In this document: positions 1 to 64,000 of the stretch, piece after piece
How positions within the stretch are numbered: position 1 is the stretch's first letter
How the letters are laid out: each line of letters starts with the position of its first letter
Assembly: GCA_963824225.1 (NCBI GenBank)
Contig: CAWGOF010000003.1
Location: 3,040,847-3,104,846 of the forward strand
Length of the DNA: 64,000 nt
Direction: 5' to 3'
DNA from: an uncultured Acidobacteriota bacterium
GTDB taxonomy: Bacteria; Acidobacteriota; Polarisedimenticolia; Polarisedimenticolales; Polarisedimenticolaceae
Translations under genes and position numbers: made by a program
Notes under the pieces: generated by a model
What the model was told of the DNA's origin: nothing
Database searches by the model: none
The model's input: only the letters and a program-made list of their open reading frames with translations

Positions 1-932
1 GCCGCGATGCTCCACGCGGCGATCTCGCGGCCGATCGGGCGACGGCTTGAAGCGGGGGTCTCGGCCGCCGGTACCGGAGTTCCGCCCTCGGCGATCCAGC
101 GCAGATCGAGCAGCACGTCCTGCATCGTCTGGCGGCGCTTGTCGGGATCCTTCGCCAGGCACGTTCGAACGAGCCGGTCGAGGGCCGGCGGAGAAGCGGG
201 CGCAAGCGTCGTGATGGGCGGAGGCTCCCGCTCGAGGATCGCGGCCACGAGGGAGGCTTGTGTCTTCCCCTCGAACGCCCGTCGACCGGTCAACATCTCG
301 TACAGCACGAGGCCGAAGGCGAAGATGTCGCTGCGCGCGTCGGCCTCCTGCCCTTCGATCTGCTCGGGCGCCATGTAGTGAAACGTACCGATGATGGAAC
401 CCGCCGCGGTCAGGCTCGTCGCCGTGGCCAGGTGGGTCGACGGCCCTGCGTCTGCTCCCGTGCTCTTCGCCAGTCCGAAGTCCAGCAGCTTCGCACCTGT
501 CGGGGTGAGCATCACGTTGCCGGGCTTGATGTCGCGGTGGATCAGCCCTTGTCGGTGCGCCCGATCGAGCGCGTCCGCGATCTGTATCGCGAAACGCAAC
601 GCGTCGTCGAGCGGCAGCGCCCCGCGACCGAGCCTCGCCGACAGCGTGTCTCCCTCGAGATGCTCGAGGACGAGGTAGTCCACGCCGGCGTGCGAGCCCA
701 CGTCGTGCACGGTGCAGATGTGGGGGTGGTTGAGCTTGCTGGCCGCCCGGGCCTCCCGCTCGAACCGCTGGCGCAGCGCGGGGTCCGCGGACAGGTGTTG
801 CGGCAGCACCTTGATCGCCACCGTTCGCTCGAGCCGCGTGTCGCGCGCCCGGTACACCTCGCCCATCCCACCCGCGCCGAGCGGGGCCAGGATCTCGTAC
901 GGGCCGAGACGAGAGCCGACGGACAGCGGCAT
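1..932 (-). CDS. Ser/Thr protein kinase (partial; C-terminal part runs off window start)
   Basis: Reverse-strand translation from ATG at 930-932 gives MPLSVGSRLGPYEILAPLGAGGMGEVYRARD...HRDIKPGNVML...DFGLAK...APE: Hanks kinase subdomains I-VIII; reading frame continues to position 1. Confidence 0.8.
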   Translation of the reverse strand, partial: MPLSVGSRLGPYEILAPLGAGGMGEVYRARDTRLERTVAIKVLPQHLSADPALRQRFEREARAASKLNHPHICTVHDVGSHAGVDYLVLEHLEGDTLSARLGRGALPLDDALRFAIQIADALDRAHRQGLIHRDIKPGNVMLTPTGAKLLDFGLAKSTGADAGPSTHLATATSLTAAGSIIGTFHYMAPEQIEGQEADARSDIFAFGLVLYEMLTGRRAFEGKTQASLVAAILEREPPPITTLAPASPPALDRLVRTCLAKDPDKRRQTMQDVLLDLRWIAEGGTPVPAAETPASSRRPIGREIAAWSIA

Positions 933-988
933 GCTGCGATGAGACTACCAGAGCCGCCCGCACCCACACGAGCTATCGTGCCGGACGC

Positions 989-2386
989 ATGCCCAGGGGG
1001 AGCGAGATCACAGTTGTCGGCGGCGGGCTCGTGGGGTCGCTCCTCGCGATCCTGCTCGCCCGGCGGGGGCACCGGGTCGCGGTGCACGAGCGGCGGTCGG
1101 ACCTGCGGGAGGGGCCGGTCGAGGCGGGGCGGTCGATCAACCTCGTGGTCACCCGGCGCGGGATCCGGGGGCTCGAGCGGGTCGGCCTGGCCGAGCGCGC
1201 GCTCGAGCTGACCGTACCGGTCTACGGCCGGATGGTCCACGGGGGATCGGGCGCGCCCGTGTTCCAGCCCTACGGCCGAGACGAGAGCGAGTGCAACCAC
1301 TCGATCTCACGGTCGGCGCTCAACGAGTTCCTGATCCGCGAGGCCGCGGCGTGCGGCGTGCGGTTCCGGTTCGATTCGCGGCTCGTCGACGCCGATCTAC
1401 CGGCGGGCCGCCTGGTGTTCGAGGACCCGCGCGACGGGACGCGCCAGGAGGTCCGAGCCGACGTCGTCTTCGGCACGGATGGCGCGCGCTCGGCCGTCCG
1501 CACGGCGCTCACGCGCCTTCCCGGCTTCGACGAGCGGATCGAGCCGCTCGGCCACGGCTACAAGGAGCTCGACATCCCGGCGGCACCCGGCGACCGCCGC
1601 CGCGGCGGCGGCTTCCGGATCGAGAAGAACGCGCTCCACGTCTGGCCGCGGGGGGCGTTCATGCTGATGGCGCTGCCGAACCCCGGGGGCGACTTCACGG
1701 TCACGCTGTACCTGCCCGAGAGCGGCCCGTTCGGCTTCGATCGCCTGACTTCACCCGAGCAGGTGACGGCGCTGTTCCGCGAGCAGTTCGCCGACGCCGT
1801 TCCTTTGATCCCGGACCTCGAGGCCGCGTTCTTCGCTCGGCCGACGGGCGCGCTCGGCACCGTCCGCTGCCGCCCCTGGCACCTCGACGGCCGGCTGCTG
1901 CTCCTCGGGGATGCGGCCCACGCGATCGTCCCGTTCTTCGGTCAGGGCATGAACTGCGGCTTCGAAGACTGCACCGTCCTCAACGATCTGCTCGGCGAAA
2001 GCCGCGGCGATTGGAGCGCCGTGTTCGCCGAGCTCGAGCGCCAGCGCAAGCCCAACGCCGACGCGATCGCCAACATGGCCATCGAGAACTTCGTCGAGAT
2101 GCGCGACCGCATCGGCGACGCGCGGTTCCTGCTGCGCAAGGCGGTCGAGCACCGCCTGGAGGTCGAGTTCCCGCTCGAGTACCGCTCGCGCTACTCGATG
2201 GTCATGTACAGCCACATCCCGTATCGGACGGCGCAGGAGGCGGGCGAGGTCGAGCAATCGATCCTCGACGACCTGTGTCGCGATCTCCGCTCGGCCGACG
2301 AGCTCGACATCGATCGCGCGCGGCGGCTCGTGCACGAGCGCCTGACCCCGCTCCTGCGCGACCGCGGCGTCTCCCTCGAGTATTGA
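989..2386 (+). CDS. kmo: kynurenine 3-monooxygenase (FAD-dependent)
   Basis: 465 aa ORF; N-terminal GGGLVGS FAD-binding fold, internal GDAAHAIVPFFGQGMNCGFEDC motif and overall length typical of bacterial KMO. Confidence 0.75.
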   Translation: MPRGSEITVVGGGLVGSLLAILLARRGHRVAVHERRSDLREGPVEAGRSINLVVTRRGIRGLERVGLAERALELTVPVYGRMVHGGSGAPVFQPYGRDESECNHSISRSALNEFLIREAAACGVRFRFDSRLVDADLPAGRLVFEDPRDGTRQEVRADVVFGTDGARSAVRTALTRLPGFDERIEPLGHGYKELDIPAAPGDRRRGGGFRIEKNALHVWPRGAFMLMALPNPGGDFTVTLYLPESGPFGFDRLTSPEQVTALFREQFADAVPLIPDLEAAFFARPTGALGTVRCRPWHLDGRLLLLGDAAHAIVPFFGQGMNCGFEDCTVLNDLLGESRGDWSAVFAELERQRKPNADAIANMAIENFVEMRDRIGDARFLLRKAVEHRLEVEFPLEYRSRYSMVMYSHIPYRTAQEAGEVEQSILDDLCRDLRSADELDIDRARRLVHERLTPLLRDRGVSLEY

Positions 2387-2392
2387 TGATTG

Positions 2393-2446
2393 GGGGGTCA
2401 GGTCTCGGGGTCAGGTCTTAGGGTCAGACCCCGAGACCTGACCCCC
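2393..2446. repeat. palindromic repeat family 1 (GGGGTCAGGTCTC-based), copy 1, immediately after kmo stop
   Basis: gggggtcaggtctcggggtcaggtcttagggtcagaccccgagacctgaccccc; imperfect inverted repeat, same unit recurs at 11525, 12567, 18975, 21411. Confidence 0.85.
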
Positions 2447-2454
2447 AAAAAACG

Positions 2455-2964
2455 TCAGCGGCGGCGCAGGAGCCACAGCAGGCCGAGCCCCACGGCGAGC
2501 GCCCCCACGAGCAGGGCGATACGGCCCATCGCCGGCGCGCTGATCTGCATCACGCCCTCGGTCGTGACGAGGCGGATCTGGTCGCCGCCGCTCAAGTTGA
2601 ACGTGAAGGTGCCGCTGCTTATCGTCGTCAGCACGCCGCCGTCGAACCGGATCGTCTGCTGGATCAGCCCGCCGACGCACGCCAGGTTGTACTCGTACGT
2701 GTGGGACTGGCTCGTCTGGCCGCCACCCGAGAGCACGGTGGCGGAGAGCGACGCCTGGCGTCCGGCGCACGGTCCCGTGTTCTGCCACGCGTAGAGCGTC
2801 TGCGGCCGCTTGCTACAGAACCAGTCGGTGTTCCACGTGCCGGCGATCGCGTCCTCGACCTCGCTCCCGTCGCTTCCCGTCGGGATCGTGCCGTTACCCG
2901 CGACGACCGGGACCGCGGCGAAGACGGATGCCACCAAGCACAGCCCGATGCCCCAAGCTTTCAT
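2455..2964 (-). CDS. secreted hypothetical protein with C-terminal TM helix + RRR tail
   Basis: 169 aa; N-terminal signal peptide MKAWGIGLCLVASVFAAVPVVAGNG; C-terminus ...SAPAMGRIALLVGALAVGLGLLWLLRRR resembles exosortase/MYXO-type C-terminal sorting signals. Confidence 0.5.
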   Translation of the reverse strand: MKAWGIGLCLVASVFAAVPVVAGNGTIPTGSDGSEVEDAIAGTWNTDWFCSKRPQTLYAWQNTGPCAGRQASLSATVLSGGGQTSQSHTYEYNLACVGGLIQQTIRFDGGVLTTISSGTFTFNLSGGDQIRLVTTEGVMQISAPAMGRIALLVGALAVGLGLLWLLRRR

Positions 2965-3139
2965 GAGCCCCTCCAGCGGTCCCCGCCGCAGCGCGCGGCC
3001 GCCTCACCGCGACTGCCTGTTTAGTACCCGCAGCGGGCGCTCGAGGCAAGCGCGGGATTCGTCCGTGTGCTGCGGGCGATGCCGCAACCGGCGAGCAACC
3101 CGGGAAGTAGCTTAGGATTGAACCGCTTACGGGGGAAGC

Positions 3140-5416
3140 GTGGAAGACGACCGTCGAGAGTCGGCGCCGGCCGGAGACCGGACCTGGGTCCAGGGCTCGG
3201 GCGCGAGCGCCGCGCGCACGGACGAGACGATCGGCAACTACCGTGTGCTGCGCACGCTCGGCGAGGGCGGAATGGGCCTGGTCTACGAGGCCGAGCAGGT
3301 CCGCCCGGTCCGCCGGCGCGTGGCGCTGAAGGTCATCCGCACCGGGCTCGAGGGGGACGACATCCGCCTGCGCTTCGAGTCCGAGCGCCAGGCGCTGGCG
3401 CTGATGGATCACCCGGCGATCGCCCGCGTGTTCGACGCCGGGGTCACGGCCGAGGGTCGACCGTTCTTCGCCATGGAGCTGGTCGACGGCGTGCCGATCA
3501 CGGAGCTGTGCGACCGCGAGCGGCTCGACCTGAAGGAGCGGTTGCGCCTCTTCGCCCTGGTCTGCGACGGCGTCCAGCACGCGCACCAGAAGGGGATCAT
3601 CCACCGCGACATCAAGCCATCGAACGTCCTGGTCGCCGGGTCGGGCGCCGAGCGCTCGATCAAGATCATCGACTTCGGTGTGGCCAAGGCCACGACCGAG
3701 CGCCTGACCGACCGGACGTTCATGACCGAGATGGGCCAGCTCGTCGGCACGCCGCAGTACATGAGCCCCGAGCAGGCCGACATGCGCGGCCTGGACATCG
3801 ACACGCGGACCGACGTGTACCTGCTCGGCACGCTGCTCCACGAGCTGCTCACGGGCTGCCTGCCGTTCGACCCGCGGCTGCTCCACGAGCGCGGCCTGAC
3901 CGAGTACCGCCGGCAGGTGGTGGAGGTCGACCCGCTGCGCCCGAGCGAGCGGCTGGCCAAGCTCGAGCCCGCGGCGGCGCGCGAGGCCGCGCAGCTCCGC
4001 TCGACCGAGCCACTGGCGCTCGTGCGCGCGCTGCGCGGCGATCTCGACGCGATCACGGTCAAGGCGCTCGAGAAGGACCGGGCGCAGCGCTACGCCTCGG
4101 CGTCCGAGCTCGCCGCAGACGTCGGGCGGTTCCTGCGCAACGAGCCGGTGACGGCGACGCCGCCGAGCGGCCTGTACCAGCTGCGGAAGTTCGCCCGGCG
4201 CCATCGCGTGGGCGTCGCCTTCGCCTCGGTCGTGGTCGTGCTGCTCGCCGGTTTCGGCGTGTCGATGGCGGTCTACGCCTCGGCCCTCGCGCGGGCGCGC
4301 GATCGCGCGGAGAGCCAGACCCAGGCCGCGAACCAGGTGGCGGGCTACCTGGTCGACCTGTTCGACAGCAGCGATCCGGAGAAGGCGGACCGCTCGACCG
4401 TGACCGTCCTCCAGGTCCTGCACCAGGGCCGGGACCGGATCAAGGACCTCGCCGGGCAGCCGGTGCTCCAGGCCCGGATGCTGCGCACGATGGGCGAGGT
4501 GTACACGAGCGCCGGATTCCTCGAGGAAGCGCGCCCGCTCCTCGAGGATGCGCTGCGCATCAGGCGGGAGCAGCTAGAGCGCGAGCAACAGGGGGTCACC
4601 GCGCTCGACGTGGCGGAGGCCGAGACGAGCCTGGCCGGCCTGCTCGTGCAGCTCGGGGAATACGACCGCGTGCAGTCGCTCTACGCGGACGCGCTGGCCA
4701 CGCGCGAAGCCGAGCTCGGTCCGAACGACCTCGAGGTCGCGCGGAGCATGACCAACCTGGCGAACATCTTGGGCCTGACCGGCCGGGACGCAGAGGCGGA
4801 GGAGCTGCACCGGAAGGCGTTCGAGATCCGCGAGAGAACGCTCGAGCCGGACGACCCCGAGATCGCGACGAGCCGGGCGAACCAGGCGATGCACCTCGAG
4901 CGCGCGGGCAACTACGCCGAGGCGCGACCGCTCTACGAGCGAGCGCTGGCCACCTGGCGCCGGGTCGACCCGCCGAACGTCCCGCGGACGCTCGAGCGGC
5001 TCGGTTGCGTCGCCGAGGCCGAGGGCGACCTGCCGACCGCCGTTCGTTACCACGAGCAGGCGCTCGAGCTGCGCCGCTCGATCTACGGGAGCGATCACAG
5101 CGACGTGGCCAAGAGCCTGCTCGCGCTCGCGACGCTGAGCGCGCGGCAGGGCGACACGGCTCGGGCGACGGCGCTCCACGACGAGGCGCACGCGATCTAC
5201 GAGCGCGCGCACCAGCTCGACACGCCGATCGTCCAGTACCAGGAGGCGGGCTACCTGGCGACGGTCGGCCGCACGGCCGAGGCCGTGGAGCTTCTGCGCC
5301 TGGCGGTCGTCGACGGCGGCTACGCGAACGCGAACGAGCTCCTGCGCGACGTGCGCTTCCGCCCGCTCGCGGCAGATCCGGGGTTCCAGGCCATCGTCGC
5401 CGCCGCCAAGAAGTAA
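3140..5416 (+). CDS. Ser/Thr protein kinase with C-terminal TPR repeats
   Basis: 758 aa; GEGGMGLVYEA...ALKVI...HRDIKPSNVLV...DFGVAK...PQYMSPE kinase motifs, TM segment, then multiple TPR-like repeats (AEAEELHRKAFEIRE... etc.). Confidence 0.85.
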   Translation: MEDDRRESAPAGDRTWVQGSGASAARTDETIGNYRVLRTLGEGGMGLVYEAEQVRPVRRRVALKVIRTGLEGDDIRLRFESERQALALMDHPAIARVFDAGVTAEGRPFFAMELVDGVPITELCDRERLDLKERLRLFALVCDGVQHAHQKGIIHRDIKPSNVLVAGSGAERSIKIIDFGVAKATTERLTDRTFMTEMGQLVGTPQYMSPEQADMRGLDIDTRTDVYLLGTLLHELLTGCLPFDPRLLHERGLTEYRRQVVEVDPLRPSERLAKLEPAAAREAAQLRSTEPLALVRALRGDLDAITVKALEKDRAQRYASASELAADVGRFLRNEPVTATPPSGLYQLRKFARRHRVGVAFASVVVVLLAGFGVSMAVYASALARARDRAESQTQAANQVAGYLVDLFDSSDPEKADRSTVTVLQVLHQGRDRIKDLAGQPVLQARMLRTMGEVYTSAGFLEEARPLLEDALRIRREQLEREQQGVTALDVAEAETSLAGLLVQLGEYDRVQSLYADALATREAELGPNDLEVARSMTNLANILGLTGRDAEAEELHRKAFEIRERTLEPDDPEIATSRANQAMHLERAGNYAEARPLYERALATWRRVDPPNVPRTLERLGCVAEAEGDLPTAVRYHEQALELRRSIYGSDHSDVAKSLLALATLSARQGDTARATALHDEAHAIYERAHQLDTPIVQYQEAGYLATVGRTAEAVELLRLAVVDGGYANANELLRDVRFRPLAADPGFQAIVAAAKK

Positions 5417-5474
5417 AACGGGGACACTCTTCGTTTCCACCCCAAATGGGGCAGAAACCAAGAGTGTCCCCGCT
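5415..5474. repeat. palindromic repeat family 2 (GGGGACACTCT...AGAGTGTCCCC), copy A
   Basis: aaaacggggacactcttcgtttccaccccaaatggggcagaaaccaagagtgtccccgc; nested inverted repeats; related copies at 22385 and 24638. Confidence 0.8.
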
Positions 5475-5478
5475 TCCG

Positions 5479-7395
<1,917 letters not shown>

Positions 7396-7520
7396 GGGTC
7401 GGCAGCTCTCCCCTGCAGGTGGCGTCGGCGGAGCCAGCTTCCCGGGGCTGGTCCCGGCGTCCCCTAATCTACCGCGGTCGGGCGCGGGCGGCGGAACCGC
7501 GGGGTCGAGGACGCGAAAAA

Positions 7521-7569
7521 AGCGCGGAGGCGGATTCCCCCTGAGGTCACCGCCTCCGCGAACAGGGGA
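7521..7569 (-). terminator. intrinsic-terminator-like hairpin in leader between sigma54 promoter B and the activator gene
   Basis: minus-strand reading: GCGGAGGCGG-(16 nt loop)-CCGCCTCCGCG followed by CTTTTTTCGCG; same stem sequence as hairpin at 14712-14745. Confidence 0.55.
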
Positions 7570-7628
7570 GTGTGGATGAAGCGACGTCGATGGTTGCGGC
7601 ATTTCGAATTCCCTCGGCTCCTGGAAGC

Positions 7629-7644
7629 AGCAAGGCAAATGCCA
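7629..7644 (-). promoter_or_regulatory. sigma54 (-24/-12) promoter B
   Basis: minus-strand TGGCATTTGCCTTGCT = GG-N10-GC matching TGGCAC-N5-TTGCW consensus; ~235 nt upstream of activator start. Confidence 0.6.
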
Positions 7645-7695
7645 GAGCGCCACGCGCGCAAAACCCAGCGAATCCTTGGCTGCGGGGCGGGGAGC

Positions 7696-7711
7696 CTATC
7701 CGAACGGATAG
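7696..7711. promoter_or_regulatory. palindromic upstream-activator-site-like motif CTATCCG-AA-CGGATAG
   Basis: perfect palindrome 52 bp upstream of promoter B; same motif at 8541-8556 and 14576-14589. Confidence 0.5.
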
Positions 7712-7756
7712 TCGGGAGGCGGGGGGCTAACCGGTGAGATAGTCCAGAAAGGCGAA

Positions 7757-7790
7757 GGCGGGATCCTTACCGGGTCCCGCCTTCGCGCGC
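7757..7790 (-). terminator. hairpin terminator following the peptide array
   Basis: minus-strand GGCGGGACCCGGTAAGGATCCCGCC followed by TTCGCCTTTCTGG, ~25 nt after stop of peptide copy 1. Confidence 0.5.
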
Positions 7791-7813
7791 TCGAGAATCG
7801 ATGCTCGTCTCCA

Positions 7814-7888
7814 TCAGCGGATGTAGCTCTTGCGGGGCGGAAGGGCGACGGACTCGGCACCGGCTTTGATCTGGCTCTTGGTCTTCAT
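7814..7888 (-). CDS. 24-aa peptide, copy 1 of 6 (MKTKSQIKAGAESVALPPRKSYIR)
   Basis: ATG at 7886-7888 preceded by GGAGAGA; TGA stop; unit of a 100-bp tandem repeat. Confidence 0.6.
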   Translation of the reverse strand: MKTKSQIKAGAESVALPPRKSYIR

Positions 7889-7935
7889 GGCATCTCTCCG
7901 TTTTGCGTTCGGCGTTTGTGTTCGTTCGTTCCATC

Positions 7936-8010
7936 TCAGCGGATGTAGGTCTTGCGGGGCGGAAGGGAAACGGACTCGGCACCGGCTTTGATCTGGCTCT
8001 TGGTCTTCAT
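7936..8010 (-). CDS. 24-aa peptide, copy 2 (MKTKSQIKAGAESVSLPPRKTYIR)
   Basis: ATG 8008-8010 preceded by acGAGGAGaacgcc; TGA stop. Confidence 0.6.
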   Translation of the reverse strand: MKTKSQIKAGAESVSLPPRKTYIR

Positions 8011-8034
8011 GGCGTTCTCCTCGTCTGTTCGGCG

Positions 8035-8109
8035 TTAGCGGATGTAGCTCTTGCGGGGCGGAAGGGAAACGGACTCGGCACCGGCTTTGATCTGGCTCTT
8101 GGTCTTCAT
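8035..8109 (-). CDS. 24-aa peptide, copy 3 (MKTKSQIKAGAESVSLPPRKSYIR)
   Basis: ATG 8107-8109 preceded by GAGGAG 8 nt upstream; TAA stop. Confidence 0.6.
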   Translation of the reverse strand: MKTKSQIKAGAESVSLPPRKSYIR

Positions 8110-8134
8110 GGCGTTCTCCTCGTTTCGTTCGGCG

Positions 8135-8209
8135 TTAGCGGATGTAGGTCTTGCGGGGCGGAAGGGAAACGGACTCGGCACCGGCTTTGATCTGGCTCTT
8201 GGTCTTCAT
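8135..8209 (-). CDS. 24-aa peptide, copy 4 (…PPRKTYIR variant)
   Basis: ATG 8207-8209 preceded by GAGGAG; TAA stop. Confidence 0.6.
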   Translation of the reverse strand: MKTKSQIKAGAESVSLPPRKTYIR

Positions 8210-8234
8210 GGCGTTCTCCTCGTTTCGTTCAGCG

Positions 8235-8309
8235 TTAGCGGATGTAGCTCTTGCGGGGCGGAAGGGAAACGGACTCGGCACCGGCTCTGATCTGGCTCTT
8301 GGTCTTCAT
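8235..8309 (-). CDS. 24-aa peptide, copy 5 (MKTKSQIRAGAESVSLPPRKSYIR; K8R variant)
   Basis: ATG 8307-8309 preceded by GAGGAG; TAA stop; one substitution (ccggctctga) changes K to R. Confidence 0.6.
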   Translation of the reverse strand: MKTKSQIRAGAESVSLPPRKSYIR

Positions 8310-8334
8310 GGCATTCTCCTCGTTTCGTTCGGCG

Positions 8335-8409
8335 TTAGCGGATGTAGCTCTTGCGGGGCGGAAGGGAAACGGACTCGGCACCGGCTTTGATCTGGCTCTT
8401 GGTCTTCAT
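8335..8409 (-). CDS. 24-aa peptide, copy 6 (first transcribed; MKTKSQIKAGAESVSLPPRKSYIR)
   Basis: ATG 8407-8409 preceded by AGGAGGcccacg; TAA stop. Confidence 0.6.
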   Translation of the reverse strand: MKTKSQIKAGAESVSLPPRKSYIR

Positions 8410-8452
8410 CGTGGGCCTCCTTTCTTTCTTGTTTGGCCACGCCTCCTGATAG

Positions 8453-8468
8453 AGCAATGGCGATGCCA
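8453..8468 (-). promoter_or_regulatory. sigma54 (-24/-12) promoter C driving the six-peptide array
   Basis: minus-strand TGGCATCGCCATTGCT (GG-N10-GC), ~45 nt upstream of peptide copy 6 ATG; nearly identical to promoter A at 14620-14635. Confidence 0.65.
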
Positions 8469-8540
8469 GGCTCAGAAGCGGGAAAACCGCTCGATCGCTA
8501 TCCGTTAGGTTCTCGCGCGGGGGTCGCGCGGCGGTTCGAG

Positions 8541-8556
8541 CTATCCGAGCGGATAG
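8541..8556. promoter_or_regulatory. palindromic UAS-like motif CTATCCG-AG-CGGATAG (plus half-site CTATCCG at 8498-8504)
   Basis: perfect palindrome ~73 bp upstream of promoter C, position typical for bEBP binding. Confidence 0.5.
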
Positions 8557-8562
8557 CGCGAC

Positions 8563-10713
8563 CTACGGATGGGCGATCACGAGGAGCGTCGGCGCGCGCT
8601 CGAGCACGCAGGTCATGCAGCGGCGCAGGCTCTCGGGGTCGAGCGCGGCGAAGCTCTCGTCGAGCACGACGAGCTCGGCGCGCTGGAGCAGCGCGCGGGC
8701 GATGTACACGCGGCTGCGCTCGCCGTGCGAGAGCTGCCAGCCGGTCTCGCCGACCATCTGCAGCAGGCCCGCGGGCATGCGATCGAGGAGCGGGCCGAGG
8801 CCCAGCTCGCGGCACACCTTGTCCGCCTCGGCCAGGTCGTCGACGTGGGCCGGCCAGCCGCGGCCCATCAGCAGGTTGAACGCGAGCGTTCCTGTGAGCA
8901 CGTGGTTCTCGTGGAACTGCGGCGCCGTGGCGATGCGCGAGCGCCAGGCCGGGATGCCGAGCGTCGCCCGATCGAGGCCGCCGAGGAGCACGAGCCCCGA
9001 TCCGGGCTGGCGCAGGCCGGCGACGATCGAGGCCAGAGTCGACTTCCCGCCGCCCGATGGCCCCTCGAGCAGCACGCGGTCGCCGGGATCGATGCGCAGC
9101 GAGCAGCCGCGGAGCACGGGCTCGCCGCGGTCGACGTAGCGGAACACGACGTCCGACGCCGAGACGAGCGGCCCCGCCGCGTCCGCCGCGGCGGCGCCCT
9201 TCGCGCGCTCCGCGGCGGCGGTCGCCGCAGCGGCGGCGCGGGGCGGGCGGACGATCTGGGGTCGCGCGGCCGCGCGGAAGAGCGGGGCGATCGCGCGCCA
9301 GGCCACGATCGCCCCGGCGACGTGCCGCGCGCCGCCGGCGAGGCGCGAGAGCGCCTGGTGCGCCAGGAACACGCCGCCGAGCCCGATCGCGAGCTCCTCG
9401 ACCGACGCCGTGCCGCGCACGAACGCCGGCGCGAGGCCGGCGAGACCGACGGCGAGCCAGCCGGTCGGGATCGCGAGCGACAGCGTGGCGCCCGTGCGAT
9501 CGAGATGCCGCGACCGCGCGAGCAGCCGATCGAGCGCCTCGTCCTCGCCCGCATGCCAGCGCGAGCGCGACTCCTGGGCCAGGCGCGTGCGATGGCCGAC
9601 GAGCCGCTCGACGAGGTCGTGCGTCAGGCCGACGCGCGTCCCGGTCCAACCCTCGCGTGCCCCGAGGTAGCGCAGGCCGACGAGCAGGGTCAGCGCGACC
9701 CAAGAGAACAGCGCGAGGACGTGGAGCACGCCCCCGGCCCCGAACGCCAGGACCAACGCCGCGGCGAAGATCTCGATCCCGGCGAGGATGCCGACGAGAC
9801 CCCCGCTGATGGCGAGCGACTCGACCGCTTCGGACTCGATCACCTGGCCGAGGAGCTGGCCCACGCCGCGATGCCGGATCTCCTCGGGCTCGAGGCGCAG
9901 CGCGGCGGCGAGCAGCCGGCGCTTGATCAGACCGCCCGCGGCGAGGGCGACGAGGCCCTGGCACCAGCTCGCGAGCATGCCCAGCGGAACGAGCGTCAGG
10001 AGGATCAGGGCCCAGGCGACGAGCCAGCCCGCATCGAGCCGGCCCTCGAGCGCGCCGCGGCCGATCGTCCACCACGACAGGATCCACAGCGCGCAGCTCG
10101 ACGCGTAGGCCAGGACCAGGCCGCCGAGGGCGCGCGGGAGGCCGATCCCGCGCAGCTGGTCGAGGAAGTCGGCCGACGGCGGAAGCGCGATGCTCCACAC
10201 GCCGTCGATCGGCTCCGTGCCGAGCCGCTCGCCGAGAAGCGCGTTCACCGAGCGCGCGCGGCGACCGTGTGGCACCCCGGCGCTCTCGAGGAGCCGGGCG
10301 ATCTCCACGCGCGTCGAGGCTTCGAGCGCTGAGACCTTCTCGCCGAGGACGTCGTCGATCGCGACCCACACGCGCGATCCGTCGGGCGCGAGGAGCTCGA
10401 CGCGGCGGCGGCTCCCGCGCAGGACGACGAGAAGCGCGGCGACAGCAGCGCCGATGCGCACGAGCGCCGGTCCGCTCGTGCGGAGCCACCGCGCGAGCTC
10501 GGCGTGCGACAGGCCGAGCTCGTCGATCTCGATGCCGATCCAGGCCGCGGCCTCGTCGAGCCAGCGCTCGAGCGCTTTGCGGTCGCGCGGCGGAGGGCCC
10601 GCATCCCCGAGCGCCCGCGGCTCGAGACCGGCGTCCGCGGTGAGCGCCTCGAGCGCATCGCCCAGGCGGTCGAACGGCCAGGCGTACGCCGCGATCCCCG
10701 TCGCGCGGCTCAC
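8563..10713 (-). CDS. ABC transporter, fused permease/ATP-binding protein (no peptidase domain)
   Basis: six-TM region then ABC ATPase: GPSGGGKST Walker A, LSHGERSRVYIARAL signature, VLDESFAALD Walker B; probable GTG start overlapping stop of upstream PCAT gene (GTGA). Confidence 0.7.
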   Translation of the reverse strand: MSRATGIAAYAWPFDRLGDALEALTADAGLEPRALGDAGPPPRDRKALERWLDEAAAWIGIEIDELGLSHAELARWLRTSGPALVRIGAAVAALLVVLRGSRRRVELLAPDGSRVWVAIDDVLGEKVSALEASTRVEIARLLESAGVPHGRRARSVNALLGERLGTEPIDGVWSIALPPSADFLDQLRGIGLPRALGGLVLAYASSCALWILSWWTIGRGALEGRLDAGWLVAWALILLTLVPLGMLASWCQGLVALAAGGLIKRRLLAAALRLEPEEIRHRGVGQLLGQVIESEAVESLAISGGLVGILAGIEIFAAALVLAFGAGGVLHVLALFSWVALTLLVGLRYLGAREGWTGTRVGLTHDLVERLVGHRTRLAQESRSRWHAGEDEALDRLLARSRHLDRTGATLSLAIPTGWLAVGLAGLAPAFVRGTASVEELAIGLGGVFLAHQALSRLAGGARHVAGAIVAWRAIAPLFRAAARPQIVRPPRAAAAATAAAERAKGAAAADAAGPLVSASDVVFRYVDRGEPVLRGCSLRIDPGDRVLLEGPSGGGKSTLASIVAGLRQPGSGLVLLGGLDRATLGIPAWRSRIATAPQFHENHVLTGTLAFNLLMGRGWPAHVDDLAEADKVCRELGLGPLLDRMPAGLLQMVGETGWQLSHGERSRVYIARALLQRAELVVLDESFAALDPESLRRCMTCVLERAPTLLVIAHP

Positions 10714-13379
10714 GCGTTCTCTCGGACGCGCCCGTCGTCCAGGCGAAACCTGCGCCACGAGCGCGTGCTCTCGAGCCCGTCCCGCAGCTCGCGCTCGGTG
10801 TCGAGGAGCGCGCCGAGGCGCGAATCGGGCTTGCGTGTCAGCTCTGAGGGTGCTCCGTCCTCGACGATCCGTCCGTTCTCGACGACGAGGACGCGCTCGA
10901 AGGATGCGGCGTCCGAGACGTCGTGGGTGATGCACACGAGCGTCGCCGCGCGCCATTCCTTGCGCACGGCGGCGAGGAGCCTTGCGCGCTGCGCCCGATC
11001 GAGGCCGCGGAACGGCTCGTCGAGGATCGCCAAGCGCACGTCCTCGCGCAGGAGCGCGCGGCCGAGGCGCACGCGCTGGCCCTCACCGCCCGAGACGAGC
11101 GCCCCGCCTTCGCCGAGCGCGGTCTGCAGGCCGTCGGGCAGCCGCTCGACGAGCTTGCGCATCTCGGCCACCTCGAGCGCGCGGCCGACGGCGGTGCCGT
11201 CGGCGCCGGGCCCGCCGTACTGCAGGTTGTCGAGGAGCGAGCGGTTCCAGATCTGCACGGCGGGATCGACCCACGCGGTTCTCTCGCGGAGCCAGGCGAT
11301 GCGCGGGGCATCGAGCGGAGCGCCGTCGACCGTGATCGCACCTGAAGACGCCCGGTGCCAGCCGAGGAGCAGGCCGACGAGCGTCGACTTGCCGGCGCCC
11401 GACGGGCCGACGATCGCCACGTGTTCGCCGGCTCCGATGTCGAGCCGCACGTTGGTCAGGATCTCGTGGCCCGCAGCGCGCACGCTCACGCCGTCGAGCT
11501 CGATCCGTACGCCAGAAGAAGAAGTGGGGTCAGGTCTCGGGGTCAGGTCTTTCGACCTGACCCGCAGACCTGACCCCACCTCGTCCTCCATCTCCTCCGG
11601 CGCACCGAGCGGCTCGAGGAGGCGGAGCGTGAGGTTGCGCACCTCGGGGTACTGGCGCAGCGCGAGAGCCAAGCTCTGTCCGAGCGCCGGGAGGTGCAGG
11701 GCCCAGAAGACGAGGAGCAGGACGACCGACGCATCGCCGCCACGCGCGGCATGGGCCAGGACGATCCACGCCGCAAGTCCGAACCCGCACACGCCCCCGA
11801 GCGCCTCGACGCCGACGAGGGCGCTCTGAAGCGCGACGCCGGCGCGGGCCCACTTCGCGAGAAGCGACTCGTGCTCGCGCCTGACGGCGCGCTCGGCCCG
11901 ATGGCAGCGGATCGGGACGAGGCCGAGAAGGGCGTCGAAGTAGAACCGGCTCAGCGCGCCGACGTGCGTCCGCACGCGCATGTCGCGCTCGACGAGGAGC
12001 GGCTGCGCGCACAGGGGCAGCGCGACCGAGACGCTCGCCAGGATGCAGGCCAGGGGCGCGCTCGCCGGGTCGAGCCATGTGATCCCGGCGACGGTGAGCA
12101 CGAGGCCGAAGAGCGCATGGAGCGCCTGGCGTCCGATCTCGGGCAGCTCGCGAATCTGATGCAGGCTGTGGCTGCGCTCGGCCATGTCCGACGCGAGACG
12201 GCTGTGGAAGTACCGGTCGGGCAGACGCGGGATCTTGCGCAGGAACGCGACGCGCAGGCGCAGCTCGAGCTTGCGCCCAAGTCTCAGGACACCGGCGGCG
12301 AGCGGGATCTCGAGGAGCGCGAGCGCGGTAAGGAACAGCAGCACGGCCGCCGTCGCCGCGAGGCGCTGCCGCGCAAGCCCGAGGTCCGACCACACGTGCA
12401 GCAGGCCGCGAAACACGAGCGCCTCGACGAGCACGCCCGCGGCGGCGAGGCCGAGCGCGGAGACGAGGACCGTCGGCGCAAGGAGGCCGTCCGCGCGCAG
12501 CAGGCGCAGCAGCTCGCGGCCCGCTCGCGCGGGCCGCTCCTCGAGCGCCGAGGCGAGCTCCACGGAGGGGTCAGGTCTCGGGGTCAGGTCTTTCGACCTG
12601 ACCCCGTTCACCCTGACAAGCACGATGCCGCTCGCGGCGACCCGCTCCTGCCCCTCGGGCCCGGCCTCGGCTGGCTTGACCGACCAGCATCCGGCCGGGA
12701 TCGCCGCACCGTCGGCGTTCTCGACGAGCGCGTCGAGGACGCGCAGACACTCGGTCCCGCGCGCCAGCCCGCCCGACCGCACGATCGCGGTCACCGCCCG
12801 CGTCGCCGCGTCGAGCGTGGCGAGCTTGCGCCAGCCCTCGTCGGTCGACGCTGCGCCGATGCGCTCGGCGATCGTCGTGCGCTCGAGCCCCAGGGCCGAA
12901 AGCCTCGAGCCGAGCGGCTCGAGGAACGCAGGTGAGCCGGCCCACTCGCGCCAGTACGCCGCATCGACCACCGACTCGTGGATGTAGGCGTCGTCGAGGA
13001 GCCTCTCCCCCGAGATCCACTTGCGCCCTGTGGCGGGGTCCATCACCTGAACCAGGCCGCCGTGCTTGCGCCAGGCCACGACGAAATGCGTGGCTCCGCT
13101 CGGCGAGCGCACGACGAGCAGCGCCGGGAGCTGCGCCCGACCTGGGAGGAGCAGATGATCGGGCGGGATCAGGATCTGCTCGGCCTCGAGCCCCGCGCGC
13201 TGCGCGACCTCTTCGAGCGTGTCGATCGACGTCCCGTCGAGGTCGGTCTGGCACGCCTCGCGCAGCCGGCCGTAGCTCGCGTGGATCCCGAACCCCTGGA
13301 GCAGGCACGCCAGGGCCGCGGGCCCGCAATCCATCGCCGACGTCTGGACGATCTCGGGCGCGAAGTACCGCGGGATCAT
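10710..13379 (-). CDS. peptidase-containing ABC transporter (PCAT): N-terminal C39 peptidase + permease + ATPase
   Basis: 889 aa; N-terminal QTSAMDCGPAALACLLQGFGI C39 cysteine motif; TM domain; GPSGAGKST Walker A, LSGGEGQRVRLGRAL signature, ILDEPFRGLD Walker B; two in-frame palindromic repeat insertions. Confidence 0.8.
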   Translation of the reverse strand: MIPRYFAPEIVQTSAMDCGPAALACLLQGFGIHASYGRLREACQTDLDGTSIDTLEEVAQRAGLEAEQILIPPDHLLLPGRAQLPALLVVRSPSGATHFVVAWRKHGGLVQVMDPATGRKWISGERLLDDAYIHESVVDAAYWREWAGSPAFLEPLGSRLSALGLERTTIAERIGAASTDEGWRKLATLDAATRAVTAIVRSGGLARGTECLRVLDALVENADGAAIPAGCWSVKPAEAGPEGQERVAASGIVLVRVNGVRSKDLTPRPDPSVELASALEERPARAGRELLRLLRADGLLAPTVLVSALGLAAAGVLVEALVFRGLLHVWSDLGLARQRLAATAAVLLFLTALALLEIPLAAGVLRLGRKLELRLRVAFLRKIPRLPDRYFHSRLASDMAERSHSLHQIRELPEIGRQALHALFGLVLTVAGITWLDPASAPLACILASVSVALPLCAQPLLVERDMRVRTHVGALSRFYFDALLGLVPIRCHRAERAVRREHESLLAKWARAGVALQSALVGVEALGGVCGFGLAAWIVLAHAARGGDASVVLLLVFWALHLPALGQSLALALRQYPEVRNLTLRLLEPLGAPEEMEDEVGSGLRVRSKDLTPRPDPTSSSGVRIELDGVSVRAAGHEILTNVRLDIGAGEHVAIVGPSGAGKSTLVGLLLGWHRASSGAITVDGAPLDAPRIAWLRERTAWVDPAVQIWNRSLLDNLQYGGPGADGTAVGRALEVAEMRKLVERLPDGLQTALGEGGALVSGGEGQRVRLGRALLREDVRLAILDEPFRGLDRAQRARLLAAVRKEWRAATLVCITHDVSDAASFERVLVVENGRIVEDGAPSELTRKPDSRLGALLDTERELRDGLESTRSWRRFRLDDGRVRENA
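11525..11578. repeat. palindromic repeat family 1, copy 2, in-frame inside PCAT gene (encodes ...EVGSGLRVRSKDLTPRPDPTSSS...)
   Basis: ggggtcaggtctcggggtcaggtctttcgacctgacccgcagacctgacccca located between permease and ATPase domains without interrupting the ORF. Confidence 0.8.
12567..12605. repeat. palindromic repeat family 1, copy 3, in-frame inside PCAT gene (encodes ...GVRSKDLTPRPDP...)
   Basis: ggggtcaggtctcggggtcaggtctttcgacctgacccc between C39 peptidase and permease domains. Confidence 0.8.
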
Positions 13380-14521
13380 GGCGCAGCGCCGGCGGCGCGC
13401 AGGAGCAGCACGGCCGGTGAGACGCGCTCGACCTCGACCTCGATCGTGCCCGGAAGGCCGTGCTCGAGCGGCAGCTCGGGGTTCGATGCGCCGTCGACTT
13501 CGAGCTCGACGCGCACACGCCCGTCGCGCAGCTCGGTCGACATGTGCGCGACGCGCGCGCGCAGGCTCCCGTACTGGCTCGACGGGAAGCTCGAAAGCCT
13601 CAGCCGCGCCGGCTGTCCCGGGCGGATCCGGCCCAGCGCGGCCTCGGGCGCGAACTCGGCCACGACGTGCAGATCGCCCGAGCCGAGAACCACGCCGAGC
13701 CGGTCGCCGGCGTGCACGAACGCCCCGGCCTCGATCGGTGCGGCCTCGACGATCGTCCCGCGCACGGGCGCGCGGATCGACTTCTCCTCGGCCTCGCGCT
13801 CGAGACGGCCCGCAGCGACCTTCCCCGCACCGATCTCGCCCAGGACGCGCGATACCTCGCGGCGCAGCTGCTCGATCCGCGCCGCGCGGTCGCGCTCGCG
13901 CGTCTGGAGCTCGGGCTCGAGTCGCGCAGCCGCGAGGCGCAGGCTCTCGGCGCTGGCGTTGGCCCGCTCGGCCTCGGCCGCCGCGCGCTCGTACTCGGCG
14001 TCAGACAGGAGCCCCGTGTCGTGCAGCCGCTTCGCGCGATTCAGCGCCTGGGCCGCGGCGGTCGCGGTGACGCTCGCCTCCGTGTGCCGCGCTCGCGCCT
14101 CGGCCAACCCGGCGCGCGCGGCCTCGCGCTCCTGGCCGAGCGCCTGCTCCTGGATCCGGATCTCGCCCTCGAGCGCGCTGAGCTGCGGCGCGAGCGCCCC
14201 CGTGCGCGTCCGCGCCTCCTCGATCCCCAGCCGCTCGGGCTCGGTCGCCAGGGCCACGAGGACCTCGCCCTCCTCGACGGCGCGGCCGAGCGCGAGCGCG
14301 CTCGACACGACGCGCCCCGACACCGGGGCCTCGAGCGCGTGGGCCGCGCGGTCGAGCTCGACCCGCGCCGCCGTGCTCACCTCGTGCACGGCCACGCGGG
14401 CCAGGAACAACCAGGCGGTCCAGGCGGCCAGGAGCACGGCGCCCAGGCCGAGCGCGAGCACGGTTCGGCCGTGCCCGTCGCCCGCGAGACCCCGCATCGT
14501 GCGTGGGAACTCTTCGGACAC
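13376..14521 (-). CDS. HlyD-family membrane fusion/secretion protein
   Basis: 381 aa; N-terminal TM helix, long coiled-coil (AEYERAAAEAERANASAESLRLAAARLEPELQ...), C-terminal beta-barrel region; stop overlaps PCAT ATG (ATGA). Start GTG 14519-14521 or ATG ~14497. Confidence 0.75.
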   Translation of the reverse strand: MSEEFPRTMRGLAGDGHGRTVLALGLGAVLLAAWTAWLFLARVAVHEVSTAARVELDRAAHALEAPVSGRVVSSALALGRAVEEGEVLVALATEPERLGIEEARTRTGALAPQLSALEGEIRIQEQALGQEREAARAGLAEARARHTEASVTATAAAQALNRAKRLHDTGLLSDAEYERAAAEAERANASAESLRLAAARLEPELQTRERDRAARIEQLRREVSRVLGEIGAGKVAAGRLEREAEEKSIRAPVRGTIVEAAPIEAGAFVHAGDRLGVVLGSGDLHVVAEFAPEAALGRIRPGQPARLRLSSFPSSQYGSLRARVAHMSTELRDGRVRVELEVDGASNPELPLEHGLPGTIEVEVERVSPAVLLLRAAGAAP

Positions 14522-14545
14522 GGCCCGACTCTACCGCACTCGCCG

Positions 14546-14589
14546 ATCGGATAGTCGGGCGGCCTCGAGGCAATCCGATCGGATAGGCC
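14546..14589. promoter_or_regulatory. UAS-like palindromes (CCGATCGGATAG; ATCCGATCGGATAG) between HlyD operon start and sigma54 promoter A
   Basis: two copies of the TATCCG-N2-CGGATA-type palindrome, 30-75 bp upstream of promoter A. Confidence 0.45.
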
Positions 14590-14619
14590 GCGCCGGGGAG
14601 AGCCCCGTTTTTCGGCTGG

Positions 14620-14635
14620 CATCGCCGTTGCTATT
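14620..14635 (+). promoter_or_regulatory. sigma54 (-24/-12) promoter A
   Basis: TGGCATCGCCGTTGCT on plus strand; one mismatch from promoter C. Confidence 0.6.
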
Positions 14636-14646
14636 TCTCTTGGCCG

Positions 14647-14756
14647 AGGCCGAACGAGAAAGGACGCGAATCAGACCTACCCCCTGCGGCACAGCGAAAA
14701 CCCCCCTGCAGGCGGAGGCGGAGCGAGCAAGGTTCCGCCTCCGCGTCTTTTTGTTT
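14647..14756 (+). ncRNA. candidate sigma54-dependent small RNA or terminated leader (~110 nt)
   Basis: predicted TSS ~12 nt past promoter A; no ATG-initiated ORF; ends in perfect 10-bp stem GCGGAGGCGG/CCGCCTCCGC (14712-14745) + GTCTTTTTGTTT. Confidence 0.35.
14712..14756 (+). terminator. intrinsic terminator hairpin
   Basis: GCGGAGGCGG-agcgagcaaggtt-CCGCCTCCGC followed by GTCTTTTTGTTT. Confidence 0.6.
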
Positions 14757-14768
14757 AGACTCTCGCGC

Positions 14769-16451
14769 ATGATTCGCACCCTTATCCGCCTGACGATCGT
14801 TGCGCTCGCAGTTCCGGTCGCCGCCCAGCACGCGCACCACGCCGAGCTCGGCGACGATCGCGCGTTGCAGGACGACCCACGACTCGCCGAGGGCCAGATC
14901 GCGCCGCTCCTCGACGGCCTGGGGGAGCATCACCACAAGGTGACGACGACGTCCGAGCAGGCCCAGCGGTTCTTCGACCAGGGGCTCAAGCTGGCCTACG
15001 GGTTCAACCACCGGGAAGCCCTGCGCGCGTTCAAGGAAGCGGCGCGGCTCGATCCCGACTGCGCGATGGCGTACTGGGGCTGGGCCCTCGTCCTCGGCCC
15101 GAACATCAACCTGCCGATGCCGAAGGACGCGGTGCCCCAGGCGTGGGACGCGATGCAGCTCGCGCTCGCGAAGCGCGACCGCGCAAGCGAGCCCGAGCGC
15201 GCGTACATCGACGCCCTGGCCCAGCGCTACACGAAGGACCCCGACGCCGACCGACTGTCGCTCGATCGGGCGTACGCCGACGCGATGCGCGAGCTCCACA
15301 AGCGCTACCCCGAGGACACGGACGCGGCGACGCTCTTCGCCGAAGCGTTGATGGACGTGTCGCCGTGGAACTACTGGACGCGCGAGGGCAAGCCACGCGA
15401 GAGCACGCTCGAGCTCGTGGCCACGCTCGAGGACGTGCTACGGGCCGACCCGACGCACGAGGGGGCGCTGCACTACTACATCCACGCGGTCGAGGCGGTC
15501 GACGCGGCCCGCGGTGCGGCGGCGGCCGATCGCCTGCGCCCGCTCGCGCCGGGCGCGGGGCACCTGCTGCACATGCCGTCCCACCTGTACATCCAGCTCG
15601 GCCGCTACGCCGACGCGTTCGAGGCCAACGCCCTTGCCGCGCGCTCGGACGAGACCTACGTCACCCAGTGCCGGGCCCAGGGGATCTACCCCCTGAACTA
15701 CTTCCCGCACAACCTGCACTTCCTGGCCTGGGCCGCGTTCTACCAGGGTCGCGGCAAGGAGGCGCTCGAGGCGGCCAACAAGGTGCGCGCCGGCGTGCCC
15801 GCCGATCTCTCGGGGAACGACTGGGGGTTGTTCGAGACGTTCCTGAGCATGCCGCTCTACACGATGGTGCGCTTCGGGATGTGGAACGAGATCCTGGCCG
15901 AGCGCGAGCCGCCGAAGGAGCGGAAGCTCTCGACCGGCGTGTGGCACTACGCCCGGGGCCGCGCATACGCGGCGACGGGCCGCGCGTCCGAGGCCAAGCG
16001 CGAGCTCGCGCGCGTCGAGGCGCTGGCCGAGGACCCGGCGAGCGCCGACGCGCTCGTGGGCTACGCGAACGCGGCGCGCCTGCTCGACATCGCGCGCTAC
16101 GTGCTCGCGGGCGAGATCGCCTCGGCCGAGAAGCGCCACGCCGAGGCGGTCATGCATCTCGATCGCGCGACACGGCTCGAGGACAGCCTGGCCTACAACG
16201 AGCCGCCCGACTGGTACTACCCGGTGCGCCACTCGCTCGGCGCGGCGCTGCTCGAAGCGAAACGGCCGGTCGAGGCCGAGGTCGTGTACTGGCAGGACCT
16301 GCGCAAGTACCCCGAGAACGCCTACGCGCTCTACGGCCTGTGGCGCGCGGCCGAGGCCCAGGGCAAAACCGCGGACGCCGAGGAGTACGAGTCGCGCTAT
16401 CGCGCCGCGTGGTCCAAGGCCGACGCGCCGCTGAAGTCGTCGCGGTACTAA
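14769..16451 (+). CDS. secreted hypothetical protein, TPR-like helical repeats
   Basis: 561 aa; signal peptide MIRTLIRLTIVALAVPVAAQHAHHA; helical repeat-rich; no recognised catalytic motif. Confidence 0.5.
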   Translation: MIRTLIRLTIVALAVPVAAQHAHHAELGDDRALQDDPRLAEGQIAPLLDGLGEHHHKVTTTSEQAQRFFDQGLKLAYGFNHREALRAFKEAARLDPDCAMAYWGWALVLGPNINLPMPKDAVPQAWDAMQLALAKRDRASEPERAYIDALAQRYTKDPDADRLSLDRAYADAMRELHKRYPEDTDAATLFAEALMDVSPWNYWTREGKPRESTLELVATLEDVLRADPTHEGALHYYIHAVEAVDAARGAAAADRLRPLAPGAGHLLHMPSHLYIQLGRYADAFEANALAARSDETYVTQCRAQGIYPLNYFPHNLHFLAWAAFYQGRGKEALEAANKVRAGVPADLSGNDWGLFETFLSMPLYTMVRFGMWNEILAEREPPKERKLSTGVWHYARGRAYAATGRASEAKRELARVEALAEDPASADALVGYANAARLLDIARYVLAGEIASAEKRHAEAVMHLDRATRLEDSLAYNEPPDWYYPVRHSLGAALLEAKRPVEAEVVYWQDLRKYPENAYALYGLWRAAEAQGKTADAEEYESRYRAAWSKADAPLKSSRY

Positions 16452-17032
16452 CGCTTCCCCGACCTCGCACACTGGCGATAGCGGAAACAGTTGGTCAGGT
16501 GGTCGTTGACCATCCCCACCGCCTGCATGTGGGCGTACAGGATCGTCGAGCCGACGAACGAGAAGCCGCGCTTCTTCAAGTCTTTGCTCCACGCGTCCGA
16601 GATCTCGGTCCGCACCGGCACGTCCCCTCGCGCGGCGAAGCGGTTCTGCAGCGGGCGGCCGCCGACGAAGCCCCACTGGTAGGCGGCGAAGCTCCCGAAC
16701 TCCTTCTGCACGGCAAGGAACGCTCGCGCGTTTTTGACTGCGGACTCGACCTTCAGCCGGTTGCGCACGATCCCCGGATCCTCGAGCAGGCGCTCGACCT
16801 TGCGCGCATCGAACCGGGCGACCTTGGCCGGAACGAAGCCGGCGAACGCCCGGCGGTACGCGTCGCGCTTGCGCAGGATCGTGATCCACGAGAGCCCGGC
16901 CTGCGCGCCCTCGAGCACGAGGAACTCGAAGAGTGCGTTGTCGTCGTGGACCGGGACGCCCCACTCCTCGTCGTGGTACGTGACGTAGAGCGGGTCGGTG
17001 CCGGCCCAGTCGCAGCGCGTGCGGCGGCTCAT
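16448..17032 (-). CDS. tag: DNA-3-methyladenine glycosylase I
   Basis: ...YHDEEWGVPVHDDNALFEFLVLEGAQAGLSWITILRKRDAYRRAF... strongly Tag-like; start MSRRTRCDW chosen. Confidence 0.75.
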   Translation of the reverse strand: MSRRTRCDWAGTDPLYVTYHDEEWGVPVHDDNALFEFLVLEGAQAGLSWITILRKRDAYRRAFAGFVPAKVARFDARKVERLLEDPGIVRNRLKVESAVKNARAFLAVQKEFGSFAAYQWGFVGGRPLQNRFAARGDVPVRTEISDAWSKDLKKRGFSFVGSTILYAHMQAVGMVNDHLTNCFRYRQCARSGKR

Positions 17033-17778
17033 CCGGCCACCCGGTACCACGCGCGCCCGAGCCACTCGTGGAGCGCGAACGTGCTTTCCTGCAGCGCACT
17101 CGTGCGCGGGATGAAGTCGCCGAGGCGCACGTGGCCTTCGTGGGCGATCCCGGTTGGGGCGGGGATGACCTCGAGCCCCTGGGCCTCGAACGCCGCCTTC
17201 GCGCGCGGGATGTGCGTCGCGCTCGTGACGAGCAGGATCCGGCTCACGCCCGACTCGCGCAGGAGCCGGGCGCTATCCCGCGCGTTCGCCAGCGTGTTCC
17301 GCGACTCGGACTCGACCCAGCGGGCCTTGAGTGCGAACTCCTCCTCGAGCGTCTCGGCCATCATCTCTCCGAGCGGCCGGTACCCCTTCTGCAGTCGACC
17401 GCCGGTGACGAGCATCGGCAGACCGGTTTTCCTGTGGAGCCAGGCGCCGTAGCGCAGGCGCATCAGCGTGAGGAGGCCGATCGTGTCCTTGCCCCCGTAC
17501 TCCGGGGCCGAAGGGTACACATCGCCGCTGAGGATGACGATCGCTTCCGCTTTGGTGGCCGGGCCCAGGACGTCGACCGGCTTCGCGCGCTCGAGCGTCG
17601 AGGCGAGCCAGCTGCTGCACACGGGGATGCTCAGGAGGGCCAGGAGCACCCACGCCGCGACGAGGAGCGCCGTGCCGAGCCGCGGTCGCGCACGCCTCAG
17701 CGCGAGACCGATGGCGGCGAGAACCAGGATGCCTCCCGGCGGAAGCACCAGTGCCTTGATGATCGCGGGCAAGAGCAT
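17029..17778 (-). CDS. DUF218/YdcF (SanA/ElyC-like) family membrane protein
   Basis: N-terminal TM helices, AIVILSGDVYP...RLRYGAWLHRKTGLPMLVTGG...ILLVTSATHIPRA motifs typical of DUF218. Confidence 0.55.
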   Translation of the reverse strand: MLLPAIIKALVLPPGGILVLAAIGLALRRARPRLGTALLVAAWVLLALLSIPVCSSWLASTLERAKPVDVLGPATKAEAIVILSGDVYPSAPEYGGKDTIGLLTLMRLRYGAWLHRKTGLPMLVTGGRLQKGYRPLGEMMAETLEEEFALKARWVESESRNTLANARDSARLLRESGVSRILLVTSATHIPRAKAAFEAQGLEVIPAPTGIAHEGHVRLGDFIPRTSALQESTFALHEWLGRAWYRVAG

Positions 17779-17896
17779 GGGATCTCCATCGAGCACCGCC
17801 GCCTGGGGCGGCCGCCGCCCGGGGCGGCGCCCGGCGCATCATAATGCGACCGTGCTCGGGCTTGCCCACACGCGCGCTCGGCCCTAGCTTGGCCGC

Positions 17897-19015
17897 ATGC
17901 GTCGCGCCGCGCGCCCGCTCGTGTGCCTCGCGATCCTCGCCGGCGGGCTCGTCGTCGCCGAGATCGTCGCGCGGACGACCCACCCCGAGGCTCGGCCCCG
18001 CGCGATCGTCGAGCAGCTCGAGCGCGAGCGCAAGCGGTTGCGGACGCCCGACGCCGAGTTTCACCACGTCGGCGAGGGGATCTTCCACCTCGACTTCCCG
18101 CCCGCGGGTGCGGGACCGGCGCCGCGGGTCCTCGTCGTCGGCGACTCGTTCGCCATGGGCCACGGCGTGGGGATCGATGCGCGCTTCGGCGCGCGTCTCG
18201 GCCAGCGGATGCGGGGCATCGCCGAGGTCGACGTGCTCGCGGCGACGAGCTACTCGCCGATCGTGTACCGCAACATCGTGCGCAAGGCGGTGGGGCTGAA
18301 CCGCTACGCCTGTGTCGCCGTGTTCGTCGACCAAACCGACCCGGCGGACGACGTCGTCTATCGCAACGACCTCGTGGGGGAAGACGCGCACGGGTTCGAC
18401 GTGGCCATGATGCGCGAGCGCCTCGCCGTCCTCGGGGCGACGTACGACCGGATGGAGGCCGGCCTCACCGGCCTGCGCGGCCTCCCGCGGCAGCTGGCCC
18501 TGGTCAACGTAGTGTTCCCGCCGCCCTCGATCATCGGTGCGCTCGCGGCCGAGAGCCCGCACCGCCGGTACGTCGAGCTGTCCTACGCGCGGCTGCAACT
18601 GACGCGGACCTTCGACGAGGCGCCCGAGTCGAGCCTCGCTCGCACGATGACGGCGAGCGTGCTCCAGCACCTCGACGAGACGGTGTCGCTCGCACGGGCG
18701 AACGGGGCGCAGGTCATCCTCGCGGCCAACCCGTGGGAGGACCAGGTGTCGAAGTCTCCGCGCGTCCCGCGGGCCTCCTCGGGCCCGTACCCGCGGGAGA
18801 ACCAGCTCGAGCGGCTCCTCGTTGAGCGCTACGGCAAGCTCTCGGGCGTCGTCGTCCTCGAGCTGACCGCCGCGTTCCGCGCCGCGCCCGACCCGTCGCG
18901 CCTGTTCCTCGACGTTCCGGCACACGAGGTGCACTGGAACGCCGAAGGCCACGAGCTCGTCGCCGCCGTCCTGTGGGGTCAGGTCTCGGGGTCAGGTCTC
19001 AGGGTCAGGTCTTAG
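17897..19015 (+). CDS. SGNH/GDSL-type hydrolase family protein
   Basis: signal/TM N-terminus, RVLVVGDSFAMGHGV GDS(x) motif; last 12 codons and stop are supplied by palindromic repeat copy 4. Confidence 0.55.
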   Translation: MRRAARPLVCLAILAGGLVVAEIVARTTHPEARPRAIVEQLERERKRLRTPDAEFHHVGEGIFHLDFPPAGAGPAPRVLVVGDSFAMGHGVGIDARFGARLGQRMRGIAEVDVLAATSYSPIVYRNIVRKAVGLNRYACVAVFVDQTDPADDVVYRNDLVGEDAHGFDVAMMRERLAVLGATYDRMEAGLTGLRGLPRQLALVNVVFPPPSIIGALAAESPHRRYVELSYARLQLTRTFDEAPESSLARTMTASVLQHLDETVSLARANGAQVILAANPWEDQVSKSPRVPRASSGPYPRENQLERLLVERYGKLSGVVVLELTAAFRAAPDPSRLFLDVPAHEVHWNAEGHELVAAVLWGQVSGSGLRVRS

Positions 19016-19026
19016 GGTCTGACCCC
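18975..19026. repeat. palindromic repeat family 1, copy 4
   Basis: ggggtcaggtctcggggtcaggtctcagggtcaggtcttagggtctgacccca. Confidence 0.85.
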
Positions 19027-19049
19027 ATCAACGTTATCCTGGTCGAGCC

Positions 19050-21410
19050 GTGATCGGCCGGGAGCTCAACCAGTACCGGATCGTGGCCCAGCTCGGCAAG
19101 GGCGGGATGGGCGAGGTGTACCTGGCCCACGACACGCAGCTCGACCGCAAGGTCGCGCTGAAGATCCTTCCGCCCGAGATGGCCGCATCGCCCCAGCGCG
19201 TCGAGCGGTTCAAGCGCGAGGCCCGGGCCGTCGCTGCGCTGACCCACCCGAACATCGTCACGATCCACTCGGTCGAGGAGGCGCGGGGCCTGCACTTCCT
19301 GACGATGGAGCTCGTGACCGGGAAGACGCTCGACGCGCTGATCGCGCAGGACGGGCTGCCGCTCGAGCGGATCTTCGACGTCGCGATCCCGCTCGCCGAC
19401 GCGCTGAGCGAGGCCCACGCCAAGGGCATCACGCATCGCGACCTCAAGCCGGCGAACGTGATGGTCACGGACGACGGCCGCGTCAAGGTCCTCGACTTCG
19501 GCCTGGCCAAGTTCCACGAGTCTGCCGGCGCGGACGACGAGCGCGCCCCGACACGCACGCTGACCGAGGAAGGCGCGCTCGTCGGCACGATGCCCTACAT
19601 GTCGCCCGAGCAGGTCAAGGGCGCGCCGGTCGACCATCGGTCGGACATCTTCTCCCTGGGCGTGATCCTGTACGAGATGGCGACCGGCAAGCGCCCGTTC
19701 GGCGGGGCCTCGTCGGCCGAGCTGATCTCGGCGCTCCTGCGCGACGATCCGCCGGCGGTGAGCGACGTCAACGCGTCGGTCCCCCGGCACCTCGGGCGGA
19801 TCATCCGGATGTGCCTGGAGAAGGACCCGGCCCAGCGCTACCAGTCGGCCGCCGACGTGCGCAACGAGCTGCGAGCGCTGCGGATGGAAGTCGCCTCGGG
19901 CGTGACCGAGGCCCGGGCGCGGCCGCGCGTGTCCCGCACGCGCGCGTTACCCCTCGTCGTGCTCGGCGTCGTGGCCGTCGCCGTCCTCGCGGCGCTCGTG
20001 GCCTGGCAGCTCCGTGGGCAGCGCAAGATCGCCACACCCGAGCAGGCGCAGGTGTCGGTCGCCGTGCTCCCGTTCCGCAACATGAGCGGCGACGCGGCGC
20101 TCGCGTTCCTCGCGCTCGCGATCCCGGACGAGGTCACGACAGCGCTCAGCCGCACTCCCGGCCTGTCGCTGCGCCCCTTCTCGAGCACGACGCGGTACAC
20201 GGGAGACGATGTCGACGTCCGGGGGGCCGGTCGCGAGCTCGGCGCGTCGACCGTGGTCACCGGGCAGTTCTTCCGCCAGGGTCAAGATCTGCGTCTGACG
20301 CTCGAGGCGGTCGACGTCGAAAAGAACGAGGCGATCTGGCACGACGGGGTGACCGTCCGAGCCGACGACCTGCTCGCGCTCCGCAGCCAGGTGTCCGATC
20401 GAATCCGCTCCGGTCTCGTTCCCGACCTCGTCGGGACCGACGCGGGCGCCGCCGGGACCCAGCCGTCGAACCCCGAAGCCTACGATCTCTACTTGCGCAG
20501 CCTCGCCATCCCGAACGATCCGGAGCCTGGGCGCGAGACGATCCGGATGCTCGAGCGCGCCGTGGCGCTCGACCCCAAATACGCGCCGGCCTGGACCGAG
20601 CTCGGCGAGCGGTACAGCTTCGAGGCGGCCTATGGCGCGGGCGGCGAGGCGTTCTACCCCAAGGCTATCGACGCGCTGCGCCGGGCGATCGATCTCGACC
20701 CGAACCTGCCCGTGCCCGCGGGTCTTCTGCTGCAGATCGAGGTCGAGAGCGGACATCTCGAGCAGGGCTACGACACGGCCCGCGAGCTCCTCGAGCGGTT
20801 CCCGCGGAGCGCCGCTCTCCACTTCTCGATGTCCTACGTCCTGCGCTACGGCGGCTTGTTCGACGAAGCGGCGCGCGAGTGCAACACGGCCTATGGCCTC
20901 GATTCGACCGATCCGGGCTTTCGTTCGTGTGGCATCACGTTCTACATGCTCGGGGACTACGAGCGCGCCGAGGTGTTCTTCGAGCTCTCGGACTCGCAGT
21001 TCAGCGTGATCCAGCGCTGGAACAGCCTGATGAGGCAGCACAAGGACGCGGAGGCGCTCGTGATGCTCGATCGCCTACCAGCCTCGCCCATGCGCGAGTT
21101 CGGGCGAGCGTGCCTCAGCGGTGCCAAGCCCGCGGAGCTGGCTGTGCTCGCCGCAGATGTCGCGAAGCAGACGGCAGACCAACGCGACGGCGAATCCCAG
21201 TACATATACGGCACGATCTTCAGCCGCTGCGGCCAGCGACAGCTCGCGCTCGAGCGGCTCGCGCTCGCCGTCGAGCGCAACTACTGCGCCTATCCGCTGA
21301 TGGAGTCGGACCCGCTGCTCGAGAGCATGCGTGGCGATCCGGAGCTCGCCAAGATCGTCGTCGCCGGCCGCGCCTGCCGGCAAAGGTTCGAGAAGCATCG
21401 TCAAACGTAG
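19050..21410 (+). CDS. Ser/Thr protein kinase with TM segment and C-terminal TPR-like domain
   Basis: 786 aa; GKGGMGEVYLAHD...ALKIL...HRDLKPANVMV...DFGLAK...MPYMSPE. Confidence 0.85.
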   Translation: MIGRELNQYRIVAQLGKGGMGEVYLAHDTQLDRKVALKILPPEMAASPQRVERFKREARAVAALTHPNIVTIHSVEEARGLHFLTMELVTGKTLDALIAQDGLPLERIFDVAIPLADALSEAHAKGITHRDLKPANVMVTDDGRVKVLDFGLAKFHESAGADDERAPTRTLTEEGALVGTMPYMSPEQVKGAPVDHRSDIFSLGVILYEMATGKRPFGGASSAELISALLRDDPPAVSDVNASVPRHLGRIIRMCLEKDPAQRYQSAADVRNELRALRMEVASGVTEARARPRVSRTRALPLVVLGVVAVAVLAALVAWQLRGQRKIATPEQAQVSVAVLPFRNMSGDAALAFLALAIPDEVTTALSRTPGLSLRPFSSTTRYTGDDVDVRGAGRELGASTVVTGQFFRQGQDLRLTLEAVDVEKNEAIWHDGVTVRADDLLALRSQVSDRIRSGLVPDLVGTDAGAAGTQPSNPEAYDLYLRSLAIPNDPEPGRETIRMLERAVALDPKYAPAWTELGERYSFEAAYGAGGEAFYPKAIDALRRAIDLDPNLPVPAGLLLQIEVESGHLEQGYDTARELLERFPRSAALHFSMSYVLRYGGLFDEAARECNTAYGLDSTDPGFRSCGITFYMLGDYERAEVFFELSDSQFSVIQRWNSLMRQHKDAEALVMLDRLPASPMREFGRACLSGAKPAELAVLAADVAKQTADQRDGESQYIYGTIFSRCGQRQLALERLALAVERNYCAYPLMESDPLLESMRGDPELAKIVVAGRACRQRFEKHRQT

Positions 21411-21461
21411 GGGTCAGGTCTCGGGGTCTGACCCCGAGACCTGACCCCGAGACCTGACCCC
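21411..21461. repeat. palindromic repeat family 1, copy 5
   Basis: ggggtcaggtctcggggtctgaccccgagacctgaccccgagacctgacccc; overlaps stop codon of PP2C gene. Confidence 0.85.
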
Positions 21462-22369
21462 TAGCCTCGCTTGATGACGACGAAGCTGATGTCGTCCTTG
21501 GCCGGGGCGAAGGCGAGGATCGAGCGCTTGAGCGCTTCGGCGATCTCCCCGGCCGAGAGGTCGCGGGTCCGCGCCAGCTCCTGCTCGAGCAGGTCGGGGA
21601 CGTACTCATCGTCCCCGTGCTCGTACAGGCCGTCCGTCGCCAAGAGCAGGATGTCCCCCGCCCCGAGAAGCGACAGCTCGTTCACCGAGTAGCGCTCCTT
21701 GAACCGCGGGGGGTCGATCAGCCGCGCCCGGTCGACGTCATCGACCGAGGGCACGATCCCGATCGGGGGGTAGCGCTTCAAGCTCGCCTCGGCGATGTCG
21801 GCGATCCGGGCATACTTGCGGGAGAACACGATCGGCGGTGGATGGCCCGCCGAAATGAACCGGAACACGCCCGAGGTCGAGATCTCGCCGTAGATCATGG
21901 TGAAATACTTGTGGATCGCGGACGACTGGTAGAACCGCGTGTTGATGTGCTCGAAGAGCCGCGTCGTGATCTCCCCGTGCTGGTCCATCTCGTAGATCGC
22001 GCCGAGGAGGAACGCCTGGTGCAGCATCGCGCCGATCATCGCGTCGGTCATGCGGTGCCCCGAGACGTCGGCGACCAGGATCCCCGCGCGCTCGCGCGTC
22101 CGGTGGAGCATCTCGACGAGCGCGGCGTTGTTGTCCGCCTCGGCCCGCGCGATCCGCGCCTCGAGGTCGAAGCGCTTGCGGAAGTCGATGTAGATGATGT
22201 GGTCGCCGCCGATCCGGCCCCCGAGCGGTATCGACACCCCGGCGATGTCGAGCCCGTCGAGCTCGGGGATCTCGCCCGCCGAGGGGTTCAGGCAGCGCGC
22301 GATCTCCTCGAAGTTGTCGAGCTCCGAGACCAGCTCGCGCTGCGCCGCTCCGTCGATCTCGTGTTCCAT
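21461..22369 (-). CDS. PP2C-family Ser/Thr phosphatase (SpoIIE-like)
   Basis: start MEHEIDGAAQRE (ATG 22367-22369); ...GVSIPLGGRIGGDHIIYIDF...LVADVSGHRMTDAM...LLLATDGLYEHGDDE... PPM-type motifs; longer ORF-track start lies inside repeat family 2 and was rejected. Confidence 0.7.
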   Translation of the reverse strand: MEHEIDGAAQRELVSELDNFEEIARCLNPSAGEIPELDGLDIAGVSIPLGGRIGGDHIIYIDFRKRFDLEARIARAEADNNAALVEMLHRTRERAGILVADVSGHRMTDAMIGAMLHQAFLLGAIYEMDQHGEITTRLFEHINTRFYQSSAIHKYFTMIYGEISTSGVFRFISAGHPPPIVFSRKYARIADIAEASLKRYPPIGIVPSVDDVDRARLIDPPRFKERYSVNELSLLGAGDILLLATDGLYEHGDDEYVPDLLEQELARTRDLSAGEIAEALKRSILAFAPAKDDISFVVIKRG

Positions 22370-22384
22370 GACCACCTCAAGATA

Positions 22385-22476
22385 CCAAAACGGGGACACT
22401 CTCCGTTTCTGCCCCAAATGAGGCAACACGCCCTCTGCCCCAAATGGGGTGAAAAATGAGAGTGTCCCCGTTTCTG
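22385..22476. repeat. palindromic repeat family 2, copy B (partially duplicated internal unit)
   Basis: aaaacggggacactctccgtttctgccccaaatgaggcaacacgccctctgccccaaatggggtgaaaaatgagagtgtccccgtttctgc; its ATGAGAGTGTCCCCGTTTCTGC end provides the start codon of the VWA gene. Confidence 0.8.
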
Positions 22477-24684
22477 CTCGTGCTGCTCCTGGTCGGCAGC
22501 ACAGCGGACGCGCAGAGGAAGGAAGACTCGGGGATCGTCGAGACGACGCGGATCCGCCTCATGGCCGTGCGGTTCCGCGTCGCGCCGAAGGCCGAGGCGC
22601 CGCGCGACGCGTGCACGAAGCTCACGCGCGCCAACCTGTCGATCCGCGTGCGCGGCCAAGCGGTCGAGCCGAGCGCCATCGTCTCGCTCGCGAGGGACGA
22701 GCGCCCGATGCTCCACGCGTTCCTGATCGACCGCAGCGGCAGCATGGCCGACAAGCTCGACCTGACCCGCCGCGCGGTTCACACGTACATCCAAAGGCTG
22801 AGACCGGGCCTCGATCGCGGGATGGTCGTGTTCTTCGACGAGGACGTCATCCTCGCCTCTCCCGAAACCTCGGACCCCAAAGCGCTCGACCGGGCGGTCG
22901 ACAGCATCGTCCTGGGGTCGAGCACGGCGATCTTGGACGCGCTCTACGCGACGATCGGCGAGCTTCAGGCCCAGCTCGAGCGCCCGATCGTCCTCCTGCT
23001 CTCGGACGGCGTCGACACGGCGAGCATCGCGACCCAGGACGACGTCCTCGCCCGCGCGGCCGAGCGGCCCGACCTGGCCATCTTCCCGATCGGCGTCAAC
23101 CTCCCCGACATCTCCTCTCGCGGCCCGGGCCCGATCACGCCGAAGAAGTTCCTCGACAACCTGGCGCGCCACACGGACGGCGAGTTCCTCAACGTCCCGA
23201 CCGCCGGAGGCTTGGCCTCGGCCTACGACCGCGTGCGCGACCTCCTCGACTCCGAGTGGGAGGTCGTCGTCGCCGATCCCGACCCCAACCTCGACCCCGA
23301 GGACCCCAAGGTGCGCATCACGGGCAAGCCGTGCTCGATCCGGATCCTCGGCCAGGGCGGCGACGAGCCGCGGGAAAGCAAGAAGGAAACCGAGAAGCCC
23401 AACCTGGCCCCGCCGAACCCGCGGTGTGAGGCGAGCATCCACTGGCTCCCGCGCCAGTCGGCGCGCCTCGGCCCGCGCCTCGGTGCGGACTGGGCTGCGG
23501 AGACCACGACGACGGGCATCCGCGGCTGCGTCGTCGATCTCACCACGGACGACGGCCAGCTCTACGACAGCCAGGAGGTCGAGGGCGCCTGGTTCAACGG
23601 CTGGCGCGAGATCGGGAGCCGCCCGTTCGAGATCGATGCGCCCGCGATCGTCGACCTCCCGACGCGTCCCGAGAGCGCGCTCGACACGATCGCGCGCGAG
23701 CTGCTGAAACACACGGGACCGGTGCCCGACCCCGGCCCGCGCCAGATCCCGATCGAGCGCCACGCCCGGCCGTTCAAGGACCTGCCGTTCCTGTGGAACG
23801 GGCGCACCGCGTTCGCCGCACGGTCAGACCTGGCGCTCGCGCTCGCAGAGATCCCCGAGTACGCGGCGTACACCCGCACCCGCACGGAAAAGGAGGTCAA
23901 CCGCCTCCTCGACGATGAAGCTGCGCGCATCGTCCGCACGAGCAAGGGAATGGCACGCGACCGCATGCGCGACGCCCTCGCCGCCTCGCCCGAGGGCCAG
24001 GCGCTCCTCGCGCGGGCCGAGAACCCGGGGCCGCGCGAGCTCGAGCGGCACCTCGCGGCGTGGATCGGGGACATACCGGTTGCCGACGTGTTCCGAGACT
24101 GGGAGCTCCAGGCGATCGCAAGGGTCCTCGACGGCACAGCCGACCCGGATCCGCCGTTCGACGACGCCTATCGAGCCGCGTACGGCGTGTTCTTCGTCCC
24201 GTCCTATGCCCGGCTCCTCGCGCCGCTCGTCCTGGGCAAGGACCCCAAGACCGGCGCGATCGGCATGTGGCGCTTCGTGCTCCCGCGCACGGTGTGGATC
24301 GGCCCGCGCAAGAGGGACTTCGACGACCCCGAGTCCCGCCGCGTGCCGATGGACCTCGTGCCCGACCGCCCGCTCGGCCTGCTGCTCGCGCGCAAGATCG
24401 CCGAAGAAACGCGCGGAACAGGGCTCGCACCCAGGCGGCTGACCTACGAGCCCCTGGTAAAACCGAAGCAGTTCGATCCGGGGCGAGCGTTCACCGACGT
24501 GCGCGTGAGCCTGTACCTCGTCGATCCGAAGGGCCGCGACCTCCTCGTTATTGCGGATCTGGTTCGCGACGACGACCACCCGGTGGTGCGCGCCGCGGAC
24601 GTCCAATCCCCGAGCTTGAAGGACCTGTCCGCGGCAATAAAGGGGACACTCTTGGTTTCTGCCCCAAATGAGGCAGGAAACTAG
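22456..24684 (+). CDS. secreted von Willebrand factor A (VWA) domain protein
   Basis: 742 aa; signal peptide MRVSPFLLVLLLVGSTADA; MIDAS motif LIDRSGSMADKL...LLSDGVDT; first 7 and last 14 codons derive from repeat family 2 copies. Confidence 0.7.
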   Translation: MRVSPFLLVLLLVGSTADAQRKEDSGIVETTRIRLMAVRFRVAPKAEAPRDACTKLTRANLSIRVRGQAVEPSAIVSLARDERPMLHAFLIDRSGSMADKLDLTRRAVHTYIQRLRPGLDRGMVVFFDEDVILASPETSDPKALDRAVDSIVLGSSTAILDALYATIGELQAQLERPIVLLLSDGVDTASIATQDDVLARAAERPDLAIFPIGVNLPDISSRGPGPITPKKFLDNLARHTDGEFLNVPTAGGLASAYDRVRDLLDSEWEVVVADPDPNLDPEDPKVRITGKPCSIRILGQGGDEPRESKKETEKPNLAPPNPRCEASIHWLPRQSARLGPRLGADWAAETTTTGIRGCVVDLTTDDGQLYDSQEVEGAWFNGWREIGSRPFEIDAPAIVDLPTRPESALDTIARELLKHTGPVPDPGPRQIPIERHARPFKDLPFLWNGRTAFAARSDLALALAEIPEYAAYTRTRTEKEVNRLLDDEAARIVRTSKGMARDRMRDALAASPEGQALLARAENPGPRELERHLAAWIGDIPVADVFRDWELQAIARVLDGTADPDPPFDDAYRAAYGVFFVPSYARLLAPLVLGKDPKTGAIGMWRFVLPRTVWIGPRKRDFDDPESRRVPMDLVPDRPLGLLLARKIAEETRGTGLAPRRLTYEPLVKPKQFDPGRAFTDVRVSLYLVDPKGRDLLVIADLVRDDDHPVVRAADVQSPSLKDLSAAIKGTLLVSAPNEAGN

Positions 24685-24702
24685 GAGTGTCCCCGTTTCT
24701 GC
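24638..24702. repeat. palindromic repeat family 2, copy C
   Basis: ataaaggggacactcttggtttctgccccaaatgaggcaggaaactaggagtgtccccgtttctgc; contains stop of VWA gene. Confidence 0.8.
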
Positions 24703-24715
24703 TAGGCTCGGAAAC

Positions 24716-26734
24716 GTGGACACGAAGAAGCGCCGGCGCTGGCCGTGGATCGTCGCCGGGGTGCTCGTCGTGCTCGTCGCGACCGCAGCCCTGGCGCTCC
24801 CGCCGCTCCTCGACGTCGAGCGCTATCGCGGGCGCATCGAAGCCGCGCTGACCCAGGCGACGGGCTGGAACGCCGAGCTGGGCCAGATCGGCTTCTCCGT
24901 CTGGCGCGGCCTCGTGCTGACGGTGAGCCCGGTGCGCCTTGCCGCTCCAGGCGACACGTCCAGAGTCGACGTCGAGACGCTCGAGATCAGGGCCCGGGTC
25001 TGGCCGCTCCTGCGCGGCCGGCTCGAGGTTCAGAGCATCGACCTCGTCCGACCGAAGATCGCGCTCGTGCGCCAGACGCGACAGGCCGGCTGGATCCTCC
25101 CCGGCCGCGGCCGCCCCAAGCAACCGCCCCCGAGCCCGAAGCCCGAGCAAACGCAAGAAGAAGGAGCGCCCGCCAACGTCACGATCGGCCGCGTCCGCAT
25201 CAAGGACGGCACGCTCGCGCTCCACGACCGGGCGAACGAGCCGCCGTTCAAGCTCGGGCTCGACGGCGTCGGCCTCGACATCTCCCCGAGCTCGTACACG
25301 ATCGACGGCAGCGCCCGGCTCGCGCCCGGCGGCGGCCTGTTCGAGATCTCGGGTGGCGTCGACCGCGGCTTCGAGATCAAGGTGACCGACCTCCCGACCG
25401 AGTCGCTCCATCCGTTCCTCGGAAGCGAAATGATCCACGCCGGGGGCACGCTCTCGGGCCAGGCCAAGGTGACGCTCCCGCCGGCGATCCACGGCACGAT
25501 CGCCGGCCGCTCGATCACGCTCCTGGCGGGCGAGAAGCCGATGGATCAGATGCGCGCCGAGTTCGATGTCCGCGGCGCGGGCAAGGCCTGGCGCCTCGAA
25601 AGCCTGGCCCTCGACGCCCAGGGGCTGCGGGTGACCGGGCAGGGGCCGATCCTCCCCGCCGCCGACATGCGCTTCACCCTCGCCGCCCCGCTCGAAGACG
25701 TGCTCGCCGCAGCACCCTCGATCCTCCCGCTCCCGCTCGACCTCAGGCCCCCAGGCTCGGTCTCGGCCGACCTACGCATCCAAGGCAAAGAAGGTCAGCC
25801 GCTCGAAACGACCGCCACGGGCAAGCTCAGCGCGGCCGAGTTCATCGTCGCCGAAGCGGTCCCACCGGCGAAGGACGTGCAGGCCGAGTTCGAGCTCGAC
25901 CGCTACGGCGCGCTCGAGGTGCGCATCCTCGGCGGCACGATCGCCGGCGGCCCCGCGCGCGGCACGGCACGGCTCGAATCGATCGACCCACCGGGCACGC
26001 TGACCTTCGACGGCGGCCTGAAGGACGCCGCCTTCGGCGCGCTCCTCAAGGGCTTCGTCGCCAAGGCCGAGTCGATCACCGGCCCCACGGGCCTCAACGT
26101 CAAGGTCGGCCTCGACCTGACCCGCGAGACGATCGACGCCCGCGCGCTCTCGGGCCGCCTCGACCTCGACTCGAAGAACGTCCGCTTCCCGGGCTTCGAC
26201 CTCGACCAGGCCGTGCAGAAGAAGCTCGAGGAGAAGCTCGGCCCCCTCGCCGCGCTAGCCGCACTGACCGGAAGAACCGACGCAGCAACCAGCGCAGCGG
26301 AATCGAACCCCAAGGCCGACCGCGACCTACTCAAGGAGCTGACCGCGAGCGTCGACTTCGATCAATGGCCCTGGGGCCTCGACCGCCTGGGCTTCGACGC
26401 CGACGGCCTCGCCGCCGAGGGCACCGGCACCTTCGACCCCGAAGCGGGCGCAGTCAACCTCGACCTCACCGCGCGCCTGTCCCCCGAGCGCACCCGCCGC
26501 CTCGTCGAGAAGACGAAGCAGCTCTCCCGCCTCGTCGGCCCCGACGGCCGCCTCGCCCTCCCGCTGAAAGTGAAGGGCGCGCTCATGTCTCCGTCGGTCG
26601 AGGTCGACCTGGGCAAGGCGCTCACCTCGGGCGGCGAGACCAAGGAGCAGGCGATCCAGGGCCTGCTCGAAGGCCTGCTCGACCGCCGGAACAAGAAGAA
26701 GAACCCCCAGCCCACGCCGCAGCCGACGCCGTAG
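24716..26734 (+). CDS. AsmA-family protein
   Basis: GTG start chosen (VDTKKRRRWPWIVAGVLVVLVATAALALPPLL), N-terminal TM anchor then long beta-rich region with AsmA-like N-terminus (RYRGRIEAALTQATGWNAELGQIGFSVWRGLVL); the ORF-track ATG at 24668 lies inside the repeat. Confidence 0.55.
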   Translation: MDTKKRRRWPWIVAGVLVVLVATAALALPPLLDVERYRGRIEAALTQATGWNAELGQIGFSVWRGLVLTVSPVRLAAPGDTSRVDVETLEIRARVWPLLRGRLEVQSIDLVRPKIALVRQTRQAGWILPGRGRPKQPPPSPKPEQTQEEGAPANVTIGRVRIKDGTLALHDRANEPPFKLGLDGVGLDISPSSYTIDGSARLAPGGGLFEISGGVDRGFEIKVTDLPTESLHPFLGSEMIHAGGTLSGQAKVTLPPAIHGTIAGRSITLLAGEKPMDQMRAEFDVRGAGKAWRLESLALDAQGLRVTGQGPILPAADMRFTLAAPLEDVLAAAPSILPLPLDLRPPGSVSADLRIQGKEGQPLETTATGKLSAAEFIVAEAVPPAKDVQAEFELDRYGALEVRILGGTIAGGPARGTARLESIDPPGTLTFDGGLKDAAFGALLKGFVAKAESITGPTGLNVKVGLDLTRETIDARALSGRLDLDSKNVRFPGFDLDQAVQKKLEEKLGPLAALAALTGRTDAATSAAESNPKADRDLLKELTASVDFDQWPWGLDRLGFDADGLAAEGTGTFDPEAGAVNLDLTARLSPERTRRLVEKTKQLSRLVGPDGRLALPLKVKGALMSPSVEVDLGKALTSGGETKEQAIQGLLEGLLDRRNKKKNPQPTPQPTP

Positions 26735-26786
26735 CCAACCGCGGATTTCCAAGTGGCCGGCGCAGCCCTTGACGTCCGCCTTGGCA

Positions 26787-26802
26787 TACCATATTTGGTA
26801 TA
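26787..26802. promoter_or_regulatory. operator-like palindrome ATACCATATTTGGTAT overlapping putative -10 of higBA promoter (-35 TTGACG at 26769-26774)
   Basis: perfect 16-bp palindrome 14 bp upstream of higB ATG; typical TA autoregulation architecture. Confidence 0.45.
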
Positions 26803-26815
26803 GTACCTTCTGGTC

Positions 26816-27097
26816 ATGTGGGAGGTGTACGAGCACCGGCGGATCGGCCGCCGTGTTCAGCGTGTCCCAGTCGAGATCGTCAAGCGGTACGAGAAATGGA
26901 AGGACATAGTCCGAATCTCCGGTCCGGCCGGACTTCGTTTGATCAAGGGCTTCCACGATGAGTCGCTTCGTGGCGAATGGAGCGGGCACCGTTCTTCACG
27001 GCTTGGACTCCAGTACCGGGTGATCTACCGGATCGTTGGCCAAGACGTTCTGGTTGAGGTGATCGACATTACGGCTCACGACTACCGGAGAAGGTGA
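26816..27097 (+). CDS. higB: HigB-like RelE/ParE-superfamily toxin
   Basis: 93 aa; ...KRYEKWKDIVRISGPAGLRLIKGFHDESLRGEWSGHRSSRLGLQYRVIYRIVGQDVLVEVIDITAHDY matches HigB/killer-protein family pattern. Confidence 0.6.
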   Translation: MWEVYEHRRIGRRVQRVPVEIVKRYEKWKDIVRISGPAGLRLIKGFHDESLRGEWSGHRSSRLGLQYRVIYRIVGQDVLVEVIDITAHDYRRR

Positions 27098-27100
27098 ACG

Positions 27101-27367
27101 ATGGCACCGAAGGCATATCGAAAGGCCCGGCGACATATTGATGTCTCGGTTGGCGAGTCGGTTCGAATCATGCGGGAACTCCAGGAGCTGAGCCAGAACG
27201 AGCTGTCTGAGCAGACGGGGATTCCGCAGTCGACGCTATCGGCTATCGAGAATGATCGGGTGAACCTTGGTGTCGAGCGTGCGAAGGTGCTGGCGCGAGC
27301 ATTGAGGTGCCATCCGGCAGTGCTGGTCTTTCCGGGTTGGGTGGTTGGCGATGAATCGGCGGCATAA
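27101..27367 (+). CDS. higA: HigA-like XRE-family HTH antitoxin
   Basis: 88 aa; HTH ...MRELQELSQNELSEQTGIPQSTLSAIENDRVNLGVERAKVLARAL; 3 bp after higB stop. Confidence 0.65.
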   Translation: MAPKAYRKARRHIDVSVGESVRIMRELQELSQNELSEQTGIPQSTLSAIENDRVNLGVERAKVLARALRCHPAVLVFPGWVVGDESAA

Positions 27368-27488
27368 CAATCGGACGCAGCGTTCCGATCAAGGCCAACT
27401 CGGCCGTCAAGCGGATGCTCGACAGGTCGAAGCAAGGCCCGTCGTAGCCGTTTCGAAACCCCGGTTCCTGGACTTTCCTGCCGCGCGA

Positions 27489-27755
27489 ATGGATACTCCG
27501 ATCATGCGCGTGCCGCCAGACCTCGTCGAACTCGCGAAAAGCTACTCCGGAAAGTGGGTCGCTCTGCATCCGGACGATGGGTCTGTCGTGGCAGCGGGGC
27601 AATCGCCTCGGGAAGTCATGGAAGTCGCGGAGGCCGATGGGATCGACGAACCGTTCGTGCTTCACGTCTTCGATGACTACGGCCAGCTTGCTCGACCCCG
27701 GCCCCAGTTGGACGGCGAAAGCCTAGTCCCAGCCCCACCCGTGTGCCGAGGGTAG
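27489..27755 (+). CDS. hypothetical small protein
   Basis: 89 aa from ATG 27489 (MDTPIMRVPPDLVELAKSYSGKWVALHPDDGSVVAAGQSP...); start uncertain. Confidence 0.3.
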   Translation: MDTPIMRVPPDLVELAKSYSGKWVALHPDDGSVVAAGQSPREVMEVAEADGIDEPFVLHVFDDYGQLARPRPQLDGESLVPAPPVCRG

Positions 27756-27765
27756 GATACCGAGC

Positions 27766-27990
27766 ATGAGCATCGAAGAAATCGAGGCCGAAGCGCTCAA
27801 GCTGGATCCCAAGGCACGAGCACGGTTGGCCGAGAGGCTCCTCGAGAGCCTGGAGACGCTCTCCGATCAAGAGGCGGAACGCCTGTGGGCAGAGGAGGCC
27901 GCTCGGCGCGACGCCGACCTGGACGCGGCGCCGGAGACGGCACGCCCTGCCGCTACCGTCCTGCGTGAGGCTCGGGCCCGGCTGAAGTGA
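27766..27990 (+). CDS. putative addiction-module antitoxin (ParD/Phd-like small acidic helical protein)
   Basis: 74 aa; MSIEEIEAEALKLDPKARARLAERLLESLE... ; stop overlaps start of downstream toxin (TGAATG). Confidence 0.5.
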   Translation: MSIEEIEAEALKLDPKARARLAERLLESLETLSDQEAERLWAEEAARRDADLDAAPETARPAATVLREARARLK

Positions 27991-28284
27991 ATGGCCCGAC
28001 ACGAGTTTCACCAACTCGCCGAACGCGAACTGCACGACGCTACCCGATACTACGAGCTCGAGAGTCCAAGGTTGGGGCGCTCCTTCCTCAATGAGATCGA
28101 GCGGTGTCTGCGGGCGATTGTGGAACATCCCGAAGCGGGGAGGATCCTGCTCGGCTCCGTGCGTCGTCGCCTTCTGTGGCGCTTCCCTTATGCGCTCCTG
28201 TACAAGATCACGCCGGATAGCATCCGAATTCTGGCGGTCATGAACCTGAAGAGGCGTCCGACCTACTGGGTCGGGCGTGAGTGA
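27991..28284 (+). CDS. ParE/RelE-family toxin
   Basis: 97 aa; ...RYYELESPRLGRSFLNEIERCLRAIVEHPEAGRILLGSVRRRLLWRFPYALLYKITPDSIRILAVMNLKRRP typical ParE pattern. Confidence 0.6.
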   Translation: MARHEFHQLAERELHDATRYYELESPRLGRSFLNEIERCLRAIVEHPEAGRILLGSVRRRLLWRFPYALLYKITPDSIRILAVMNLKRRPTYWVGRE

Positions 28285-28308
28285 CGGAGCTGCAGCCGCC
28301 GGATCGCT

Positions 28309-28333
28309 CCACGTTGACCCGCGCTCGACCAGC
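28309..28333. repeat. 25-bp direct repeat, copy 1 (CCACGTTGACCCGCGCTCGACCAGC)
   Basis: identical copy at 29644-29668. Confidence 0.85.
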
Positions 28334-28414
28334 AAGGCTTGCTCGAAGACCTCCTCGAGAGCCCGCGCCATCGCCCACGCCCTGAGGATCCAAGCGATCG
28401 CGACGACCGCAACG

Positions 28415-28888
28415 ATGGCGGTCGTGCTCTCCCTCTGTCTCTCCTGCTCGAAGCCGACCCGCGTCGTGGTCGACATGTACGACGGCTTCGAGTTCGCGGA
28501 GCAAAGGCTCGCCCGCGTCCGAGCGACGACGTTCGTGATTGCGCTCATCGAGCCCGACGAATCGAAGGTCCTGTTCGAGTTCACGATCCCCGACGACCAG
28601 GTGCGCCCGCTGCCGCTGACCGTGCCCGAGATCTCGGGGATCCGCACGACGATCAGGCCCCCACCGCAGGCCCGCTCCCCGTTCCACGGCGGGACGTTCA
28701 CCGTGACCCGGGCGATCCGGGGCAGCGCGTTCGAGGTCGAGTTCGACCTCGGATCTGGCGCCGATCGCGTGGTCGGTCGCGGCGTCGCTCGCCCCGCGAG
28801 TCAGACTCGCCCCGCCGTGTGGCCGTACGATCCGCGCCCGCCGAAGCCGAGCGTCTGGGCTCGGATCATGGATGCCTTGGGCGAGTAG
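28415..28888 (+). CDS. hypothetical lipoprotein
   Basis: MAVVLSLCLSCSKPT lipobox-like N-terminus; start uncertain. Confidence 0.35.
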   Translation: MAVVLSLCLSCSKPTRVVVDMYDGFEFAEQRLARVRATTFVIALIEPDESKVLFEFTIPDDQVRPLPLTVPEISGIRTTIRPPPQARSPFHGGTFTVTRAIRGSAFEVEFDLGSGADRVVGRGVARPASQTRPAVWPYDPRPPKPSVWARIMDALGE

Positions 28889-28959
28889 GGGGACTCAGCG
28901 TTCTCGCCGTGCAACCCAGTGCTCCTGGCTTCGGGGGTCTGCTCGCGTATACTCACCTC

Positions 28960-29400
28960 ATGCCCCCGAAAAGCCGCGCAAAGAGGCGCACGAATGCCCG
29001 TGGCCATCGTGCCGCGCGCACCCGCAACGACGCAATGGTCGATGCTTTCGTCCGCGTGCTCGGGTTCCCGGAGGAGGACGGCGACGGATGGGTCGCCGTG
29101 GCTCTGGAGATGGACCTTTGGGGCCACGGTCGAAACTTCCGCGCCGCGTTCGCCGACCTCAAAGACCTCGTCCAGATGCAGCTCAGCTTTGCCTATCAGC
29201 AGCAGCGGCCGGAGATGATCTACCGCCCAGCCGACCCCCGGCTGTTCGACATCTTCCATCACGTCCACACGGCACGACTCAGGCAGGCCGGTTCACGCCG
29301 AAAGCCCGAAGAGGGTGACTACAAGGCGGTCGGCCTGGAGGTTCCTCCGCCCGAGGTCATCAGCAAGCTGGAGCCCAAGTACGCCCTAGCAGATGCCTAG
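28960..29400 (+). CDS. HicB-like antitoxin (UPF0150/RNase H-like fold) candidate
   Basis: 147 aa; ...VRVLGFPEEDGDGWVAVALEMDLWGHGRNFRAAFADLKDLVQMQL resembles HicB N-terminal domain; overlaps start of hicA-like ORF. Confidence 0.45.
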   Translation: MPPKSRAKRRTNARGHRAARTRNDAMVDAFVRVLGFPEEDGDGWVAVALEMDLWGHGRNFRAAFADLKDLVQMQLSFAYQQQRPEMIYRPADPRLFDIFHHVHTARLRQAGSRRKPEEGDYKAVGLEVPPPEVISKLEPKYALADA

Positions 29401-29653
29401 AGCGCTCCGGTACCGCGAGGTAGTTCGACGCCTCCGGGACCATGACGGGCGGTTCCAGGTCTGGGAGCGCCGGGGCAAGGGCAGCGAGCGGATGCTCTCC
29501 ACCCGGACGTCAACGGGCGATCCGCCAGCTACCCCGTCAAATGTCACGGGGAAGGGACCGAGCTCGGCAAGGGAACGCTGAAGGCGATCATCCGGCGCTT
29601 CGACCTCCCGGCCGACATCTTCGACGAGGCGACCTGTCCGCCCCCACGTTGAC
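29393..29653 (+). pseudogene. HicA-like toxin with single-nt frameshift (~29487)
   Basis: frame 1: MPRALRYREVVRRLRDHDGRFQVWERRGKGSERMLS; +1 frame continues HPDVNGRSASYPVKCHGEGTELGKGTLKAIIRRFDL (HicA-like double-stranded RNA-binding fold); an extra C in the run ctctccaccc would restore the frame. Confidence 0.45.
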
Positions 29654-29668
29654 CCGCGCTCGACCAGC
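29644..29668. repeat. 25-bp direct repeat, copy 2
   Basis: CCACGTTGACCCGCGCTCGACCAGC; contains hicA stop codon. Confidence 0.85.
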
Positions 29669-29710
29669 GTGGTAGCGTCGCCACCCATTGAGGGCCGGGC
29701 GGGGCCGATC

Positions 29711-30715
29711 GTGAGCGGCACATTCCTCGACGCGATCGTCGAGCGGAACAAAGCGTTCGTTGCCAGGCGCGCAGCGCAGCCGCTGGCTGCGCTCGAGCCG
29801 TTGCACCTGGCCGTCGTCGCCTGCTACGACCCGCGCCTCGACGCCCTGTTCCAGCCCGCCCTGGGCTACGAGCCGGGGAAGACGTTCCTCTTCCGCACCG
29901 CGGGTGCCCTCGTCCAGCCCACGGGGGCGACCCTGCGCTCGCTGTCGATGGCCGTCTACATGTTCGGCGTGACCGAGGTCCTCGTCGTCGGCCACACGAG
30001 CTGCCGCATGGCCCAGTTCCAGGCGAACCAGTTCGTCGAGACGTTCCGCCGCCGCGGCGTGACACGCGAGGCCTTCGGGGAGAAGGACCTGCGCGAGTGG
30101 GCCGGCGCGATCCCGAGCCCCAGGCGCGGCGTCGAGATCTCGGTCGCCAACATCGTCGCCGCACCGTTCCTGCCGAAGGACCTGGCCGTTGCCGGCGCCG
30201 TGCTCGACGACGAGACGGGCGCGCTCGAGATCGTCGTGCGGCCGGGCGAAACCGTGGCGCCGCCGCAGACGCGAGAGCAAGAGTTCGCGCAACCCGTGCC
30301 GCAGACGCCAGCGCCGGAAGCAGCGACCGCTGCCGCAGCGGCCGCTGCGGCAAAGACCGCAGCCGCAGCAGCAGCTTCGACTGCGCCACCGACCGCCAGC
30401 GCCGCGCCCGCGCCGGGGGAAGACGGCGCCGCCGCCGCGCTGACCCACGACGTCACCGAGTTCGCCCGCCTCCTCGGCTCGAAGCAGCGCTGGCGCGACG
30501 ACCTGAAGACGCTCCAGGGCGAGCTCGACCGGCCGCACCACCCGCTCGTCAAGTACCGGATGCTCGAGAGCATCGCCCGCCGCGCCGGTGCCGAATCAAG
30601 AGAGGTCCTCGACGCCTTCGAGCGCGTCAAGCGCTCCGTGATCGCGGCCCGGCAGAGCCTCGAGACCGAGGACCTGTATCGTCTGTTCCTGCAGGTCGTG
30701 GGGAAGCAAAAGTGA
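29711..30715 (+). CDS. beta-carbonic-anhydrase-like domain protein with Ala/Pro-rich linker and C-terminal helical domain
   Basis: VVACYDPRLD and VVGHTSCRMAQ resemble beta-CA CxDxR / HxxC zinc-ligand motifs (divergent); GTG start at 29711 chosen. Confidence 0.4.
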   Translation: MSGTFLDAIVERNKAFVARRAAQPLAALEPLHLAVVACYDPRLDALFQPALGYEPGKTFLFRTAGALVQPTGATLRSLSMAVYMFGVTEVLVVGHTSCRMAQFQANQFVETFRRRGVTREAFGEKDLREWAGAIPSPRRGVEISVANIVAAPFLPKDLAVAGAVLDDETGALEIVVRPGETVAPPQTREQEFAQPVPQTPAPEAATAAAAAAAAKTAAAAAASTAPPTASAAPAPGEDGAAAALTHDVTEFARLLGSKQRWRDDLKTLQGELDRPHHPLVKYRMLESIARRAGAESREVLDAFERVKRSVIAARQSLETEDLYRLFLQVVGKQK

Positions 30716-31254
30716 GCATCGGCGTCGTCTACGTCGGCCTCCTCGTGCTGGGCCTGTCCTACGCCATCATCTCGGGCGCCCTGGGCTGGCTCGCAGACCT
30801 GGGCGACGCCGACGTCCACGTCGACGCCGGTGGCCACATCGACGCCGGCCACGCCCACCCGGTCTCGGGCACCACGGTCGCCACGTTCATCACGGGGTTC
30901 GGGGGCGGGGGCGCCGTCGCCCACTACCTGATGCGCTGGCCGCTCCTCGGGAGCCTGGGGACGGCCCTGCTCATAGGCTTGGCTGTCGCCGGCGCCGCCT
31001 TCGCCGTGCTCGAGCTGATCTTCAAGCAGACCCACGGCGGCGGCGAGTTCGCAATCGAACAAGCGGTAGGCCGCGAGGCCGAGGTGATCACGGGGATCCC
31101 GAAGGACGGCGCGGGCGAGATCGCCTTCGTCGTCAAGGGCCAGCGCGAGCAGGCAACTGCGAGAGCCACAGACGGCCAGGAGATCGCCCGCGGCCGCCTC
31201 GTCGTCGTCGAGCGCGTCATGGGCTCCACGTTCTACGTACGGAGGAAAGACTGA
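30712..31254 (+). CDS. NfeD-like membrane protein (partner of SPFH/flotillin)
   Basis: GTG start overlapping upstream stop; TM helices then C-terminal OB-fold-like region (GEIAFVVKGQREQATARATDGQEIARGRLVVVERVMGSTFYV); immediately precedes flotillin gene with TGATG overlap. Confidence 0.6.
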   Translation: MSIGVVYVGLLVLGLSYAIISGALGWLADLGDADVHVDAGGHIDAGHAHPVSGTTVATFITGFGGGGAVAHYLMRWPLLGSLGTALLIGLAVAGAAFAVLELIFKQTHGGGEFAIEQAVGREAEVITGIPKDGAGEIAFVVKGQREQATARATDGQEIARGRLVVVERVMGSTFYVRRKD

Positions 31255-32747
31255 TGGAACCGGGAGGCTCCCTGTTCGGCTTCGGCGCGCTCGTCACGGT
31301 TCTGGCTTTCATCATCGTCCCGATCGTCTTCTTCCTGCTGATCCTCACGGTCGCACGAAGGTACAAGAAGGTCGGCCCGAACCACGTGATGATCATCTCC
31401 GGTCGACGACACAAGGTGCAGATCAAGGACGGCGGCACCGACGTCACCGGCTACCGCGTGCGTAAAGGCGGCGGCGCGTTCATCTTCCCGCTCCTCGAGC
31501 GCGTCGACGTGCTGTCGCTCGAGGTGATGACGCTCGACATCACGACCCCCGAGGTCTACACGAAGCCCGGCGTCCCGCTCGTCGTCGACGGCGTGGCCCA
31601 GGTCAAGATCAGGGGCGACGAATCGAGCATCAGAACGGCGGCCGAGCAGTTCCTGGGCAAGACGGTCGAGCAGATCCAGGAGGTGGCACGACAGACGGTC
31701 GAGGGCCACCTGCGGGCGATCATCGGCACGCTGACAGTCGAGGAGATCTACCGAAACCGCGACCAGTTCGCGAGCTCAGTCCAAGAGGTGGCGGTCTCGG
31801 ACATGGCCAACATGGGCCTGCAGATCGTCAGCTTCACGCTCAGAGACATCCGGGACGGCCACGGCTACCTCGACGCCCTGGGCAAGCCCAAGACGGCAGA
31901 GGTCAAAAGAGACGCCACGATCGCCCAGGCCGAGGCCGACCGCGACGCGAACATCAAGTCGGCCCAGGCAAGACAGGCCGGCGAGACGGCCAAGTTCCAG
32001 GCCGAGACGCTCATCGCCCAGGCCCAGCGCGACTTCCAGATGAACAAGGCCCAGTTCGACGCCGCCGTCAACCTCAAGCGCGCCGACGCCGACCTGGCCT
32101 ACGACATCCAGCGCAACCGCACCTCGCAGGAGCTGAAGAAGGAAGAAGTCCAGATCGAGATCATCGCCAAGGAGCAGCAGATCATCGTCCAGGAGCGCGA
32201 GATTCAGAGAAGAGAAAAGGAGCTCGAGGCGACCGTCAAGCGCCTGGCCGACGCCGAGCGCTACCGCGTCGAAACCGAAGCCGCGGCGCACCGACAGAGA
32301 GCCGAGCAAATTGCCAAGGGCGAAGCAGAAGCGAGGCGCCAGAAGGGTATGGCCGAAGCCGACGTCATCCGCGCCACGGGCACTTCAGAAGCCGAGATCA
32401 TCGCCCTCAAGGGCGCATCCGAAGCTGACGCCATGCGCAAGAAGGCCGACTCGTTCAAGGAGTACAACCAGGCCGCCGTCCTCCAGATCCTCGTCGCCGC
32501 CCTCCCCGAGATCGCCCGCGCCGTCGCCGAGCCCCTGTCGAAAACGGACCGGATCACTCTCGTGTCGACGGGCGGAGATGGCATCGGTGCGTCGAAGCTG
32601 ACGGGGGACATCGCGAAGGCGATGGCGGAGATCCCTGCCGTCGTCGAGTCGCTCTCGGGCATCGAGCTACGCAAGCTCGTCGAGGCGATTCCGGCACTGA
32701 AGTCGGCGATGAGCGATACGAAGAGGGAGGAGAAGGGGAAGGGGTGA
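31254..32747 (+). CDS. flotillin-like SPFH/Band-7 domain protein
   Basis: 497 aa; N-terminal TM, SPFH domain, long EA-rich coiled coil (AEADRDANIKSAQARQAGETAKFQAETLIAQAQRDFQ...), typical FloT/YuaG organisation. Confidence 0.8.
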   Translation: MEPGGSLFGFGALVTVLAFIIVPIVFFLLILTVARRYKKVGPNHVMIISGRRHKVQIKDGGTDVTGYRVRKGGGAFIFPLLERVDVLSLEVMTLDITTPEVYTKPGVPLVVDGVAQVKIRGDESSIRTAAEQFLGKTVEQIQEVARQTVEGHLRAIIGTLTVEEIYRNRDQFASSVQEVAVSDMANMGLQIVSFTLRDIRDGHGYLDALGKPKTAEVKRDATIAQAEADRDANIKSAQARQAGETAKFQAETLIAQAQRDFQMNKAQFDAAVNLKRADADLAYDIQRNRTSQELKKEEVQIEIIAKEQQIIVQEREIQRREKELEATVKRLADAERYRVETEAAAHRQRAEQIAKGEAEARRQKGMAEADVIRATGTSEAEIIALKGASEADAMRKKADSFKEYNQAAVLQILVAALPEIARAVAEPLSKTDRITLVSTGGDGIGASKLTGDIAKAMAEIPAVVESLSGIELRKLVEAIPALKSAMSDTKREEKGKG

Positions 32748-32970
32748 GGGGGGCCTGGTGGGCGGCCGCGTCGAGCTGGGGTGCGAAACTGTCCTGGTCG
32801 TCGCCGTTACCGCGTTACGCAGGTCCGGAGTTGCGCGGTTACGCAGTTCTGCAGATGTCTTGTTGAACTAAGCCGCCTGCGGCGGGGTTCAAGACTGCTG
32901 GTTTCCTTCGATCTCGTTCCGGTGCAGCGTCGACCTCACGAGCCCACTTCAGGCTCGATGGAGGTGTGCG

Positions 32971-33819
32971 ATGACCGAGCTGCGCCGTCGGATGATTCAG
33001 GCCATGACCGTTCGGGGATTCTCTCCAAGCACGCACGAGTCCTACTTGGGTGCCGTGCGGCGGTTGGCCAAGCACTACCGTCGTTCGCCGGATGCGTTGA
33101 CGGTGGAGCAGGTGCAGGCCTACCTGGCACACATGGTGACGCAGCAGAAGCTGTCGTGGAGCACGTGCAACATCGCGGCGCAGGCGTTCCGCTTTCTGTA
33201 CCACGTGACATTGGGGCGCGATGTTGCTGCATTCGAGATTCCGTCGGCCAAGCAACCGCAGCGACTGCCCGAGATCCTGAGCCGTGAGGAGGTAGCGCGG
33301 CTGATCGAGGCGCCGCCGAACCCGAAGCACCGGTTGTTGTTGGCGACGGTCTATGCCGGGGGCTTGCGCGTGAGCGAAGCCGTGCGGCTGAAGGTCAGCG
33401 ACGTCGACCGCGGGCGGATGACTTTGCGCATCGAGCAGGGCAAGGGGAAGAAGGACCGCGTGGTCCCGCTGTCTGCGAGACTCGTCGGCCAGATCGAAGC
33501 GTTGTGGCAGACCGAGCCGCCTCGCCATTGGCTGTTTCCCAACCGCAGTGGCAGGCGACCGATCGACATCACGGTTGCACAGAAGGTGTTCACGATGGCC
33601 AAGCTTCGGGCCGGGATCACGAAGCGCGGCGGGATTCACTCGCTGCGCCACGCCTTCGCCACCCACCTGATCGAGGCGGGAGGGGACGTACCCACAATCC
33701 AGCGTCTGCTGGGACATCGTTGTGTGTCGACGACGATGCGCTACTTCCATCTCAGCCAGGGGCGGCTGGCAACCCTGCGGTCGCCACTCGATCTACTCGA
33801 GACGATTCCCCGGACGTAG
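32971..33819 (+). CDS. tyrosine recombinase/integrase-family protein associated with IS91-family element
   Basis: 282 aa; ...LATVYAGGLRVSEAVRLKVSDVD...HSLRHAFATHLIEAGGDVPTIQRLLGHRCVSTTMRYFH conserved R..H-R-Y catalytic box. Confidence 0.7.
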   Translation: MTELRRRMIQAMTVRGFSPSTHESYLGAVRRLAKHYRRSPDALTVEQVQAYLAHMVTQQKLSWSTCNIAAQAFRFLYHVTLGRDVAAFEIPSAKQPQRLPEILSREEVARLIEAPPNPKHRLLLATVYAGGLRVSEAVRLKVSDVDRGRMTLRIEQGKGKKDRVVPLSARLVGQIEALWQTEPPRHWLFPNRSGRRPIDITVAQKVFTMAKLRAGITKRGGIHSLRHAFATHLIEAGGDVPTIQRLLGHRCVSTTMRYFHLSQGRLATLRSPLDLLETIPRT

Positions 33820-33822
33820 CCG

Positions 33823-35013
33823 TTGCCAGGCGAGCCGACCTGCGCGCATCGCAGGCGGCCGCAGCGCCGACTCGAGCTTGCCGACCTCGTCCGTGGCTAC
33901 GGCGATCGTCTACGCTCTATCCGGCGCCTGAGCGGCGAGCAGCTTGCGGCCCTGCGCGCCATCGAGCGCTGTCGTACCCCGGCCCTCGGGGGCAGCCGCG
34001 AAGTCTGCACCAACTGCGGTGCCCAGCGCATCCTGTGGCACTCGTGTCGCAACCGCCACTGCCCGAAGTGCCAGACGACGGCCAAGGAGCGCTGGCTCGA
34101 AGCGCGCCTCGAGGAGTTGTTGCCCGTCGACTACGTGCATGTGGTCTTCACGCTGCCGCACGAGTTGAACGCCTTGGCTCTTGCCTGTCCCCGACTCGTC
34201 TATGGGCTCCTGTTTCAAACCGCCGCAGCGACGCTGCTTGCATTCGCACGCGACGGCCGGCATCTGGGCGCCGAGCCCGGAATCGTCGCCGTCCTGCACA
34301 CCTGGGGCCAGAATCTCTCCCTGCACATCCACCTGCACTGCATCGTCACCGCGGGTGGTCTCGACCCGACGCAACGCCGGTGGATCCGCCGGCCGGGGGG
34401 CTACCTGTTTCCGGTCCACGCCCTGTCCCGCGTGTTTCGCGGCAAGTACCTTGACGCTCTGCGCCACGCGCTCCGCGATTCTCCGGATCTCGCGCGCAGC
34501 GTTTCCATCCAGCAGCTTTGGCAGCACGACTGGGTCGTCTACGCCAAGAAGCCCTTCGGTGGCCCACGCCAAGTCCTGGACTACCTGGCTCGCTACACAC
34601 ACCGCGTCGCGCTGACCAACGATCGATTGCTCGAGTTGCACGAGGGGATCATCGGGGTCCGTTGGCGTGACTACGCACACGGCGGCAAGCGCAAGGTCCT
34701 CCGACTCCACGCCGCAGACCTGCTCGGACGCTTCGTGCTCCACGTTCTCCCGCGCGGCTTCCGACGCGTGCGCCACTACGGGTTGCTCGGCAATCGTCAC
34801 AGGTCCGCCAAGCTCGCCGCGTGTCGGCGCTACTTCGGCATCGCCTCGATCGATCGGTCCACATCGACCGATACTGCATCGTCTCCCTTGCGTCGGCTTG
34901 GCATCGATCCTCGTCGCTGCCCGGCCTGCGGTGCAAGCCAACTCCAACATGAACCCGTCCTACCACAGCCTCCCGTAGCTCGCGCCCGCGCGCCCACTGG
35001 CACCGCATGCTGA
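33823..35013 (+). CDS. IS91-family transposase
   Basis: 396 aa; N-terminal zinc-binding CTNCGAQRILWHSCRNRHCPKCQ, HTW and HxH motifs (AVLHTWGQNLSLHIHLHCIV), C-terminal Y-containing region. Confidence 0.7.
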   Translation: MPGEPTCAHRRRPQRRLELADLVRGYGDRLRSIRRLSGEQLAALRAIERCRTPALGGSREVCTNCGAQRILWHSCRNRHCPKCQTTAKERWLEARLEELLPVDYVHVVFTLPHELNALALACPRLVYGLLFQTAAATLLAFARDGRHLGAEPGIVAVLHTWGQNLSLHIHLHCIVTAGGLDPTQRRWIRRPGGYLFPVHALSRVFRGKYLDALRHALRDSPDLARSVSIQQLWQHDWVVYAKKPFGGPRQVLDYLARYTHRVALTNDRLLELHEGIIGVRWRDYAHGGKRKVLRLHAADLLGRFVLHVLPRGFRRVRHYGLLGNRHRSAKLAACRRYFGIASIDRSTSTDTASSPLRRLGIDPRRCPACGASQLQHEPVLPQPPVARARAPTGTAC

Positions 35014-35318
35014 TTCACGTCGGCCCGCCGCTCGCCACCGACGCCTGTACGCGCGTCCGGTCAGTGTCTGCCCGGCCCCTCAATCTCGAACGGCCGTGGG
35101 CGCTCGGAGAGAATCAGGACACCCGGCACCGTCGCCCTTCCACGTACGCCCAGATCTCAACGGCACCGCGCGACTCCAGTGCCGCCTTCCCGCTCCGCCT
35201 GCCCCAAGCGTAGAATCCCCAGGGGAGAACATGGTGCGGCTTAGTCCAACCGGCTTTATCCGGAATGCGCAGACGCACTCCGGATAAAGCCTCTTCGTTA
35301 TGCGGACAGATCCTGAGC

Positions 35319-35918
35319 ATGGCGGTCTACCTACGAACTGACGAACAGGTTGAAGCGGCCGCGGCGCTTGAGACGGGTGGCCACGCCGCGGCTCGTGTGG
35401 CACTCGATGTGTATGACTGGCGCTGGGTAGTACTCGCGCTCCACAACGCTCTTCAGGGGTTCATGGTCATAGCCCTTCGTGGGAGCGATGGGTTGGCCCC
35501 GCTCCGAGACAAGATCGCCGCGGCGTGGTTGAAGGCCTACCGATCAAACCAACCTCCCCCCAACGAGGAATTGGACTCCTTCCTCAACCTGTACTCCAAG
35601 ATCAAAGGGCCACGGATGCGGCAGTACATCCACAGCGCCATCTTCCAGGCAAAGGGATCCGAGGACTGGAGCGTGAGGAAGCTGAACGTTCTACGGAATC
35701 AGTTCGTGCACTTCCTGCCTCGTAGCTGGTCGTTAGAGGTCTCCGGCCTGCCCAGGATATGCTTGGACTGCGTCGACGTCATCGAATTCCTCGGCTGGAA
35801 GTGTGGCAACGTTCGGTGGAGTGAGTCATCGGTGGAGCAGCGCGCAGTCGCGGCCGTTCGTGAGCTGCGCGCCGAACTCAGCAAGTTGGCGTCGAAGTAT
35901 GGGGGCACGGCCGCATGA
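35319..35918 (+). CDS. hypothetical protein (lower GC than surroundings)
   Basis: ~200 aa from ATG 35319 (MAVYLRTDEQ...); no recognised domain; GC visibly reduced. Confidence 0.35.
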   Translation: MAVYLRTDEQVEAAAALETGGHAAARVALDVYDWRWVVLALHNALQGFMVIALRGSDGLAPLRDKIAAAWLKAYRSNQPPPNEELDSFLNLYSKIKGPRMRQYIHSAIFQAKGSEDWSVRKLNVLRNQFVHFLPRSWSLEVSGLPRICLDCVDVIEFLGWKCGNVRWSESSVEQRAVAAVRELRAELSKLASKYGGTAA

Positions 35919-36006
35919 CGTCCGGTTGAGCCCGCGGGTTAGCCGTGCGTTAGACAGCCGCCAGTATCACAGCCGCCGACACGCACCGGGACGGAGACCG
36001 AACTCA

Positions 36007-38135
36007 GTGAACCATAGCGAAATCGTCAGCTTTCTCTGGGGCGTCGCGGACCTCATCCGCGACACCTTCAAGCGCGGCAAGTACCAGGACGTCATCCTGC
36101 CGCTCACCGTCCTGCGCCGCCTCGACTGCGTGCTCGCCGGCACCAAGGAGAAGGTGCTCGGCGAAGCAGGCCGAGCTGAGGGGCAAGAAGCTCGAGAACC
36201 TCGACCCGCAGCTGCGCAAGGCCTCCGGCTTCGCCTTCTACAACACCTCCCGCTACGACTTCGAGAAGCTCCTGGCCGACGCGCCGCACCTCGCCGCCAA
36301 CCTGCGCAACTACATCGCCGGGCTTCAGCCCCAACATGCGCGAGGTGCTGGAGAAGTTCGACTTCGACAACACCATCAGCAAGCTCGACGAGGCGGGGCT
36401 TCTCTTCCAGGTGCTCGAGCGCTTCAAGAACGTCGACCTGCACCCCGACAGGATCGACAACCCGACGATGGGCACGATCTTCGAGGAGCTGATCCGGAAG
36501 TTCAACGAAGCGCTGAACGAGAATCCCGGCGAGCACTTCACGCCGCGCGACGTCGTGCACCTGATGGTGGATCTGATGCTCGCCGGCGACGAGACGCGCG
36601 ATCCGCGCCAAGAGGGCGATCGTCGCACGGTCTACGACCCCTGCTGCGGCTCGGGCGGCATGCTGATGATCACCAAGGAGCACATCACGGTCGGCCTGCG
36701 GAAGAACGGCGAGCTGCTCCGGCCCGCGATCAACCCGGACGCCGAGATCCATCTGTTCGGCCAGGAGGTGAACCCCGAGACCTGGGCGGTCTCGAAGTCC
36801 GACCTGTTCATGAAGGACCCGACCGGCCGCGACGCCGACAACATCGCCTTCGGCAGCACGCTCTCCAACGACCGCCACGCCGGCCAGACCTTCGACTACC
36901 TGATCGCCAATCCGCCCTACGGCAAGGACTGGAAGCGCGACGAGGACGCCGTGCGCGCCGAGCACGAGCGCGGCGCCGCGGGCCGGTTCGGCCCGGGCCT
37001 GCCGCGGATCAGCGACGGCCAGCTCCTGTTCCTGCTGCACATGCTGGCCCACGCGAAGGACCCCGAAGGAAGGCGGCTCGCGCATCGCCATCATCATGAA
37101 CGGCTCGCCGCTCTTCACCGGCGACGCCGGCAGCGGCGAGAGCGAGATCCGCCGCTTCATCCTGGAGAACGACCTGCTCGAGGCGCTGATCGCGCTCCCC
37201 GAGCAGCTCTTCTACAACACCGGCATCGCGACCTACGTGTGGGTGGTGACGAACCGCAAGGCGCCGGCGCGCAAGGGCAAGGTGCAGCTCATCGACGCCA
37301 CCTCGTTCTGGGTGCCGATGCGCAAGAGCCTCGGCGACAAGCGCCGCGAGATCCCGCTCGAGCGCGCGCAGGACATCCTGAAGATCCTCGTCCGACTTCC
37401 AGGACGGCGAGACGCGGAAGGTGGCGAAGGACGGCAAGGAAGAGGACGTCGTCGTCAGCCGCATCTTCCCGACCACCCACTTCGGCTTCCGCAAGATCAC
37501 CGTCGAGCGCCCGCTCCGGCTCAACTTCCAGGCGAGCGCCGGAGCGCATCGCCCGCCTCGAGGAGGAGAAGGGCTTCCAGGCGCTGGCGCAGTCGAAGAA
37601 GAAGGGCGCCGCGGGCGCGAAGGAGCAGGCCGAAGGGCGCGCGCTGCAGGAGGCGATCCGCAAACTCGTGCGGGCGCTCCCCGGCACGCTCTTCAAGGAC
37701 CGCGACGAGTTCGAGCGCTTGCTCGACGCCGCCGCGAAGAAGGCCGGCATCAAGCTCCCGGCCGCCGGTCACGCAAGGCCATCCTCTCCGCGCTCTCCGA
37801 GCGCGACGAGACGGCCGCGATCTGCCGCGACAAGGACGGCGATCCCGAGCCCGACCCCGAGCTGCGCGACACCGAGAGCGTGCCGCTCGCCGAGAGCGTC
37901 GAGGCGTTCTTCGAGCGCGAGGTCAGGCCCCACGTCCCGGACGCCTGGATCGACACGTCCAGGCGCGACCCGAAGGACGGCCAGGTCGGCTTCGTCGGCT
38001 ACGAGATCAACTTCAACCGCTACTTCTACCGCTACACCCCGCCGCGCCCGCTCGAGGAGATCGAGGGCGAGATTCGGCGGCATCGAGCAGGACATCCTGC
38101 GGATGCTGGCCGAGGTGACGGGAGGGTCTGTCTGA
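36007..38135 (+). pseudogene. hsdM: Type I restriction-modification system methyltransferase subunit (HsdM), disrupted by at least 7 frameshifts
   Basis: GTG start; HsdM N-terminus NHSEIVSFLWGVADLIRDTFKRGKYQDVILPLTVLRRLD, catalytic NPPYG ([13 protein letters not shown]), HsdM C-terminal region; coding sense hops between frames near 36165, 36325, 37060, 37395, 37540, 37765, 38075. Confidence 0.7.
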
Positions 38136-38203
38136 GGTCTGAGTGGCAGGTGCCGGCACTTGGTCGGATCTGCCGACGTTCTCTGCCGAAAGGTTGGAAT
38201 CAA

Positions 38204-38233
38204 ATGTCGGCACTTGCGATTATGTGCCGACAT
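38204..38233. promoter_or_regulatory. operator-like inverted repeat ATGTCGGCAC-N10-GTGCCGACAT upstream of abiEi (plus related direct repeats at 38151-38180)
   Basis: perfect 10-bp arms, 16 bp upstream of abiEi ATG; AbiEi antitoxins are known autorepressors binding inverted repeats. Confidence 0.45.
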
Positions 38234-38249
38234 CGACTACCATTCCGCC

Positions 38250-38858
38250 ATGGACAAGCCGCGCCTGACCAGGGCACGTCTGAACGCCGCGGGGGTGGGA
38301 GCCTTCTTCCGGCCGCGTGACGTGCTGCCGCTCGGGGTGTCGTTCCGCCAGCTCCAGCGCCTCGTCGCCGAAGGCACGGTCGAGAAGCTCGGGGGCGGTG
38401 TGTATCGGCTCTCCGAAGTCGAGCCGAACGAGCTCGAGACCATAGCGATGGTGGCCTCGGCCGCACCCAACGCGATCGTCTGCCTGCTCACCGCGCTGCG
38501 CGTCCACGGGATTGGAACCCAGGCACCGCACCAGGTGTGGCTGGCGATCGACCGCAAGGCACGCATCCCGAGACGGCTCCCGGCCAAGGTCCGCATCGTC
38601 CGCTTCTCCGGCCAGATGCTGACCTACGGCGTCGTCACGCAGTCCATGCAGGGGGTCAGGGTCCGCCTCACCAATCCTGCCCGCACCGTCGTCGACTGCT
38701 TCCGCTACCGGAACAAGATCGGCCTCGACGTCGGCATGGAGGCGCTGCGCGACGCGGTGCGCTCGCGCAAGGCGATGGTCGGTGAGATCGACCGCGCGGC
38801 CGAGGTGTGTCGCATCCGCACGGTCATCGGACCCTACCTGGAGGCGCTGTCGGCATGA
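38250..38858 (+). CDS. abiEi: AbiEi-family antitoxin/transcriptional regulator
   Basis: ~200 aa; N-terminal winged-helix region (…[46 protein letters not shown]...) typical of AbiEi; stop overlaps abiEii ATG (ATGA). Confidence 0.55.
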
Positions 38859-39799
38859 GCGGGCGGGAGGTCGAAGGCCGGGCGGAATCAATCCGGCAAC
38901 GCCTACGGAACGAGCTTCGCGCCCGCGGCGAGGACGTGACGCTCGGGCTGCCGCGCTACGCGGTCGAGCGGTTCCTGTACCGGCTCGGCCGGTCGCGTCA
39001 CCGTGAGCGCTTCGTGCTGAAGGGAGCGACGCTCTTCGCGATCTGGGGTACGGCCTACCGGCCGACACGCGATGTCGACTTCACGGGCTACGGCAGCCCG
39101 GACGCGCAGGACGTGATCACTGCCTTCCGCGAGATCTGCAACACCCCGGACGACGTCGATCAGCTCGTGTTCGACACGGACTCGATCACGGCGGAGCCGA
39201 TCCGGGACGGCTCGGAGTACGACGGCCTTCGCATCCGGATCCGGGCGCGGCTGGGAGCATCCGACATCCCGATTCAAGCGGACGTCGGATTCGGCAATGC
39301 GATCGTTCCCGGCCCGGAAGAGCAGGAGTATCGAACGATTCTGGGCGATCCGCCGCCGCGAATCCTGGCCTACCCGCCCGAGTCCGTCGTGGCCGAGAAG
39401 CTGCACGCGATGGTGATGCTGGGCGAGCGGAACAGCCGCTACAAGGACTTCTACGACCTCTACGCGATGGCAGGCGCCTTCCATTTTGAGCGGCCCACGC
39501 TCGTGCAGGCGGTGAGGGCAACTTTCGAGCGCAGGAGCACACCGGTGGAGGCAGCGCTCCCCGCGGCGCTCGCGGCTCCCTTCTACGCCAAAGAAGCCCG
39601 TGCGGCGCAGTGGCGCGCGTACGTGGACCGCAACCACCTCACCGAAGCTCCCGCCGACTTCGGTCGCGTAGGCGATCGGCTCACCGCCTTCCTGCAACCC
39701 GTCTGGGCCGACGTCGCCTCCGGCACCGCGACGGCCGGCGACTGGCAAGGCGGGGGACCGTGGTCGCGGGGATCCTCGAGCGGGAGTCCGCCGCCATGA
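38855..39799 (+). CDS. abiEii: AbiEii-family nucleotidyltransferase toxin (DUF1814)
   Basis: 314 aa; ...RFVLKGATLFAIWGTAYRPTRDVDFTGYG... nucleotidyltransferase-fold G-S/D-xD region; pairing with AbiEi. Confidence 0.6.
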   Translation: MSGREVEGRAESIRQRLRNELRARGEDVTLGLPRYAVERFLYRLGRSRHRERFVLKGATLFAIWGTAYRPTRDVDFTGYGSPDAQDVITAFREICNTPDDVDQLVFDTDSITAEPIRDGSEYDGLRIRIRARLGASDIPIQADVGFGNAIVPGPEEQEYRTILGDPPPRILAYPPESVVAEKLHAMVMLGERNSRYKDFYDLYAMAGAFHFERPTLVQAVRATFERRSTPVEAALPAALAAPFYAKEARAAQWRAYVDRNHLTEAPADFGRVGDRLTAFLQPVWADVASGTATAGDWQGGGPWSRGSSSGSPPP

Positions 39800-41651
39800 C
39801 CATCCATCCCCGCCCACCCCGCGAGATCGACGGCAAGGGCCGCACCGTCCGCGAGCTGCTCGCCGGCCGAAAGTACTCGATCGACTACTACCAGCGCGAG
39901 TACAAGTGGCAGCAGAAGCAGGTCGCCGAGCTGATCGACGACCTCGCGGCCAAGTTCCTGGAGAGCCATGAGGACGGCAACGAGCGCAGCGCCGTCGCCG
40001 ACTACGGCCACTACTTCCTCGGCTCGATCATCATCAGCGACAAGGACGGCCAGAAGTTCATCATCGACGGCCAGCAGCGCCTCACCACGCTGACGCTGCT
40101 CCTGATCTTTCTCCACCACAAGCTCGGGGACGCCGAGCAGAAGGGGCAGATCGCCGATCTCATCTTCTCGCAGAAGTTCGGCAAGCGCTCGTTCAACCTC
40201 GACATCCCCGAGCGCACCGCCTGCATGGAGGCGCTCTACAAGGGCGAGGAGTTCGCCGACGCCGACGCGCCCGAGTCCATCGCCAACATCCTGGCCCGCT
40301 ACGCGGACCTCGAGGACCTGTTCCCCGAAGAGCTCGCCGGCGCCGGCGCTGCCGTACTTCGTGGACTGGCTGGTCGAGAACGTGCACCTGGTCGAGATCA
40401 CCGCCTACTCCGACGGCGACGCCTACACGATCTTCGAGACGATGAACGACCGCGGGCTCTCGCTCACCCCCGCGGACATGCTCAAGGGCTACCTGCTCGG
40501 CGAACATCACCGACGCCGACAAGCGCACCCGCGCGAGCCGCATCTGGAAGGAGCGGGTGCAGGCGCTGGCCGAGCTCGGCAAGGACGAGGACGCCGACGG
40601 CATCAAGTCGTGGCTGCGCAGCCAGTACGCCGAGAGCATCCGCGAGCGCAAGCGCGGCGCAGCGCCGCAGGACTTCGACCTGATCGGCACCGAGTTCCAC
40701 CGCTGGGTGCGCGACCACGACGGACCGCCTCGGTCTCACGGCCAGCGCCGAGTTCGCTCGCTTCATCGAGCGCGACTTCGCGTTCTACGGCCGCTGGTAC
40801 GAGCGCCTGCGGCGCGCGGCCGAGGCGCTCGCGCCCGGGCTCGAGTGCGTCCACTTCAACGCCCAGCACAACTTCACGCTCCAGTACCCGGTGCTGCTTG
40901 GCGCCGCTCCGCGTGGAGGACGACGAGGCCGGCGTGCTGCGCAAGCTCCGCGTCGTGGCCGCTTACCTCGACATCCTGATCCACCGCCGCATCTGGAACT
41001 GGCGCGCGATCGACTACTCGACGATGCAGTACGCGATGTTCCTCGTGATGCGCGACATCCGCGGCAAGGGCGTCGCCTGAGCTGGCCGCGCTGCTGCGCG
41101 AGCGCCTCGACGCCGAGACCGAGACCTTCGCGAGCAACGACCGCTTCCGGCTGCACGGCATGAACGGCCGCCAGATCCACCGGCTGCTGGCGCGCATGAC
41201 GGACTACGTGGAGACGCGCTCCGGCATGGCCTCGCGCTACCCCGAGTATGCCCAGCGCGGCCGGAAGGGCTACGAGATCGAGCACATCTGGGCCGACCAC
41301 CCCGAGCGGCACACCGACGAGTTCGCGCACCCGAGCGAGTTCCAGGAGTACCGGAACCGCATCGGCGGCCTGCTGCTCCTGCCGAAGAGCTTCAACGCCA
41401 GCTACGGCGATCTGCCCTACGCCGAGAAGCGCGAGCACTACGTCGGCCAGAACCTGCTCGCGCGGAGCCTCCACGAGCGCGCGTACGACCACAACCCGGG
41501 CTTCCGGCGCTTCATCGAGGAGAGCGGCCTGCCGTTCCGCGCGCACGCCGAGTTCAGGAAGGCCGATCTCGACGCGCGGCAGGTGCTCTACCAGCGACTG
41601 GCCGAGCGGATCTGGAGCCCGGAGCGGCTGGGACAGGAGGCGGCGTCGTGA
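39796..41651 (+). pseudogene. GmrSD-like (DUF262 + DUF1524) modification-dependent type IV restriction endonuclease, multiply frameshifted
   Basis: N-terminal DUF262 with FIIDGQQRLTTL motif; C-terminal DUF1524 HNH-like region GYEIEHIWADHPERH...; sense switches frames near 40345, 40500, 40725, 41085. Confidence 0.55.
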
Positions 41652-43015
41652 GCGGGGCGACGTACAGCGAGCGTGCGGGAGCGCTGCGGCGGTACAAGCC
41701 ATACCCGGCCTACAAGGACTCCGGCGTCGAGTGGCTGGGGGAGATTCCGGCGCATTGGGATCTGCGCCGGCTCAAGACCAGCGCTGCTGTTCAGCTCAGC
41801 AACGTCGACAAGAAGTCGGTTGAAGGCCAGGAAGCAGTGCGGCTCTGCAACTACACCGACGTCTACTACCACGAGCGCATCTCAGCAAACCTGGACTTCA
41901 TGGCAGCCACGGCGACATCGGACCAAGTGCGCCGCTTTGCACTACGCAAGGGCGATGTGCTCATCACCAAGGACTCGGAGTCTTGGACCGACATCGCGGT
42001 GCCCACGGTCGTAGCGGAAGATCTGCCCGGAGTGTTGTGCGGCTATCACCTCGCCCACATCAGACCCACTCACGTTTGCCACGGACCCTTTCTCGCGCGG
42101 GCCTTCAGCGCGATTGGCCCTCGGGATCAGTTTCAAGTCGCGGCCAACGGCATCACTCGTTTCGGGCTTGGCGGCGATGCGATTGCAACCGGGCTGTTCG
42201 CAATGCCCCCCGAGCCCGAGCAACGCGCCATCGCCGCCTTCCTCGACCGGGAGACGGCGCGGATCGATGCGCTGGTGGCGAAGAAGGAGCGGCTGATCGA
42301 GTTGCTCCAGGAGCAGCGCACCGCCCTCATCACCCGCGCCGTCACCAAGGGCCTCGACGCGAATGCCCCGATCTCAGGCACGGGCTCTACCGTCTTTCCT
42401 CCGGTCCCGTCGGGGTGGGAGTTGCGGAAGCTGCGGCGTCTCCTCACGCGGGTGAAACGACCCGTCAAAGTTGACCCTGACTCTGAGTACCGGGAGATCG
42501 GCATCCGCTCGTGGGGCAAAGGCATCTTTCACAAGGAACCCGTGCGCGGGGTTCTGCTCGAGGACAAGAGTGTGTTCGGTATCGAGCCGGGCGACTTCGT
42601 GCTCAACATCGTCTTCGCATGGGAAGGCGCAGTCGCCGTTGCTGCCGAACCGGAGCGTGGAATGGTCGGCTCGCACCGTTTTCCCACGTTTCGCACCTCC
42701 GAGGAAGTTGATCTGGACTACCTCTTGATGGTTTTTCAGACCAAGCATGGCCGTGCGTTGATGGAGGTGAACTCGCCAGGTGCTGCGGGTCGCAACAAGA
42801 CGATCAGGGTAGACCAGTTTCTCGATGAGCTGGTGCCGCTGCCTCCGGTCGCGGAACAGAAGGAGATTGTCCGACGGTTTAGGAGCGATGAAGTGCGGCT
42901 CGGCGGACTCGTCGGGCGGCTTTGCGAGGCCATCGACCGCCTCAAGGAGCTGCGCACTGCCCTCATTTCCGCCGCGGTGACGGGCAAGATCGACGTGCGG
43001 GAGGTCGAGGCATGA
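41648..43015 (+). CDS. hsdS: Type I R-M specificity subunit (HsdS), two target-recognition domains
   Basis: 455 aa; GTG start overlapping upstream stop; two TRD halves separated by conserved coiled-coil repeats (…LQEQRTALITRAVTKGLD… and …LKELRTALISAAVTGKIDVRE). Confidence 0.75.
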   Translation: MSGATYSERAGALRRYKPYPAYKDSGVEWLGEIPAHWDLRRLKTSAAVQLSNVDKKSVEGQEAVRLCNYTDVYYHERISANLDFMAATATSDQVRRFALRKGDVLITKDSESWTDIAVPTVVAEDLPGVLCGYHLAHIRPTHVCHGPFLARAFSAIGPRDQFQVAANGITRFGLGGDAIATGLFAMPPEPEQRAIAAFLDRETARIDALVAKKERLIELLQEQRTALITRAVTKGLDANAPISGTGSTVFPPVPSGWELRKLRRLLTRVKRPVKVDPDSEYREIGIRSWGKGIFHKEPVRGVLLEDKSVFGIEPGDFVLNIVFAWEGAVAVAAEPERGMVGSHRFPTFRTSEEVDLDYLLMVFQTKHGRALMEVNSPGAAGRNKTIRVDQFLDELVPLPPVAEQKEIVRRFRSDEVRLGGLVGRLCEAIDRLKELRTALISAAVTGKIDVREVEA

Positions 43016-44700
43016 GGGTCACCAAGGCGCGCATCCGGAACTTCCGTGGCCTGAAGGACGTCGGGTTGGAACTCGGTTCGACCACGGTGCTGATCGGCGA
43101 GAACAACTCCGGCAAGACGTCGGTGCTGGACGCCCTCCGGCTCTGCCTCAGGGAGTTGGGACCCCGGCGCCGGGTGGTCTTCGACAGCTTCGACTTCCAT
43201 CTGAAGGACGGAGCGGCGGAGCCGCAGTCGGCAGACCCTATCGAGATCGAGATCAGGTTCTCGGAGACTTCCAAGGGAGAATGGAACGACGCGCTGGTTG
43301 GTCGCCTGAATCGCCAGAAGATCCTGCAGGTCGACGGCGACGATCTGAACCACGTCATGCTCCGCGTCACCTGCACCTACGACCCGACGAACCGAGACTT
43401 TGCTCAGGACTGGGCCTTCCTGAACCTCGAGGGGAAGCCGTTGACCGCAGTGTCCGAAACGGCACTGGGAACCCTGCAACGCGAGGTCGCCTTCTACTAC
43501 CTGAGCGCGCTCCGCGATGCCGCGTGGCACTTCGATGCCAAGGGGCCCTTCTGGAGGCCGTTCCTCAAAGACAGCCAGCTCACGGAGGCCAGGAAGGCTG
43601 AGGTCGTGGAGAAGCTCCGGGAGATCAATGAGCTGGTCGTCGCCTCCCACACCAGCTTCGAGCACGCCATAGAACGGCTCGGCCGAGTGCGGGACGTGGT
43701 GCCGATGGCGGGCGGAGACATGGTGTCCATCGAGGCCGTACCGGGGCGGATGTTCGACATGCTGGCCAAGGCGCAGGTGCACTTGGGCGCGTCGACCGGA
43801 GCGAGAATCCCGATCGGGAGACACGGCGAGGGAACCCAGAGCCTTTCCGTCCTGATGCTCTTCTCCGCGTTTCTGAGTACGAAGCCGGAGGGCAGCCCCG
43901 TGGTGGCGCTCGAGGAGCCGGAAGCGCACTTGCATCCATCGGCGGTCCGGGCCCTCTGGGACATCCTCCGCTTGATCGACGGCCAGAAGTTGATCTCGAC
44001 CCACAGCGGCGATCTACTCTCTGAGGTGGATGTTCTCAATGTGCGTCGTCTCGCCATGGCGGAGGACGGCATTCGAGCCTATCGCGTCCCCTCCACGCTC
44101 CTGTCTGCGGAGGAGACGCGAAAGTTCAACTACCACATCCGCAGATCACGGGGCGAGCTCCTCTTCGCTCGCTGCTGGCTCCTAGTCGAGGGGGAGACCG
44201 AAGCCTGGGTTTATCCTGCGGCCGCTCGTGCTCTTGGGATGAAGCTCCACCGTGATGGCGTGCGGATCGTTGAGTACAGCCAGTCCGACGTAGGACTCCT
44301 GGCCAAGGTCGCGAACTCGCTGGGTCTCCTGTGGTTCTGTGTCATCGACGATGACTCGGGTAGAAGCGAGTACGAACGGAACGTGCAGGACAACCTCGCG
44401 GGGGCATCTGAGAGCGACCGACTCCGCTTTCCGTACAGGAACATAGAAACGCACCTGCTCGAGAGTGGCTACGACGCGATCTATGACCCGTACATGCCGG
44501 AGCAGAAGCGCGCCCTACTGACGAAGCACCCGGGCGATGACGGCTACTGGGCCGACTTCGCAGACCAGCTACCGAAACGACGCAAGACCCGAGCAGCGGC
44601 CGATGTAGCCGCTGCGATGGAGGCGAAGGGCAAGGAGGGGGTGACGGACGAGCTCCGCGGCATCCTCGAGAAGGTCGTGGCTCTGGCGCGAGGTGAGTGA
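43012..44700 (+). CDS. gajA: OLD-family ATPase/Toprim endonuclease, GajA-like
   Basis: 562 aa from ATG overlapping hsdS stop; Walker A GENNSGKTS, ABC-type ATPase region, C-terminal Toprim LLVEGETEAWVYP; partner UvrD-like helicase immediately downstream = Gabija-type architecture. Confidence 0.65.
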   Translation: MRVTKARIRNFRGLKDVGLELGSTTVLIGENNSGKTSVLDALRLCLRELGPRRRVVFDSFDFHLKDGAAEPQSADPIEIEIRFSETSKGEWNDALVGRLNRQKILQVDGDDLNHVMLRVTCTYDPTNRDFAQDWAFLNLEGKPLTAVSETALGTLQREVAFYYLSALRDAAWHFDAKGPFWRPFLKDSQLTEARKAEVVEKLREINELVVASHTSFEHAIERLGRVRDVVPMAGGDMVSIEAVPGRMFDMLAKAQVHLGASTGARIPIGRHGEGTQSLSVLMLFSAFLSTKPEGSPVVALEEPEAHLHPSAVRALWDILRLIDGQKLISTHSGDLLSEVDVLNVRRLAMAEDGIRAYRVPSTLLSAEETRKFNYHIRRSRGELLFARCWLLVEGETEAWVYPAAARALGMKLHRDGVRIVEYSQSDVGLLAKVANSLGLLWFCVIDDDSGRSEYERNVQDNLAGASESDRLRFPYRNIETHLLESGYDAIYDPYMPEQKRALLTKHPGDDGYWADFADQLPKRRKTRAAADVAAAMEAKGKEGVTDELRGILEKVVALARGE

Positions 44701-46584
44701 TGACTTTGAACCTGGACTCATTGAACGAGAACCAGCGCAAGGCCGTCGAATGGCAGGATGGTCCCCTGCTCGTCCTCGCTGGTCCGGGGTCTGGAAAGAC
44801 TCTGGTCTTGACTCTGCGCGTGGCGCGTCTACTGGAGGAGCACGAGGACGCCGCGGTGCTCGCCCTCGCTTTCACGAGCAAGGCGGCCGCGGAGATGCGC
44901 GAGCGAGTCGATCGCCTTCTGGGGCAACACGGCGACCGTGCGCAGCTCTGCACCTTCCATGCGTTCGCTACCGACGTGCTGCGGCAGCATGGTAGCCATG
45001 TGGGGATTCAGCCCGACTTCTCTGCTGATCCAGGAGGAGGATCGGGTGGCCTTGGTGCAAGAGATCGTCGAGGATCTGACGGAGAATGGCCACGTCTTCC
45101 CGACCGATCACCGGAACACCCTCGCGCTCGTGGATCGCCTGTTCGCCTCCTCCTACGACGGTGCTCGAGAGGCTTCTTCCCTCGTGCACACTCCTGCGTG
45201 GGTACCGGACTTGTTTGCGACTTACTGCCAGCGGCTTGTCGCCGCGAACCGGTTGGATTTCGGTGCCCTGCTCCACTTCGCCCGCAAGCTCCTGTCAGAG
45301 CAAGGCGGTGTGACTCGCGTGTTGCGGGCGGGCTGGAGCTACGTGTGCGTCGACGAGTTCCAGGACACGAACAAGGCGCAGTACGACCTGCTGAGACTGC
45401 TCGTGCCACCAAGTGCACCGAATCTCTTCGTGGTCGCGGACGATGATCAGATCATCTACCAGTGGAACGGCGCGAGCCCCGAGCGTTTGCAAGCCCTGCA
45501 GCAGGATCACGGGATGGAAGTCGTTCAGCTCCCGGAGAACTTCCGGTGTCCGAAGGAGATCATCGATCTGGCGAACCGACTCATCGCTCACAACCGACTC
45601 CGGGCCGCGGACAAGAAGCCGCTGACCACCAGTCGGCGTGCCGCGTCGAGCGATGACCTCGTCCGGGTGCGTGCGTACTGCACACCCGAGGAGGAAGCGG
45701 CGGGCATCGCCGCCGACATTCGCGATCGCGGGCTGGCGCCTGTAGACGTGGCCGTTCTCGCCCGGACGACGAAGCTGCTCAATGGAGCGGCCGAGGCGCT
45801 AGGAGCCGCAGGTCTCGACGCTCATGTTACCCAGCGCAAGGCGGAGTTCGAGACTCCTTTGGTGCGCGTGGTCTTCCACGCGCTTCGGCTCGCGAATTCC
45901 CGGCACGACCGCGATGTGCTGCGACGTCTGTGCGTCGCTTGGGGCGCCCTCACGGACCACGATCTGGAACTCGGAGACGTGATCGCCGGGGCCACACTTG
46001 CCGGGGGGGACTTCCTGCGCGCGTGGGCTGATGCCGCGGCGGCTGGTGCGGAGGGAAGTCATGCGGATCTACTCGGCCGCCTTCGGTCATCGCTGGTGGA
46101 TCGCCTCGACTTCCCGGGCGTTGTCGATTGGTTTCTGTCCGATGGCGCGACGACGCCGGCGGACGTCGACGACCCGGCGCTGGCGACCGAGCTCGAGACC
46201 TGGCAAGAGCTGCACGGCGAGCTGGTGCGAGAGCACGGCGAGGATGCACTGACCTTGAACGTCTACCTGCAGCACATGGACCTGGCACCGAAGGGTCCCC
46301 GGCCGGGCCCGAACGCCGTCCGTTGCATGACGATGCATGGAGCGAAGGGGCTCGAGTTCCGGCACGTGTACCTGATCGGAATGGCGCAGGAGGTCTTCCC
46401 CTCCTTTCAGGCGCTTCGCAAAGGGGCGAACAGCCGGGAAGTCGAAGAAGAGCGCAGGAACTGCTTCGTCGCGATCACACGGGTTCAGGAAACGCTGACG
46501 TTGACATATGCGCGTCAGTACTACGGCTACCGCAAGAATCGCTCGCAGTTCCTCGAGGAGCTGGGGCTCTCGGAGGGCTCGTGA
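44700..46584 (+). pseudogene. gajB: UvrD/PcrA-like superfamily-1 helicase, GajB-like, with one frameshift near 45025
   Basis: LVLAGPGSGKT Walker A, VCVDEFQDTN (Walker B/DEAD-like), ...; frame A ends ...GIQPDFS, frame B continues LLIQEEDRVALVQEIVE; start overlaps gajA stop (TGATG). Confidence 0.55.
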
Positions 46585-46637
46585 TTCTTCATCCGGGTTA
46601 CCGCTCCAGATGCCCTTTCTCGACCGAGACACCGCCA

Positions 46638-46741
46638 TTGTCGCCAAGGCCTGCGAGGCCATCGAGCGCCTCAAGGAACTCCGCACCGCCCTCATCTCCG
46701 CCGCGGTGACGGGCAAGATCGACGTGCGGGAGGAGGTCGCA
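46638..46741 (+). repeat. duplicated 3' end of hsdS (~90% identical to 42918-43015) forming direct repeats around the gajAB insertion
   Basis: encodes ...AKACEAIERLKELRTALISAAVTGKIDVREEVA* versus hsdS end ...CEAIDRLKELRTALISAAVTGKIDVREVEA*; stop overlaps hsdR ATG exactly as at the hsdS-gajA junction. Confidence 0.8.
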
Positions 46742-49700
46742 TGAGCCCCGAGATCTCCGAGCGCTCCTTCGAGGAGGCGATCGAGTGCGCGCTGCTCCAG
46801 CACGGCCCCGACGCCTGCGCCGAGCGACGCGACGGCTGTCCGCGAGACGCCGCCGCCGTACGGCGACACGCCGCCGGGCGGCTATCGCAAGCGCAAGCCC
46901 GAGGACTACGACCGCACGCTCTGCCTGCTGCCGCGCGACGTGGTGGACTTCGTCCTCGCCACGCAGCCCAAGGAGTGGAAGAAGCTCGAGCAGCACCACG
47001 GCGCGGCGGTCCAGCGAGCAGTTCCTGAAGCGCCTCGCCGCCGAGATCGAGCGGCGCGGCGCGCTCGACGTGCTGCGCAACGGCATCAAGGACTCCGGCT
47101 GCAAGTTCCGGCTCGCCTACTTCCGCCCCGCGAGCGGGCTCAACGAGGAGACGCGGCGGCTGCACGCGGCGAACCTCTTCGCCGTGGTGCGCCAGCTCCG
47201 CTACAGCACGAAGAACGAGAAGAGCCTCGACCTGGTGCTGTTCCTGAACGGCATCCCGATCTTCACCGCCGAGCTCAAGAACCCGCTCAACGGCCAGGAC
47301 GTCGAGGACGCGATCCGCCAGTACAAGACCGACCGCGACCCGCGCGAGCCGCTGCTCGCCTACGGCCGCTGCCTCGCGCACTTCGCGGTGGACCCGGACC
47401 TGGTCTACGTCACCACGCAGCTCGCCGGGCCGAGGACGCGCTTCCTGCCCTTCAACCAGGGCAAGTTCGGCGGCGCCGGCAACCCGCCCGTGCCGCCCAC
47501 GCGCAAGCGGCTACGCGACCGCCTACCTCTGGGAGGAGACCTGGGCGCGCGACAGCGTGCTCGACCTCGTGCGCCAGTTCATCCACGAGGTCGAGGAGGA
47601 GGACGACAAGGGGCGCAAGACCGGCAAGCGCTTCCTGATCTTCCCGCGCTACCAGCAGCTCGACTGCGTGCGCAGGCTCGTGACCGACGCGCGCGCGAGC
47701 GGGCGCGGGGCAGCGCTACCTGATCCAGCACTCGGCCGGCAGCGGCAAGAGCTTCACCATCGCCTGGCTCGCCCACCAGCTCTCGACGCTCCACGACGCG
47801 AGCGACCGGCGCGTCTTCGACTCGATCGTCGTCATCACCGACCGGCGCGTGCTCGACCGCCAGCTCCAGACGACGATGCGCCAGTTCGAGCAGACGCTCG
47901 GCGTGGTGGAGAACATCGACACCACCTCGCGCCAGCTCAAGGAGGCGCTCGAGTCGGGCAAGACGATCATCGTCACCACGCTGCAGAAGTTCCCGGTGAT
48001 CGCGAAGGAGATCGGCGAGCTGCCGGGCAAGCGCTTCGCCGTGATCGTGGACGAGGCGCACTCGTCGCAGTCGGGCGAGAGCACGAAGAGCCTCGAAGGC
48101 GGTGCTCGCGTCGGGGTCGCTCGAGGAGGCCGAAGCCGAGGAGAGACGGAGGCAGGACGCCGGAGGAGGAGCTCGAGAGCTACGCTCCTGGCCGAGATGG
48201 AGAAGCGCGGGCACGCTCCCGAACCTCTCGACGTTCGCCTTCACCGCCACGCCGAAGCCGAAGACGCTGGAGCTGTTCGGCACGAAGCGCGCCGACGGGA
48301 AGTTCGCGCCCTTCCACCTCTACAGCATGCGCCAGGCGATCGAGGAGGGGTTCATCCTCGACGTGCTGGCGAACTACACGACCTACAAGGCCTACTGGCG
48401 GCTGCTCAAGAAGGTCGAGGACGACCCGCGCTACGACAAGAAGAAGGCCGAGTACCTGCTCAAGTCGTTCGTCGAGCTGCACCCGCACGCGATCGGCGAG
48501 AAGGTGCGGATCATGCGTCGAGCACTTCGCCGCGCAGGTGCAGGGCGAGATCGGCGGCAAGGCCAAGGCGATGATCGTCACGCGCTCGCGCCTGCACGCG
48601 GTGCGCTACAAGCTGGCGGTGGACGAGTACCTCGCCGAGCGCGGCTATCCGTTCAAGGCGCTGGTGGCGTTCTCCGGCACGGTCCAGGACGGCGGGCAGT
48701 CCTACACCGAGTCCGAGCATGAACGGCTTCCCGGAGGCGCAGACCGCCAAGACCTTCGAGCGGCCCGAGTACCGGTTCCTGATCGTCGCCAACAAGTTCC
48801 AGACCGGCTTCGACCAGCCGCTGCTGCACACGATGTACGTGGACAAGAAGCTCGGCGGCGTGAACGCGGTGCAGACGCTCTCGCGGCTCAACCGCACGCT
48901 ACCCCGGAGAAGAAGGGCACGATGGTGCTCGACTTCGCCAACGAGGCCGACGAGATCAAGGCCGCCTTCGAGCCCTACTACGAGACGACGCTGCTCTCCG
49001 AGGCGACCGACCCGAACCTGCTCTACGAGATCCAGACCCGCCTCGCCGCCTTCCCGGTCTACACCGAGGCCGACGTGGACGCCTTCGCCAAGGTCTACTT
49101 CGACCCCAAGGCGACGCAGGACCGGCTCTACGCCGTGCTCGCGCCCGTGGTCGAGCGCTTCCAGGCAGCTCTCGCGCCGAGGAGCAGCACGACTTCCGCG
49201 GCCAGCTCACCGACTACGTGCGGCTCTACGCCTTCCTCGCCCAGGTGCTGACCTTCGCCGACGCCGACCTCGAGAAGCTCTACGTCTTCGCGCGGCACCT
49301 GCGGCGGCTGCTGCCCGCCGACCGCGCCGAGCTGCCGCGCGAGGTGCAGCAGAACATCGACATGGAGTCGTACCGGATCCAGCAGACCGGCAGCGGCAAG
49401 ATCGCGCTGGAGCGCAGGCCCGGCGTGCTCGAACCCGTGAGCACCAAGCAGCGGCCACGGCGTCGACGCCGGAGGAGCTGGAGACGCTCTCGCGCATCAT
49501 CGCCGAGCTGAACGAGCGCTTCGGACTCAACCTCGGCCCCGAGCACCGCGTGACGCTCGGCCAGATGATGGAGAAGCTCGACGACGACGCGGCGCTCGAC
49601 GCGGCGGCGCGGGTCAACACGCGCGAGAACGTGCGGCTCACCTTCGACCAGAAGGTCGAGCACGTGATCCAGGAGATCGTCGACTCGAACTTCGAGCTCT

Positions 49701-50336
49701 ACAAGCGCATCACCGACGACCGCGCCTTCGGCGAGGCGATCAAGAACTTCCTGTTCGACCAGTACCTGCGCGCTCACCGCAACGCCGAGGAGCTGATCAA
49801 GCGCGGCGAGTCGAAGACGCTGGAGTTCAAGTCCACCCTGCGCTGGAGCCTCAAGGAGGACCGGCAGGACGACAAGGGCGTGACGCACGCCGTCCTGAAG
49901 ACGATCGCCGCGTTCCTGAACACCGAGGGCGGCGATCTCCTGATCGGCGTGGCGGACGACGGCGCGATCGTCGGCATCGAGCACGACCAGCTCGAGAACG
50001 ACGACAAGTTCATGCGCCACCTCGCCCAGGTCGTGCGCAACGGTCTCGGCGACCGTGCCGGTACCTGCATCGATCCGAAGACCCAGATCGTGCAGGGCAA
50101 GACGGTCTGCGTCGTGAGCTGCCAGCGGAGCCCTGAGCCGGTGTTCCTGAAGTGGAAGGGGATGGAAGACGCGCCGGACGGCGACTTCTTCGTCAGGAGC
50201 GGCCCCGGGACCGTGAAGCTCCCTCCCGAGAGCGCGCGTCGAGTACATTCGAACGCGGTTCGCCGGGTTCCTAGTCGAAGAGAAACCAGACGCACCATCA
50301 AGGGGAGCGACAACGGGTCCCGGCGCGGACACCGCA
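46741..50336 (+). pseudogene. hsdR: Type I restriction enzyme R subunit (HsdR), multiply frameshifted, with in-frame C-terminal AlbA_2/Schlafen-like (divergent AAA_4) domain
   Basis: HsdR N-terminal nuclease region, SF2 helicase motifs (QHSAGSGKSFT, DEAHSSQ, ...), C-terminal ...[20 protein letters not shown]...; at least 8 frame switches between 46990 and 49460; 49790-50235 encodes [13 protein letters not shown]...[18 protein letters not shown] AlbA_2-like domain. Confidence 0.65.
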
Positions 50337-51436
50337 TGAGCTACTTCATGGATTTGTTTTCGCCCGAAACATATGAGGCGTTTGCCAAGTCAGACAGGAC
50401 CATTTCGGGGTTTCGCCCCCGGCAGCGAAACATCGCCCAACGCATCAGGCCGGGGGACAAACTCGTCTGCTATATGACTCGGCTGTCGCGCTGGATCGGC
50501 ATTCTCGAGGTGGAGAATGGGCCTTTCAACGACGCGACGCCGATCTTCTATCCGGAGGCAGATCCTTTTACGGTCCGGTTTCGCGTTAGAGCGAAGGTCT
50601 GGCTGCCGTTGGAGAAGACGGTGCCAATCCACGCCTCAACGGTCTGGGGCAGTCTGTCCTTCACTAGCAAGCTTCCCCACTCCTCTACTGCTTGGACTGG
50701 AAAGGTCCGAGGCAGCCTGGTGGCTCTATCGGACGCCGACGGCGAATTCCTAGAGTCGCTGCTGGCCCGGCAAGCTACGGCTGGTCAGGAATACGCCCTG
50801 GATTCAGATGAGCAGAAGAAGCTCCGGGCAACGAAGATCAGGCGTCTCGAGAAGGACGTCACGGTTACCGTTCCAGAAGACGCCGAGCCCGCCGCACCGC
50901 CTGTAGTCGTCGGTGAAGTGCGAGAGTCCATTCGCATCCAGGCGCTTCTCGCCGAAGTCGGTAGCCGAATGGGGCTACAGATTTGGATTCCTCGATCTGA
51001 CCGCGCCGCCGTGGAAACTGAATGGCGGAGAGACCACCCGCCAATCCTCGACCGCCTACCCCTCAACTACGATGACACGACCCTCAGGACTATCGAGCAG
51101 ATCGATGTGCTGTGGCTAAAAGGCCGCTCCATCAAGCGGGCCTTCGAGGTTGAGCATACGACGTCCGTGTACTCGGGAATTTTGCGGATGGCCGACCTGC
51201 TTGCGCTCCAGCCAAACATGGATATCCGGCTCCATATCGTCGCGCCGCCCGCTAGGCGCGAGAAAGTCTTCCAGGAGATCCTGCGGCCAGTCTTCTCTCT
51301 CCTAGATCGGGGCCCTCTCTCCGAAAGCTGCACCTTCGTGTCCTATGAGAGCGTTCGTGAGCTCGCCGATCAGCAGCATTTGGAACACCTATCGGATACA
51401 GTCCTCGATGAATACGAGGAGCAAGCCGGGGATTAG
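50337..51436 (+). CDS. PUA-like (EVE/ASCH-type) domain fused to putative PD-(D/E)xK-like nuclease domain; candidate modification-dependent restriction enzyme
   Basis: no stop separates it from hsdR frame, but GC drops to ~58% from 50337 and codon usage changes; N-terminal [18 protein letters not shown]...[25 protein letters not shown]-like pattern; C-terminal ...[19 protein letters not shown]... nuclease-like motif. Confidence 0.4.
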
Positions 51437-51581
51437 GACCGCCATCCAACCGAGGCGGGCGTTCCGACGGCGCCCCCGCGCGGCGACAAGCCCACGGCAT
51501 CGCGCTTGAGCTCGAGAGGCGGAGGATCGGTGTCCCGGGCGAAGCAGGCATGCTTCCCTGACGTTAGCCTATCCTCGTCCG

Positions 51582-52094
51582 GTGCTGAACGGCGACGCGG
51601 ATGACGAAGCGCTCGTTGCTGCCGCCAACAACGGACACGTTCAGGCCTACGAGCAGCTGTACCGTCGCCACTGCGGCTGGGTCACGTCTGTCGCCCGGAG
51701 ACTGACCGGCAGCGAGCAGGACGCGCTCGACGTTCTTCAGGAGACGTTCGAGTACCTGTGGGCCAAGCTGCCGGGCCTTCGCCTGACTTCGACAATCCGG
51801 GCGCTCCTCTACCCCGTGATCAAGCACAAGAGCGTCGATGTGCTGCGACGACGTCGGCGGGAAGCGCCGCTGGACGACGAGGAGCTCGTGGCGCGGGCCC
51901 CGGGGCAGCCCGTCGAGTTCGTCGACGCGCTCAAGAACCTTCCCGCAGAGCAGCGTGAGGTGGTGGTCTTGCGCTTCGCCTACGATTTCCGCTTGGCCGA
52001 GATCGCCGAAGCTTTGGGAATCCCGGTGGGCACGGTCAAGTCGCGCCTCCACAACGCCTTAGCGGATCTGCGGCGGTCCTACCCGAAGAAATAG
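51582..52094 (+). CDS. ECF-family RNA polymerase sigma factor
   Basis: 170 aa; region 2 (…YEQLYRRHCGWVTSVARRLTG…DVLQETFEYLW) and region 4 HTH (EQREVVVLRFAYDFRLAEIAEALGIPVGTVKSRL). Confidence 0.8.
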   Translation: MLNGDADDEALVAAANNGHVQAYEQLYRRHCGWVTSVARRLTGSEQDALDVLQETFEYLWAKLPGLRLTSTIRALLYPVIKHKSVDVLRRRRREAPLDDEELVARAPGQPVEFVDALKNLPAEQREVVVLRFAYDFRLAEIAEALGIPVGTVKSRLHNALADLRRSYPKK

Positions 52095-52149
52095 CTCCCG
52101 GAATGAACCTTTTCCGGCTGTCCTCCGCTTACGAGCTGAGGCCAGAGGA

Positions 52150-52680
52150 ATGGAATCGACGGTTCAGCACCCATCCGACCTCGAGCTGGAGCTCGCCAGA
52201 ACCGGCGAGGCGGATGACGATGTGCGCTCGCACATCACAGCTTGCCCGGCATGCTCCGAAAGAGCGGCGATGCTGTACGAGCTCTCGGAGTCGCTTCGGC
52301 AGGCGTCGCCGTCGGTCCAGATCCCGGAGCTGATCGACGCGCGGATTCTTCGCCAGGCCAGACGCGCGGCAGGTCGCCGGCCAGGTATTCGTCGCTGGCG
52401 CTGGGCGGCGGGCGCAGCAGCTGCGGCTGTAGCCACGGCGGCGGTGCTTCTGCTTGCGCTCCCGTGGATCCAGCGTTCTCGCGACGGCGACGCGCTGTCC
52501 GCCGATCTCAACGGCGATGGGGTCACCGACATCCTCGACGCGTACACGCTCGCGAGGCGCGTCGAAGCAGGTGGCACCGTCGATGCGGGTTGGGACATCG
52601 ACGCGAATGGCCGGATCGATCGCCGAGATGCCGCCTCGCTCGCCATGGCGATCGTCCAGCCCGATTCAGAGATCCGCTGA
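52150..52680 (+). CDS. zinc-binding anti-sigma factor (ZAS-type) with TM helix and C-terminal dockerin-like repeats
   Basis: HITACPACSE H-x3-C-x2-C motif; TM (WAAGAAAAAVATAAVLLLALPW); C-terminal DLNGDGVTDILD and DIDANGRIDRRD calcium-binding dockerin/EF-hand-like repeats. Confidence 0.55.
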   Translation: MESTVQHPSDLELELARTGEADDDVRSHITACPACSERAAMLYELSESLRQASPSVQIPELIDARILRQARRAAGRRPGIRRWRWAAGAAAAAVATAAVLLLALPWIQRSRDGDALSADLNGDGVTDILDAYTLARRVEAGGTVDAGWDIDANGRIDRRDAASLAMAIVQPDSEIR

Positions 52681-53123
52681 TGCGCCGTCGGCTGATCTTG
52701 GCGCTGGTCCTGATGGCGGCGGCGCCGGGGCTCTTGGCCCAGGAAGGCTCGGAGCCGCGCTTCACGACGATCGCCGTGTGCGTCGACTCCGGACCTGAGG
52801 CGCTCGCGGCCTGGCAGATCGAGCTGTCGCCGACCGGCGGTGCTGAGATCGTCGGGATCGAGGGCGGGGAAGCGCCGTTTCAGGAGCCTCCGTACTACGA
52901 CGCAGCGGCGTTTCGGAGCGGCCGAGTCGTTTTGGCCGCGTTCAGCACCGACCGGAATCTCCGCCACGGCGTTCAGCGCGTCGCCACGGTGCACGCCATG
53001 GAGACCGGAAGCCAGGTCACGTATTCGTTGGTTCTCAAGGCGGCTGGGAACGAGGCCGGCTCACGTATCGTTGCGCAGGTTTGGTCGTCGCGAGACGATT
53101 GCAAGCCGAGGGGAAGGCCATGA
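52680..53123 (+). CDS. hypothetical secreted protein
   Basis: ATG overlapping upstream stop (TGATG); signal peptide MRRRLILALVLMAAAPGLLAQ. Confidence 0.4.
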   Translation: MRRRLILALVLMAAAPGLLAQEGSEPRFTTIAVCVDSGPEALAAWQIELSPTGGAEIVGIEGGEAPFQEPPYYDAAAFRSGRVVLAAFSTDRNLRHGVQRVATVHAMETGSQVTYSLVLKAAGNEAGSRIVAQVWSSRDDCKPRGRP

Positions 53124-55168
53124 CGCACGGTCCACGGAAGATCGCTCTCACCTTGGTCACCGTGGTTCTCGCGGTGGGTTTGCTGATCTGTCTGTCCTGC
53201 GCCAAGAAGTCGTACTTGCCGGAGAGCGAAGGCGCTCACAGCGAGCGGCTCTTCGACTCCATGGCCCAGGGCGGCGCCGACGAGCTGTGGGTCCTGGTTC
53301 GCCCGGAGCGTTCGGACACCGCCGGGGAAGATCGCCCACGCTCCGGCGCACTCCGGATGCTCGATCCGGAAAGCGGCGAAGTGTTGGCCGTGCCGCTCCG
53401 GCACACCGATGTCCGGGCATCCGTTGCGGGCTCGATCGCGACGGTCCTGGTCGAGCAGCAGTTCCACAACCCGTTCGATCGTACGATCGAGGCCGAGTAC
53501 GTGTTTCCTCTCCCCGACGACGCTGCCGTGAGCGACTTCGTGATGGTGATCGGGGAACGGCGTATTCGCGGTGTGATCCGCGAGCGCGAAGAGGCAGAGC
53601 AGATCTATCGCGAAGCCCGGCGGCAGGGGTATCGCGCATCGCTCCTGACGCAAGAGCGGGAGAACGTCTTCACCCAGCGCGTTGCGAACATCGAGCCCGG
53701 GAAGGAGATCGACGTTCAGCTCACGTACTTCAACCGGCTGCCGTTCACCGACGGGGCGTACGAGTTCGTGTTCCCCATGGTCGTCGGCCCGCGCTACAAC
53801 CCGGCCGGGTCCAGAGACGGCATCGGCGCCGTATCGCGCGAGAAGGTGGGTACCAGCGGACAGTCGACCGAGGTTCCCTATCTTCGTCCCGGGGAACGGA
53901 GCGGGCACGACATCTCGCTGACGGTCGATCTGGACGCCGGGGTTGCCCTCGAGACCGTGGAGAGCAGCACCCACGCCGTCGACGTCGAGCGGGATGGGCC
54001 GGAGAGGGCCACGGTCCGCCTGACGGACCGGGCGGCGATTCCCGATCGCGATTTCGTGTTGCGCTACGAAATCGCGGGTTCGGGCGTCGCCTCCACACTC
54101 TTCCAGCACGAGGACGAGACGGGTCGCTACTTCTCCCTCGAGCTACACCCGCCCGCTCAGCTCGAGCGGCTGGGACGCTCTCCCCGGGAGCTGATCTTCG
54201 TGATCGACACGTCGGGCAGCATGGCGGGCGCGCCTCTCGGCATCGCCAAGCGCGCGGTCGCGAGCGTGCTCGGCCGGATGACGCCCGAGGACACGTTCCA
54301 GATCATCCGCTTCTCCGATAGCACCTCGAGCTTCGGGGGGTCTCCGGTTCGGGCTACGGAAGAGAACGTCCGAGCGGGGCTCGGGTACCTCGACCGTCTC
54401 GAGAGCGGCGGCGGGACGCAGATGCTACGGGGCATTCAGGAAGCGCTCGGGTTCCCGCACGAGCCGGAGCGGCTTCGTCTCATCACGTTCCTGACCGACG
54501 GGTTCATCGGCAACGAGACGGAGATCCTGGCGGAGATCCAGCGGGGCCTGGGATCGTCTCGGATCTTCTCCTTCGGCATCGGCTCCTCGCCGAATCGGTA
54601 CCTGATGGACCGCATGGCGTTCCTCGGCCGCGGCGCGGTGGCCTACGTCGGCGAGGATCGGAAGCTGGCGGAGGAGGTCGTGGACTCGCTCTTTGAGAGG
54701 ATCGCCCATCCGGCTCTGGCGGAGATCGAGATCGACTGGCAGGGGATGGGCGTCGAGGAAGTCTATCCGGCGCGGGTGCCCGATCTGTTCCCCGGACGCC
54801 CCGTCGTCCTGACGGGTCGTTATCGCGGCGCGCTGCCGTCGGCGATCCGTGTGTCCGGACGGGCCGAGGGGCGCGAGATCGTCGTCGACGTTCCGGTCGA
54901 CGGGCGATCGGCCGAGAACCATCCGGCGCTGCGCAACCTGTGGGCTCGGCGAAAGATCTCCGAGCTGGCAATGCAGTCGCTGCTGAGCTCGGGTACGGAT
55001 GCTCCCGAAGCGATCAAGGGCGTCGCGCTCGATCACGGCCTCATGTCGGCGTACACCGCCTTCGTCGCCGTCGACGCGTCGGGCAAGGTGCGGGAGCCGT
55101 CCGCCGTGACGGTGCCGGTTGCCGTACCGGTTCCGCATGGGGTGAATCACGACACGACGGTAGATTGA
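53120..55168 (+). CDS. VIT + VWA domain lipoprotein
   Basis: 683 aa; ATG overlaps upstream stop; lipobox LICLSCAK; VIT-like N-terminal region; VWA MIDAS DTSGSMAG...FLTDGFIGNE. Confidence 0.65.
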   Translation: MTHGPRKIALTLVTVVLAVGLLICLSCAKKSYLPESEGAHSERLFDSMAQGGADELWVLVRPERSDTAGEDRPRSGALRMLDPESGEVLAVPLRHTDVRASVAGSIATVLVEQQFHNPFDRTIEAEYVFPLPDDAAVSDFVMVIGERRIRGVIREREEAEQIYREARRQGYRASLLTQERENVFTQRVANIEPGKEIDVQLTYFNRLPFTDGAYEFVFPMVVGPRYNPAGSRDGIGAVSREKVGTSGQSTEVPYLRPGERSGHDISLTVDLDAGVALETVESSTHAVDVERDGPERATVRLTDRAAIPDRDFVLRYEIAGSGVASTLFQHEDETGRYFSLELHPPAQLERLGRSPRELIFVIDTSGSMAGAPLGIAKRAVASVLGRMTPEDTFQIIRFSDSTSSFGGSPVRATEENVRAGLGYLDRLESGGGTQMLRGIQEALGFPHEPERLRLITFLTDGFIGNETEILAEIQRGLGSSRIFSFGIGSSPNRYLMDRMAFLGRGAVAYVGEDRKLAEEVVDSLFERIAHPALAEIEIDWQGMGVEEVYPARVPDLFPGRPVVLTGRYRGALPSAIRVSGRAEGREIVVDVPVDGRSAENHPALRNLWARRKISELAMQSLLSSGTDAPEAIKGVALDHGLMSAYTAFVAVDASGKVREPSAVTVPVAVPVPHGVNHDTTVD

Positions 55169-55253
55169 CGCTCGACGCGGTCATGGGCTGGGATACGTTG
55201 GTTTCGATGAGCGCGCTCGCAGCCAGAAGCCGCGTCGCCGCCCTGTGAGAGCG

Positions 55254-55751
55254 ATGACGAAGATCGCGATCTTGGTCCTCGGCAGCGCACTCGCCCTGGG
55301 CCTGTGGTGGGCGGTGGCTGAGGGACCGCTCCGTGACCCCGATGATGCGCTTCGCGACTTCTACGAAGCTCGAGGACGAACGGAAGATCAACTCATGGAT
55401 CCGCTGATTCTCAGCGGCCGCCGCGTTGTCCCCCTCGTGATCGCCGCAGTGCCGAATAAGGAGATGAGACGCCGGCGCTACGCCATCGCGTTTCTCGGGA
55501 ATGGGCGATACCGCGATGCGCTGCCGGTGCTGGAGCAGGTTCTTGCGGATGAGTCCGAGGTGTTCTACTTCCGAGCGGACGCGCTCGAGGCGATCTTTCG
55601 CATCTCAGTCGAGCGCGCGCGCGAGGTCGCGCCGCGACACGTGAATGGCAAGGATCTCCTTGGTCAAGTCGCCCAAGAAATCGTCTCGGGGCGCAGCCCC
55701 GTGCGTCGGACCCGTTCGTACTGGCAGGCGTTTCTGCATGCTCACGAATGA
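55254..55751 (+). CDS. hypothetical protein with N-terminal TM helix
   Basis: MTKIAILVLGSALALGLWWAVA...; no recognised domain. Confidence 0.35.
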   Translation: MTKIAILVLGSALALGLWWAVAEGPLRDPDDALRDFYEARGRTEDQLMDPLILSGRRVVPLVIAAVPNKEMRRRRYAIAFLGNGRYRDALPVLEQVLADESEVFYFRADALEAIFRISVERAREVAPRHVNGKDLLGQVAQEIVSGRSPVRRTRSYWQAFLHAHE

Positions 55752-56077
55752 AGCCGCGGCGCGGCGGTCGAGTCCTCGGCGGGATCGCTACGGCGATGTG
55801 CTGCTCCAATGCGGCCAGCAAGACCGCGGCGTAACCGTGGCCGTTCTTCTGACCGTGGTCCTGTTGATCGCTCCGGTCATGAGTTCGTGCACGCGACACG
55901 TCAGGATCGAGGCGATCGGCTACGAGATCGTCGATACGTACCCGCGTACAGGGAGTTGCGTACGAGCTGTATCCGTCGGACACGTCGGGCGCGCCCCCGA
56001 GCGGGGAAGCTGGCCCATGGCTCGTCGGGTTCTTCACGTCGGAATCCGATCTTCGGTCGATCGCGAGGCGATCGGAG

Positions 56078-56452
56078 ATGCACCACCTCTACTACGACGT
56101 CTTCCAATGCCCGGCACCGGCGCCCCGCGACTCCGCGTTTCACGGCGGTCGGGTGTTCGACCTCTCGGCGGAGGATCTGGCTCGTGGGGGGCGACTCGCA
56201 CAGGAAGATGCGTACAAGGTGTACATGCCGATCAACCTACAAGAGGCGATCGAGCGCTCAGGGGTCTTGTACTGGCCGGAGGACCGAGCGCTGGTATCGT
56301 CGAGCATTCGCGAGCGCGGCCTCTGCCTCAGCTTCGGTGCGGGAGCGATGACGGGGTTCTCCCTTCGATCCAACACCGTCACGCTTCCCGTGATCATCGA
56401 GGACTCGCCGTTGAGGATTGGAGATATCCTGCGCGGCGCCGAGGTTCATTGA
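56078..56452 (+). CDS. hypothetical protein (possibly 3' part of a frameshifted gene starting ~55880)
   Basis: 124 aa MHHLYYDVFQCPAPAPRDSAFHGGRVFDL...; an upstream protein-like segment MSSCTRHVRIEAIGYEIVDTYPR lies in another frame. Confidence 0.25.
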   Translation: MHHLYYDVFQCPAPAPRDSAFHGGRVFDLSAEDLARGGRLAQEDAYKVYMPINLQEAIERSGVLYWPEDRALVSSSIRERGLCLSFGAGAMTGFSLRSNTVTLPVIIEDSPLRIGDILRGAEVH

Positions 56453-56453
56453 A

Positions 56454-57188
56454 ATGAAGAGGGCAGGGGCGGTGAGAAGCACGGCTCGGCTGGGTCTTGG
56501 CGCTGTTCTCCTTGCCGGCGCAGGCGCGGTGTCGGCAGCCGAGCTGGACGACCGAGTGCAGGAGGCGAGTCGGCTACGCCAGGCCGGGAACGCGGGCGCG
56601 GCGACCTCGGCGTACCGTGCGGTTATCGAGCTCGCCGCTGATCACGCCGACAGCTGGCTGGCGCTGGGCGAGATCCACGACGCGGGCCACGATCGGCTCG
56701 GCGCCTTCCTCTGCTACGCGCGGTTCCTGAGCCTGGAGCCAGAGTCGGCTCGTTCCACGAAGCCCGCTCAACGGCTGTGGGAGCTGTTGTTCCAAGGGGT
56801 TACCCGGAAGGGCATGTCCATTACTCCTCCCGACGACGCCGAGGATCCGTGGTGGCAGGCCAACTTCATGATGTCCTTGATCGCTTCCATGCGTGACCGG
56901 GGCCCCAAGACCGACGCCGCCTTCTTCGCGACCGCACTCGAGGGCGTGACGCTCGTGGTCGAGGGGTATCTCGAAAACGATCGTGTCGAGCTCTTCTGGA
57001 AGGCAGACGTCATCCCGTACTTCTATGCGGCGCGAGAGGCCGGCCACCTCGAGGCCATGGCCTACGATATCCGGCGGTCGACGAGCGACAAGAACACTCA
57101 GAAGTGGCTCGCCAAGCACCCTGCGGAGATCGACCGGTTTCGTGCGTGGTCGCGGCAATGGCGACCTGGCGGCGTCAGCGGTCCTTGA
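56454..57188 (+). CDS. secreted hypothetical protein with TPR-like N-terminal region
   Basis: MKRAGAVRSTARLGLGAVLLAGAGAVSAAE signal peptide; ...AYRAVIELAADHADSWLALGEIHDAGHDRLGAFLCYARFLSLEPES TPR-like. Confidence 0.4.
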   Translation: MKRAGAVRSTARLGLGAVLLAGAGAVSAAELDDRVQEASRLRQAGNAGAATSAYRAVIELAADHADSWLALGEIHDAGHDRLGAFLCYARFLSLEPESARSTKPAQRLWELLFQGVTRKGMSITPPDDAEDPWWQANFMMSLIASMRDRGPKTDAAFFATALEGVTLVVEGYLENDRVELFWKADVIPYFYAAREAGHLEAMAYDIRRSTSDKNTQKWLAKHPAEIDRFRAWSRQWRPGGVSGP

Positions 57189-57357
57189 CGACCGCCTGCT
57201 GTCGCCAGCACCTCTCAGCCTCTATCCTCCGCGGCAGCTCATGGAGCGTAGCGGAGAACATCGTCCGTAATCCGTCGGGGTTGACGCTCCTGCTCGTGAT
57301 CGTGCTGCTCGCGCTGCTGCCGATCTCTCGGGCGCTCCGCTGAGCGCCTCGCGCCGT

Positions 57358-58659
57358 TCAGACGCCCTCTTCTTCCGGCTCGGGACGGCGCACGTAGCTT
57401 GCCCAGCGGTCCTGGAACTCCTCCGTGTAGTCGCCGGCCCGGCGCTGCGTGATCGCGACGACGTAGCCGTTGCGCTCCCAGCTCGGGCTGCCGCCGTAAC
57501 GGCCGAGCGCACCGCGCCACTCGTCGGGCGACATCTCGAGCAGGAAGCGCACGCGGCCGTCGCGAATCAGGCGGTAGCGCATCTTCGCCCCGGGGTGGCG
57601 CTCGAGCCACGCGAGATCCTCGGGACGCTGCACCGGTCGCCAGCCATAGGGCTCGCGCCAGTCGGTGTCGCGCACGAGGAAGTCGCCCTCGACGCGGACG
57701 GAGCGGCCCGATGGGCGACGCTCCGCCATGGGTTGCCTCCCGCCGCCCACGTGCGCATGCATGCGCAGCGTGGCCACGACGACGCCGGCGAGGCGCTCGC
57801 GCAGCTCGTGCTCGTCGCGGCACTCGATCGATGCGGGTCGGCCCCACTCGTCCGATGGCAAGAGCAGCAGGATCGAGCCGTGCGGGACGACGCGCGACAG
57901 CACGACCCGGTCCTCGTGGCGCACGGCGTACACCCGCGCGGGATCGATCGTGCCGTCGAAGGCTGTGAGGACGACGACGTCGCCCGGCTGGATCGAGCTC
58001 CGCACGCGCTCGATCATCGCTTCGCCCGGTCGAAACGCGAAGGGCAGCTCCGCGTCGGCCGGAAGCAGCCGCCGGTCGAGCCAGATCGTCTCGGCAGCGC
58101 CGTCCGCGAGCCACGGATCCTCGCCTGGATCGACGCCGTCGGGCAGCACCGGGATCTCGATCGCATCGCTCTCCGACTCGAGCGGCTCGTAGGGTACGGC
58201 GGCCTCTTCCATCACGAGCCGGTCGGTCGGTTCGGCGCGTCGCTGCAGGAACCGCATGCGATGCATGGCGCTGCGTAGAAGCGACGGGGTCGACTCCTGC
58301 GCTTTCAGGTCTGAGTCCTCGAGCAGCACGCGTTCGCCCCGGCGGAGCCGACCGCGCAGCTCGGGTGAGCTGCGGAACGCCTGGACCTGCATCAGCCGAT
58401 CCACGTGCTGGCGCAAGTCGGGATGGCGGCTCGCCTGGGTCCAGGCGCGGTAGAGCTCGGGATCGTCGTCCAGGGCCTCGGCGAGGCGGATCGCGATCTC
58501 CTCGGACGGGACCTTGGTCCCGCCCTCGATCAGCGACAGGTAGGACGGCGAGATGCGAACCTGCTCAGCCAGGGCGTAGGCGGCCAGGTTCCGCGCCTCC
58601 CTCCTGTTCCGGATGCGCTGCCCCAGCAGGTTCTCGTCAGAGGGTGGCTTCGACGTCAT
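57358..58659 (-). CDS. XRE-family HTH + LexA/S24-peptidase-like domain transcriptional regulator with extra C-terminal domain
   Basis: N-terminal HTH (LLGQRIRNRREARNLAAYALAEQVRISPSYLSLIEGG), central ...FRPGEAMIERVRSSIQPGDVVVLTAFDGTIDPARVYAVRHEDRVVLSRV S24-like beta-strand region. Confidence 0.55.
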   Translation of the reverse strand: MTSKPPSDENLLGQRIRNRREARNLAAYALAEQVRISPSYLSLIEGGTKVPSEEIAIRLAEALDDDPELYRAWTQASRHPDLRQHVDRLMQVQAFRSSPELRGRLRRGERVLLEDSDLKAQESTPSLLRSAMHRMRFLQRRAEPTDRLVMEEAAVPYEPLESESDAIEIPVLPDGVDPGEDPWLADGAAETIWLDRRLLPADAELPFAFRPGEAMIERVRSSIQPGDVVVLTAFDGTIDPARVYAVRHEDRVVLSRVVPHGSILLLLPSDEWGRPASIECRDEHELRERLAGVVVATLRMHAHVGGGRQPMAERRPSGRSVRVEGDFLVRDTDWREPYGWRPVQRPEDLAWLERHPGAKMRYRLIRDGRVRFLLEMSPDEWRGALGRYGGSPSWERNGYVVAITQRRAGDYTEEFQDRWASYVRRPEPEEEGV

Positions 58660-58739
58660 GGCGCCCCGATCTTTTCTGGCCAGTGAACATTTATGCTATA
58701 CTCTCCGCAGCCAGGGGACAACCGAAATCCCAAGGAACC

Positions 58740-59801
58740 ATGGCCGAGACTGGATTCTTCCGGCTCGGCGTGTTTCGGGACGGTTTCCTGGGAAGTAAAC
58801 CCCCTGCCGCGGAGGATACGCTCATGGACATTCTGGCACGCTGGCTCTCGGAGCTGAAGCCCCGGCCGCCCTGCTCGTACGCGGGGTTGACGATGGTGCC
58901 CCTGACCGGGACGAACGGCTCGGCCCCAGTCTATCTCACGCTCGACGAGGCGCTCGCGAGCGGCAGCGCTCGCGTCACCGAGGTCAGCGCGGCGGGGCAC
59001 GTGCCCGAGCTGCGCTTCTCGAACCTCGGCGAGCGCCCGATTCTCCTGATCGACGGCGAGGTGCTCGCCGGCGCCAAGCAGAACCGCGTGCTGAACCTCA
59101 CGATCCTCGCTCCGGCCAAGCAAGACCTCGTGATTCCCGTCTCGTGTGTCGAGGCCGGGCGCTGGGCGGGCGCGGGCGAGTTCCGCTCGGCGCCGCACGT
59201 GATGTATGCGACGGGGCGCGGCGAGAAGGCCGGCTGGGTCAGCCACTCGATGTCGACCGGTGGGTCACGGATGTCGAACCAGAGTGCCACGTGGGATTCC
59301 ATCGCTCGCCTCTCCGCGCGTGAAGGCGTCCACAGCCCAACGTCGCGCCTCGATGACGTGTACCTCGCCCGCGGCGACAAGATTGCCGCCTACGTCGAGA
59401 AGCTCCCACCCGTCGACGGCCAGGTCGGCGCGGTGTTCGCGCTCGGCGGCCGGATCCGCGGGATCGAGGCGTTCGATCATCCCGAGACGCTGCGCAAGGT
59501 GCTGCCGAAGCTCGTGCGCAGCTGGGCCATGGACGCGCTCGCCGTCGAGCACCAGAGCGAGGTGCCGTCGGACGCAGAGGTCGAGCGCCGGCTTCGCGAG
59601 CTCGTGGCGCTCTCGATTTCCGAGCATCCCGCGGTCGGTCTCGGGCGCGAGCTGCGCTTCGAGTCGGCGCAGGTCACGGGCGGCGCGCTCCTGCACGACG
59701 ACCGTCTCGTGCACCTGTGCGCCTTCTGGGTCGAAGAGGCGGGGTCGAACGGCTTCGGCGGACGGATGCTGTCGGCATCGCATCGCGCGAGGCGGCGCTA
59801 A
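58740..59801 (+). CDS. hypothetical protein, divergently transcribed from XRE-S24 regulator
   Basis: 353 aa; no recognised motif; AT-richer intergenic region with TATACT -10-like hexamer at 58697-58702. Confidence 0.4.
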   Translation: MAETGFFRLGVFRDGFLGSKPPAAEDTLMDILARWLSELKPRPPCSYAGLTMVPLTGTNGSAPVYLTLDEALASGSARVTEVSAAGHVPELRFSNLGERPILLIDGEVLAGAKQNRVLNLTILAPAKQDLVIPVSCVEAGRWAGAGEFRSAPHVMYATGRGEKAGWVSHSMSTGGSRMSNQSATWDSIARLSAREGVHSPTSRLDDVYLARGDKIAAYVEKLPPVDGQVGAVFALGGRIRGIEAFDHPETLRKVLPKLVRSWAMDALAVEHQSEVPSDAEVERRLRELVALSISEHPAVGLGRELRFESAQVTGGALLHDDRLVHLCAFWVEEAGSNGFGGRMLSASHRARRR

Positions 59802-59963
59802 TGGTGAGCGCGGGTCCCTGTATGCACTTCGCCACATGCCTGCCGCAGATTCCACCCGCTCGATCCTGCGCCAGTATCTGGCGACTCTGAACGAGGGCAC
59901 GGAAGCACCCTAGCCCGAGCGCCACGTGCCTGGACCGGCGGTCGTCATCGGCTACACTGACCC

Positions 59964-62033
59964 GTGGTGGCCGACCGGATCGAGCCGTTCCCGCCTTCTC
60001 GGCGACACCGCCGTCGCGGCGCCGGAGGACGCGGTCAAGCCGCGGACCTGAGGGCATTCCTCGACCGGGCGTCGAGGCCCACGGACGGGCTGAGCTACCA
60101 CGAGGCTCAGGGGTTCCTGTTCACCGTCGCGGCGGCTCCCGACCTCGTCGAGCCGTCCGAGTGGGTGCCGATGATCCTCGGTGCCAAGGAGCCCGCATTC
60201 AGCGCGGGGGCTGAGGCGCAGCGGATCCTCGGCGAGCTGATCCGCTCGTACAACGAGCTGGTCGACCAGGTGGCGACGAACCGGGTCGAGCTACCCGGCG
60301 ACTGTCGATTCCGAGACGATATCCTGTCCAACCTGTCGGAAGACGCTCCGGTCAGCCAGTGGTGCAGGGGCTTCATGCAAGGGCATTCGTGGCTCGAGGA
60401 GAGCTGGCCCGACGACTTGCCCGATGCGGTAGAAGAGGAGTTGGGCTTCGCGCTCCTGACGCTGGGCTTCTTCGCGTCACGGCGGCTCGCCGAGCGGCTC
60501 CTCGCCGAGTGTGCCGGCGGCAAGATGTCGCTGGTCGAGATGGCCGAGACCTGTCGGAGCACCTTCCCCGGCGCGATGGCGAGCTACGTCCAGGTGAGCG
60601 AGGCCATCCGGCAGGCGATGGTCAGCCAGGAGCATCCCCGCGCCGAGAAGACCGGCCGCAACGACCCGTGTCCTTGCGGCAGCGGCAAGAAGTTCAAGCG
60701 GTGCTGTCTTGGCGCGACCGGCGATCTCATGGAGCAGGCTGCGAGGCGCGTCAGGCGCGTCCAGGACGAGATCGAGCCGCGCCTCGTGGCTTTCGGGCGC
60801 TCGACCTTTGGGCCGGACGCGCTCGATCGGGCCCGCAGGGAGTTCGCCTGCGGTCACGAGAATCTCGGGGACGCGGAAGACCAGCTCTTCCACCCCTGGG
60901 TCCTCTACCAGTGGACCCCGCGCGGCAGCACGATGCCTGTCGCGCAGCTCTACCTGGATCGGCACGGTGACCGTTTGAGCCCCGACGAAGTGGTGTTTCT
61001 CCGGACGACGTGCCTCACCCCGACGAGCTTCCACGAAGTGGTCGAGGTCGAGCCCGGCCGTCGACTGCGCCTGCGGGACATCCTGCTGCAGGTAGAGCAC
61101 GACGTGTTCGAGCAGGCGGGTTCGGAGACGCTGCGCGTCGGCGATGCGGTCTACGGTCGCGTCGTGCCCTACGACGGCGTCGCGTTGATCATCGGCACGG
61201 GAGGGATCGTGCTGCCGCCGATCGAGAAGCGCGGCGCAATCCAGATGCGGGCCCATCTGCGCGAGCGGTTCGGGGAGCCGACGCCCCAGGCGCTCCTGGC
61301 GAGCGACGAGGAGCTACGCCGGCTGTACCTCGGCGTGCGCGACAGGCTGATGAACCCGGCGCCTCCCGTCTTGACCAATACCGACGGCGAGCCGCTCGAG
61401 CTCCACACGATCACGTGCAACGTGGAGTCGATCGAGTCCGCGTTCGAGGCGCTCGCGCCTCTGGCCCGGGGGGAGGCGAGGGATGAGCTGCTCCGTCAGG
61501 CGGGCCGCGACACCCAGGGCCGGCTGACGAGGGTCGAGCTCCCGTGGCTCAAGAAGAACACCGTGCTCGGGCACCTCGTGCTCGAGGGCGCCGGCCTGAC
61601 GGTCGAGATCAACTCGGCGGCGCGGGCGCGCCGGATCCAGCGCGAGCTGCGCAAGCGTCTGGGCCAGACGATGCGCAACCTCACCGTCCGCATCAAGCCG
61701 ATCGGCGAGGCTCTCGCCGACTACGATCGGATCCGCGACACGCCCGAGGAGCGCAAGCGGCTGGAAGAGGAGCGGTCGTTCCGAGCGAGCCCCGAGGTCC
61801 GCGAGGCGATGAGCCGGATCATCGAGCGTCAGTGGGACGGTTGGATCGACGAGAAGATCCCGGCCCTCGACGGGTTGACGCCGCGCCAAGCGGTGCGCCG
61901 GCCCGATGGGCGCGAGATGGTCGAGGCGCTCCTCATGCAGTTCGAGCGAAGCCCATGCGAAGGCGGCGAGGGCTACGACTTCAACCGGCTGCGGCGAGAG
62001 CTCGGGTTGCCGGCACGCGCGCGAACCCTCTGA
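59964..62033 (+). CDS. UPF0149(YecA-like) + SEC-C metal-binding motif protein with long C-terminal extension
   Basis: 689 aa; SEC-C motif NDPCPCGSGKKFKRCC at ~residue 230; N-terminal region resembles YecA/UPF0149. Confidence 0.5.
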   Translation: MVADRIEPFPPSRRHRRRGAGGRGQAADLRAFLDRASRPTDGLSYHEAQGFLFTVAAAPDLVEPSEWVPMILGAKEPAFSAGAEAQRILGELIRSYNELVDQVATNRVELPGDCRFRDDILSNLSEDAPVSQWCRGFMQGHSWLEESWPDDLPDAVEEELGFALLTLGFFASRRLAERLLAECAGGKMSLVEMAETCRSTFPGAMASYVQVSEAIRQAMVSQEHPRAEKTGRNDPCPCGSGKKFKRCCLGATGDLMEQAARRVRRVQDEIEPRLVAFGRSTFGPDALDRARREFACGHENLGDAEDQLFHPWVLYQWTPRGSTMPVAQLYLDRHGDRLSPDEVVFLRTTCLTPTSFHEVVEVEPGRRLRLRDILLQVEHDVFEQAGSETLRVGDAVYGRVVPYDGVALIIGTGGIVLPPIEKRGAIQMRAHLRERFGEPTPQALLASDEELRRLYLGVRDRLMNPAPPVLTNTDGEPLELHTITCNVESIESAFEALAPLARGEARDELLRQAGRDTQGRLTRVELPWLKKNTVLGHLVLEGAGLTVEINSAARARRIQRELRKRLGQTMRNLTVRIKPIGEALADYDRIRDTPEERKRLEEERSFRASPEVREAMSRIIERQWDGWIDEKIPALDGLTPRQAVRRPDGREMVEALLMQFERSPCEGGEGYDFNRLRRELGLPARARTL

Positions 62034-62053
62034 TGGTTGGCCGGCCGCTGCCG

Positions 62054-62074
62054 TTGTCCTTTTCTAAAGGACAA
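62054..62074. promoter_or_regulatory. palindrome TTGTCCTTT-TCT-AAAGGACAA (terminator-like or operator), followed by AGCTTTTCGG
   Basis: perfect 9-bp arms; sits 20 bp after stop of SEC-C gene. Confidence 0.45.
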
Positions 62075-62160
62075 GCTTTTCGGCTGTAGACTTCGCCTAA
62101 GTCCAACGAAATCTGTGATTTGTGCATGTGGCCTTCCTGGAGGTTCTGATGCAAGCGAAT

Positions 62161-62181
62161 GTGTCCTTGACAGAAGGACAC
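62161..62181. promoter_or_regulatory. palindrome GTGTCCTT-GACAG-AAGGACAC, same arm sequence as 62054 element, 20 bp upstream of DUF4143 ATPase gene
   Basis: shared half-site TGTCCTT suggests a common DNA-binding protein. Confidence 0.4.
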
Positions 62182-62201
62182 ATTTTCGCGACCTTTGACG
62201 G

Positions 62202-63530
62202 GTGCCACTGCACCCGGTACTGGCGGACAAGCTAACCACGGCGCTCCAGCCGGCGGGGTCAACGCCACTGACGCGGCGCGACGTGCGACTTCCCGCGCTC
62301 CCCGGAAAGGCCCACGCCGTGATCGGGATGCGCCGGGCGGGTAAGACCACGTTTCTGCGACAGCTCCTCGACGACCGACGGGCGGAGCTGCCTCTCGAGC
62401 GCGCGATTTACATCGGCTTCGACGACGATCGACTGGCGCAGCTCGAGCTCGAGCAGCTCGGCTTCCTGCTCGAGGAGTACTACAGACGCCATCCCCACCT
62501 TCGCGAGCGGGAGACCGTCCACTGGTTCCTCGACGAGATCCAGCTCGTGGACGGCTGGGAGCGTTTCGTCCGCCGGATGCTCGACACGGAGAAGATCGAG
62601 ATAGTCGTGTCGGGCTCTTCGGCCCGGATGCTGTCGCGCGAAATCCACACGTCCCTGCGCGGTCGGGCGATGGCGACCCAGATCCGGCCGTTCAGCTTTC
62701 GCGAGTTCCTGCGTCACCGTGGCGACGCGCCGTCGTCCGACTCGACGAGCTGGTCGCCCGCGGACCGGTCGCTCCTCGAGAAGCGCTTCCGCGAATACCT
62801 GGTCGAGGGCGGCTTCCCCGAAGCGCAGGGCTTGTCCGCGGCGCTGCGGGTCGAACTGCTCCAGAGCTACGTCGACACCGTGCTCTTCCGCGATGTGGTC
62901 GAGCGGCACGGCGTGACGCAAGTCTCGGCGCTGCGCTGGCTCGTCCGGCACTGCCTGCGCAACCCGGCCGGCAGCTTCAGCGTCCACAGGCTCCACCGAG
63001 ACCTGAAGGCCCAGGGCCACGGTGTCGCGAAGGACTCCGTGCACGCGATGCTCGGCCACTTGGTGGATGCGTTCCTCGTGAGCGCGGTATCGCTCGACAC
63101 CGAGTCGGAGCGCAAGCGCAACTCGAATCCGCGGAAGCTCTACCCCGCGGATCCGGCGTTGATCCAGGCGTTCGATGCGAGCGGTCGGACGAATCTCGGA
63201 CACGCGCTCGAGACGGTGGTGCTGAACGAGCTCGAGCGCCGCGGCGCCGAGGTGGCCTATGTGAAGACGGAGGACGGCCACGAGGTCGATTTCCTCGCGC
63301 GCTACCGGGCGGCCGGGGCCGAGCTACTCCAGGTGTGCGCCGACGTGTCGCCTCCGGGTACGCTCGAACGGGAGCTACGGGCGCTCGAGTCGGCGTCGAA
63401 GGAGCAGCGGCGAGCGACGCGTCGGCTGCTCGTTCTCGACCGCGACGCATTGCCGCTCGCAAGGGTCCCGGATGGGATCGAGGTGCAGCCTGTTGGTGAA
63501 TGGCTGCTCGCGCCGACCCCTGACCGCTGA
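62202..63530 (+). CDS. AAA+ ATPase of the DUF4143 (COG1373) family
   Basis: 442 aa; Walker A GMRRAGKTTFL, Walker B HWFLDEIQ, C-terminal DUF4143-like region. Confidence 0.7.
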   Translation: MPLHPVLADKLTTALQPAGSTPLTRRDVRLPALPGKAHAVIGMRRAGKTTFLRQLLDDRRAELPLERAIYIGFDDDRLAQLELEQLGFLLEEYYRRHPHLRERETVHWFLDEIQLVDGWERFVRRMLDTEKIEIVVSGSSARMLSREIHTSLRGRAMATQIRPFSFREFLRHRGDAPSSDSTSWSPADRSLLEKRFREYLVEGGFPEAQGLSAALRVELLQSYVDTVLFRDVVERHGVTQVSALRWLVRHCLRNPAGSFSVHRLHRDLKAQGHGVAKDSVHAMLGHLVDAFLVSAVSLDTESERKRNSNPRKLYPADPALIQAFDASGRTNLGHALETVVLNELERRGAEVAYVKTEDGHEVDFLARYRAAGAELLQVCADVSPPGTLERELRALESASKEQRRATRRLLVLDRDALPLARVPDGIEVQPVGEWLLAPTPDR

Positions 63531-63685
63531 GCCGCTCGCCCGGGGTCCCGTGGCGCGCGTTCCAACATGTTTGGCGCAACGGGTAGCCCAGGAAGGGCCG
63601 GCGGCGGTCAAGTGTGCACCGCGAGGTGGTTCGCGTATATTCTCGAAATGTCAGGTGAGGGGCGATGTCGATGAAAACCCGTTGT

Positions 63686-63889
63686 TCACTCCGATCCGGA
63701 AGTCCTGGGGGGTGTCCCGGTGTTCGTCGGCACACGGGTTCCGGTTCAGAATCTCTTCGACTACCTAGAAGCCGGCGATCGGCTCGACGATTTCATCAAC
63801 GACTTTCCTGCAGTGACGCGCGAACAAGCGATCGCGGTCCTAGAGAGTGCACGGGACGCGTTGGTGGATCGTGCGGGTTCTGCTCGATG
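63686..63889 (+). CDS. DUF433-family protein (putative antitoxin), no in-frame ATG (possible 5' frameshift)
   Basis: ...SDPEVLGGVPVFVGTRVPVQNLFDYLEAGDRLDDFINDFPAVTREQAIAVLE matches DUF433 core; an ATG (63663) is in a different frame. Confidence 0.4.
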
Positions 63890-63999
63890 AGTGTCTGCCC
63901 CGGTCGCTCGGTCGAACGGTACCCGACGCCGGGTGGTCGGGGGCGAAGAATGGCGAGCTCCTTCAACGAGCCGCCGGCCGGTACGAGGTCTTTATCACC
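63872..63999 (+). CDS. DUF5615/PIN-like (Mut7-C-type) putative toxin, partial at window end
   Basis: GTG start overlapping DUF433 stop; VRVLLDECLPRSLGRTVPDAGWSGAKNGELLQRAAGRYEVFIT typical DUF5615 N-terminus. Confidence 0.45.
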
Positions 64000-64000
64000 A

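Follow-up and report, generated by a model that had tools for sequence, protein, structure and literature searches.

A predicted Type I restriction-modification operon with embedded AbiE, GmrSD and Gabija genes and a terminal EVE-domain nuclease in an uncultured Acidobacteriota bacterium

The window analysed here is a stretch of 64,000 nucleotides from an uncultured Acidobacteriota bacterium (GCA_963824225.1, CAWGOF010000003.1:3040847-3104846). Using profile and fold searches (Pfam, PADLOC, NCBIfam and PDB) for family assignment, we read positions 36007-51436, with fairly good confidence in the explanation as a whole, as a single operon whose ten genes run in one direction and whose backbone is a widely transferred Type I restriction-modification system. 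All ten lie on the plus strand, in the order hsdM, abiEi, abiEii, gmrSD, hsdS, gajA, gajB, hsdR and a final ORF for an EVE/PUA-domain nuclease, and the cargo occupies the hsdM-hsdS and hsdS-hsdR intervals. A previous reading, made from the sequence alone, had proposed this gene order with AlbA_2 as a cassette of its own and with a start at 35319. The order was confirmed, while both additions fell: every intact homologue of HsdR ends in an AlbA_2 domain (about 49808-50221 here), which rules out a separate gene, and 35319 is the ATG of a distinct 199-aa ORF (35319..35918, plus strand, GC3 about 0.75) unrelated to hsdM, which begins with GTG at 36007. This ORF had no match in Pfam, PADLOC or NCBIfam and is missing from all 80 related loci. 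About 1 kb upstream of the operon, and outside it, a tyrosine recombinase (32971..33819, plus strand; Pfam Phage_integrase 7.8e-38, Phage_int_SAM_4 3.3e-20) precedes an IS91-family transposase (33823..35013, plus strand; Y2_Tnp 8.5e-53, Zn_Tnp_IS91 9.8e-31) of the Y2 HUH type with an N-terminal zinc-binding domain.

The domain assignments, which the sequence-only reading had named as the point on which it could fail, survived the PADLOC and Pfam searches, with matches to MTase_I, AbiEi, AbiEii, HEC-06/Orf5/SspE, Specificity_I, GajA, GajB and REase_I. The gene intactness that it implied did not, since hsdM, gmrSD, gajB and hsdR are each split over several frames as written. In hsdM (36007..38135, plus strand) HsdM_N and N6_Mtase are spread over three frames, and alignment with 13 intact homologues placed nine insertion events (36162, 36320, 36600, 36621-2, 37061, 37391, 37538, 37768-9 and 38076). 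The repaired HsdM has 705 aa, matches PADLOC MTase_I with 899 bits over the full profile (positions 5-660 of 661), contains the N6-adenine methyltransferase domain with its NPPY motif (IANPPYG in translation) and shares 84-93% amino acid identity with genes in many phyla. The specificity gene hsdS (41648..43015, plus strand) is intact, with PADLOC Specificity_I e-values of 2.9e-89 to 4.3e-91 (positions 2-441 of 448), a weak match to Pfam Methylase_S and the two target-recognition halves marked by central and C-terminal conserved repeats (42296-42345 and 42932-42981). The restriction subunit gene hsdR (46741..50339, plus strand) has its HSDR_N, SWI2_SNF2/ResIII, T1R_D3-like and C-terminal SLFN_AlbA_2 (Schlafen) matches in different frames, broken by about 16 indels (46820, 47011, 47507, 47701, 48095, 48144, 48181, 48215, 48513, 48715, about 48900-2, 49177-8, 49452, 49465 and 50239), all of them insertions except possibly one, maybe a 1-nt deletion. 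Its repaired product of 1193 aa, against 1176-1324 aa in intact homologues with AlbA_2 included, has the N-terminal nuclease and the SF2 motor (PADLOC REase_I 6e-38). As given, then, two of the three hsd genes are interrupted.

Between hsdM and hsdS lie the AbiE pair and gmrSD. The antitoxin and transcriptional regulator abiEi (38250..38858, plus strand; PADLOC AbiEi 6.6e-64, Pfam AbiEi_4 and AbiEi_1) is intact, a winged-helix regulator with a C-terminal domain, and is followed with an ATGA overlap by the intact DUF1814 nucleotidyltransferase toxin gene abiEii (38855..39799, plus strand; Pfam AbiEii 4.7e-45, PADLOC AbiEii 4.9e-101), in the bicistronic arrangement of AbiE, a type IV toxin-antitoxin and abortive-infection system. 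Run ERR11630401 has an independent k-mer assembly with the same downstream chromosomal genes; there the AbiEii protein is identical and the position corresponding to abiEi has a gene call of 202 aa. The hsdM-abiEi spacer (38146..38233) contains two 27-nt inverted-repeat elements (38151-38177 and 38205-38231), 17-99 nt upstream of abiEi. At 38204-38233 the pattern is a perfect ATGTCGGCAC-N10-GTGCCGACAT, and the exact inverted-repeat pattern recurs at the same place in five related loci (L032, L050, L067, L073 and L075). Inverted repeats of the kind that serve AbiEi as an upstream operator for autoregulation have been described (PMC7319586), and we infer that this spacer may hold such an operator together with an internal promoter. 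The type IV restriction gene gmrSD (39796..41651, plus strand) joins DUF262 and DUF1524 in one protein (GmrSD_N 4.4e-21, GmrSD_C 1.7e-08), found here in three frames with five single-base insertions relative to five homologues (40342, 40499, 40721, 40900 and 41075). Their removal yields a 616-aa ORF, a length shared by almost every close relative; its PADLOC matches are HEC-06, Orf5, SspE and mREase_IV, the HEC-06 models being best.

The hsdS-hsdR interval contains a Gabija pair. The gajA gene (43012..44700, plus strand) is intact and encodes an ABC ATPase with an OLD-type TOPRIM nuclease (PADLOC GajA 2.2e-198, 658 bits over the full 569-position profile; Pfam DUF2813, AAA_15 and OLD-like_TOPRIM), identical in ERR11630401. 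The UvrD-type helicase gene gajB (44700..46584, plus strand) is frameshifted; it matches UvrD_C as well as UvrD-helicase, the latter split over two frames. A CT dinucleotide is missing after 45023, a 2-nt deletion in a TCTCT run within a region where all homologues read PDFSLLIQEED; restoring it gives a 628-aa GajB (PADLOC GajB 3.6e-224, 744 bits, 635 positions), and an intact 628-aa gajB is present in the independent assembly. The last gene of the operon (50336..51436, plus strand), which had been called a PUA-nuclease, is intact, and profile and fold search assigned to it an EVE (PUA-like) domain with a putative PD-(D/E)XK nuclease fused to it. This predicted modification-dependent endonuclease is identical in the ERR11630401 assembly and resembles EVE/PUA-domain enzymes such as VcaM4I (PDB 6yex).

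The junctions tie these genes together. All five start/stop overlaps listed by the sequence-only reading are present, read directly from the sequence: ATGA at 38855-38858 (abiEi/abiEii), 39796-39799 (abiEii/gmrSD) and 43012-43015 (hsdS/gajA), GTGA at 41648-41651 (gmrSD/hsdS), and TGATG with a 1-nt overlap at 44698-44702 (gajA/gajB). A sixth that it lacked, ATGA at 50336-50339, joins hsdR to the EVE-nuclease gene. Its wording that every cassette junction overlaps was too broad, because hsdM/abiEi and gajB/hsdR are separated by gaps of 114 and 156 nt. An intact relative (L081) has the same overlaps, so that we take them as conserved operon features and not as chance, and they suggest that the operon is co-transcribed; scans for promoters and terminators gave signals at background level only. 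The picture of co-oriented, translationally coupled defence modules nested within a Type I operon is supported.

To place this layout among its relatives we compared 49 related loci that have both hsdM and hsdR. Thirty-four, from many phyla, are organised as hsdM-abiEi-abiEii-hsdS-hsdR, four add gmrSD and six are plain hsdM-hsdS-hsdR; abiEi is present in 43 of the 49, where abiEi/abiEii follow hsdM. The cargo is variable, as had been predicted. One locus (L002) has the order of the window without gajAB, and gmrSD sits at the same position, with 88-92% identity, in L002, L024, L031, L032 and L041. L081 reads hsdM-abiE-hsdS-gajA-gajB-hsdR(AlbA_2); its genes overlap, and every one of them is intact. 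The hsdS-hsdR slot is empty in about 21 loci and otherwise holds Fic, an M78 peptidase or gajAB.

Judging from the known activities of these families, the products could form a layered system. HsdM2S would methylate host DNA and HsdR2M2S would cut unmodified invading DNA. Invaders escaping through modified bases would be attacked by GmrSD, which shares the first slot (hsdM-hsdS) with the AbiE toxin-antitoxin pair, and by the EVE-nuclease, whose gene overlaps the end of hsdR. Cutting by the Gabija pair in the second slot (hsdS-hsdR) might be triggered by a change in the nucleotide pool or by anti-restriction proteins. AbiE, probably autoregulated from an operator of its own between hsdM and abiEi, may act as an abortive-infection or addiction back-up. 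How far AbiE belongs to this defence can be argued. It is a toxin-antitoxin system (PMC3985639), it carries its own conserved (putative) operator, and no passenger is more constant on this backbone, whose 84-93% identity across phyla points to frequent transfer; AbiE could then be mainly an addiction module stabilising a mobile operon, its nesting a case of selfish hitch-hiking and not of cooperative immunity. We regard this as possible but somewhat unlikely, given that abortive infection of phage is the trait by which AbiE was originally defined (PMC3985639) and that the Type I embedded genes examined experimentally, TgvAB and PrrC, do defend (PMC11411939, PMC12707154); moreover, addiction and defence are not mutually exclusive roles.

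Loci of this kind have already been described, and published work covers Type I systems with defence genes inside them. Payne et al. (bioRxiv 10.1101/2024.01.29.577857), in the part of the preprint available to us, describe defence genes embedded in Type I restriction-modification, BREX, DISARM and Hma systems ('guilt-by-embedding'), co-oriented in 96.7% of cases, with GmrSD-like proteins frequently embedded in Type I loci. As in those systems, the extra defence genes of the window lie between modification-system genes on the same strand, and the HEC-06 models that its GmrSD matches best come from that preprint. Unlike the cases in that part of the preprint, the window stacks AbiE, GmrSD and Gabija in a single Type I operon whose end is overlapped by an EVE-nuclease gene, and the same part contains no description of this combination or of an hsdS-end duplication such as the one described below. 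The authors of the TgvAB study argue that TgvAB and its Type I neighbour between them deal with phage DNA whether or not it is modified (PMC11411939), and the window likewise nests a predicted DUF262/DUF1524 type IV function inside a Type I cluster; TgvAB, however, is two proteins, whereas the GmrSD of the window, known from sequence, is one fused protein of 616 aa encoded between abiEii and hsdS. PrrC, in the EcoprrI Type IC locus, is another accessory defence gene embedded among hsd genes, and serves as a back-up when restriction is inhibited (PMC12707154). That anticodon nuclease is physically held by the restriction enzyme, while AbiE and Gabija are here linked to Hsd by gene position. The Gabija pair agrees with the PADLOC model in its adjacent gajA and gajB and in its full-length matches, and departs from it in standing inside a Type I operon and not alone, and in the frameshift of gajB as written.

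The indels that break hsdM, gmrSD, gajB and hsdR number about 31; each involves one or two bases, and almost all are insertions. We consider it likely, with good confidence, that they are consensus errors of the source assembly, a 3.55-Mb contig, and that the real locus is probably intact. The indels are confined to segments conserved across phyla; 30 of the 31 events fall in hsdM, gmrSD and hsdR and one in an equal length of the remaining genes (P = 1.5e-8 under uniformity). Removing them gives full-length, family-typical ORFs without internal stops, and the repaired genes appear to be under normal purifying selection (dN/dS of 0.09-0.12 for hsdM, the same as for intact pairs). The three affected genes also rank first in closeness to a leave-one-out majority sequence (distances of 5.7% for hsdM and 4.2% for hsdR, against at least 8.2% for the others in each case), while hsdS is an ordinary member without this consensus-like character (rank 18 of 46). 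Their GC3 of 0.97 exceeds that of every homologue (maximum 0.96) and of the host genes (0.79-0.95). A test for merged alleles at the insertion sites gave no uniform signal, with six of seven for hsdM (0.46 expected) and four of 15 for hsdR (0.34 expected). A near-central sequence with high GC3 could also arise naturally, as on a short branch within a GC-rich donor lineage. Long-read bins among the related loci have frameshifts in the same genes more often (4 of 19) than the other assemblies do (3 of 97; p = 0.013), although those bins show one frameshift per gene as compared with 9-16 here, making this locus the extreme case.

The contrary view takes the frameshifts as real. In that case the Type I system would be in pseudogene decay, as would GmrSD and GajB, leaving only AbiE, HsdS, GajA and the EVE-nuclease functional. 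The gajB truncation also appears in the gene call of the source genome itself (P0244, 528 aa), and dinucleotide slippage in TCTCT is a natural type of mutation. The independent assembly of the same organism lacks both events that could be tested there, that in gajB and one in hsdR, whose frame runs unbroken into its stop; these are only two of the about 31, and its other continuous ORFs prove nothing because wrong frames stay open in GC-rich DNA. Pseudogene decay in bacteria is deletion-biased, unlike the near-exclusive insertions seen here. Some 30 indels with no in-frame stop, GC3 of 0.97-1.00 and dN/dS of 0.10 do not make a pattern of neutral decay, and the broken genes are interleaved with intact ones to the degree given above. 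We therefore hold real decay to be unlikely and keep to assembly errors as the preferred reading.

As to origin, the sequence-only reading had foreign modules spliced into the hsd locus of this genome. The comparison speaks otherwise: abiE is standard in the family layout, and the distant genomes L002 and L081 have gmrSD and gajAB, respectively, where the window has them. On this reading the composite was inherited or transferred as a unit and not assembled here. That separate cassettes entered this operon one by one, in a mobile region marked by IS91, is very improbable. The differing cargo of related loci, the recombinase and transposase upstream and the repeat around gajAB can be cited in its favour. 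Against it, abiE follows hsdM in nearly all complete loci of many phyla, gmrSD is likewise placed in five, L081 already has the full gajAB arrangement, and a repeat search found no flanking repeats around abiE or gmrSD. The neighbours of the related loci differ as well and do not include IS91, so that the element, present as claimed, is no marker of the system.

Within this composite only gajAB looks recently added: it lies between two copies of a 94-nt stretch from the hsdS 3' end, an insertion footprint. Copy 1 (42923..43016) comprises the conserved 3' region of hsdS with the ATGA junction to gajA. The other copy (46652-46745), 90% identical and in direct orientation, lies in a leftover hsdS C-terminal fragment (46613..46744, plus strand; translation PFLDRDTAIVAKACEAIERLKELRTALISAAVTGKIDVREEVA followed by a stop) and includes the ATGA junction to hsdR. 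The Gabija pair probably arrived with a copy of the conserved hsdS 3' end, which would have regenerated an intact hsdS and its ATGA junction, while the displaced resident end would have stayed as a remnant in front of hsdR. A like hsdS remnant follows gajB in four related loci (L082-L085) and the M78 peptidase gene in another (L056).

Given that the window has a G+C content of ~68%, open frames are by themselves unreliable, and we relied on a Pfam scan of all three forward frames between 35 and 52 kb with stops masked. The domains appeared in the order HsdM_N/N6_Mtase, AbiEi, AbiEii and GmrSD_N/GmrSD_C, followed by DUF2813/AAA_15/OLD-TOPRIM (GajA), UvrD (GajB), and, in the hsdR part, HSDR_N/SWI2_SNF2/ResIII/T1R_D3 and then SLFN_AlbA_2. 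PADLOC agreed, several of its models matching over their full length (MTase_I, 899 bits; AbiEi, 6.6e-64; AbiEii, 4.9e-101; the GmrSD-like HEC-06/Orf5/SspE; Specificity_I, 4.3e-91; GajA, 658 bits; GajB, 744 bits; and REase_I). The sequence-only reading, which had staked itself on its domain calls surviving profile searches, had thus named the families and their order correctly, and every one of them was matched. The start/stop overlaps it described at the five junctions from abiEi to gajB are exact, and there is a sixth between hsdR and the last ORF (50336–50339), while hsdM and abiEi (114 nt) and gajB and hsdR (156 nt) are separated by gaps. The IS91-type transposase upstream is also real (33823–35013) and is preceded by a tyrosine recombinase. 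Two details of that description have to be corrected. Position 35319, taken as the beginning of hsdM, starts a separate ORF of 199 aa (35319–35918) between the IS91 element and hsdM, a candidate gene (GC3 ~0.75) with no match in Pfam, PADLOC or NCBIfam, and hsdM itself starts at the GTG at 36007. AlbA_2, taken as a cassette, is in intact homologues the C-terminal domain of HsdR (1176–1324 aa). Promoter and terminator scans between 34.9 and 52.3 kb gave counts at the level of shuffled sequence.

A stitched HsdM used as query retrieved 80 related loci (HsdM amino-acid identity 84–93%) from Planctomycetota, Gemmatimonadota, Acidobacteriota, Proteobacteria, Cyanobacteria, Chloroflexota and others. 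Across these phyla the hsdM/hsdR backbone is 84–93% identical in protein and 82–90% in DNA, a similarity that implies recent horizontal transfer over a very wide range of lineages; for GmrSD alone, the database contains 7878 relatives at E<=1e-50. After hsdM, abiEi was found in 60 of the 80 loci, abiEii in 53 and gmrSD in 10 (five full-length). Where both hsdM and hsdR were present (49 loci), the arrangement was M-abiEi-abiEii-S-R in 34, with gmrSD added in four, abiEi only in another four and plain M-S-R in six. One locus (L002) has the gene order of the window minus gajAB, and the closest relatives of GajB have gajAB at the same position as here; in one of these (L081), hsdM-abiEi-abiEii-hsdS-gajA-gajB-hsdR(AlbA_2), the genes are all intact and overlapping. 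The cargo position between hsdS and hsdR (slot 2) is empty in ~21 loci and elsewhere is occupied by Fic/DOC proteins, an IrrE-like M78 peptidase or gajAB, and that between hsdM and hsdS (slot 1) at times holds a different DUF262 protein. The variable cargo that had been predicted for related loci is therefore present in both positions, but the idea that foreign modules were spliced in locally is not supported, since the hsdM-abiE-hsdS-hsdR layout and the positions of gmrSD and gajAB recur in other genomes. The earlier interpretation survives only in part: the composite is a transferable family layout and not a local construction. The EVE-nuclease gene and the ORF at 35319 were absent from all 80 loci.

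A preprint already describes defence genes embedded in Type I R-M, BREX, DISARM and Hma systems, co-oriented in 96.7% of cases, and names GmrSD-like proteins as commonly embedded in Type I R-M (bioRxiv 10.1101/2024.01.29.577857). PrrC is the classic embedded case (PMC12707154), and the locus in the window is a rich further one. In the literature consulted on embedded defence genes, the only element for which we found no description is a duplication of the hsdS end as the footprint of a cassette. Here, a 94-nt direct repeat (90% identity) lies on either side of gajAB: the first copy (42923–43016) is the end of the complete hsdS, including the ATGA junction to gajA, and the second (46652–46745) forms the end of an hsdS remnant of 44 codons, including the ATGA junction to hsdR. 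In four further related loci carrying gajAB (L082–L085) an hsdS remnant also follows gajB, its protein 100% identical to the upstream copy. A second cassette type with a gajAB-like duplication footprint occurs in L056 (7100–10300), where the hsdS C-terminal remnant in slot 2 is preceded by an M78 (IrrE/ImmA-like) peptidase gene and followed by a Fic gene. In loci whose only cargo is the common Fic an extra hsdS-end copy was absent, and among the 26 loci with slot-2 cargo only L056 had one, so that the remnant marks recently added second cassettes rather than all cargo.

Judging from the footprints in these three configurations, a cassette may carry along a copy of the conserved 3' region of hsdS and recombine at that region. 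Such recombination would automatically rebuild hsdS together with its coupled junction, which would explain the "seamless" splice. More tentatively, the hsdS C-terminal coding region with the ATGA junction might be a docking site for integrase-free cassette exchange in any Type I operon of this family, an intact hsdS and coupled junction being regenerated and the displaced resident hsdS end left behind as a remnant. If so, this Type I family would serve, across phyla, as an integron-like platform for collecting defence modules. A backbone 84–93% identical in many phyla provides a natural cargo series (none, AbiE, GmrSD, Fic, M78 peptidase and Gabija) and, being so widely shared, supplies natural variants for testing why defences nest and how cassettes exchange.

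From what is known of the families, the Hsd proteins would methylate the cell's own DNA and restrict DNA that lacks the modification, modified DNA would be the target of GmrSD and the EVE-nuclease, Gabija would react to nucleotide depletion or anti-restriction, and AbiE would act in abortive infection or in stabilising the locus. Provided that the organism carries it intact, the locus would amount to compact layered immunity in one transcriptional unit, joining restriction of unmodified DNA to two modified-DNA readers, an abortive-infection pair and a nuclease-helicase that senses nucleotides. The hsdM-abiEi spacer contains two 27-nt inverted-repeat elements (38146–38233), one with a perfect ATGTCGGCAC-N10-GTGCCGACAT palindrome (10-N10-10), and this exact pattern is found at the same position in five loci (L032, L050, L067, L073 and L075). 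The repeats are probably an AbiEi operator and would fit an AbiEi-controlled internal promoter. In the EVE-nuclease (50336–51436), the C-terminal nuclease module (residues ~166–364) is one that also occurs behind different and longer N-terminal regions, in proteins of 420–477 aa, and the sensor domain of this family thus appears exchangeable.

In the sequence as given, the domains of hsdM, gmrSD, gajB and hsdR are spread over different frames, i.e. these four genes are not open reading frames. Using a frame-tracking script and DNA alignments to intact homologues, we located window-specific events in each: nine insertions in hsdM, five in gmrSD, ~16 events in hsdR (all insertions of 1–2 nt, except that the one near 48900 may instead be a 1-nt deletion) and, in gajB, the loss of CT from TCTCT. 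Repaired by removing the insertions or restoring the lost CT, the genes encode HsdM of 705 aa, GmrSD of 616 aa, GajB of 628 aa and HsdR of 1193 aa. No event was found in abiEi, abiEii, hsdS, gajA or the EVE-nuclease gene, and 30 of the 31 events are concentrated in three genes interleaved with unaffected ones that add up to the same length (P = 1.5e-8). Elsewhere in the window, apparent frame changes at 13400, 10716 and 24658 turned out to be ordinary gene boundaries (HlyD / C39-ABC / ABC; VWA / AsmA).

Most probably, these indels are consensus errors that arose when reads or graph edges were merged with those of other organisms carrying this very common backbone. Each of hsdM, gmrSD and hsdR is the family member closest to the leave-one-out majority sequence, from which hsdM differs by 5.7% (closest other homologue 8.2%, median of the others 13.5%) and hsdR by 4.2% (8.2% and 13.8%, respectively). 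All three have very few private alleles and a GC3 of 0.97, against a maximum of 0.96 among homologues and 0.79–0.95 in the host's own genes; hsdS, taken as a control, ranks 18th of 46 in closeness to the majority. This is the look that a majority-vote consensus of many diverged copies would give. A check for merged alleles, in which either of two adjacent bases was deleted and both resulting sequences were sought among homologues, gave a mixed picture: both existed at six of seven sites in hsdM versus 0.46 in controls, and at four of 15 in hsdR versus 0.34.

The same organism is represented in an independent k-mer assembly of run ERR11630401, as its contigs encode identical AbiEii, GajA and EVE-nuclease proteins and carry the same downstream chromosomal genes (sigma factor, VIT/VWA). 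There gajB is intact (628 aa), and hsdR reaches its stop codon in an uninterrupted frame. Since incorrect frames remain open in the window DNA, only two events, the gajB deletion and the insertion at 50239, are strictly contradicted, both testable events being absent. Continuous ORFs on these contigs were rejected as proof that 11 events are absent, wrong frames in the window being open for 587–651 codons. The gajB truncation is carried by the source assembly's own gene call (P0244, 528 aa, on a 3.55-Mb contig). In related loci, frameshifts in hsdM or hsdR affect four of 19 genes in long-read bins versus three of 97 elsewhere (p = 0.013), never more than one per affected gene, an excess suggesting that consensus sequences are systematically at fault where genes are widely shared. 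Such single frameshifts were seen in the long-read metagenome bins of L059, L023, L039 and L065. Searches for identical intact versions of GmrSD, an HsdM fragment and GajB gave best representatives of 94%, 93% and 91% identity, and a search for near-identical plasmid DNA only 70–83% matches to pieces of hsdM, hsdR and gmrSD (Roseomonas, Rhodococcus and Variovorax plasmids). The intact versions sought were likewise absent from the cluster listings, and look-ups of P0244, hsdS and the upstream ORF gave no record.

That the indels are real and the genes pseudogenes is unlikely: once the indels are discounted, hsdM, gmrSD, hsdR and gajB have no in-frame stops, their in-frame GC3 is 0.96–1.00, repaired hsdM has a dN/dS of 0.09–0.12 against homologues, equal to that of intact gene pairs, and the events are almost all insertions, concentrated in three genes interleaved with intact ones. 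Homopolymer sequencing error can be discarded, as hsdM and hsdR have no G/C runs of five or longer and the sites are short contexts, among which inspection revealed no shared motif (e.g. a methylation motif). The genes full of indels and drawn to the family consensus in this assembly are its most widely shared ones, and surveys that count pseudogenes or "inactivated" R-M systems in metagenome bins with long contigs could be led astray.

Elsewhere in the window, a tandem array on the minus strand (7938–8409) repeats a 100-nt unit 4.7 times (97% identity), each copy encoding a 24-aa peptide, MKTKSQIKAGAESVSLPPRK(S/T)YIR. Immediately upstream of it are an HlyD-like gene and two ABC transporters, one of the C39-peptidase type (8563–14530); together these have the layout of a putative multi-copy secreted-peptide (bacteriocin/RiPP-type) export locus. 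Within the C39-peptidase ABC transporter gene (10710–14000, minus strand), the 13-nt unit GGGGTCAGGTCTC is tandemly duplicated at two sites ~1 kb apart (11526–11550 and 12567–12591).

Follow-up and report, generated by a model that had tools for sequence, protein, structure and literature searches.

Frameshifts in the Type I backbone of a composite defence operon from an uncultured Acidobacteriota bacterium are very probably an assembly artefact

Composition of the operon

Type I restriction–modification operons are known to harbour accessory defence genes: prrC and the rlo genes are linked to hsd, while BrxU, a member of the GmrSD family, is found inside BREX islands. The locus described herein, located within a 64,000-nucleotide stretch of DNA (the window), resembles such systems in that hsdM, hsdS and hsdR form one translationally coupled operon with defence genes between them. 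Unlike them, the window copy has a Gabija pair inserted between hsdS and hsdR, and its hsdR is coupled at the end to a gene for an EVE nuclease. The components of the locus are as follows.

33823–35013, plus strand: IS91-family transposase marking the upstream border of the island, intact (Pfam Y2_Tnp, Zn_Tnp_IS91)
36007–38135, plus strand: hsdM, Type I methyltransferase, 9 frame-breaking events with 11 inserted nt (HsdM_N and N6_Mtase in three frames)
38250–38858, plus strand: abiEi, intact, 202 aa (Pfam AbiEi_4, AbiEi_1; PADLOC AbiEi, E = 7e-64)
38855–39799, plus strand: abiEii, intact, 314 aa (Pfam AbiEii, E = 2e-46; PADLOC, E = 5e-101)
39796–41651, plus strand: gmrSD-like DUF262/DUF1524 gene, 5 single-base insertions (GmrSD_N and GmrSD_C in different frames)
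41648–43015, plus strand: hsdS, intact, 455 aa (PADLOC Specificity_I, residues 14–454 of 455)
43012–44700, plus strand: gajA, intact, 562 aa (Pfam AAA_15, DUF2813, OLD-like TOPRIM; PADLOC GajA)
44700–46584, plus strand: gajB, one frameshift near 45020 (PADLOC GajB, E = 3e-169, profile positions 110–633)
46652–46745, plus strand: remnant of the hsdS 3' end, a 94-nt direct repeat (repeat family D1, 90% identical to 42923–43016)
46741–50339, plus strand: hsdR, including the C-terminal AlbA_2 domain natural to its family, 15 events with 17 inserted nt (HSDR_N, SWI2_SNF2/ResIII, T1R_D3-like and SLFN_AlbA_2 in different frames)
50336–51436, plus strand: EVE (PUA-like) protein whose C-terminus resembles restriction endonucleases, intact, 366 aa (Pfam EVE)

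The hsdM gene opens with a start codon at 36007, and both Type I HsdM domains (HsdM_N and the N6-adenine methyltransferase) are present; its intact 707-aa relative P0001 matches the PADLOC profile MTase_I over the full length. HsdR combines an N-terminal nuclease domain with an SF2 helicase motor, and its 1185-aa relative P0121 matches REase_I. HsdS contains two target-recognition halves, its central and C-terminal conserved repeats composing repeat family D2. The gmrSD-like gene, once corrected to one 616-aa ORF, shows the type IV architecture of an N-terminal DUF262 followed by a C-terminal DUF1524 nuclease domain. Its closest PADLOC families are HEC-06 and Orf5, with a weak match to mREase_IV; modification-dependent cleavage is putative.

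Pfam and PADLOC matches show a complete AbiE pair, with the AbiEi antitoxin followed by the AbiEii nucleotidyltransferase toxin. ATGA overlaps couple abiEii to both of its neighbours, and abiEi is of equal length in two other operons with the same backbone (L081 and L084). Within the hsdM/gmrSD/hsdR backbone, abiE behaves as a present-or-absent cassette. The Gabija pair consists of GajA (ATPase and TOPRIM) followed by GajB (a UvrD-like helicase). GajA covers its PADLOC profile with E = 2e-198 (residues 1–561 of the 569-position profile), and its best relative among the GTDB representative genomes scanned is 67% identical. Two copies of the hsdS 3' end, at 42923–43016 and 46652–46745, bracket the gajAB cassette. 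Residues 196–328 of the EVE protein match PADLOC REase_II (E = 1e-13). The IS91-family transposase occurs as an identical protein on two contigs, and a plasmid search found no close DNA relative of the locus.

Overall, the gene order hsdM–abiEi–abiEii–gmrSD–hsdS–gajA–gajB–hsdR(AlbA_2)–EVE nuclease is that of an ordinary composite defence operon, probably intact and most likely functional.

Distribution of the frameshifts

In the sequence as given, neither hsdM nor hsdR is an uninterrupted ORF. Frameshifts were called by frameshift-aware alignment of the window DNA with intact homologues. The nine events in hsdM lie near 36163, 36320, 36597, 36622–23, 37062, 37391, 37536, 37764–69 and 38078, and the gene is 94.2% identical to P0001 with no stops. 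The gmrSD-like gene has five insertions, 5 nt in total, near 40342, 40499, 40721, 40898 and 41075; it is 93–94% identical to P0241 and P0242, again with no stops. The events in hsdR (93.5% identical to P0121, no stops) map approximately to 46820, 47015, 47508, 47700, 48094, 48144, 48181, 48214, 48513, 48716, 48900–01, 49167, 49177, 49450, 49465 and 50239.

The three backbone genes thus accumulate 29 events over 7.58 kb, against a single event over the 7.60 kb of cassettes; for 30 events and p = 0.5, the binomial probability of one cassette event or fewer is ~3e-8. This concentration, with domains split over frames, bears out the preliminary description, whose counts (at least 7 in hsdM, about 4 in gmrSD, at least 8 in hsdR and 1 in gajB) prove to be valid lower bounds for the 9, 5, 15 and 1 events now found. 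Its view that abiEi, abiEii, hsdS, gajA and the gene for the EVE (PUA) nuclease are intact also holds, each being one ORF by Pfam and PADLOC. The end of hsdR, which it had placed near 49500, needs to be moved to 50339 owing to the AlbA_2 domain, the last frameshift lying near 50239.

The ~45 kb of flanks, although as GC-rich or richer, carry long intact ORFs and yielded no split genes. Candidate frameshifts at 27.2–29.7 kb and 55–57.3 kb were rejected: the annotated segments there are separate small genes (an antitoxin, ParE), and the remaining segments showed neither a Pfam match nor a split domain. It had been argued that the alternation of broken and intact genes is not what random sequencing error would produce. 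Random error is indeed excluded by this pattern, while a non-random artefact of assembly is left possible.

Origin of the inserted bases

We judged the differences unique to the window against the intact syntenic operons L081, L082 and L084, which have the same backbone, and against 8–24 DNA homologues. Across the three backbone genes there are 33 such differences, every one of them an insertion, with no deletion among them. Once these insertions are removed, full ORFs of 705 (hsdM), 616 (gmrSD) and 1193 aa (hsdR) appear without stop codons, and the corrected proteins are 93–94% identical to intact homologues. In the preliminary description, localised indel errors in GC-rich homopolymers had been offered as one possibility. 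Localised errors turn out to be the right kind of event, but the homopolymer cause was rejected: the inserted backbone bases always lie in runs of 1–2 nt, and the shifted genes are no denser in homopolymers than the clean ones.

The identity of the inserted bases is more telling. In 25 of 30 cases, the extra base is the alternative allele that homologues, all of them from samples other than the source sample, carry at the adjoining polymorphic column. The expected fraction is 0.30 analytically and 0.31 for realigned simulated random insertions (12 replicates, maximum 16/30), with a binomial P of ~2e-9. We know of no published account of such a signature, in which both alleles stand in tandem.

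Might these genes have genuinely decayed, as the preliminary description offered for one possibility? Self-toxicity or relaxed selection could lie behind such decay, which would leave an orphan hsdS among working cassettes. The frameshifts do occur in the sequence as deposited, where they hit restriction functions rather than the other cassettes, and restriction and modification genes are likewise frameshifted in decayed or phase-variable systems. However, one mutation suffices to inactivate a gene, yet 9, 5 and 15 events are found here. Comparison with homologues revealed none of the lesions that pseudogenes combine, namely nonsense codons, deletions or larger lesions, and an excess of substitutions at conserved sites. 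At columns conserved in at least 97% of homologues, the corrected proteins show no private differences (0 at 389, 634 and 288 columns, 1311 in total), below every intact homologue; the medians over 120 homologues per family at the same columns are 3, 5 and 3. Moreover, bacterial indel spectra favour deletions and slippage, whereas the backbone events are non-slippage insertions, and we are aware of no mutational process that would insert a neighbouring site's alternative allele. Decay, with which the possible slippage in gajB (see below) would also be compatible, is therefore rejected as very improbable.

Phase variation or programmed recoding is more improbable than any other explanation considered here. 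Type I hsd genes are phase-variable via repeat tracts in some pathogens, and the gajB event does lie within a (CT)3 tract. Nevertheless, it is alone in this: the 29 backbone sites show neither a repeat tract nor a motif in common and have no counterpart in intact homologues, and dozens of switches operating independently within one operon would at no time be in phase together.

We consider it very probable, then, that the backbone frameshifts are an artefact of assembly and not gene decay. The size of the source contig, 3.55 Mb, suggests a long-read assembly, and genes truncated by frameshifts are a known quality issue in MAGs built from long reads (PMC9262707). The locus shares with the truncations detected by IDEEL-type tests the many single-base indels in conserved ORFs of one assembly, whose removal restores the proteins. 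It differs in that the usual pattern is homopolymer deletion or length error spread genome-wide, while here we see insertions, outside homopolymers, at SNP sites. Ordinary error without any mixing of haplotypes would mean that the backbone represents a low-depth or unpolished long-read consensus with random indels remaining, for example if short-read polishing skipped stretches where reads map to several places. Such a scenario is compatible with the chromosome-sized contig, with the perfect corrected ORFs and with errors only in segments liable to multiply-mapping reads. Even so, random errors should include deletions and prefer homopolymers, whereas the 33 insertions found here are accompanied by no deletions and lie in runs no longer than 2 nt. 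Random insertions also leave the match to neighbouring alternative alleles unexplained. We regard this scenario as unlikely, though less so than decay.

What distinguishes the shifted genes is how widely they are shared. Their DNA is 90–92% identical to operons of many other genomes (to L081, 91% for hsdM, 92% for gmrSD and 91% for hsdR), and their protein families are 85–93% identical across phyla in very many unrelated genomes. Most of the clean cassettes reach only 56–78%: hsdS is 56% and abiEii 75% identical to L081, with abiEii at 75–78% to its homologues in general. For gajAB there is no close relative among the loci compared, and no DNA homologue of the EVE gene was present in any locus fetched for comparison. 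The events are confined to the segments of high identity, with the exception of the short abiEi, which is ~87–90% identical to homologues and yet clean; at the backbone rate, ~2.7 events would be expected in it, and the probability of none is ~0.07.

Insertions at SNP sites, confined to genes of ~90% identity, are a sign of a consensus of mixed haplotypes rather than of faulty base calling. We would put at roughly 80% the probability that the frameshifts are consensus errors of assembly or polishing caused by mixed reads from related copies, a reading of the sequence in which the mixing itself is inferred. Under this scenario, reads of a second, closely related backbone copy would have been piled onto the window copy; that second copy could come from a different member of the community, from a different strain or, as a paralogue, from the same genome. 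At some of the differing sites the consensus would have retained both alleles in tandem, e.g., CTC and CTG becoming CTCG, at a gain of one base each. Genome-unique cassettes (abiEii, hsdS, gajAB and the EVE gene) would have drawn no foreign reads and stayed clean. We infer the cause (mixed reads and the consensus caller), as well as the sequencing platform; what is observed directly is that the spectrum contains insertions only, that the inserted bases match alternative alleles, that the corrected ORFs are intact and that the events keep to the most widely shared genes. When variants were sought in the same run, the closest Logan-assembled backbone homologues came from unrelated runs.

Two further observations were set aside as signs of a consensus. 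The backbone GC3 of ~0.975, the highest of the set, may simply reflect a very GC-rich host, and the homologues had moreover been picked by similarity to the window. The central position of the window at third codon positions is unusable for the same reason of homologue choice.

One could also imagine that the insertions are real and arose in a templated process between diverged backbone copies, such as aberrant gene conversion or mismatch repair leaving tandem alleles. We hold this to be even less probable than decay. If true, such a process would selectively destroy shared restriction genes while sparing unique cassettes.

The gajB event and implications

The event in gajB is different in kind from the backbone insertions. 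Two nucleotides are lost in a CT repeat, TTCTCT(CT)GCTG, near 45020, where two frames overlap (45015–45025) and homologues read PDFSLL. The long gajB ORF consequently lacks positions 1–109 of the GajB profile, and the first 107 residues are found in another frame. On a Logan contig from run ERR11630401, gajB is intact and encodes 628 aa in 1887 nt, against 1885 nt in the window. Given the short CT repeat, this event could be a real slippage mutation.

Exact look-ups with a guessed GajB junction (S or T) and HsdM C-terminus (S, A or V) gave no match, nor did a control fragment supposed to be identical; sequences truncated by the end of a contig are probably missing from the look-up collection, which makes these look-ups uninformative. 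An apparently intact 264-aa hsdM fragment on the same Logan contig was rejected as proof of an intact hsdM, given that frame +2 is open at 36180–38132 in the window too.

The underlying biology, a Type I backbone that spans phyla and has slots for AbiE and Gabija cassettes, agrees with the known organisation of defence islands. Phase-variable and decayed restriction–modification systems differ from the window copy, which is free of stops, deletions, repeat tracts and excess substitutions and in which the hits per gene far exceed the need for inactivation. The main value of the locus is one of caution: an annotation pipeline would label hsdM, hsdR and gmrSD as pseudogenes and hsdS as an orphan, and the whole could be misread as the decay of defence. 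The signature is visible from the letters alone, as insertions only, outside homopolymers, bearing the neighbour's alternative allele and restricted to widely shared genes, and it could help to spot false pseudogenes of this kind in MAGs assembled from long reads.

Layout of the operon and distribution of the frameshifts

The defence genes form one operon on the + strand, with ATGA-type overlaps coupling most adjacent genes and an ECF sigma factor gene lying downstream. The G+C content of the window is ~68%, so spurious ORFs are common; coding frames were placed by codon-position composition, and Pfam was run on stop-to-stop segments. AbiEi, AbiEii, Specificity_I, GajA and GajB are confirmed by PADLOC.

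Features of the operon and its upstream neighbour
33823-35013, IS91-family transposase, upstream of the operon
36007-38135, + strand, hsdM
38250-38858, + strand, abiEi
38855-39799, + strand, abiEii
39796-41651, + strand, gmrSD-like gene (DUF262/DUF1524)
41648-43015, + strand, hsdS
43012-44700, + strand, gajA
44700-46584, + strand, gajB
46652-46745, + strand, hsdS 3' remnant, 94 nt
46741-50339, + strand, hsdR
50336-51436, + strand, EVE-domain nuclease-like gene

The Pfam domains of HsdM, GmrSD and HsdR are divided over different frames. Using conceptual translations as queries, we retrieved intact homologues from many phyla, with 85-93% identity to the window proteins (HsdM 705-708 aa, HsdR 1170-1206 aa, GmrSD about 616 aa). 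Frameshift-aware protein-to-DNA alignment gave 9 events in hsdM (11 extra nt; 94.2% identity to the closest homologue), 5 in gmrSD (5 extra nt; 93-94%) and 15 in hsdR (17 extra nt; 93.5%), with 0 in-frame stops in each. The preliminary description, which saw frameshifts concentrated in the restriction-modification backbone and spared cassettes between them, is confirmed and extended: 29 events fall in 7.58 kb of backbone vs. 1, in gajB, in 7.60 kb of cassettes (P about 3e-8 under an even spread). Its event counts hold as lower bounds and its start, 36007, is the start codon of hsdM; its end was set too early, since hsdR reaches 50339 (last frameshift near 50239) because of a natural C-terminal AlbA_2 domain of the HsdR family. 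This Schlafen/AlbA_2 DNA-binding domain (49800-50339) is fused to the Type I R subunit in 120 of the 120 closest HsdR homologues.

Outside the island, long ORFs such as those at 10710-13379, 19050-21410, 22456-24684 and 24668-26734 are intact at equal or higher GC-richness. Two suspicious flank stretches (27.2-29.7 kb and 55-57.3 kb) contained no split domains, their Pfam-matched segments being separate small genes.

Nature of the inserted bases

Three intact syntenic operons, L081 and L082 (ENA) and L084 (NCBI Planctomycetes MAG), were fetched, as were 80 metagenomic loci carrying a gmrSD homologue. Where hsdM, gmrSD or hsdR of the window stands apart from its homologues in DNA alignments, the difference is always an insertion (33 nt, 0 deletions). 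The inserted bases never fall in a homopolymer of >2 nt, and homopolymer runs are no more numerous in the shifted genes than in the intact ones. Thus, the earlier suggestion of indel errors in GC-rich homopolymers was right in spirit, pointing to error, but wrong about the mechanism.

Removal of the 33 bases yields ORFs of 705, 616 and 1193 aa with 0 stops. At 389, 634 and 288 columns conserved at >=97% among 120 homologues each, the restored proteins show 0 private differences; the homologues' own medians at conserved columns are 3, 5 and 3, and the restored proteins carry fewer changes than any functional relative. We therefore reject genuine decay, the reading that would leave hsdS as an orphan: drift sufficient for 9-15 indels should also have left deletions, nonsense codons and private substitutions in large number.

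Most insertion sites adjoin a position that is polymorphic among the homologues, and the added base is the same as the other allele there.

Examples of insertion sites
Window CTC-G-AAG; homologues CTC AAG or CTG AAG
Window GGG-C-TTC; homologues GGG TTC or GGC TTC
Window CAC-G-CTC; homologues CAC CTG or CAG CTG
Window CTC-G-GCG; homologues CTC GCG or CTG GCC

The alternative allele of the adjacent column was matched by 25 of 30 inserted bases (binomial P about 2e-9), the expected fraction being 0.30 for random placement and 0.31 for random insertions simulated and realigned (maximum 16/30 in 12 replicates). We know of no mutational process that writes both SNP alleles in tandem.

A mixed-copy consensus as the probable source of the frameshifts

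We consider a mixed-copy consensus artefact the best explanation (probability about 0.8), and from the sequence we infer read mixing as its cause. Both SNP alleles can end up in tandem when a consensus is called from a pile-up of two related sequences. Because the hsdM-gmrSD-hsdS-hsdR backbone is conserved across phyla, reads of another copy of it, whether from a different organism, a different strain or a paralogue, would map onto hsdM, gmrSD and hsdR and leave the cassettes untouched. DNA identity to L081 is 91% for hsdM, 92% for gmrSD and 91% for hsdR, 87% for abiEi plus spacer, 75% for abiEii and 56% for hsdS; abiE occurs in only part of the copies, and no fetched locus contains a close relative of gajAB or the EVE gene. 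Such selective alignment would reproduce the alternation of shifted and intact genes. The source, a 3.55-Mb contig (NCBI, ENA), is consistent with long-read assembly. Genes truncated by frameshifts are a known weak point of long-read assemblies, and in metagenome samples, related species and strains often have long near-identical DNA stretches in common (PMC9262707). Some other assembly error seems improbable to us. The feature is very probably not biological.

The gajB event differs in kind from the backbone insertions: near 45020 (about 45015-45025), 2 nt are lost in TTCTCT(CT)GCTG, a (CT)3 tract, where homologues read PDFSLL. An independently assembled Logan contig from run ERR11630401 encodes an identical GajA and then a 628-aa GajB (gajB of 1887 nt vs. 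1885 nt in the window); thus, an intact gajB allele exists in that read set. The window's version could be real strain variation (a minority or majority variant) or error. On the same contig (equivalent to window 42328-46745), hsdS forms two ORFs (184 aa and 63 aa) vs. one in the window. With this apparent break, the Logan contig is not error-free either, and the assemblies disagree on indels in both directions. A 264-aa hsdM fragment on another Logan contig was uninformative because the same frame is open in the window too.

A scaffold with cassettes

Among loci L081-L164, backbone proteins share 85-93% identity across Planctomycetes, Acidobacteriota, Gemmatimonadota, Proteobacteria and other phyla. 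In these loci, hsdM and gmrSD are separated either by 0-80 nt, with no cassette, or by abiEi/abiEii (about 1.6 kb); the stretch between gmrSD and hsdR measures 1.33-1.38 kb where it contains hsdS only and is longer in the other cases.

In the window, gajA-gajB is bracketed by a 94-nt direct repeat (42923-43016 and 46652-46745; 90% identical) that corresponds to the hsdS 3' end together with the ATGA junction. Such a duplication suggests that the conserved hsdS 3' end was the recombination site through which the Gabija cassette came in between hsdS and hsdR. Direct succession of hsdS and gajAB also occurs in two unrelated Type I operons (L003 and L004), there with no duplicated remnant. The 366-aa EVE protein (50336-51436), whose gene start overlaps the hsdR stop (ATGA), joins an N-terminal EVE (PUA-like) domain to a C-terminal region similar to a Type II restriction endonuclease; in other proteins, the EVE fold reads modified bases. 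None of the fetched loci contained a DNA relative of the gene, and a look-up of the exact protein in the large collection gave no match.

Upstream of the operon are small toxin-antitoxin genes (27306-28281; DUF5678, an Unstab_antitox antitoxin and a ParE toxin) and the IS91-family transposase (33823-35013), which is intact and whose exact protein also occurs on a second contig. Together with a drop in G+C from about 27 kb onwards, these genes suggest a mobile genomic island.

Overall, the operon brings known defence modules together in a new way on a scaffold of a known kind, and it has the appearance of a widely transferred scaffold that offers slots for cassettes.

Follow-up and report, generated by a model that had tools for sequence, protein, structure and literature searches.

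A duplicated hsdS end beside a Gabija cassette in a type I restriction operon is a probable remnant of a single ancestral rearrangement

Domain shuffling of hsdS through its conserved regions is a classical phenomenon, exemplified by the EcoR124/EcoDXXI and the Salmonella SB/SP/SQ recombinants. A second type of hsdS rearrangement is found at inverton/shufflon loci, which use partial hsdS genes located near a complete hsdS (PMC7672463). Defence genes are also known to be embedded in type I restriction-modification (R-M) operons; examples include PrrC, RloC, TgvAB of Vibrio VPI-2, and the DarTG2 of EPEC, inserted between hsdS and hsdR. Such genes have been the subject of a 'guilt by embedding' survey. 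The gap between hsdS and hsdR has been termed a potential recombination hotspot (PMC12255303), GmrSD-like genes have been described within a type I operon (PMC11411939), and Payne et al. (10.1101/2024.01.29.577857) catalogued genes nested inside type I R-M loci and argued that Gabija or PARIS can serve as backup for a system inhibited by Ocr. Embedding in type I operons and the hsdS-hsdR hotspot are already published, and the locus described here leaves that general picture unchanged. It provides a sequence-level example of how a defence cassette nests in a type I restriction operon, including the joint that was used, the remnant that was left and the parts that were kept.

The operon is located in a 64,000-nt stretch of DNA from an uncultured Acidobacteriota bacterium (the window), with all genes on the + strand in the order hsdM-[AbiEi/AbiEii, GmrSD]-hsdS-[gajA-gajB]-hsdR. 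The methylase gene hsdM (35803-38135) was identified by the Pfam domain N6_Mtase and by tblastn with the HsdM of locus L004, which matches successive frames; the window HsdM is 82-92% identical in amino acid sequence to other HsdM proteins of the family. Two intact genes, encoding AbiEi (38160-38858; Pfam AbiEi_4/AbiEi_1; PADLOC score 213 bits) and AbiEii (38807-39799; Pfam AbiEii; 336 bits), occupy 38160-39799 between hsdM and hsdS; they are followed by a GmrSD-like type IV restriction gene (39796-41651; PADLOC HEC-06-like, HEC-06/Orf5), whose Pfam domains GmrSD_N and GmrSD_C extend over three frames and whose ATG overlaps the AbiEii stop codon (ATGA at 39796). The hsdS gene (41648-43015) is intact and encodes 455 amino acids in an uninterrupted frame, with a full-length match to PADLOC Specificity_I (304 bits), two target-recognition domains, a central conserved region at ~42296-42345 and a C-terminal conserved region. 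Downstream of the cassette, hsdR starts at 46741 and ends at approximately 50320; it was followed across frames by tblastn, its Pfam domains are HSDR_N, T1R_D3-like and a C-terminal SLFN_AlbA_2, and thousands of HsdR proteins match its stitched N-terminus at 77-96% identity. The presence of hsdM, hsdS and hsdR in one operon, supported by Pfam and PADLOC and by the same gene order in >80 related loci, identifies a type I R-M system.

The two genes between hsdS and hsdR correspond to Gabija. The intact gajA (43012-44700) encodes a 562-amino-acid ATPase with an OLD-type TOPRIM nuclease; it matches positions 1-568 of the 569 in PADLOC GajA (PDLC00094, 658 bits) and carries the Pfam domains AAA_15, AAA_21, DUF2813 and OLD-like_TOPRIM, as expected for Gabija GajA. 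The adjacent gajB (44697-46584) encodes a UvrD-like helicase (Pfam UvrD-helicase and UvrD_C) and matches PADLOC GajB (PDLC00114) in two pieces on two frames, covering profile positions 1-82 and 110-633. As in described Gabija systems, the two genes are adjacent and match the profiles along their length; by contrast, gajB reads as frameshifted in this assembly, and gajAB lacks a separate upstream region, with the gajA start codon (ATG) overlapping the hsdS stop codon, whereas the free-standing gajAB loci L172 and L173 share ~55 nt of upstream sequence. Based on the literature on Gabija, the cassette would form a second defence layer co-expressed with the restriction enzyme. Like other hsd operons with embedded defence genes, the window operon has same-strand cargo between hsd genes that recurs in relatives, and uses the hsdS-hsdR gap as a site. 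It differs from them in having three cargo units (AbiE, GmrSD and Gabija) in two slots, and in that the Gabija insertion left behind a duplicate of the hsdS end, which persists as a short ORF. We found no description of a duplicated hsdS end left by embedded cargo in the literature on embedded defence genes with which we compared the locus.

Several operon genes change reading frame in this assembly. We observed at least 5 reading-frame switches in hsdM, ~5 in the GmrSD-like gene (from a frame plot) and ~10 in hsdR, together with one frameshift in gajB at ~44,900-45,100, where the gene is 2 nt shorter than in relatives (a 2-nt gap relative to L169). Genes elsewhere in the window hold one frame for 2-2.7 kb. 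Most indels relative to L082 are single-base insertions outside homopolymers, and a Logan contig contains an intact 628-amino-acid GajB adjoining a GajA identical to that of the window. The frameshifts in hsdM, the GmrSD-like gene and hsdR are likely to be assembly errors. Were these and the gajB frameshift real, the operon would be dead and the functional arguments made here would be void for this genome.

A repeat search identified a single direct-repeat family joining the two ends of the cassette: positions 42923-43016 and 46652-46745 align without gaps over 94 nt at 90% identity. The copies share an exact 37-mer, TCCGCCGCGGTGACGGGCAAGATCGACGTGCGGGAGG (42968-43004 and 46697-46733), that has no further occurrence in the whole window with up to 3 mismatches allowed; 0 of 100 sequence shuffles produced a match. 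Copy 1 (42923-43015) lies in the intact hsdS and forms the distal part of its C-terminal conserved region, and copy 2 (46652-46744) is the distal part of a stump upstream of hsdR. Each is closed by an ATGA in which a stop codon overlaps a start codon, that of hsdS with gajA at 43012-43015 and that of the stump with hsdR at 46741-46744. The sequence-only reading had reported this duplication together with its stop/start context, and had started the second interval ~14 nt upstream of where the high-identity repeat begins. Comparison with hsdS genes of the family extends the homology of the downstream copy further, back to the gajB stop codon at 46584. The repeat is the hsdS C-terminal conserved region in two copies, one being the working end of hsdS and the other a ~160-nt stump of an older allele (46585-46744) that contains the whole C-terminal conserved region, is joined directly to the gajB stop codon and abuts hsdR.

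A third, weaker relative of the repeat, 74-76% identical to both copies, lies at 42296-42345; it is the central conserved region, i.e. the generic internal repeat of hsdS. Internally repeated conserved regions of this kind, and the partial hsdS genes of known shufflons, raise the idea that the stump is itself a generic internal repeat or a silent partial hsdS for phase-variable switching of specificity. We consider this extremely unlikely. In contrast to the hsdS genes of shufflons, the stump consists of the conserved end only and lacks a target-recognition domain; its orientation is direct instead of inverted, and the locus has no inverted repeats; no recombinase gene was detected among the Pfam-scanned operon genes; and the stump lies 3.7 kb outside hsdS and is absent from all 65 gajAB-free family loci with a visible hsdS end.

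We compared the locus with related operons. The window operon is one member of a horizontally spreading family of type I R-M operons with nested defence-gene cargo; the family spans many phyla, with HsdR N-termini 77-100% identical among 81 fetched loci, and has the layout hsdM-[AbiE +/- GmrSD]-hsdS-[slot]-hsdR, with two cargo slots. This survey of an operon family with two slots in many phyla may help the cataloguing of defence islands. The hsdS-hsdR slot is empty in 29 of the 81 loci, all of which show exactly the junction seen at copy 2, and related loci with directly adjoining hsdS and hsdR have the identical junction GAGGAGGTCGC-ATGA-GCCCCGAGATCTCC; the downstream copy is thus the ordinary hsdS-hsdR junction of the family, as had been proposed from the window. 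A further 36 loci carry other cargo in the slot, mostly Fic but also M78+DUF4411, confirming that the gap is a recurrent cargo site. A second hsdS end was found in none of the 81 related loci and, among 173 loci, two hsdS-end motifs occur only in the gajAB/stump lineage. The duplication is accordingly confined to loci that bear gajAB, and is not a feature of hsdS in loci without an insertion. In the window, L168, L169, L170 and L180, the hsdS-hsdR slot holds the cassette; in L170/171 and L168 it does so without a stump.

Other assemblies, including several based on short reads, also contain the stump. Its alignment to the hsdS ends of the family starts at the EQRAI motif, i.e. at the gajB stop codon, and covers more than the 94-nt repeat; its 4-codon deletion and its joint at the gajB stop codon are also found in two other lineages, L169/L180-183 and L178/179. 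Since the stump, the joint and the deletion are common to three lineages, they mark one old rearrangement, inherited with the operon, rather than a recent integration in this genome. These independent assemblies also bear on the idea that an assembler joined two operons through their shared hsdS end. The copies do share a 37-mer, the conserved parts of the operon are present in many co-occurring organisms, and the many indel errors of this assembly fall precisely in those conserved parts; however, both the gajB-stump-hsdR joint and the hsdS-gajA joint recur in L169, L180-183 and L178/179, making a chimera very improbable.

In the GajA tree, the window groups with L169 as its sister taxon. The two loci are 90-95% identical over most of gajAB and 90-92% identical over the stump and the start of hsdR. 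By contrast, their target-recognition domains are unrelated, with homology returning in the central and C-terminal conserved regions, as in classical hsdS domain shuffling. More generally, target-recognition domains have been exchanged between loci that are otherwise ~90% identical, in agreement with the domain swapping that the sequence-only reading had suggested. The upstream hsdS allele was thus replaced after the founding event by homologous exchange through the conserved regions, and this replacement accounts for most of the difference between the two copies. Domain shuffling differs from what is seen here in that it leaves no duplicated ends, such that the stump requires an additional step, either non-homologous or a single crossover.

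The divergence between the copies had been taken as a sign that gajAB arrived in this genome with a foreign hsdS 3' segment, by recombination within a conserved hsdS end that serves as a general landing pad for cargo. Direct repeats do flank the cassette, within the family this slot is a hotspot for cargo, and the third-position G+C content (GC3) of hsdS (0.76) and gajAB, 0.76-0.81 together, is below that of hsdM and hsdR (~0.95). Low GC3 is not decisive as a sign that hsdS arrived with gajAB: GC3 of the AbiE genes is lower too, and target-recognition domains are freely exchanged. Several results speak against this model. The stump and its deletion are shared with two other lineages. Copy 1 is up to 92% identical to family hsdS ends and is no closer to the gajA-linked ends of L168 (69%), L170 (with L169, 83-85%) and L004 (57%) than to ordinary family ends; it lies within normal family variation and is not foreign. 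The break is at the boundary between the second target-recognition domain (TRD2) and the conserved region, ~67 nt upstream of the start of the repeat, and homologous exchange alone yields no duplication. Lastly, none of the 36 slots filled with other cargo shows an hsdS duplication, indicating that the conserved hsdS end is not a general landing pad. Overall, we regard integration of this kind as quite unlikely.

We favour an account in which the stump was inherited from a single ancestral join, hsdS was later replaced, and the distal part of the stump was retained; we assign this account as a whole a probability of about 0.7. The founding event occurred once, in an ancestor that the window lineage shares with two or more others, and the composite operon has been inherited from then on. 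In this event, a block ending in hsdS-gajA-gajB would have joined a resident hsdS at the TRD2/conserved-end boundary, right after the gajB stop codon. That joint would have been non-homologous, while the upstream side of the block could have been anchored by ordinary homology. L170 and L168, in which hsdS is followed through ATGA by gajA, could exemplify the arrangement of the donor; the loci surveyed included neither a donor nor an intermediate state of the founding event. Judged from the anatomy, the joint could have been formed by an illegitimate join, by single-crossover insertion of a circle or by local duplication. We rejected two candidate signatures of the event. Microhomology between hsdS (42816-42836) and gajB (46547-46567), 86% over 21 nt with both encoding QFL(D/E)EL, was set aside on the grounds that this C-terminus of gajB is also native to free-standing relatives and that the contexts are not colinear. 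A T as first base (Cys codon) of both copies is a single base at which a chance match is possible.

The circle insertion has a more general form, in which gajAB is mobile. A circle carrying gajAB and one hsdS conserved end would insert by a single crossover into any family hsdS end, creating flanking repeats, and could be excised by recombination between them; the conserved end would then be a portable homology arm by which the cassette enters and leaves family operons, and the stump ORF would be selected as a translational bridge such that cargo does not silence hsdR. A single crossover of a circle predicts exactly the observed anatomy, and a decayed proximal stump accompanies gajAB in three lineages with different hsdS alleles. 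In the GajA tree, gajAB embedded in R-M operons are intermixed with free-standing pairs, and a short-read contig with an identical GajA seems, from its gene coordinates, to end near the central conserved region and the hsdR start. Nevertheless, AbiE and the hsdR start, which flank the cassette on the outside, likewise show their highest similarity between the window and L169, such that inheritance of the entire locus from a common ancestor is a sufficient explanation. All loci with a stump carry one common scar, instead of separate insertions bearing the same repeats, and form the only stump lineage among 173 loci; neither circular nor empty-site forms were observed, and the operon contains no recombinase. 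We consider the mobile circle unlikely, and likewise its extension to a homology arm and a selected bridge.

Conservation of the stump is uneven. Between the window and L169, identity is 75% in the proximal stump, 81% at gajB third codon positions and 92.5% in the distal stump; across the three stump lineages, the distal part is 92-94% identical, as compared with 69-75% for the proximal part. The proximal stump drifts at about the neutral (synonymous-site) rate. The distal 93 nt were most likely kept for the hsdR ribosome-binding site, with the Shine-Dalgarno sequence GGAGG at 46732-46736 inside copy 2, and for the stop/start overlap, suggesting a constraint on nesting: the downstream gene must retain its translation start. 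Gene conversion with intact hsdS ends, instead of selection on hsdR translation, could also explain conservation of the distal stump, and codon bias in this G+C-rich family likewise restricts synonymous change.

Stump-bearing loci have a chain of ORFs with overlapping stop and start codons, and a short ORF across the stump would couple translation of hsdR to that of gajB. In the window this is a 44-codon ORF (46610-46744; MPFLDRDTAIVAKACEAIERLKEL...REEVA), corresponding to an ORF of 53 codons in L169/L180-183 and L178/179; its exact protein is on record as P0242 for the 3.55-Mb source contig. Alignment A2 shows that the ancestral start codon of the stump ORF has changed from ATG to ATT in the window, and that a 1-nt deletion puts the ATG at 46610 in frame. 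With the ancestral start lost and this deletion, coupling in the window may be unlike that in the other lineages. A terminator-like hairpin at 46564-46580, just upstream of the stump, was discounted, as such sites are not above shuffled expectation in the region.

Many short database proteins annotated as HsdS C-termini were considered as possible further stumps; the two contexts checked are broken or split hsdS genes rather than stumps that follow cargo. In three assemblies, loci L174-176 have hsdS split into ORFs of 384 aa and 58 aa, and L177, from a noisy assembly, has a broken or split hsdS context.

The operon lies on the forward strand and comprises hsdM (~35803-38135), AbiEi and AbiEii (38160-39799), a GmrSD-like gene (39796-41651), hsdS (41648-43015), gajA (43012-44700), gajB (44697-46584), a short hsdS-like stretch that we call the stump (46585-46744), and hsdR (46741 to ~50320), which encodes a C-terminal SLFN_AlbA_2 (Schlafen-like) domain at ~49800-50320. 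Adjoining genes are usually joined by an ATGA overlap, and GajA and GajB match the PADLOC Gabija profiles over their full lengths, GajB in two pieces on two frames. The duplication of the hsdS 3' end around gajAB, proposed in the sequence-only reading, was confirmed, and the interpretation placed on it is partly supported. Positions 42923-43016 and 46652-46745 form a gap-free 94-nt direct repeat with 90% identity, the only long one in the region, and the stop codon at the end of each copy is overlapped by the ATG of the next gene. An exact 37-mer common to both copies occurs at no other site in the window, and shuffled sequence gave zero matches to it. A weaker relative of the repeat, at 42296-42345, corresponds to the hsdS central conserved region.

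We aligned the sequence 3' of the gajB stop to HsdS C-termini of the operon family, and found that it encodes the entire C-terminal conserved region, beginning with the EQRAI motif, minus four codons. Since this region is complete from the gajB stop, the old hsdS was broken directly 3' of that stop, where its second target-recognition domain meets the conserved end, and not inside the repeated segment; hsdS homology runs upstream of the 94-nt repeat to the gajB stop. Only 94 nt are visible as a repeat within the window because the intact hsdS has another subtype of proximal conserved region (EQKEIVRRFRSDEVRLGGLVGRL in intact hsdS versus EQRAIAAFLDRETARIDALVAKV).

Stitched over the frame switches of the window hsdR, the HsdR N-terminus has 77-96% identity to thousands of HsdR proteins, whose MAGs of origin bear the labels of many different phyla. 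We sampled 80 metagenome loci, plus locus L081, with 10-kb flanks. All 81 belong to a family with the layout hsdM-[AbiEi/AbiEii, with or without GmrSD]-hsdS-[slot]-hsdR. The slot was empty, with hsdS abutting hsdR, at 29 loci and filled with cargo at 36, most of it Fic (HPFxDGNGR motif); the hsdS end was not visible at the remaining 16, mostly because the upstream flank was too short. In aligned abutting loci the hsdS-hsdR junction matches the downstream repeat copy plus the hsdR start of the window, indicating that this copy is the ordinary junction of the family and that the ancestral junction persists downstream, as proposed. The related idea that hsdS ends act as a landing pad for defence cargo holds in one respect, the slot being a real cargo hotspot, and fails in another: cargo normally sits there without duplication, a second hsdS end being found at 0 of the 81 family loci.

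Across the family operons (L081-L167), again from MAGs labelled as many phyla, identity is 77-100% for the HsdR N-terminus and 82-92% for HsdM. Family cargo occupies two slots: the hsdM-hsdS gap takes AbiE, in some loci joined by GmrSD, and the hsdS-hsdR gap takes Fic, M78+DUF4411 or Gabija. The slot of L139 and L161 holds an ImmA-like gene and, after it, a 166-aa gene; the same pair in L168 and L174 is Peptidase_M78 and DUF4411 by Pfam. At two Fic loci (L091, L099) the cargo start ATGAGC overlaps the hsdS stop, as the hsdR start does in empty-slot loci. At these and two others (L111, L148) hsdR again starts with ATGAGC, after repeated ACTTGCGACA-like motifs, and the Fic joints look as if the start context had undergone a short duplication. 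In a Gemmatimonadaceae locus (L174, 7818-9177) and in L175 and L176, hsdS is split into ORFs of 384 and 58 aa, the latter containing only the C-terminal conserved region; the split occurs in three assemblies, one of them short-read. L174 has M78, DUF4411 and Fic in its hsdS-hsdR slot.

We traced the closest GajA relatives (79-83% identity) to their contigs. The order hsdS-(ATGA)-gajA-gajB upstream of a family hsdR recurs in L169, L168 and L170/171. In L169 the stump is a 54-codon ORF (53 codons from the ATG) whose start is overlapped by the gajB stop and whose own stop overlaps the hsdR ATG. The same structure is present in short-read loci L180-183, with the same stump protein as L169, and in short-read loci L178/179, with a stump 70% identical. 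The joint and the four-codon gap are identical in all three stump lineages (window; L169/L180-183; L178/179), which argues against integration in the present genome. In the GajA tree the window groups with L169 as its sister, and the two share 90-95% identity over most of gajAB, 90-92% over the stump and hsdR start, and 81-91% over AbiE; both hsdS target-recognition domains are unrelated, and GmrSD is present in the window and absent from L169. The shared joint and gap, the similar flanks and the unrelated target-recognition domains indicate a single old rearrangement, after which the locus was inherited and hsdS alleles were exchanged through their conserved regions. The stump is the scar of this event, passed on since; because the flanks share common descent, repeated insertion is unnecessary. 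Within gajA, a patch at 44300-44600 in the 3' part is only 61-62% identical to L169 and could be a recombined or fast-evolving segment.

Gabija also occupies the slot without a stump in L170, which has a 55-nt unrelated spacer instead, and in L168, which has extra cargo. In L172 and L173, gajAB is free-standing with its own upstream region. More distant gajAB pairs lie directly 3' of hsdS in further type I families (L004, L009, L010); in L006 and L007 (52% GajA identity) the pair precedes a gene with the N-terminus VVVFYDPRG, which by eye we took to be BREX-like (PglZ-type).

Divergence between the repeat copies had been read as a sign that the cassette brought a foreign hsdS 3' segment. Over the first 75 nt of the repeat, the upstream copy reaches 92% identity with ordinary family hsdS ends and is less similar to gajA-linked ends (83-85% for L170 and L169, 69% for L168, 57% for L004), contrary to that suggestion. 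The downstream copy is nearer the family consensus. Because the divergence is of the size seen among family alleles, and the upstream hsdS allele has been replaced since the event, it carries no information on the arrival of the cassette. Homologous recombination within hsdS could not, on its own, duplicate the hsdS end. The end of gajB may have become linked to the old hsdS by a non-homologous joint, with homology acting upstream; a circle bearing gajAB plus a single hsdS end may have entered by one crossover; or a local duplication may have accompanied insertion. All three routes to the founding event fit the anatomy, and the data favour none.

We compared stump conservation between the window and L169. 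Identity is 89% over the last 600 nt of gajB, 81% at gajB third codon positions, 75% over the proximal stump (67 nt) and 92.5% over the distal stump (93 nt). The proximal stump thus changes at about the pace of synonymous sites, and the distal stump is held constant. The distal part contains GGAGG 4 bases upstream of the hsdR ATG, and the overlapping stop. The gajB stop (TGATG) and the hsdR start (ATGA) are bridged in two lineages by a 53-codon ORF. The window has ATT in place of the ancestral ATG, and a deletion of 1 nt puts the ATG at 46610 in frame, giving a 44-codon ORF; its exact 44-aa product, P0242, is recorded for the 3.55-Mb source contig. We infer that the stump has become the hsdR translation-initiation region and a coupling ORF. 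Gene conversion with intact hsdS ends, or codon bias, would be alternative explanations for the distal conservation.

Genes embedded in type I restriction-modification, BREX and DISARM systems have been catalogued by Payne et al., in whose view Gabija or PARIS, both of which Ocr triggers, can serve as a backup to the host system (10.1101/2024.01.29.577857). In EPEC, DarTG2 lies between hsdS and hsdR at a site its authors term a potential recombination hotspot (PMC12255303), and the type I operon of Vibrio VPI-2 encloses GmrSD-like TgvAB (PMC11411939). The window locus is another such case and adds an inherited hsdS stump; as a well-resolved example of a known phenomenon, its significance is modest.

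GC3 frame plots and protein-to-DNA alignments revealed at least 5 frame switches in hsdM, ~5 in GmrSD, ~10 in hsdR and 1 in gajB; other window genes keep one frame over 2-2.7 kb. Those in hsdM, GmrSD and hsdR (35803-38135, 39796-41651, 46741-50320) total ~20 and are mostly single-base insertions outside homopolymers. Alignment with the intact hsdR of L082 shows 13 insertions of one base, 2 of two bases, and 2 deletions of one base in the window hsdR, all of them outside homopolymers. The translated pieces between switches are otherwise pristine. Since the affected segments are exactly those that many organisms share at high identity, the frameshifts are likely to be consensus errors of a long-read metagenome assembly, arising at repeats between genomes. 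The gajB gene reads frameshifted at ~44900-45100, where it is 2 nt shorter than that of L169; a Logan contig encoding an identical GajA (ERR11630401) has an intact 628-aa GajB.

The C-terminal SLFN_AlbA_2 domain of family HsdR is also found in L170 (12631-16161), and conservation across the operon family stops near 50240. Directly after hsdR is a separate 366-aa ORF (50336-51436) with lower GC3 and a weak match, under the Pfam cut-off, to the EVE (modified-base-binding) domain; it is joined in frame to hsdR in the present assembly, probably by an insertion error at ~50239. A 217-aa ORF without a counterpart in relatives lies just upstream of the operon, and an IS91-family transposase gene (Y2_Tnp + Zn_Tnp_IS91; 33823-35013) lies ~0.8 kb upstream.

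Follow-up and report, generated by a model that had tools for sequence, protein, structure and literature searches.

The defence island and the gene at its 3' end

A composite defence island lies on the + strand of the 64 kb stretch of DNA analysed here, which we refer to as the window. Its genes other than hsdR and the gene at its 3' end span 36336..46584; hsdR comes next and is followed by the gene examined in this study, which encodes a predicted EVE-NmeDI_C nuclease and is called the target below. The gene order is hsdM, AbiEi, AbiEii, DUF262/GmrSD-like gene, hsdS, GajA, GajB, hsdR-AlbA_2, target, and ECF sigma factor. The following features were located.

36336-38135, + strand: hsdM, frameshifted (Pfam, frame plot)
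38160-38858, + strand: AbiEi (Pfam, PADLOC)
38807-39799, + strand: AbiEii (Pfam, PADLOC)
39610-41650, + strand: DUF262/GmrSD-like gene, frameshifted (Pfam, frame plot)
41648-43015, + strand: hsdS (Pfam)
42922-44700, + strand: Gabija GajA (PADLOC, 2.7e-198)
44697-46584, + strand: Gabija GajB, one frameshift (PADLOC, 3e-169)
46741-50339, + strand: type I hsdR with a C-terminal Schlafen/AlbA_2 domain, frame-broken (three-frame translation, Pfam SLFN_AlbA_2, homologues)
50239, + strand: single T inserted relative to intact hsdR homologues, which makes an apparent 623-aa fusion ORF (nucleotide alignment)
50336-51436, + strand: target, complete CDS of the EVE-NmeDI_C nuclease, 366 aa and TAG (ORF, full-length alignment to >5000 homologues)

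The hsdM-AbiEi-AbiEii-[X]-hsdS-hsdR cassette recurs elsewhere, with hsdM and hsdR at ~90% nucleotide identity. Two homologous cassette loci were inspected, and the EVE-NmeDI_C nuclease was absent from both. The target is thus an accessory gene, added to the composite island at its 3' end. The locus shows a type I RM cassette gaining modules, with AbiE, DUF262, and Gabija placed inside and the nuclease at the 3' end. A stretch of ~95 bp from the 3' end of hsdS occurs twice (42924-43016 and 46643-46741), and the two copies flank the Gabija pair. The only nearby DNA methyltransferase in the window is the type I hsdM of this separate cassette, which is found elsewhere without the target.

Co-transcription of the target with hsdR is probable. 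Neither a promoter nor a terminator was detected on the plus strand around the target, and Rfam and tRNA scans of the window returned nothing relevant. A search for insertion scars around the gene gave only short repeats at chance level. Nucleotide similarity between the target and homologous loci ended at the CDS ends, so that the boundaries of a mobile element are not definable.

Several genes of the island are interrupted in the assembly. Three-frame translation split hsdR into ~12 frame segments, and comparison with two homologous genes revealed 15 one-base insertions, 1 one-base deletion, and no larger indels. Frameshifts did not occur at random in the island; almost all were one-base insertions between unlike bases. 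They were present in hsdM, hsdR, the DUF262 gene, and GajB (once); AbiEi/AbiEii, GajA, and the target were intact, and the housekeeping genes were uninterrupted across the window. The two frameshifted genes that were compared, hsdM and hsdR, had ~90% nucleotide identity to copies in unrelated organisms. This pattern suggests that natural decay is not the cause and that the frameshifts arose in a long-read metagenome assembly, as errors in the consensus introduced by cross-recruited reads. Homopolymer errors were not supported as the cause of the hsdR frameshifts, since homopolymers of 5 or more were absent and the insertions lay between unlike bases.

An earlier, sequence-only reading had noted that no stop separates the hsdR-derived frame from the target ATG. 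We also observed this open frame and found that it was caused by the inserted T at 50239. In an alignment with two intact hsdR genes (91% identity), this T moved the hsdR tail into the frame of the target; the C-terminus of an intact hsdR homologue across this position reads ...PPESAREYIRTRF.... Without the T, the hsdR stop is TGA at 50337-50339, which overlaps the target ATG as ATGA. The public protein entry at the locus (P0001) is the fused 623-aa AlbA_2 + NmeDI_C product. A stitched hsdR query retrieved >100 intact HsdR proteins of ~1185 aa with 88-92% identity, all of which had a C-terminal Schlafen/AlbA_2 domain; intact HsdR homologues carried no NmeDI_C-type extension. Homology to other hsdR genes stopped at ~50312, 24 nt 5' of the target ATG. 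Relatives of the target were standalone proteins of ~366 aa with the same starting Met and the N-terminus M-x-Y-x-L/M-D-L-F. Judged from these sequence comparisons, namely the standalone relatives, the inserted T, and the intact HsdR ends, the target is an independent gene and not part of hsdR, and the fusion is a one-base artefact. The public 623-aa "fusion" entry should be split.

The target begins with ATG at 50336-50338, ends with TAG at 51434-51436, and encodes a product of 366 aa. A start at 50337 had been claimed previously; the ATG is one base lower, and translation from 50337 runs into stop codons. The peptide patterns quoted for the gene are present in the 366-aa translation. The GC content of the target was 58.7%, the lowest of all 1101-bp segments in the 64 kb (mean 68.3%, sd 3.4%), and that of the 700 bp directly 5' was ~64-66%. 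Thus, of the proposed drop from ~70% to ~58% exactly at the ATG, the low-GC gene was borne out, and the upstream value and the exact position were not. The composition break lies near the ATG and not exactly at it, because hsdR homology ends at ~50312, 24 nt before the ATG.

GC3 was 0.70 in the target compared with 0.78-0.84 in intact neighbours. Codons ending in A or T made up 30.3% of the target; in seven housekeeping genes of the window that are intact, their share was 9.1% (binomial p 2e-30). Per 1000 codons, the frequencies in the target and the housekeeping genes were 13.7 and 1.5 for TTT, 19.1 and 2.4 for CTA, 16.4 and 0.9 for ATT, 10.9 and 3.0 for TAT, and 5.5 and 1.5 for ACA, and AAA and GAA were likewise raised against the same seven genes. 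The codon shift described before for TTT, TAT, ACA, and CTA was therefore reproduced for all four codons. Recent horizontal acquisition, also proposed at that stage, is supported by the GC content, the codon usage, and the patchy cross-phylum spread of the family. All residues conserved in the family are intact in the target (50-sequence alignment). The target is an intact gene of foreign composition, and its horizontal acquisition is supported.

Domain architecture of the target

The product of the target was divided into the following parts.

50336-50830, + strand: EVE/UPF0310 PUA-like domain, aa 1-165, putative modified-base reader
50831-50893, + strand: disordered Pro/acidic inter-domain linker, aa 166-186 (pLDDT <50; length-variable and gap-rich in the family alignment)
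50894-51433, + strand: NmeDI_C-type PD-(D/E)XK endonuclease domain, aa 187-366
51104-51106, + strand: codon of D257 (IDVLW), predicted "PD" catalytic Asp at the start of strand 2 (invariant in 50/50 sequences; model)
51146-51154, + strand: codons of E271-V-E273 (AFEVEH), predicted (D/E)xK-equivalent on strand 3 with Glu replacing Lys (98% conserved)

A family alignment of 50 sequences with 32-78% identity was used to build an AlphaFold2 model, which had a mean pLDDT of 88 and two well-defined domains. It is near certain that the protein consists of two domains, EVE and PD-(D/E)XK NmeDI_C, connected by a flexible linker.

The N-terminal domain was examined by profile and fold searches. With the target alone, Pfam EVE (PF01878) gave an E-value of 1.3e-3 (19.2 bits, under the cutoff of 23), NCBIfam PRK00809 (UPF0310) gave 9e-7, and a PDB sequence search gave weak EVE matches. 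Pfam EVE was matched by 28 of the 50 family members (best 3.6e-8), and YTH, ASCH, or any other Pfam family was matched at the N-terminus by 0/50. The family profile aligned residues 1-143 with the solved UPF0310 proteins PH1033 (6e-14) and MJECL36 (1.4e-12). In the model, the domain is predicted to form a PUA-like pseudo-barrel. In the fold search, the top matches after PH1033 were m6A-RNA-binding YTH domains, and the fold is as near to YTH domains (6mA readers) as to characterised EVE domains. These nearest structural relatives, PH1033 and YTH, are RNA-associated or uncharacterised. D41, Y46, R52, W53, D76, and W120 are conserved in the EVE domain and are candidates for the lining of a putative base pocket. 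Of the previously suggested PUA-like N-terminus of the EVE or ASCH type, the EVE assignment was thus confirmed by the 28/50 members and the family profile match to PH1033, and the ASCH assignment was not (0/50).

The C-terminal domain was assigned to PF27126 (NmeDI_C) in P0001 and in all 120 listed homologues (precomputed Pfam). The PADLOC model REase_II matched aa 196-328 with an E-value of 1.2e-13, covering model positions 176-315 of 351. The secondary structure of the AlphaFold2 model followed the PD-(D/E)XK order alpha-beta-beta-beta-alpha-beta, and the fold resembled the DNA restriction-enzyme cores of BspD6I, NgoMIV, and FokI among solved structures. No solved nuclease was found by sequence in the PDB, either with the single protein or with the family profile, and the viral fold library yielded no meaningful match. 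In the 50-sequence alignment, conservation is 98% at both E271 and E273, and F270 is invariant, as are R284 and D287 on the helix after strand 3. Read from the sequence, the catalytic signature appears to be a D...ExE variant, in which the third residue is Glu where the canonical Lys is expected. BamHI is a precedent for this variant signature. The invariant R284 might stand in for the lysine of (D/E)xK. The nuclease-like D...EVE core noted earlier is thus backed by PF27126, PADLOC REase_II, the conservation of D257, E271, and E273, and the fold.

We found that the same nuclease domain also occurs behind other N-termini, including Mrr_N + EVE (P0249), a clearer EVE domain (P0150), and unrecognised N-terminal domains in proteins of ~430-477 aa. 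Plasmid records gave matches to the C-domain only, in solitary genes of 427-435 aa that NCBI labels "type II restriction endonuclease"; the N-terminus of these relatives had no Pfam or NCBIfam match. No homologue of the target was found in phage records. Modification-dependent restriction enzymes typically show this kind of domain shuffling (PMC6765204, PMC12191111).

Distribution and neighbourhoods of the family

The size of the family was estimated in three ways. Among 8000 scored candidates, >5000 proteins had E <= 1e-3, and the top 120 shared 67-78% identity with the target. An exhaustive search of 50%-identity representatives yielded 2502 clusters with E <= 1e-3 and 362 clusters with E <= 1e-30. 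With one genome per species, at least 597 of 185,579 species genomes were carriers. The best 80 of these at least 597 carriers covered ~17 phyla at 55-71% identity to the target: Myxococcota/"delta", Gemmatimonadota, Acidobacteriota, Nitrospirota, Planctomycetota, Verrucomicrobiota, Bacillota, Cyanobacteriota, Chloroflexota, Beta-/Gammaproteobacteria, Bacteroidota, others, and one Hadesarchaeon. The patchy distribution and the cross-phylum identity indicate horizontal transfer of the family. Conservation of the family is higher than is usual for a defence gene, which counts against a role in defence. No published biochemical or genetic work on the EVE-NmeDI_C family was found in the literature.

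We then compared all ORFs within 4 kb of a target homologue against each other at 80 loci. There was no conserved neighbour: the commonest neighbour family, present in 6/80 loci, was a generic ABC transporter, and the other top families, an SDR dehydrogenase and a nucleotidyltransferase among them, were all generic. The 139 adjacent genes fell into 125 Pfam families, none of which recurred more than 3 times. A DNA methyltransferase was found at 1 of the 139 (N6_Mtase), and a C5-methyltransferase at 0/139. Across the 80 loci, we found neither a cognate methyltransferase or partner gene nor a conserved repair-gene neighbourhood. The adjacent genes elsewhere were mostly metabolic or housekeeping and not defence genes, which also counts against a role in defence. 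Six annotated homologue contexts differed from one another. One adjoined a type III-like RM system, others lay among metabolic genes, and several homologues were near toxin-antitoxin pairs or a predicted pPIWI-associated nuclease.

Predicted function and relation to known systems

Taken together, the target is probably a modification-dependent (type IV-like) DNA endonuclease that acts in defence. A putative reader is fused to a nuclease domain, as seen in the model, the fold, and the profiles, and no cognate methyltransferase was found at the 80 loci with their 139 adjacent genes. The shuffling of N-termini in front of the nuclease domain, the mobility of the family, and the location of the target in a defence island also favour this reading. 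Points that weigh against it are the Glu in place of the canonical Lys, the fact that PH1033 and YTH as nearest structural relatives of the reader are RNA-associated or uncharacterised, the lack of homologues in phage records with C-domain matches alone on plasmids, and the absence of a detected promoter or terminator belonging to the target. The sequence-only reading had named a type IV-like enzyme as the candidate; this fits the lack of a cognate methyltransferase in the 80 loci, and we infer the dependence on modification.

An RNA-directed nuclease was considered, in which the EVE/YTH-like domain would read modified RNA (tRNA, rRNA, or phage transcripts), the nuclease domain would cut this RNA, and the protein would act as a toxin or abortive-infection effector. 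PUA, EVE, and YTH domains are mostly RNA binders, the m6A-RNA-binding YTH domains follow directly after PH1033 in the fold search, many members carry the JGI label "predicted RNA-binding protein", and RNA targeting has been predicted for some type IV-like systems (PMC11090510). However, NmeDI, whose cleavage domain is a homologue of the catalytic domain here (PF27126), is a proven restriction enzyme for DNA, and among solved structures the catalytic domain resembles DNA restriction-enzyme cores. Relatives also carry Mrr_N, a domain named for the type IV restriction enzyme Mrr. We therefore consider an RNA target unlikely.

A housekeeping or repair nuclease, recognising damaged or aberrant bases in host DNA and not acting in defence, appears improbable to much the same degree. 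The high conservation across phyla (55-78% identity), the mostly metabolic neighbours elsewhere, and the NucS-type repair nucleases among the weaker fold matches of the C-domain would agree with such a role. In contrast, the family is distributed patchily, with at least 597 carriers among 185,579 species genomes and a cross-phylum identity that indicates transfer, the composition of the target is foreign, and no repair-gene neighbourhood is conserved. In addition, the target lies in a defence island, and several other loci adjoin toxin-antitoxin or RM genes.

It is very unlikely that the target is a conventional type II/IIS enzyme for an unmodified sequence, protected by an unlinked methyltransferase. 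REase_II was the best PADLOC match, the plasmid C-domain relatives are annotated as type II restriction endonucleases by NCBI, and NmeDI itself is type II (PMC2095814). However, only the C-terminal half of the NmeDI-type model was matched (176-315 of 351), the N-terminus is EVE and not a sequence-recognition domain, and a DNA methyltransferase occurred at 1/139 adjacent genes; the NmeDI gene, in comparison, overlaps that of its methyltransferase. Transfer of a type II enzyme on its own would also be lethal. Least probable of all is a C-terminal HsdR extension or inactive remnant, as the missing in-frame stop before the ATG and the public 623-aa AlbA_2 + NmeDI_C annotation, which would favour it, are offset by the one inserted T at 50239 behind the open frame, by the intact ~1185-aa HsdR that ends ~24 nt before the ATG without an extension, and by relatives that are all standalone with the same Met and by intact conserved residues.

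For the modification-dependent DNA endonuclease, a mechanism can be proposed by analogy. As in VcaM4I and PUA-nuclease fusions, the EVE domain would flip a modified base from duplex DNA into a hydrophobic pocket. The base read would most likely be a modified cytosine (5mC, 5hmC, or a hypermodified derivative), and N6-methyladenine is also possible. Capture of the base may tether or license the nuclease domain, with D257, E271, and E273 as predicted catalytic residues and Mg2+. Like NmeDI, the nuclease domain would probably be a dimer or tetramer and cut both strands away from the modified site. Host DNA would be spared through lack of the modification, so that no methyltransferase would be needed. 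The target could in this way add cover against phages and plasmids whose DNA modification defeats conventional restriction.

There is a small chance, somewhat above that of an RNA target, that the family reads a mark with few or no dedicated enzymes, such as 6mA in DNA or a phage hypermodified base, and that it is a fixed-distance cutter. 6mA in DNA is a candidate because the reader is structurally as near to YTH as to characterised EVE domains, and fixed-distance cutting is a possibility because of the NmeDI-type domain. If so, the family would define a new class of specificity and offer an enzyme with potential for mapping, and its thousands of conserved soil copies would point to a common unrecognised DNA modification in environmental phages.

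If the target is a modification-dependent nuclease, it represents a single copy out of a very large family of solitary enzymes of this kind, which is unusually conserved and uncharacterised. The identity of the base would add to the few EVE-type enzymes whose specificity is known and would show which DNA modifications are common in phages of soil bacteria. The enzyme could also become a new reagent for DNA-modification mapping, as has come from the MspJI and PvuRts1I families. EVE-nuclease fusions are expected by specialists; the family size, conservation, and uncharacterised specificity make this family a reasonable target for enzyme discovery.

The type IV enzymes predicted in earlier work include EVE-PD(D/E)XK fusions (Bell, Wolf & Koonin 2020, BMC Biol 18:159; PMC7641849). 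The class described there has the same core architecture and predicted role as the target (PMC7641849). The prediction of Bell et al. and the existing Pfam family NmeDI_C mean that this kind of enzyme is already known. However, Bell et al. name the class in general terms and without experiment, and that work does not describe the NmeDI_C family, nor how large, conserved, and solitary in context it is (PMC7641849). They also found the EVE domains of defence systems to be more sequence-diverse, whereas the target family is highly conserved (PMC7641849).

The characterised EVE enzymes, VcaM4I, TspA15I, and CmeDI, are EVE-HNH fusions (PMC6765204, PMC7897488), so that they differ from the PD-(D/E)XK target in the nuclease. 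The EVE domain of VcaM4I flips 5mC/5hmC (PMC7897488), and its pocket residues are P24, W82, and Y130 (PMC6765204, PMC7897488). The family profile search detected no sequence similarity of the target to VcaM4I, TspA15I, or CmeDI. PUA-nuclease ORFs rarely adjoin methyltransferases (PMC6765204). Lutz et al. tested a single PUA-PD-(D/E)XK fusion in their screen, YenY4I (EVE-DUF3427-DUF3883 PD-(D/E)XK), which prefers 5mC/5hmC DNA (PMC6765204). It has three domains in ~600 aa, with a DUF3883 nuclease and an extra DUF3427 sensor, whereas the target has two domains with NmeDI_C. YenY4I is also rare (six close homologues) in comparison with the thousands of members of the target family.

R.NmeDI of Neisseria meningitidis is a type II enzyme that forms a tetramer and cuts on both sides of its site, (12/7)RCCGGY(7/12) (PMC2095814). 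Its C-terminal cleavage domain is homologous to that of the target (PF27126; PADLOC positions 176-315 of 351), and this likeness suggests that the target may be an oligomer that cuts at a distance from its site. In contrast, R.NmeDI recognises its sequence through an N-terminus of its own, and its gene overlaps that of the cognate C5 methyltransferase (nmeDIR/nmeDIM); the N-terminus of the target is an EVE domain, and there is no methyltransferase. Assignment of the target to an NmeDI-type type II R-M system was rejected, with a match to the C-terminal half only, an EVE N-terminus, and no adjacent methyltransferase. Membership among the END nucleases was also rejected, as END enzymes combine a PLD nuclease with an inactive EndoIII (PMC12191111).

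No sequence or profile relationship to the MspJI family was present among the matches obtained for the target. The enzymes of that family (MspJI, LpnPI, AspBHI, and SgeI) combine an SRA-like reader of the PUA superfamily with a C-terminal PD-(D/E)XK-type domain, and as tetramers they cleave at a set distance from the modified cytosine. The MspJI family is the nearest functional analogue of the target, although the reader subfamily and the nuclease family are both different. By analogy, the target would work most like an enzyme of the MspJI/VcaM4I type.

Variable intervals of the type I RM cassette

The type I RM cassette (36336-50339) carries embedded AbiEi/AbiEii genes and an HsdR fused to Schlafen/AlbA_2. 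We found this cassette elsewhere at 88-92% protein identity, including at the homologous loci L090 and L091, and among the labels of the MAGs carrying it are Planctomycetes, Eisenbacteria, Burkholderiales, Vicinamibacterales, and Nevskiales. Nucleotide identity was ~90% for hsdM and hsdR. The AbiE genes had diverged much further, with 67% nucleotide identity or no match at that level. The interval between AbiEii and hsdS was variable, with DUF3644 in L090 and DUF262 in the window, as was the interval between hsdS and hsdR, which holds Gabija in the window.

In the latter interval, ~95 bp of the hsdS 3' end was present in two copies, which bracket the GajA/GajB pair (42922-46584).

42924-43016, copy of the hsdS 3' end
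42922-44700, GajA, uninterrupted, overlapping the start of GajB
44697-46584, Gabija helicase GajB
46508-46744, 78-aa ORF whose C-terminal end is the hsdS C-terminal peptide
46643-46741, copy of the hsdS 3' end

The duplicated segment is the junction of hsdS with hsdR in other cassettes. The duplication looks like a footprint of the insertion of the Gabija pair between hsdS and hsdR.

Interrupted reading frames

The reading frame of hsdR (46741-50339) was compared with intact homologues of ~91% nucleotide identity. It contained 15 single-base insertions and one single-base deletion, and no longer indels.

Single-base indels in hsdR relative to intact homologues
Insertions: 46820, 47015, 47508, 47699, 48095, 48147, 48181, 48214, 48513, 48715, 49167, 49176, 49452, 49465, 50239
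Deletion: 48904

Eight gap openings were found in hsdM (36337-38181) against its homologues. Since insertions strongly dominate and both genes are ~90% identical to the copies of other organisms, the alignments suggest that these indels may be errors of the assembly consensus and not decay. AbiEi/AbiEii, GajA, and the EVE-NmeDI_C nuclease gene, which lie between or beside the affected genes, were intact, as were all housekeeping genes of the window.

Frame breaks were also observed in GajB, where one frameshift near 44950 gives ORFs 44697-45446 and 44938-46584, and in the DUF262/GmrSD_N-type gene between AbiEii and hsdS (39610-41650), whose N-terminus is PADLOC HEC-06/SspE-like. The latter showed ~5 frame switches, with segments beginning at 39712, 40307, 40488, 40705, 40871, and 41055.

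A tRNA call and a low-GC gene pair

ARAGORN called a 'tRNA-???' with a four-base anticodon within hsdS (41721-41809). This is probably a false positive, because Rfam gave no match there.

A small gene pair occupies the place in the window where GC is second lowest (~60%, 26816-27367). Judged by eye, these genes look like a candidate toxin and antitoxin.

26816-27097, RelE/HigB-type toxin-like gene, 93 aa
27101-27367, XRE-HTH antitoxin-like gene, 88 aa

Plasmid relatives of the nuclease domain

Solitary NmeDI_C protein genes were found at two plasmid loci.

L088:3185-4492, Streptomyces mirabilis plasmid
L089:3215-4498, Sphingomonas sp. plasmid

Their products (427-435 aa) are annotated 'type II restriction endonuclease', and genes of this kind are present on 103 plasmids. 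The N-terminus (~270 aa) had no match in Pfam or NCBIfam. They share with the EVE-NmeDI_C protein the nuclease domain alone, at 35-43% identity to aa 201-344, and may represent another sensor-nuclease combination.
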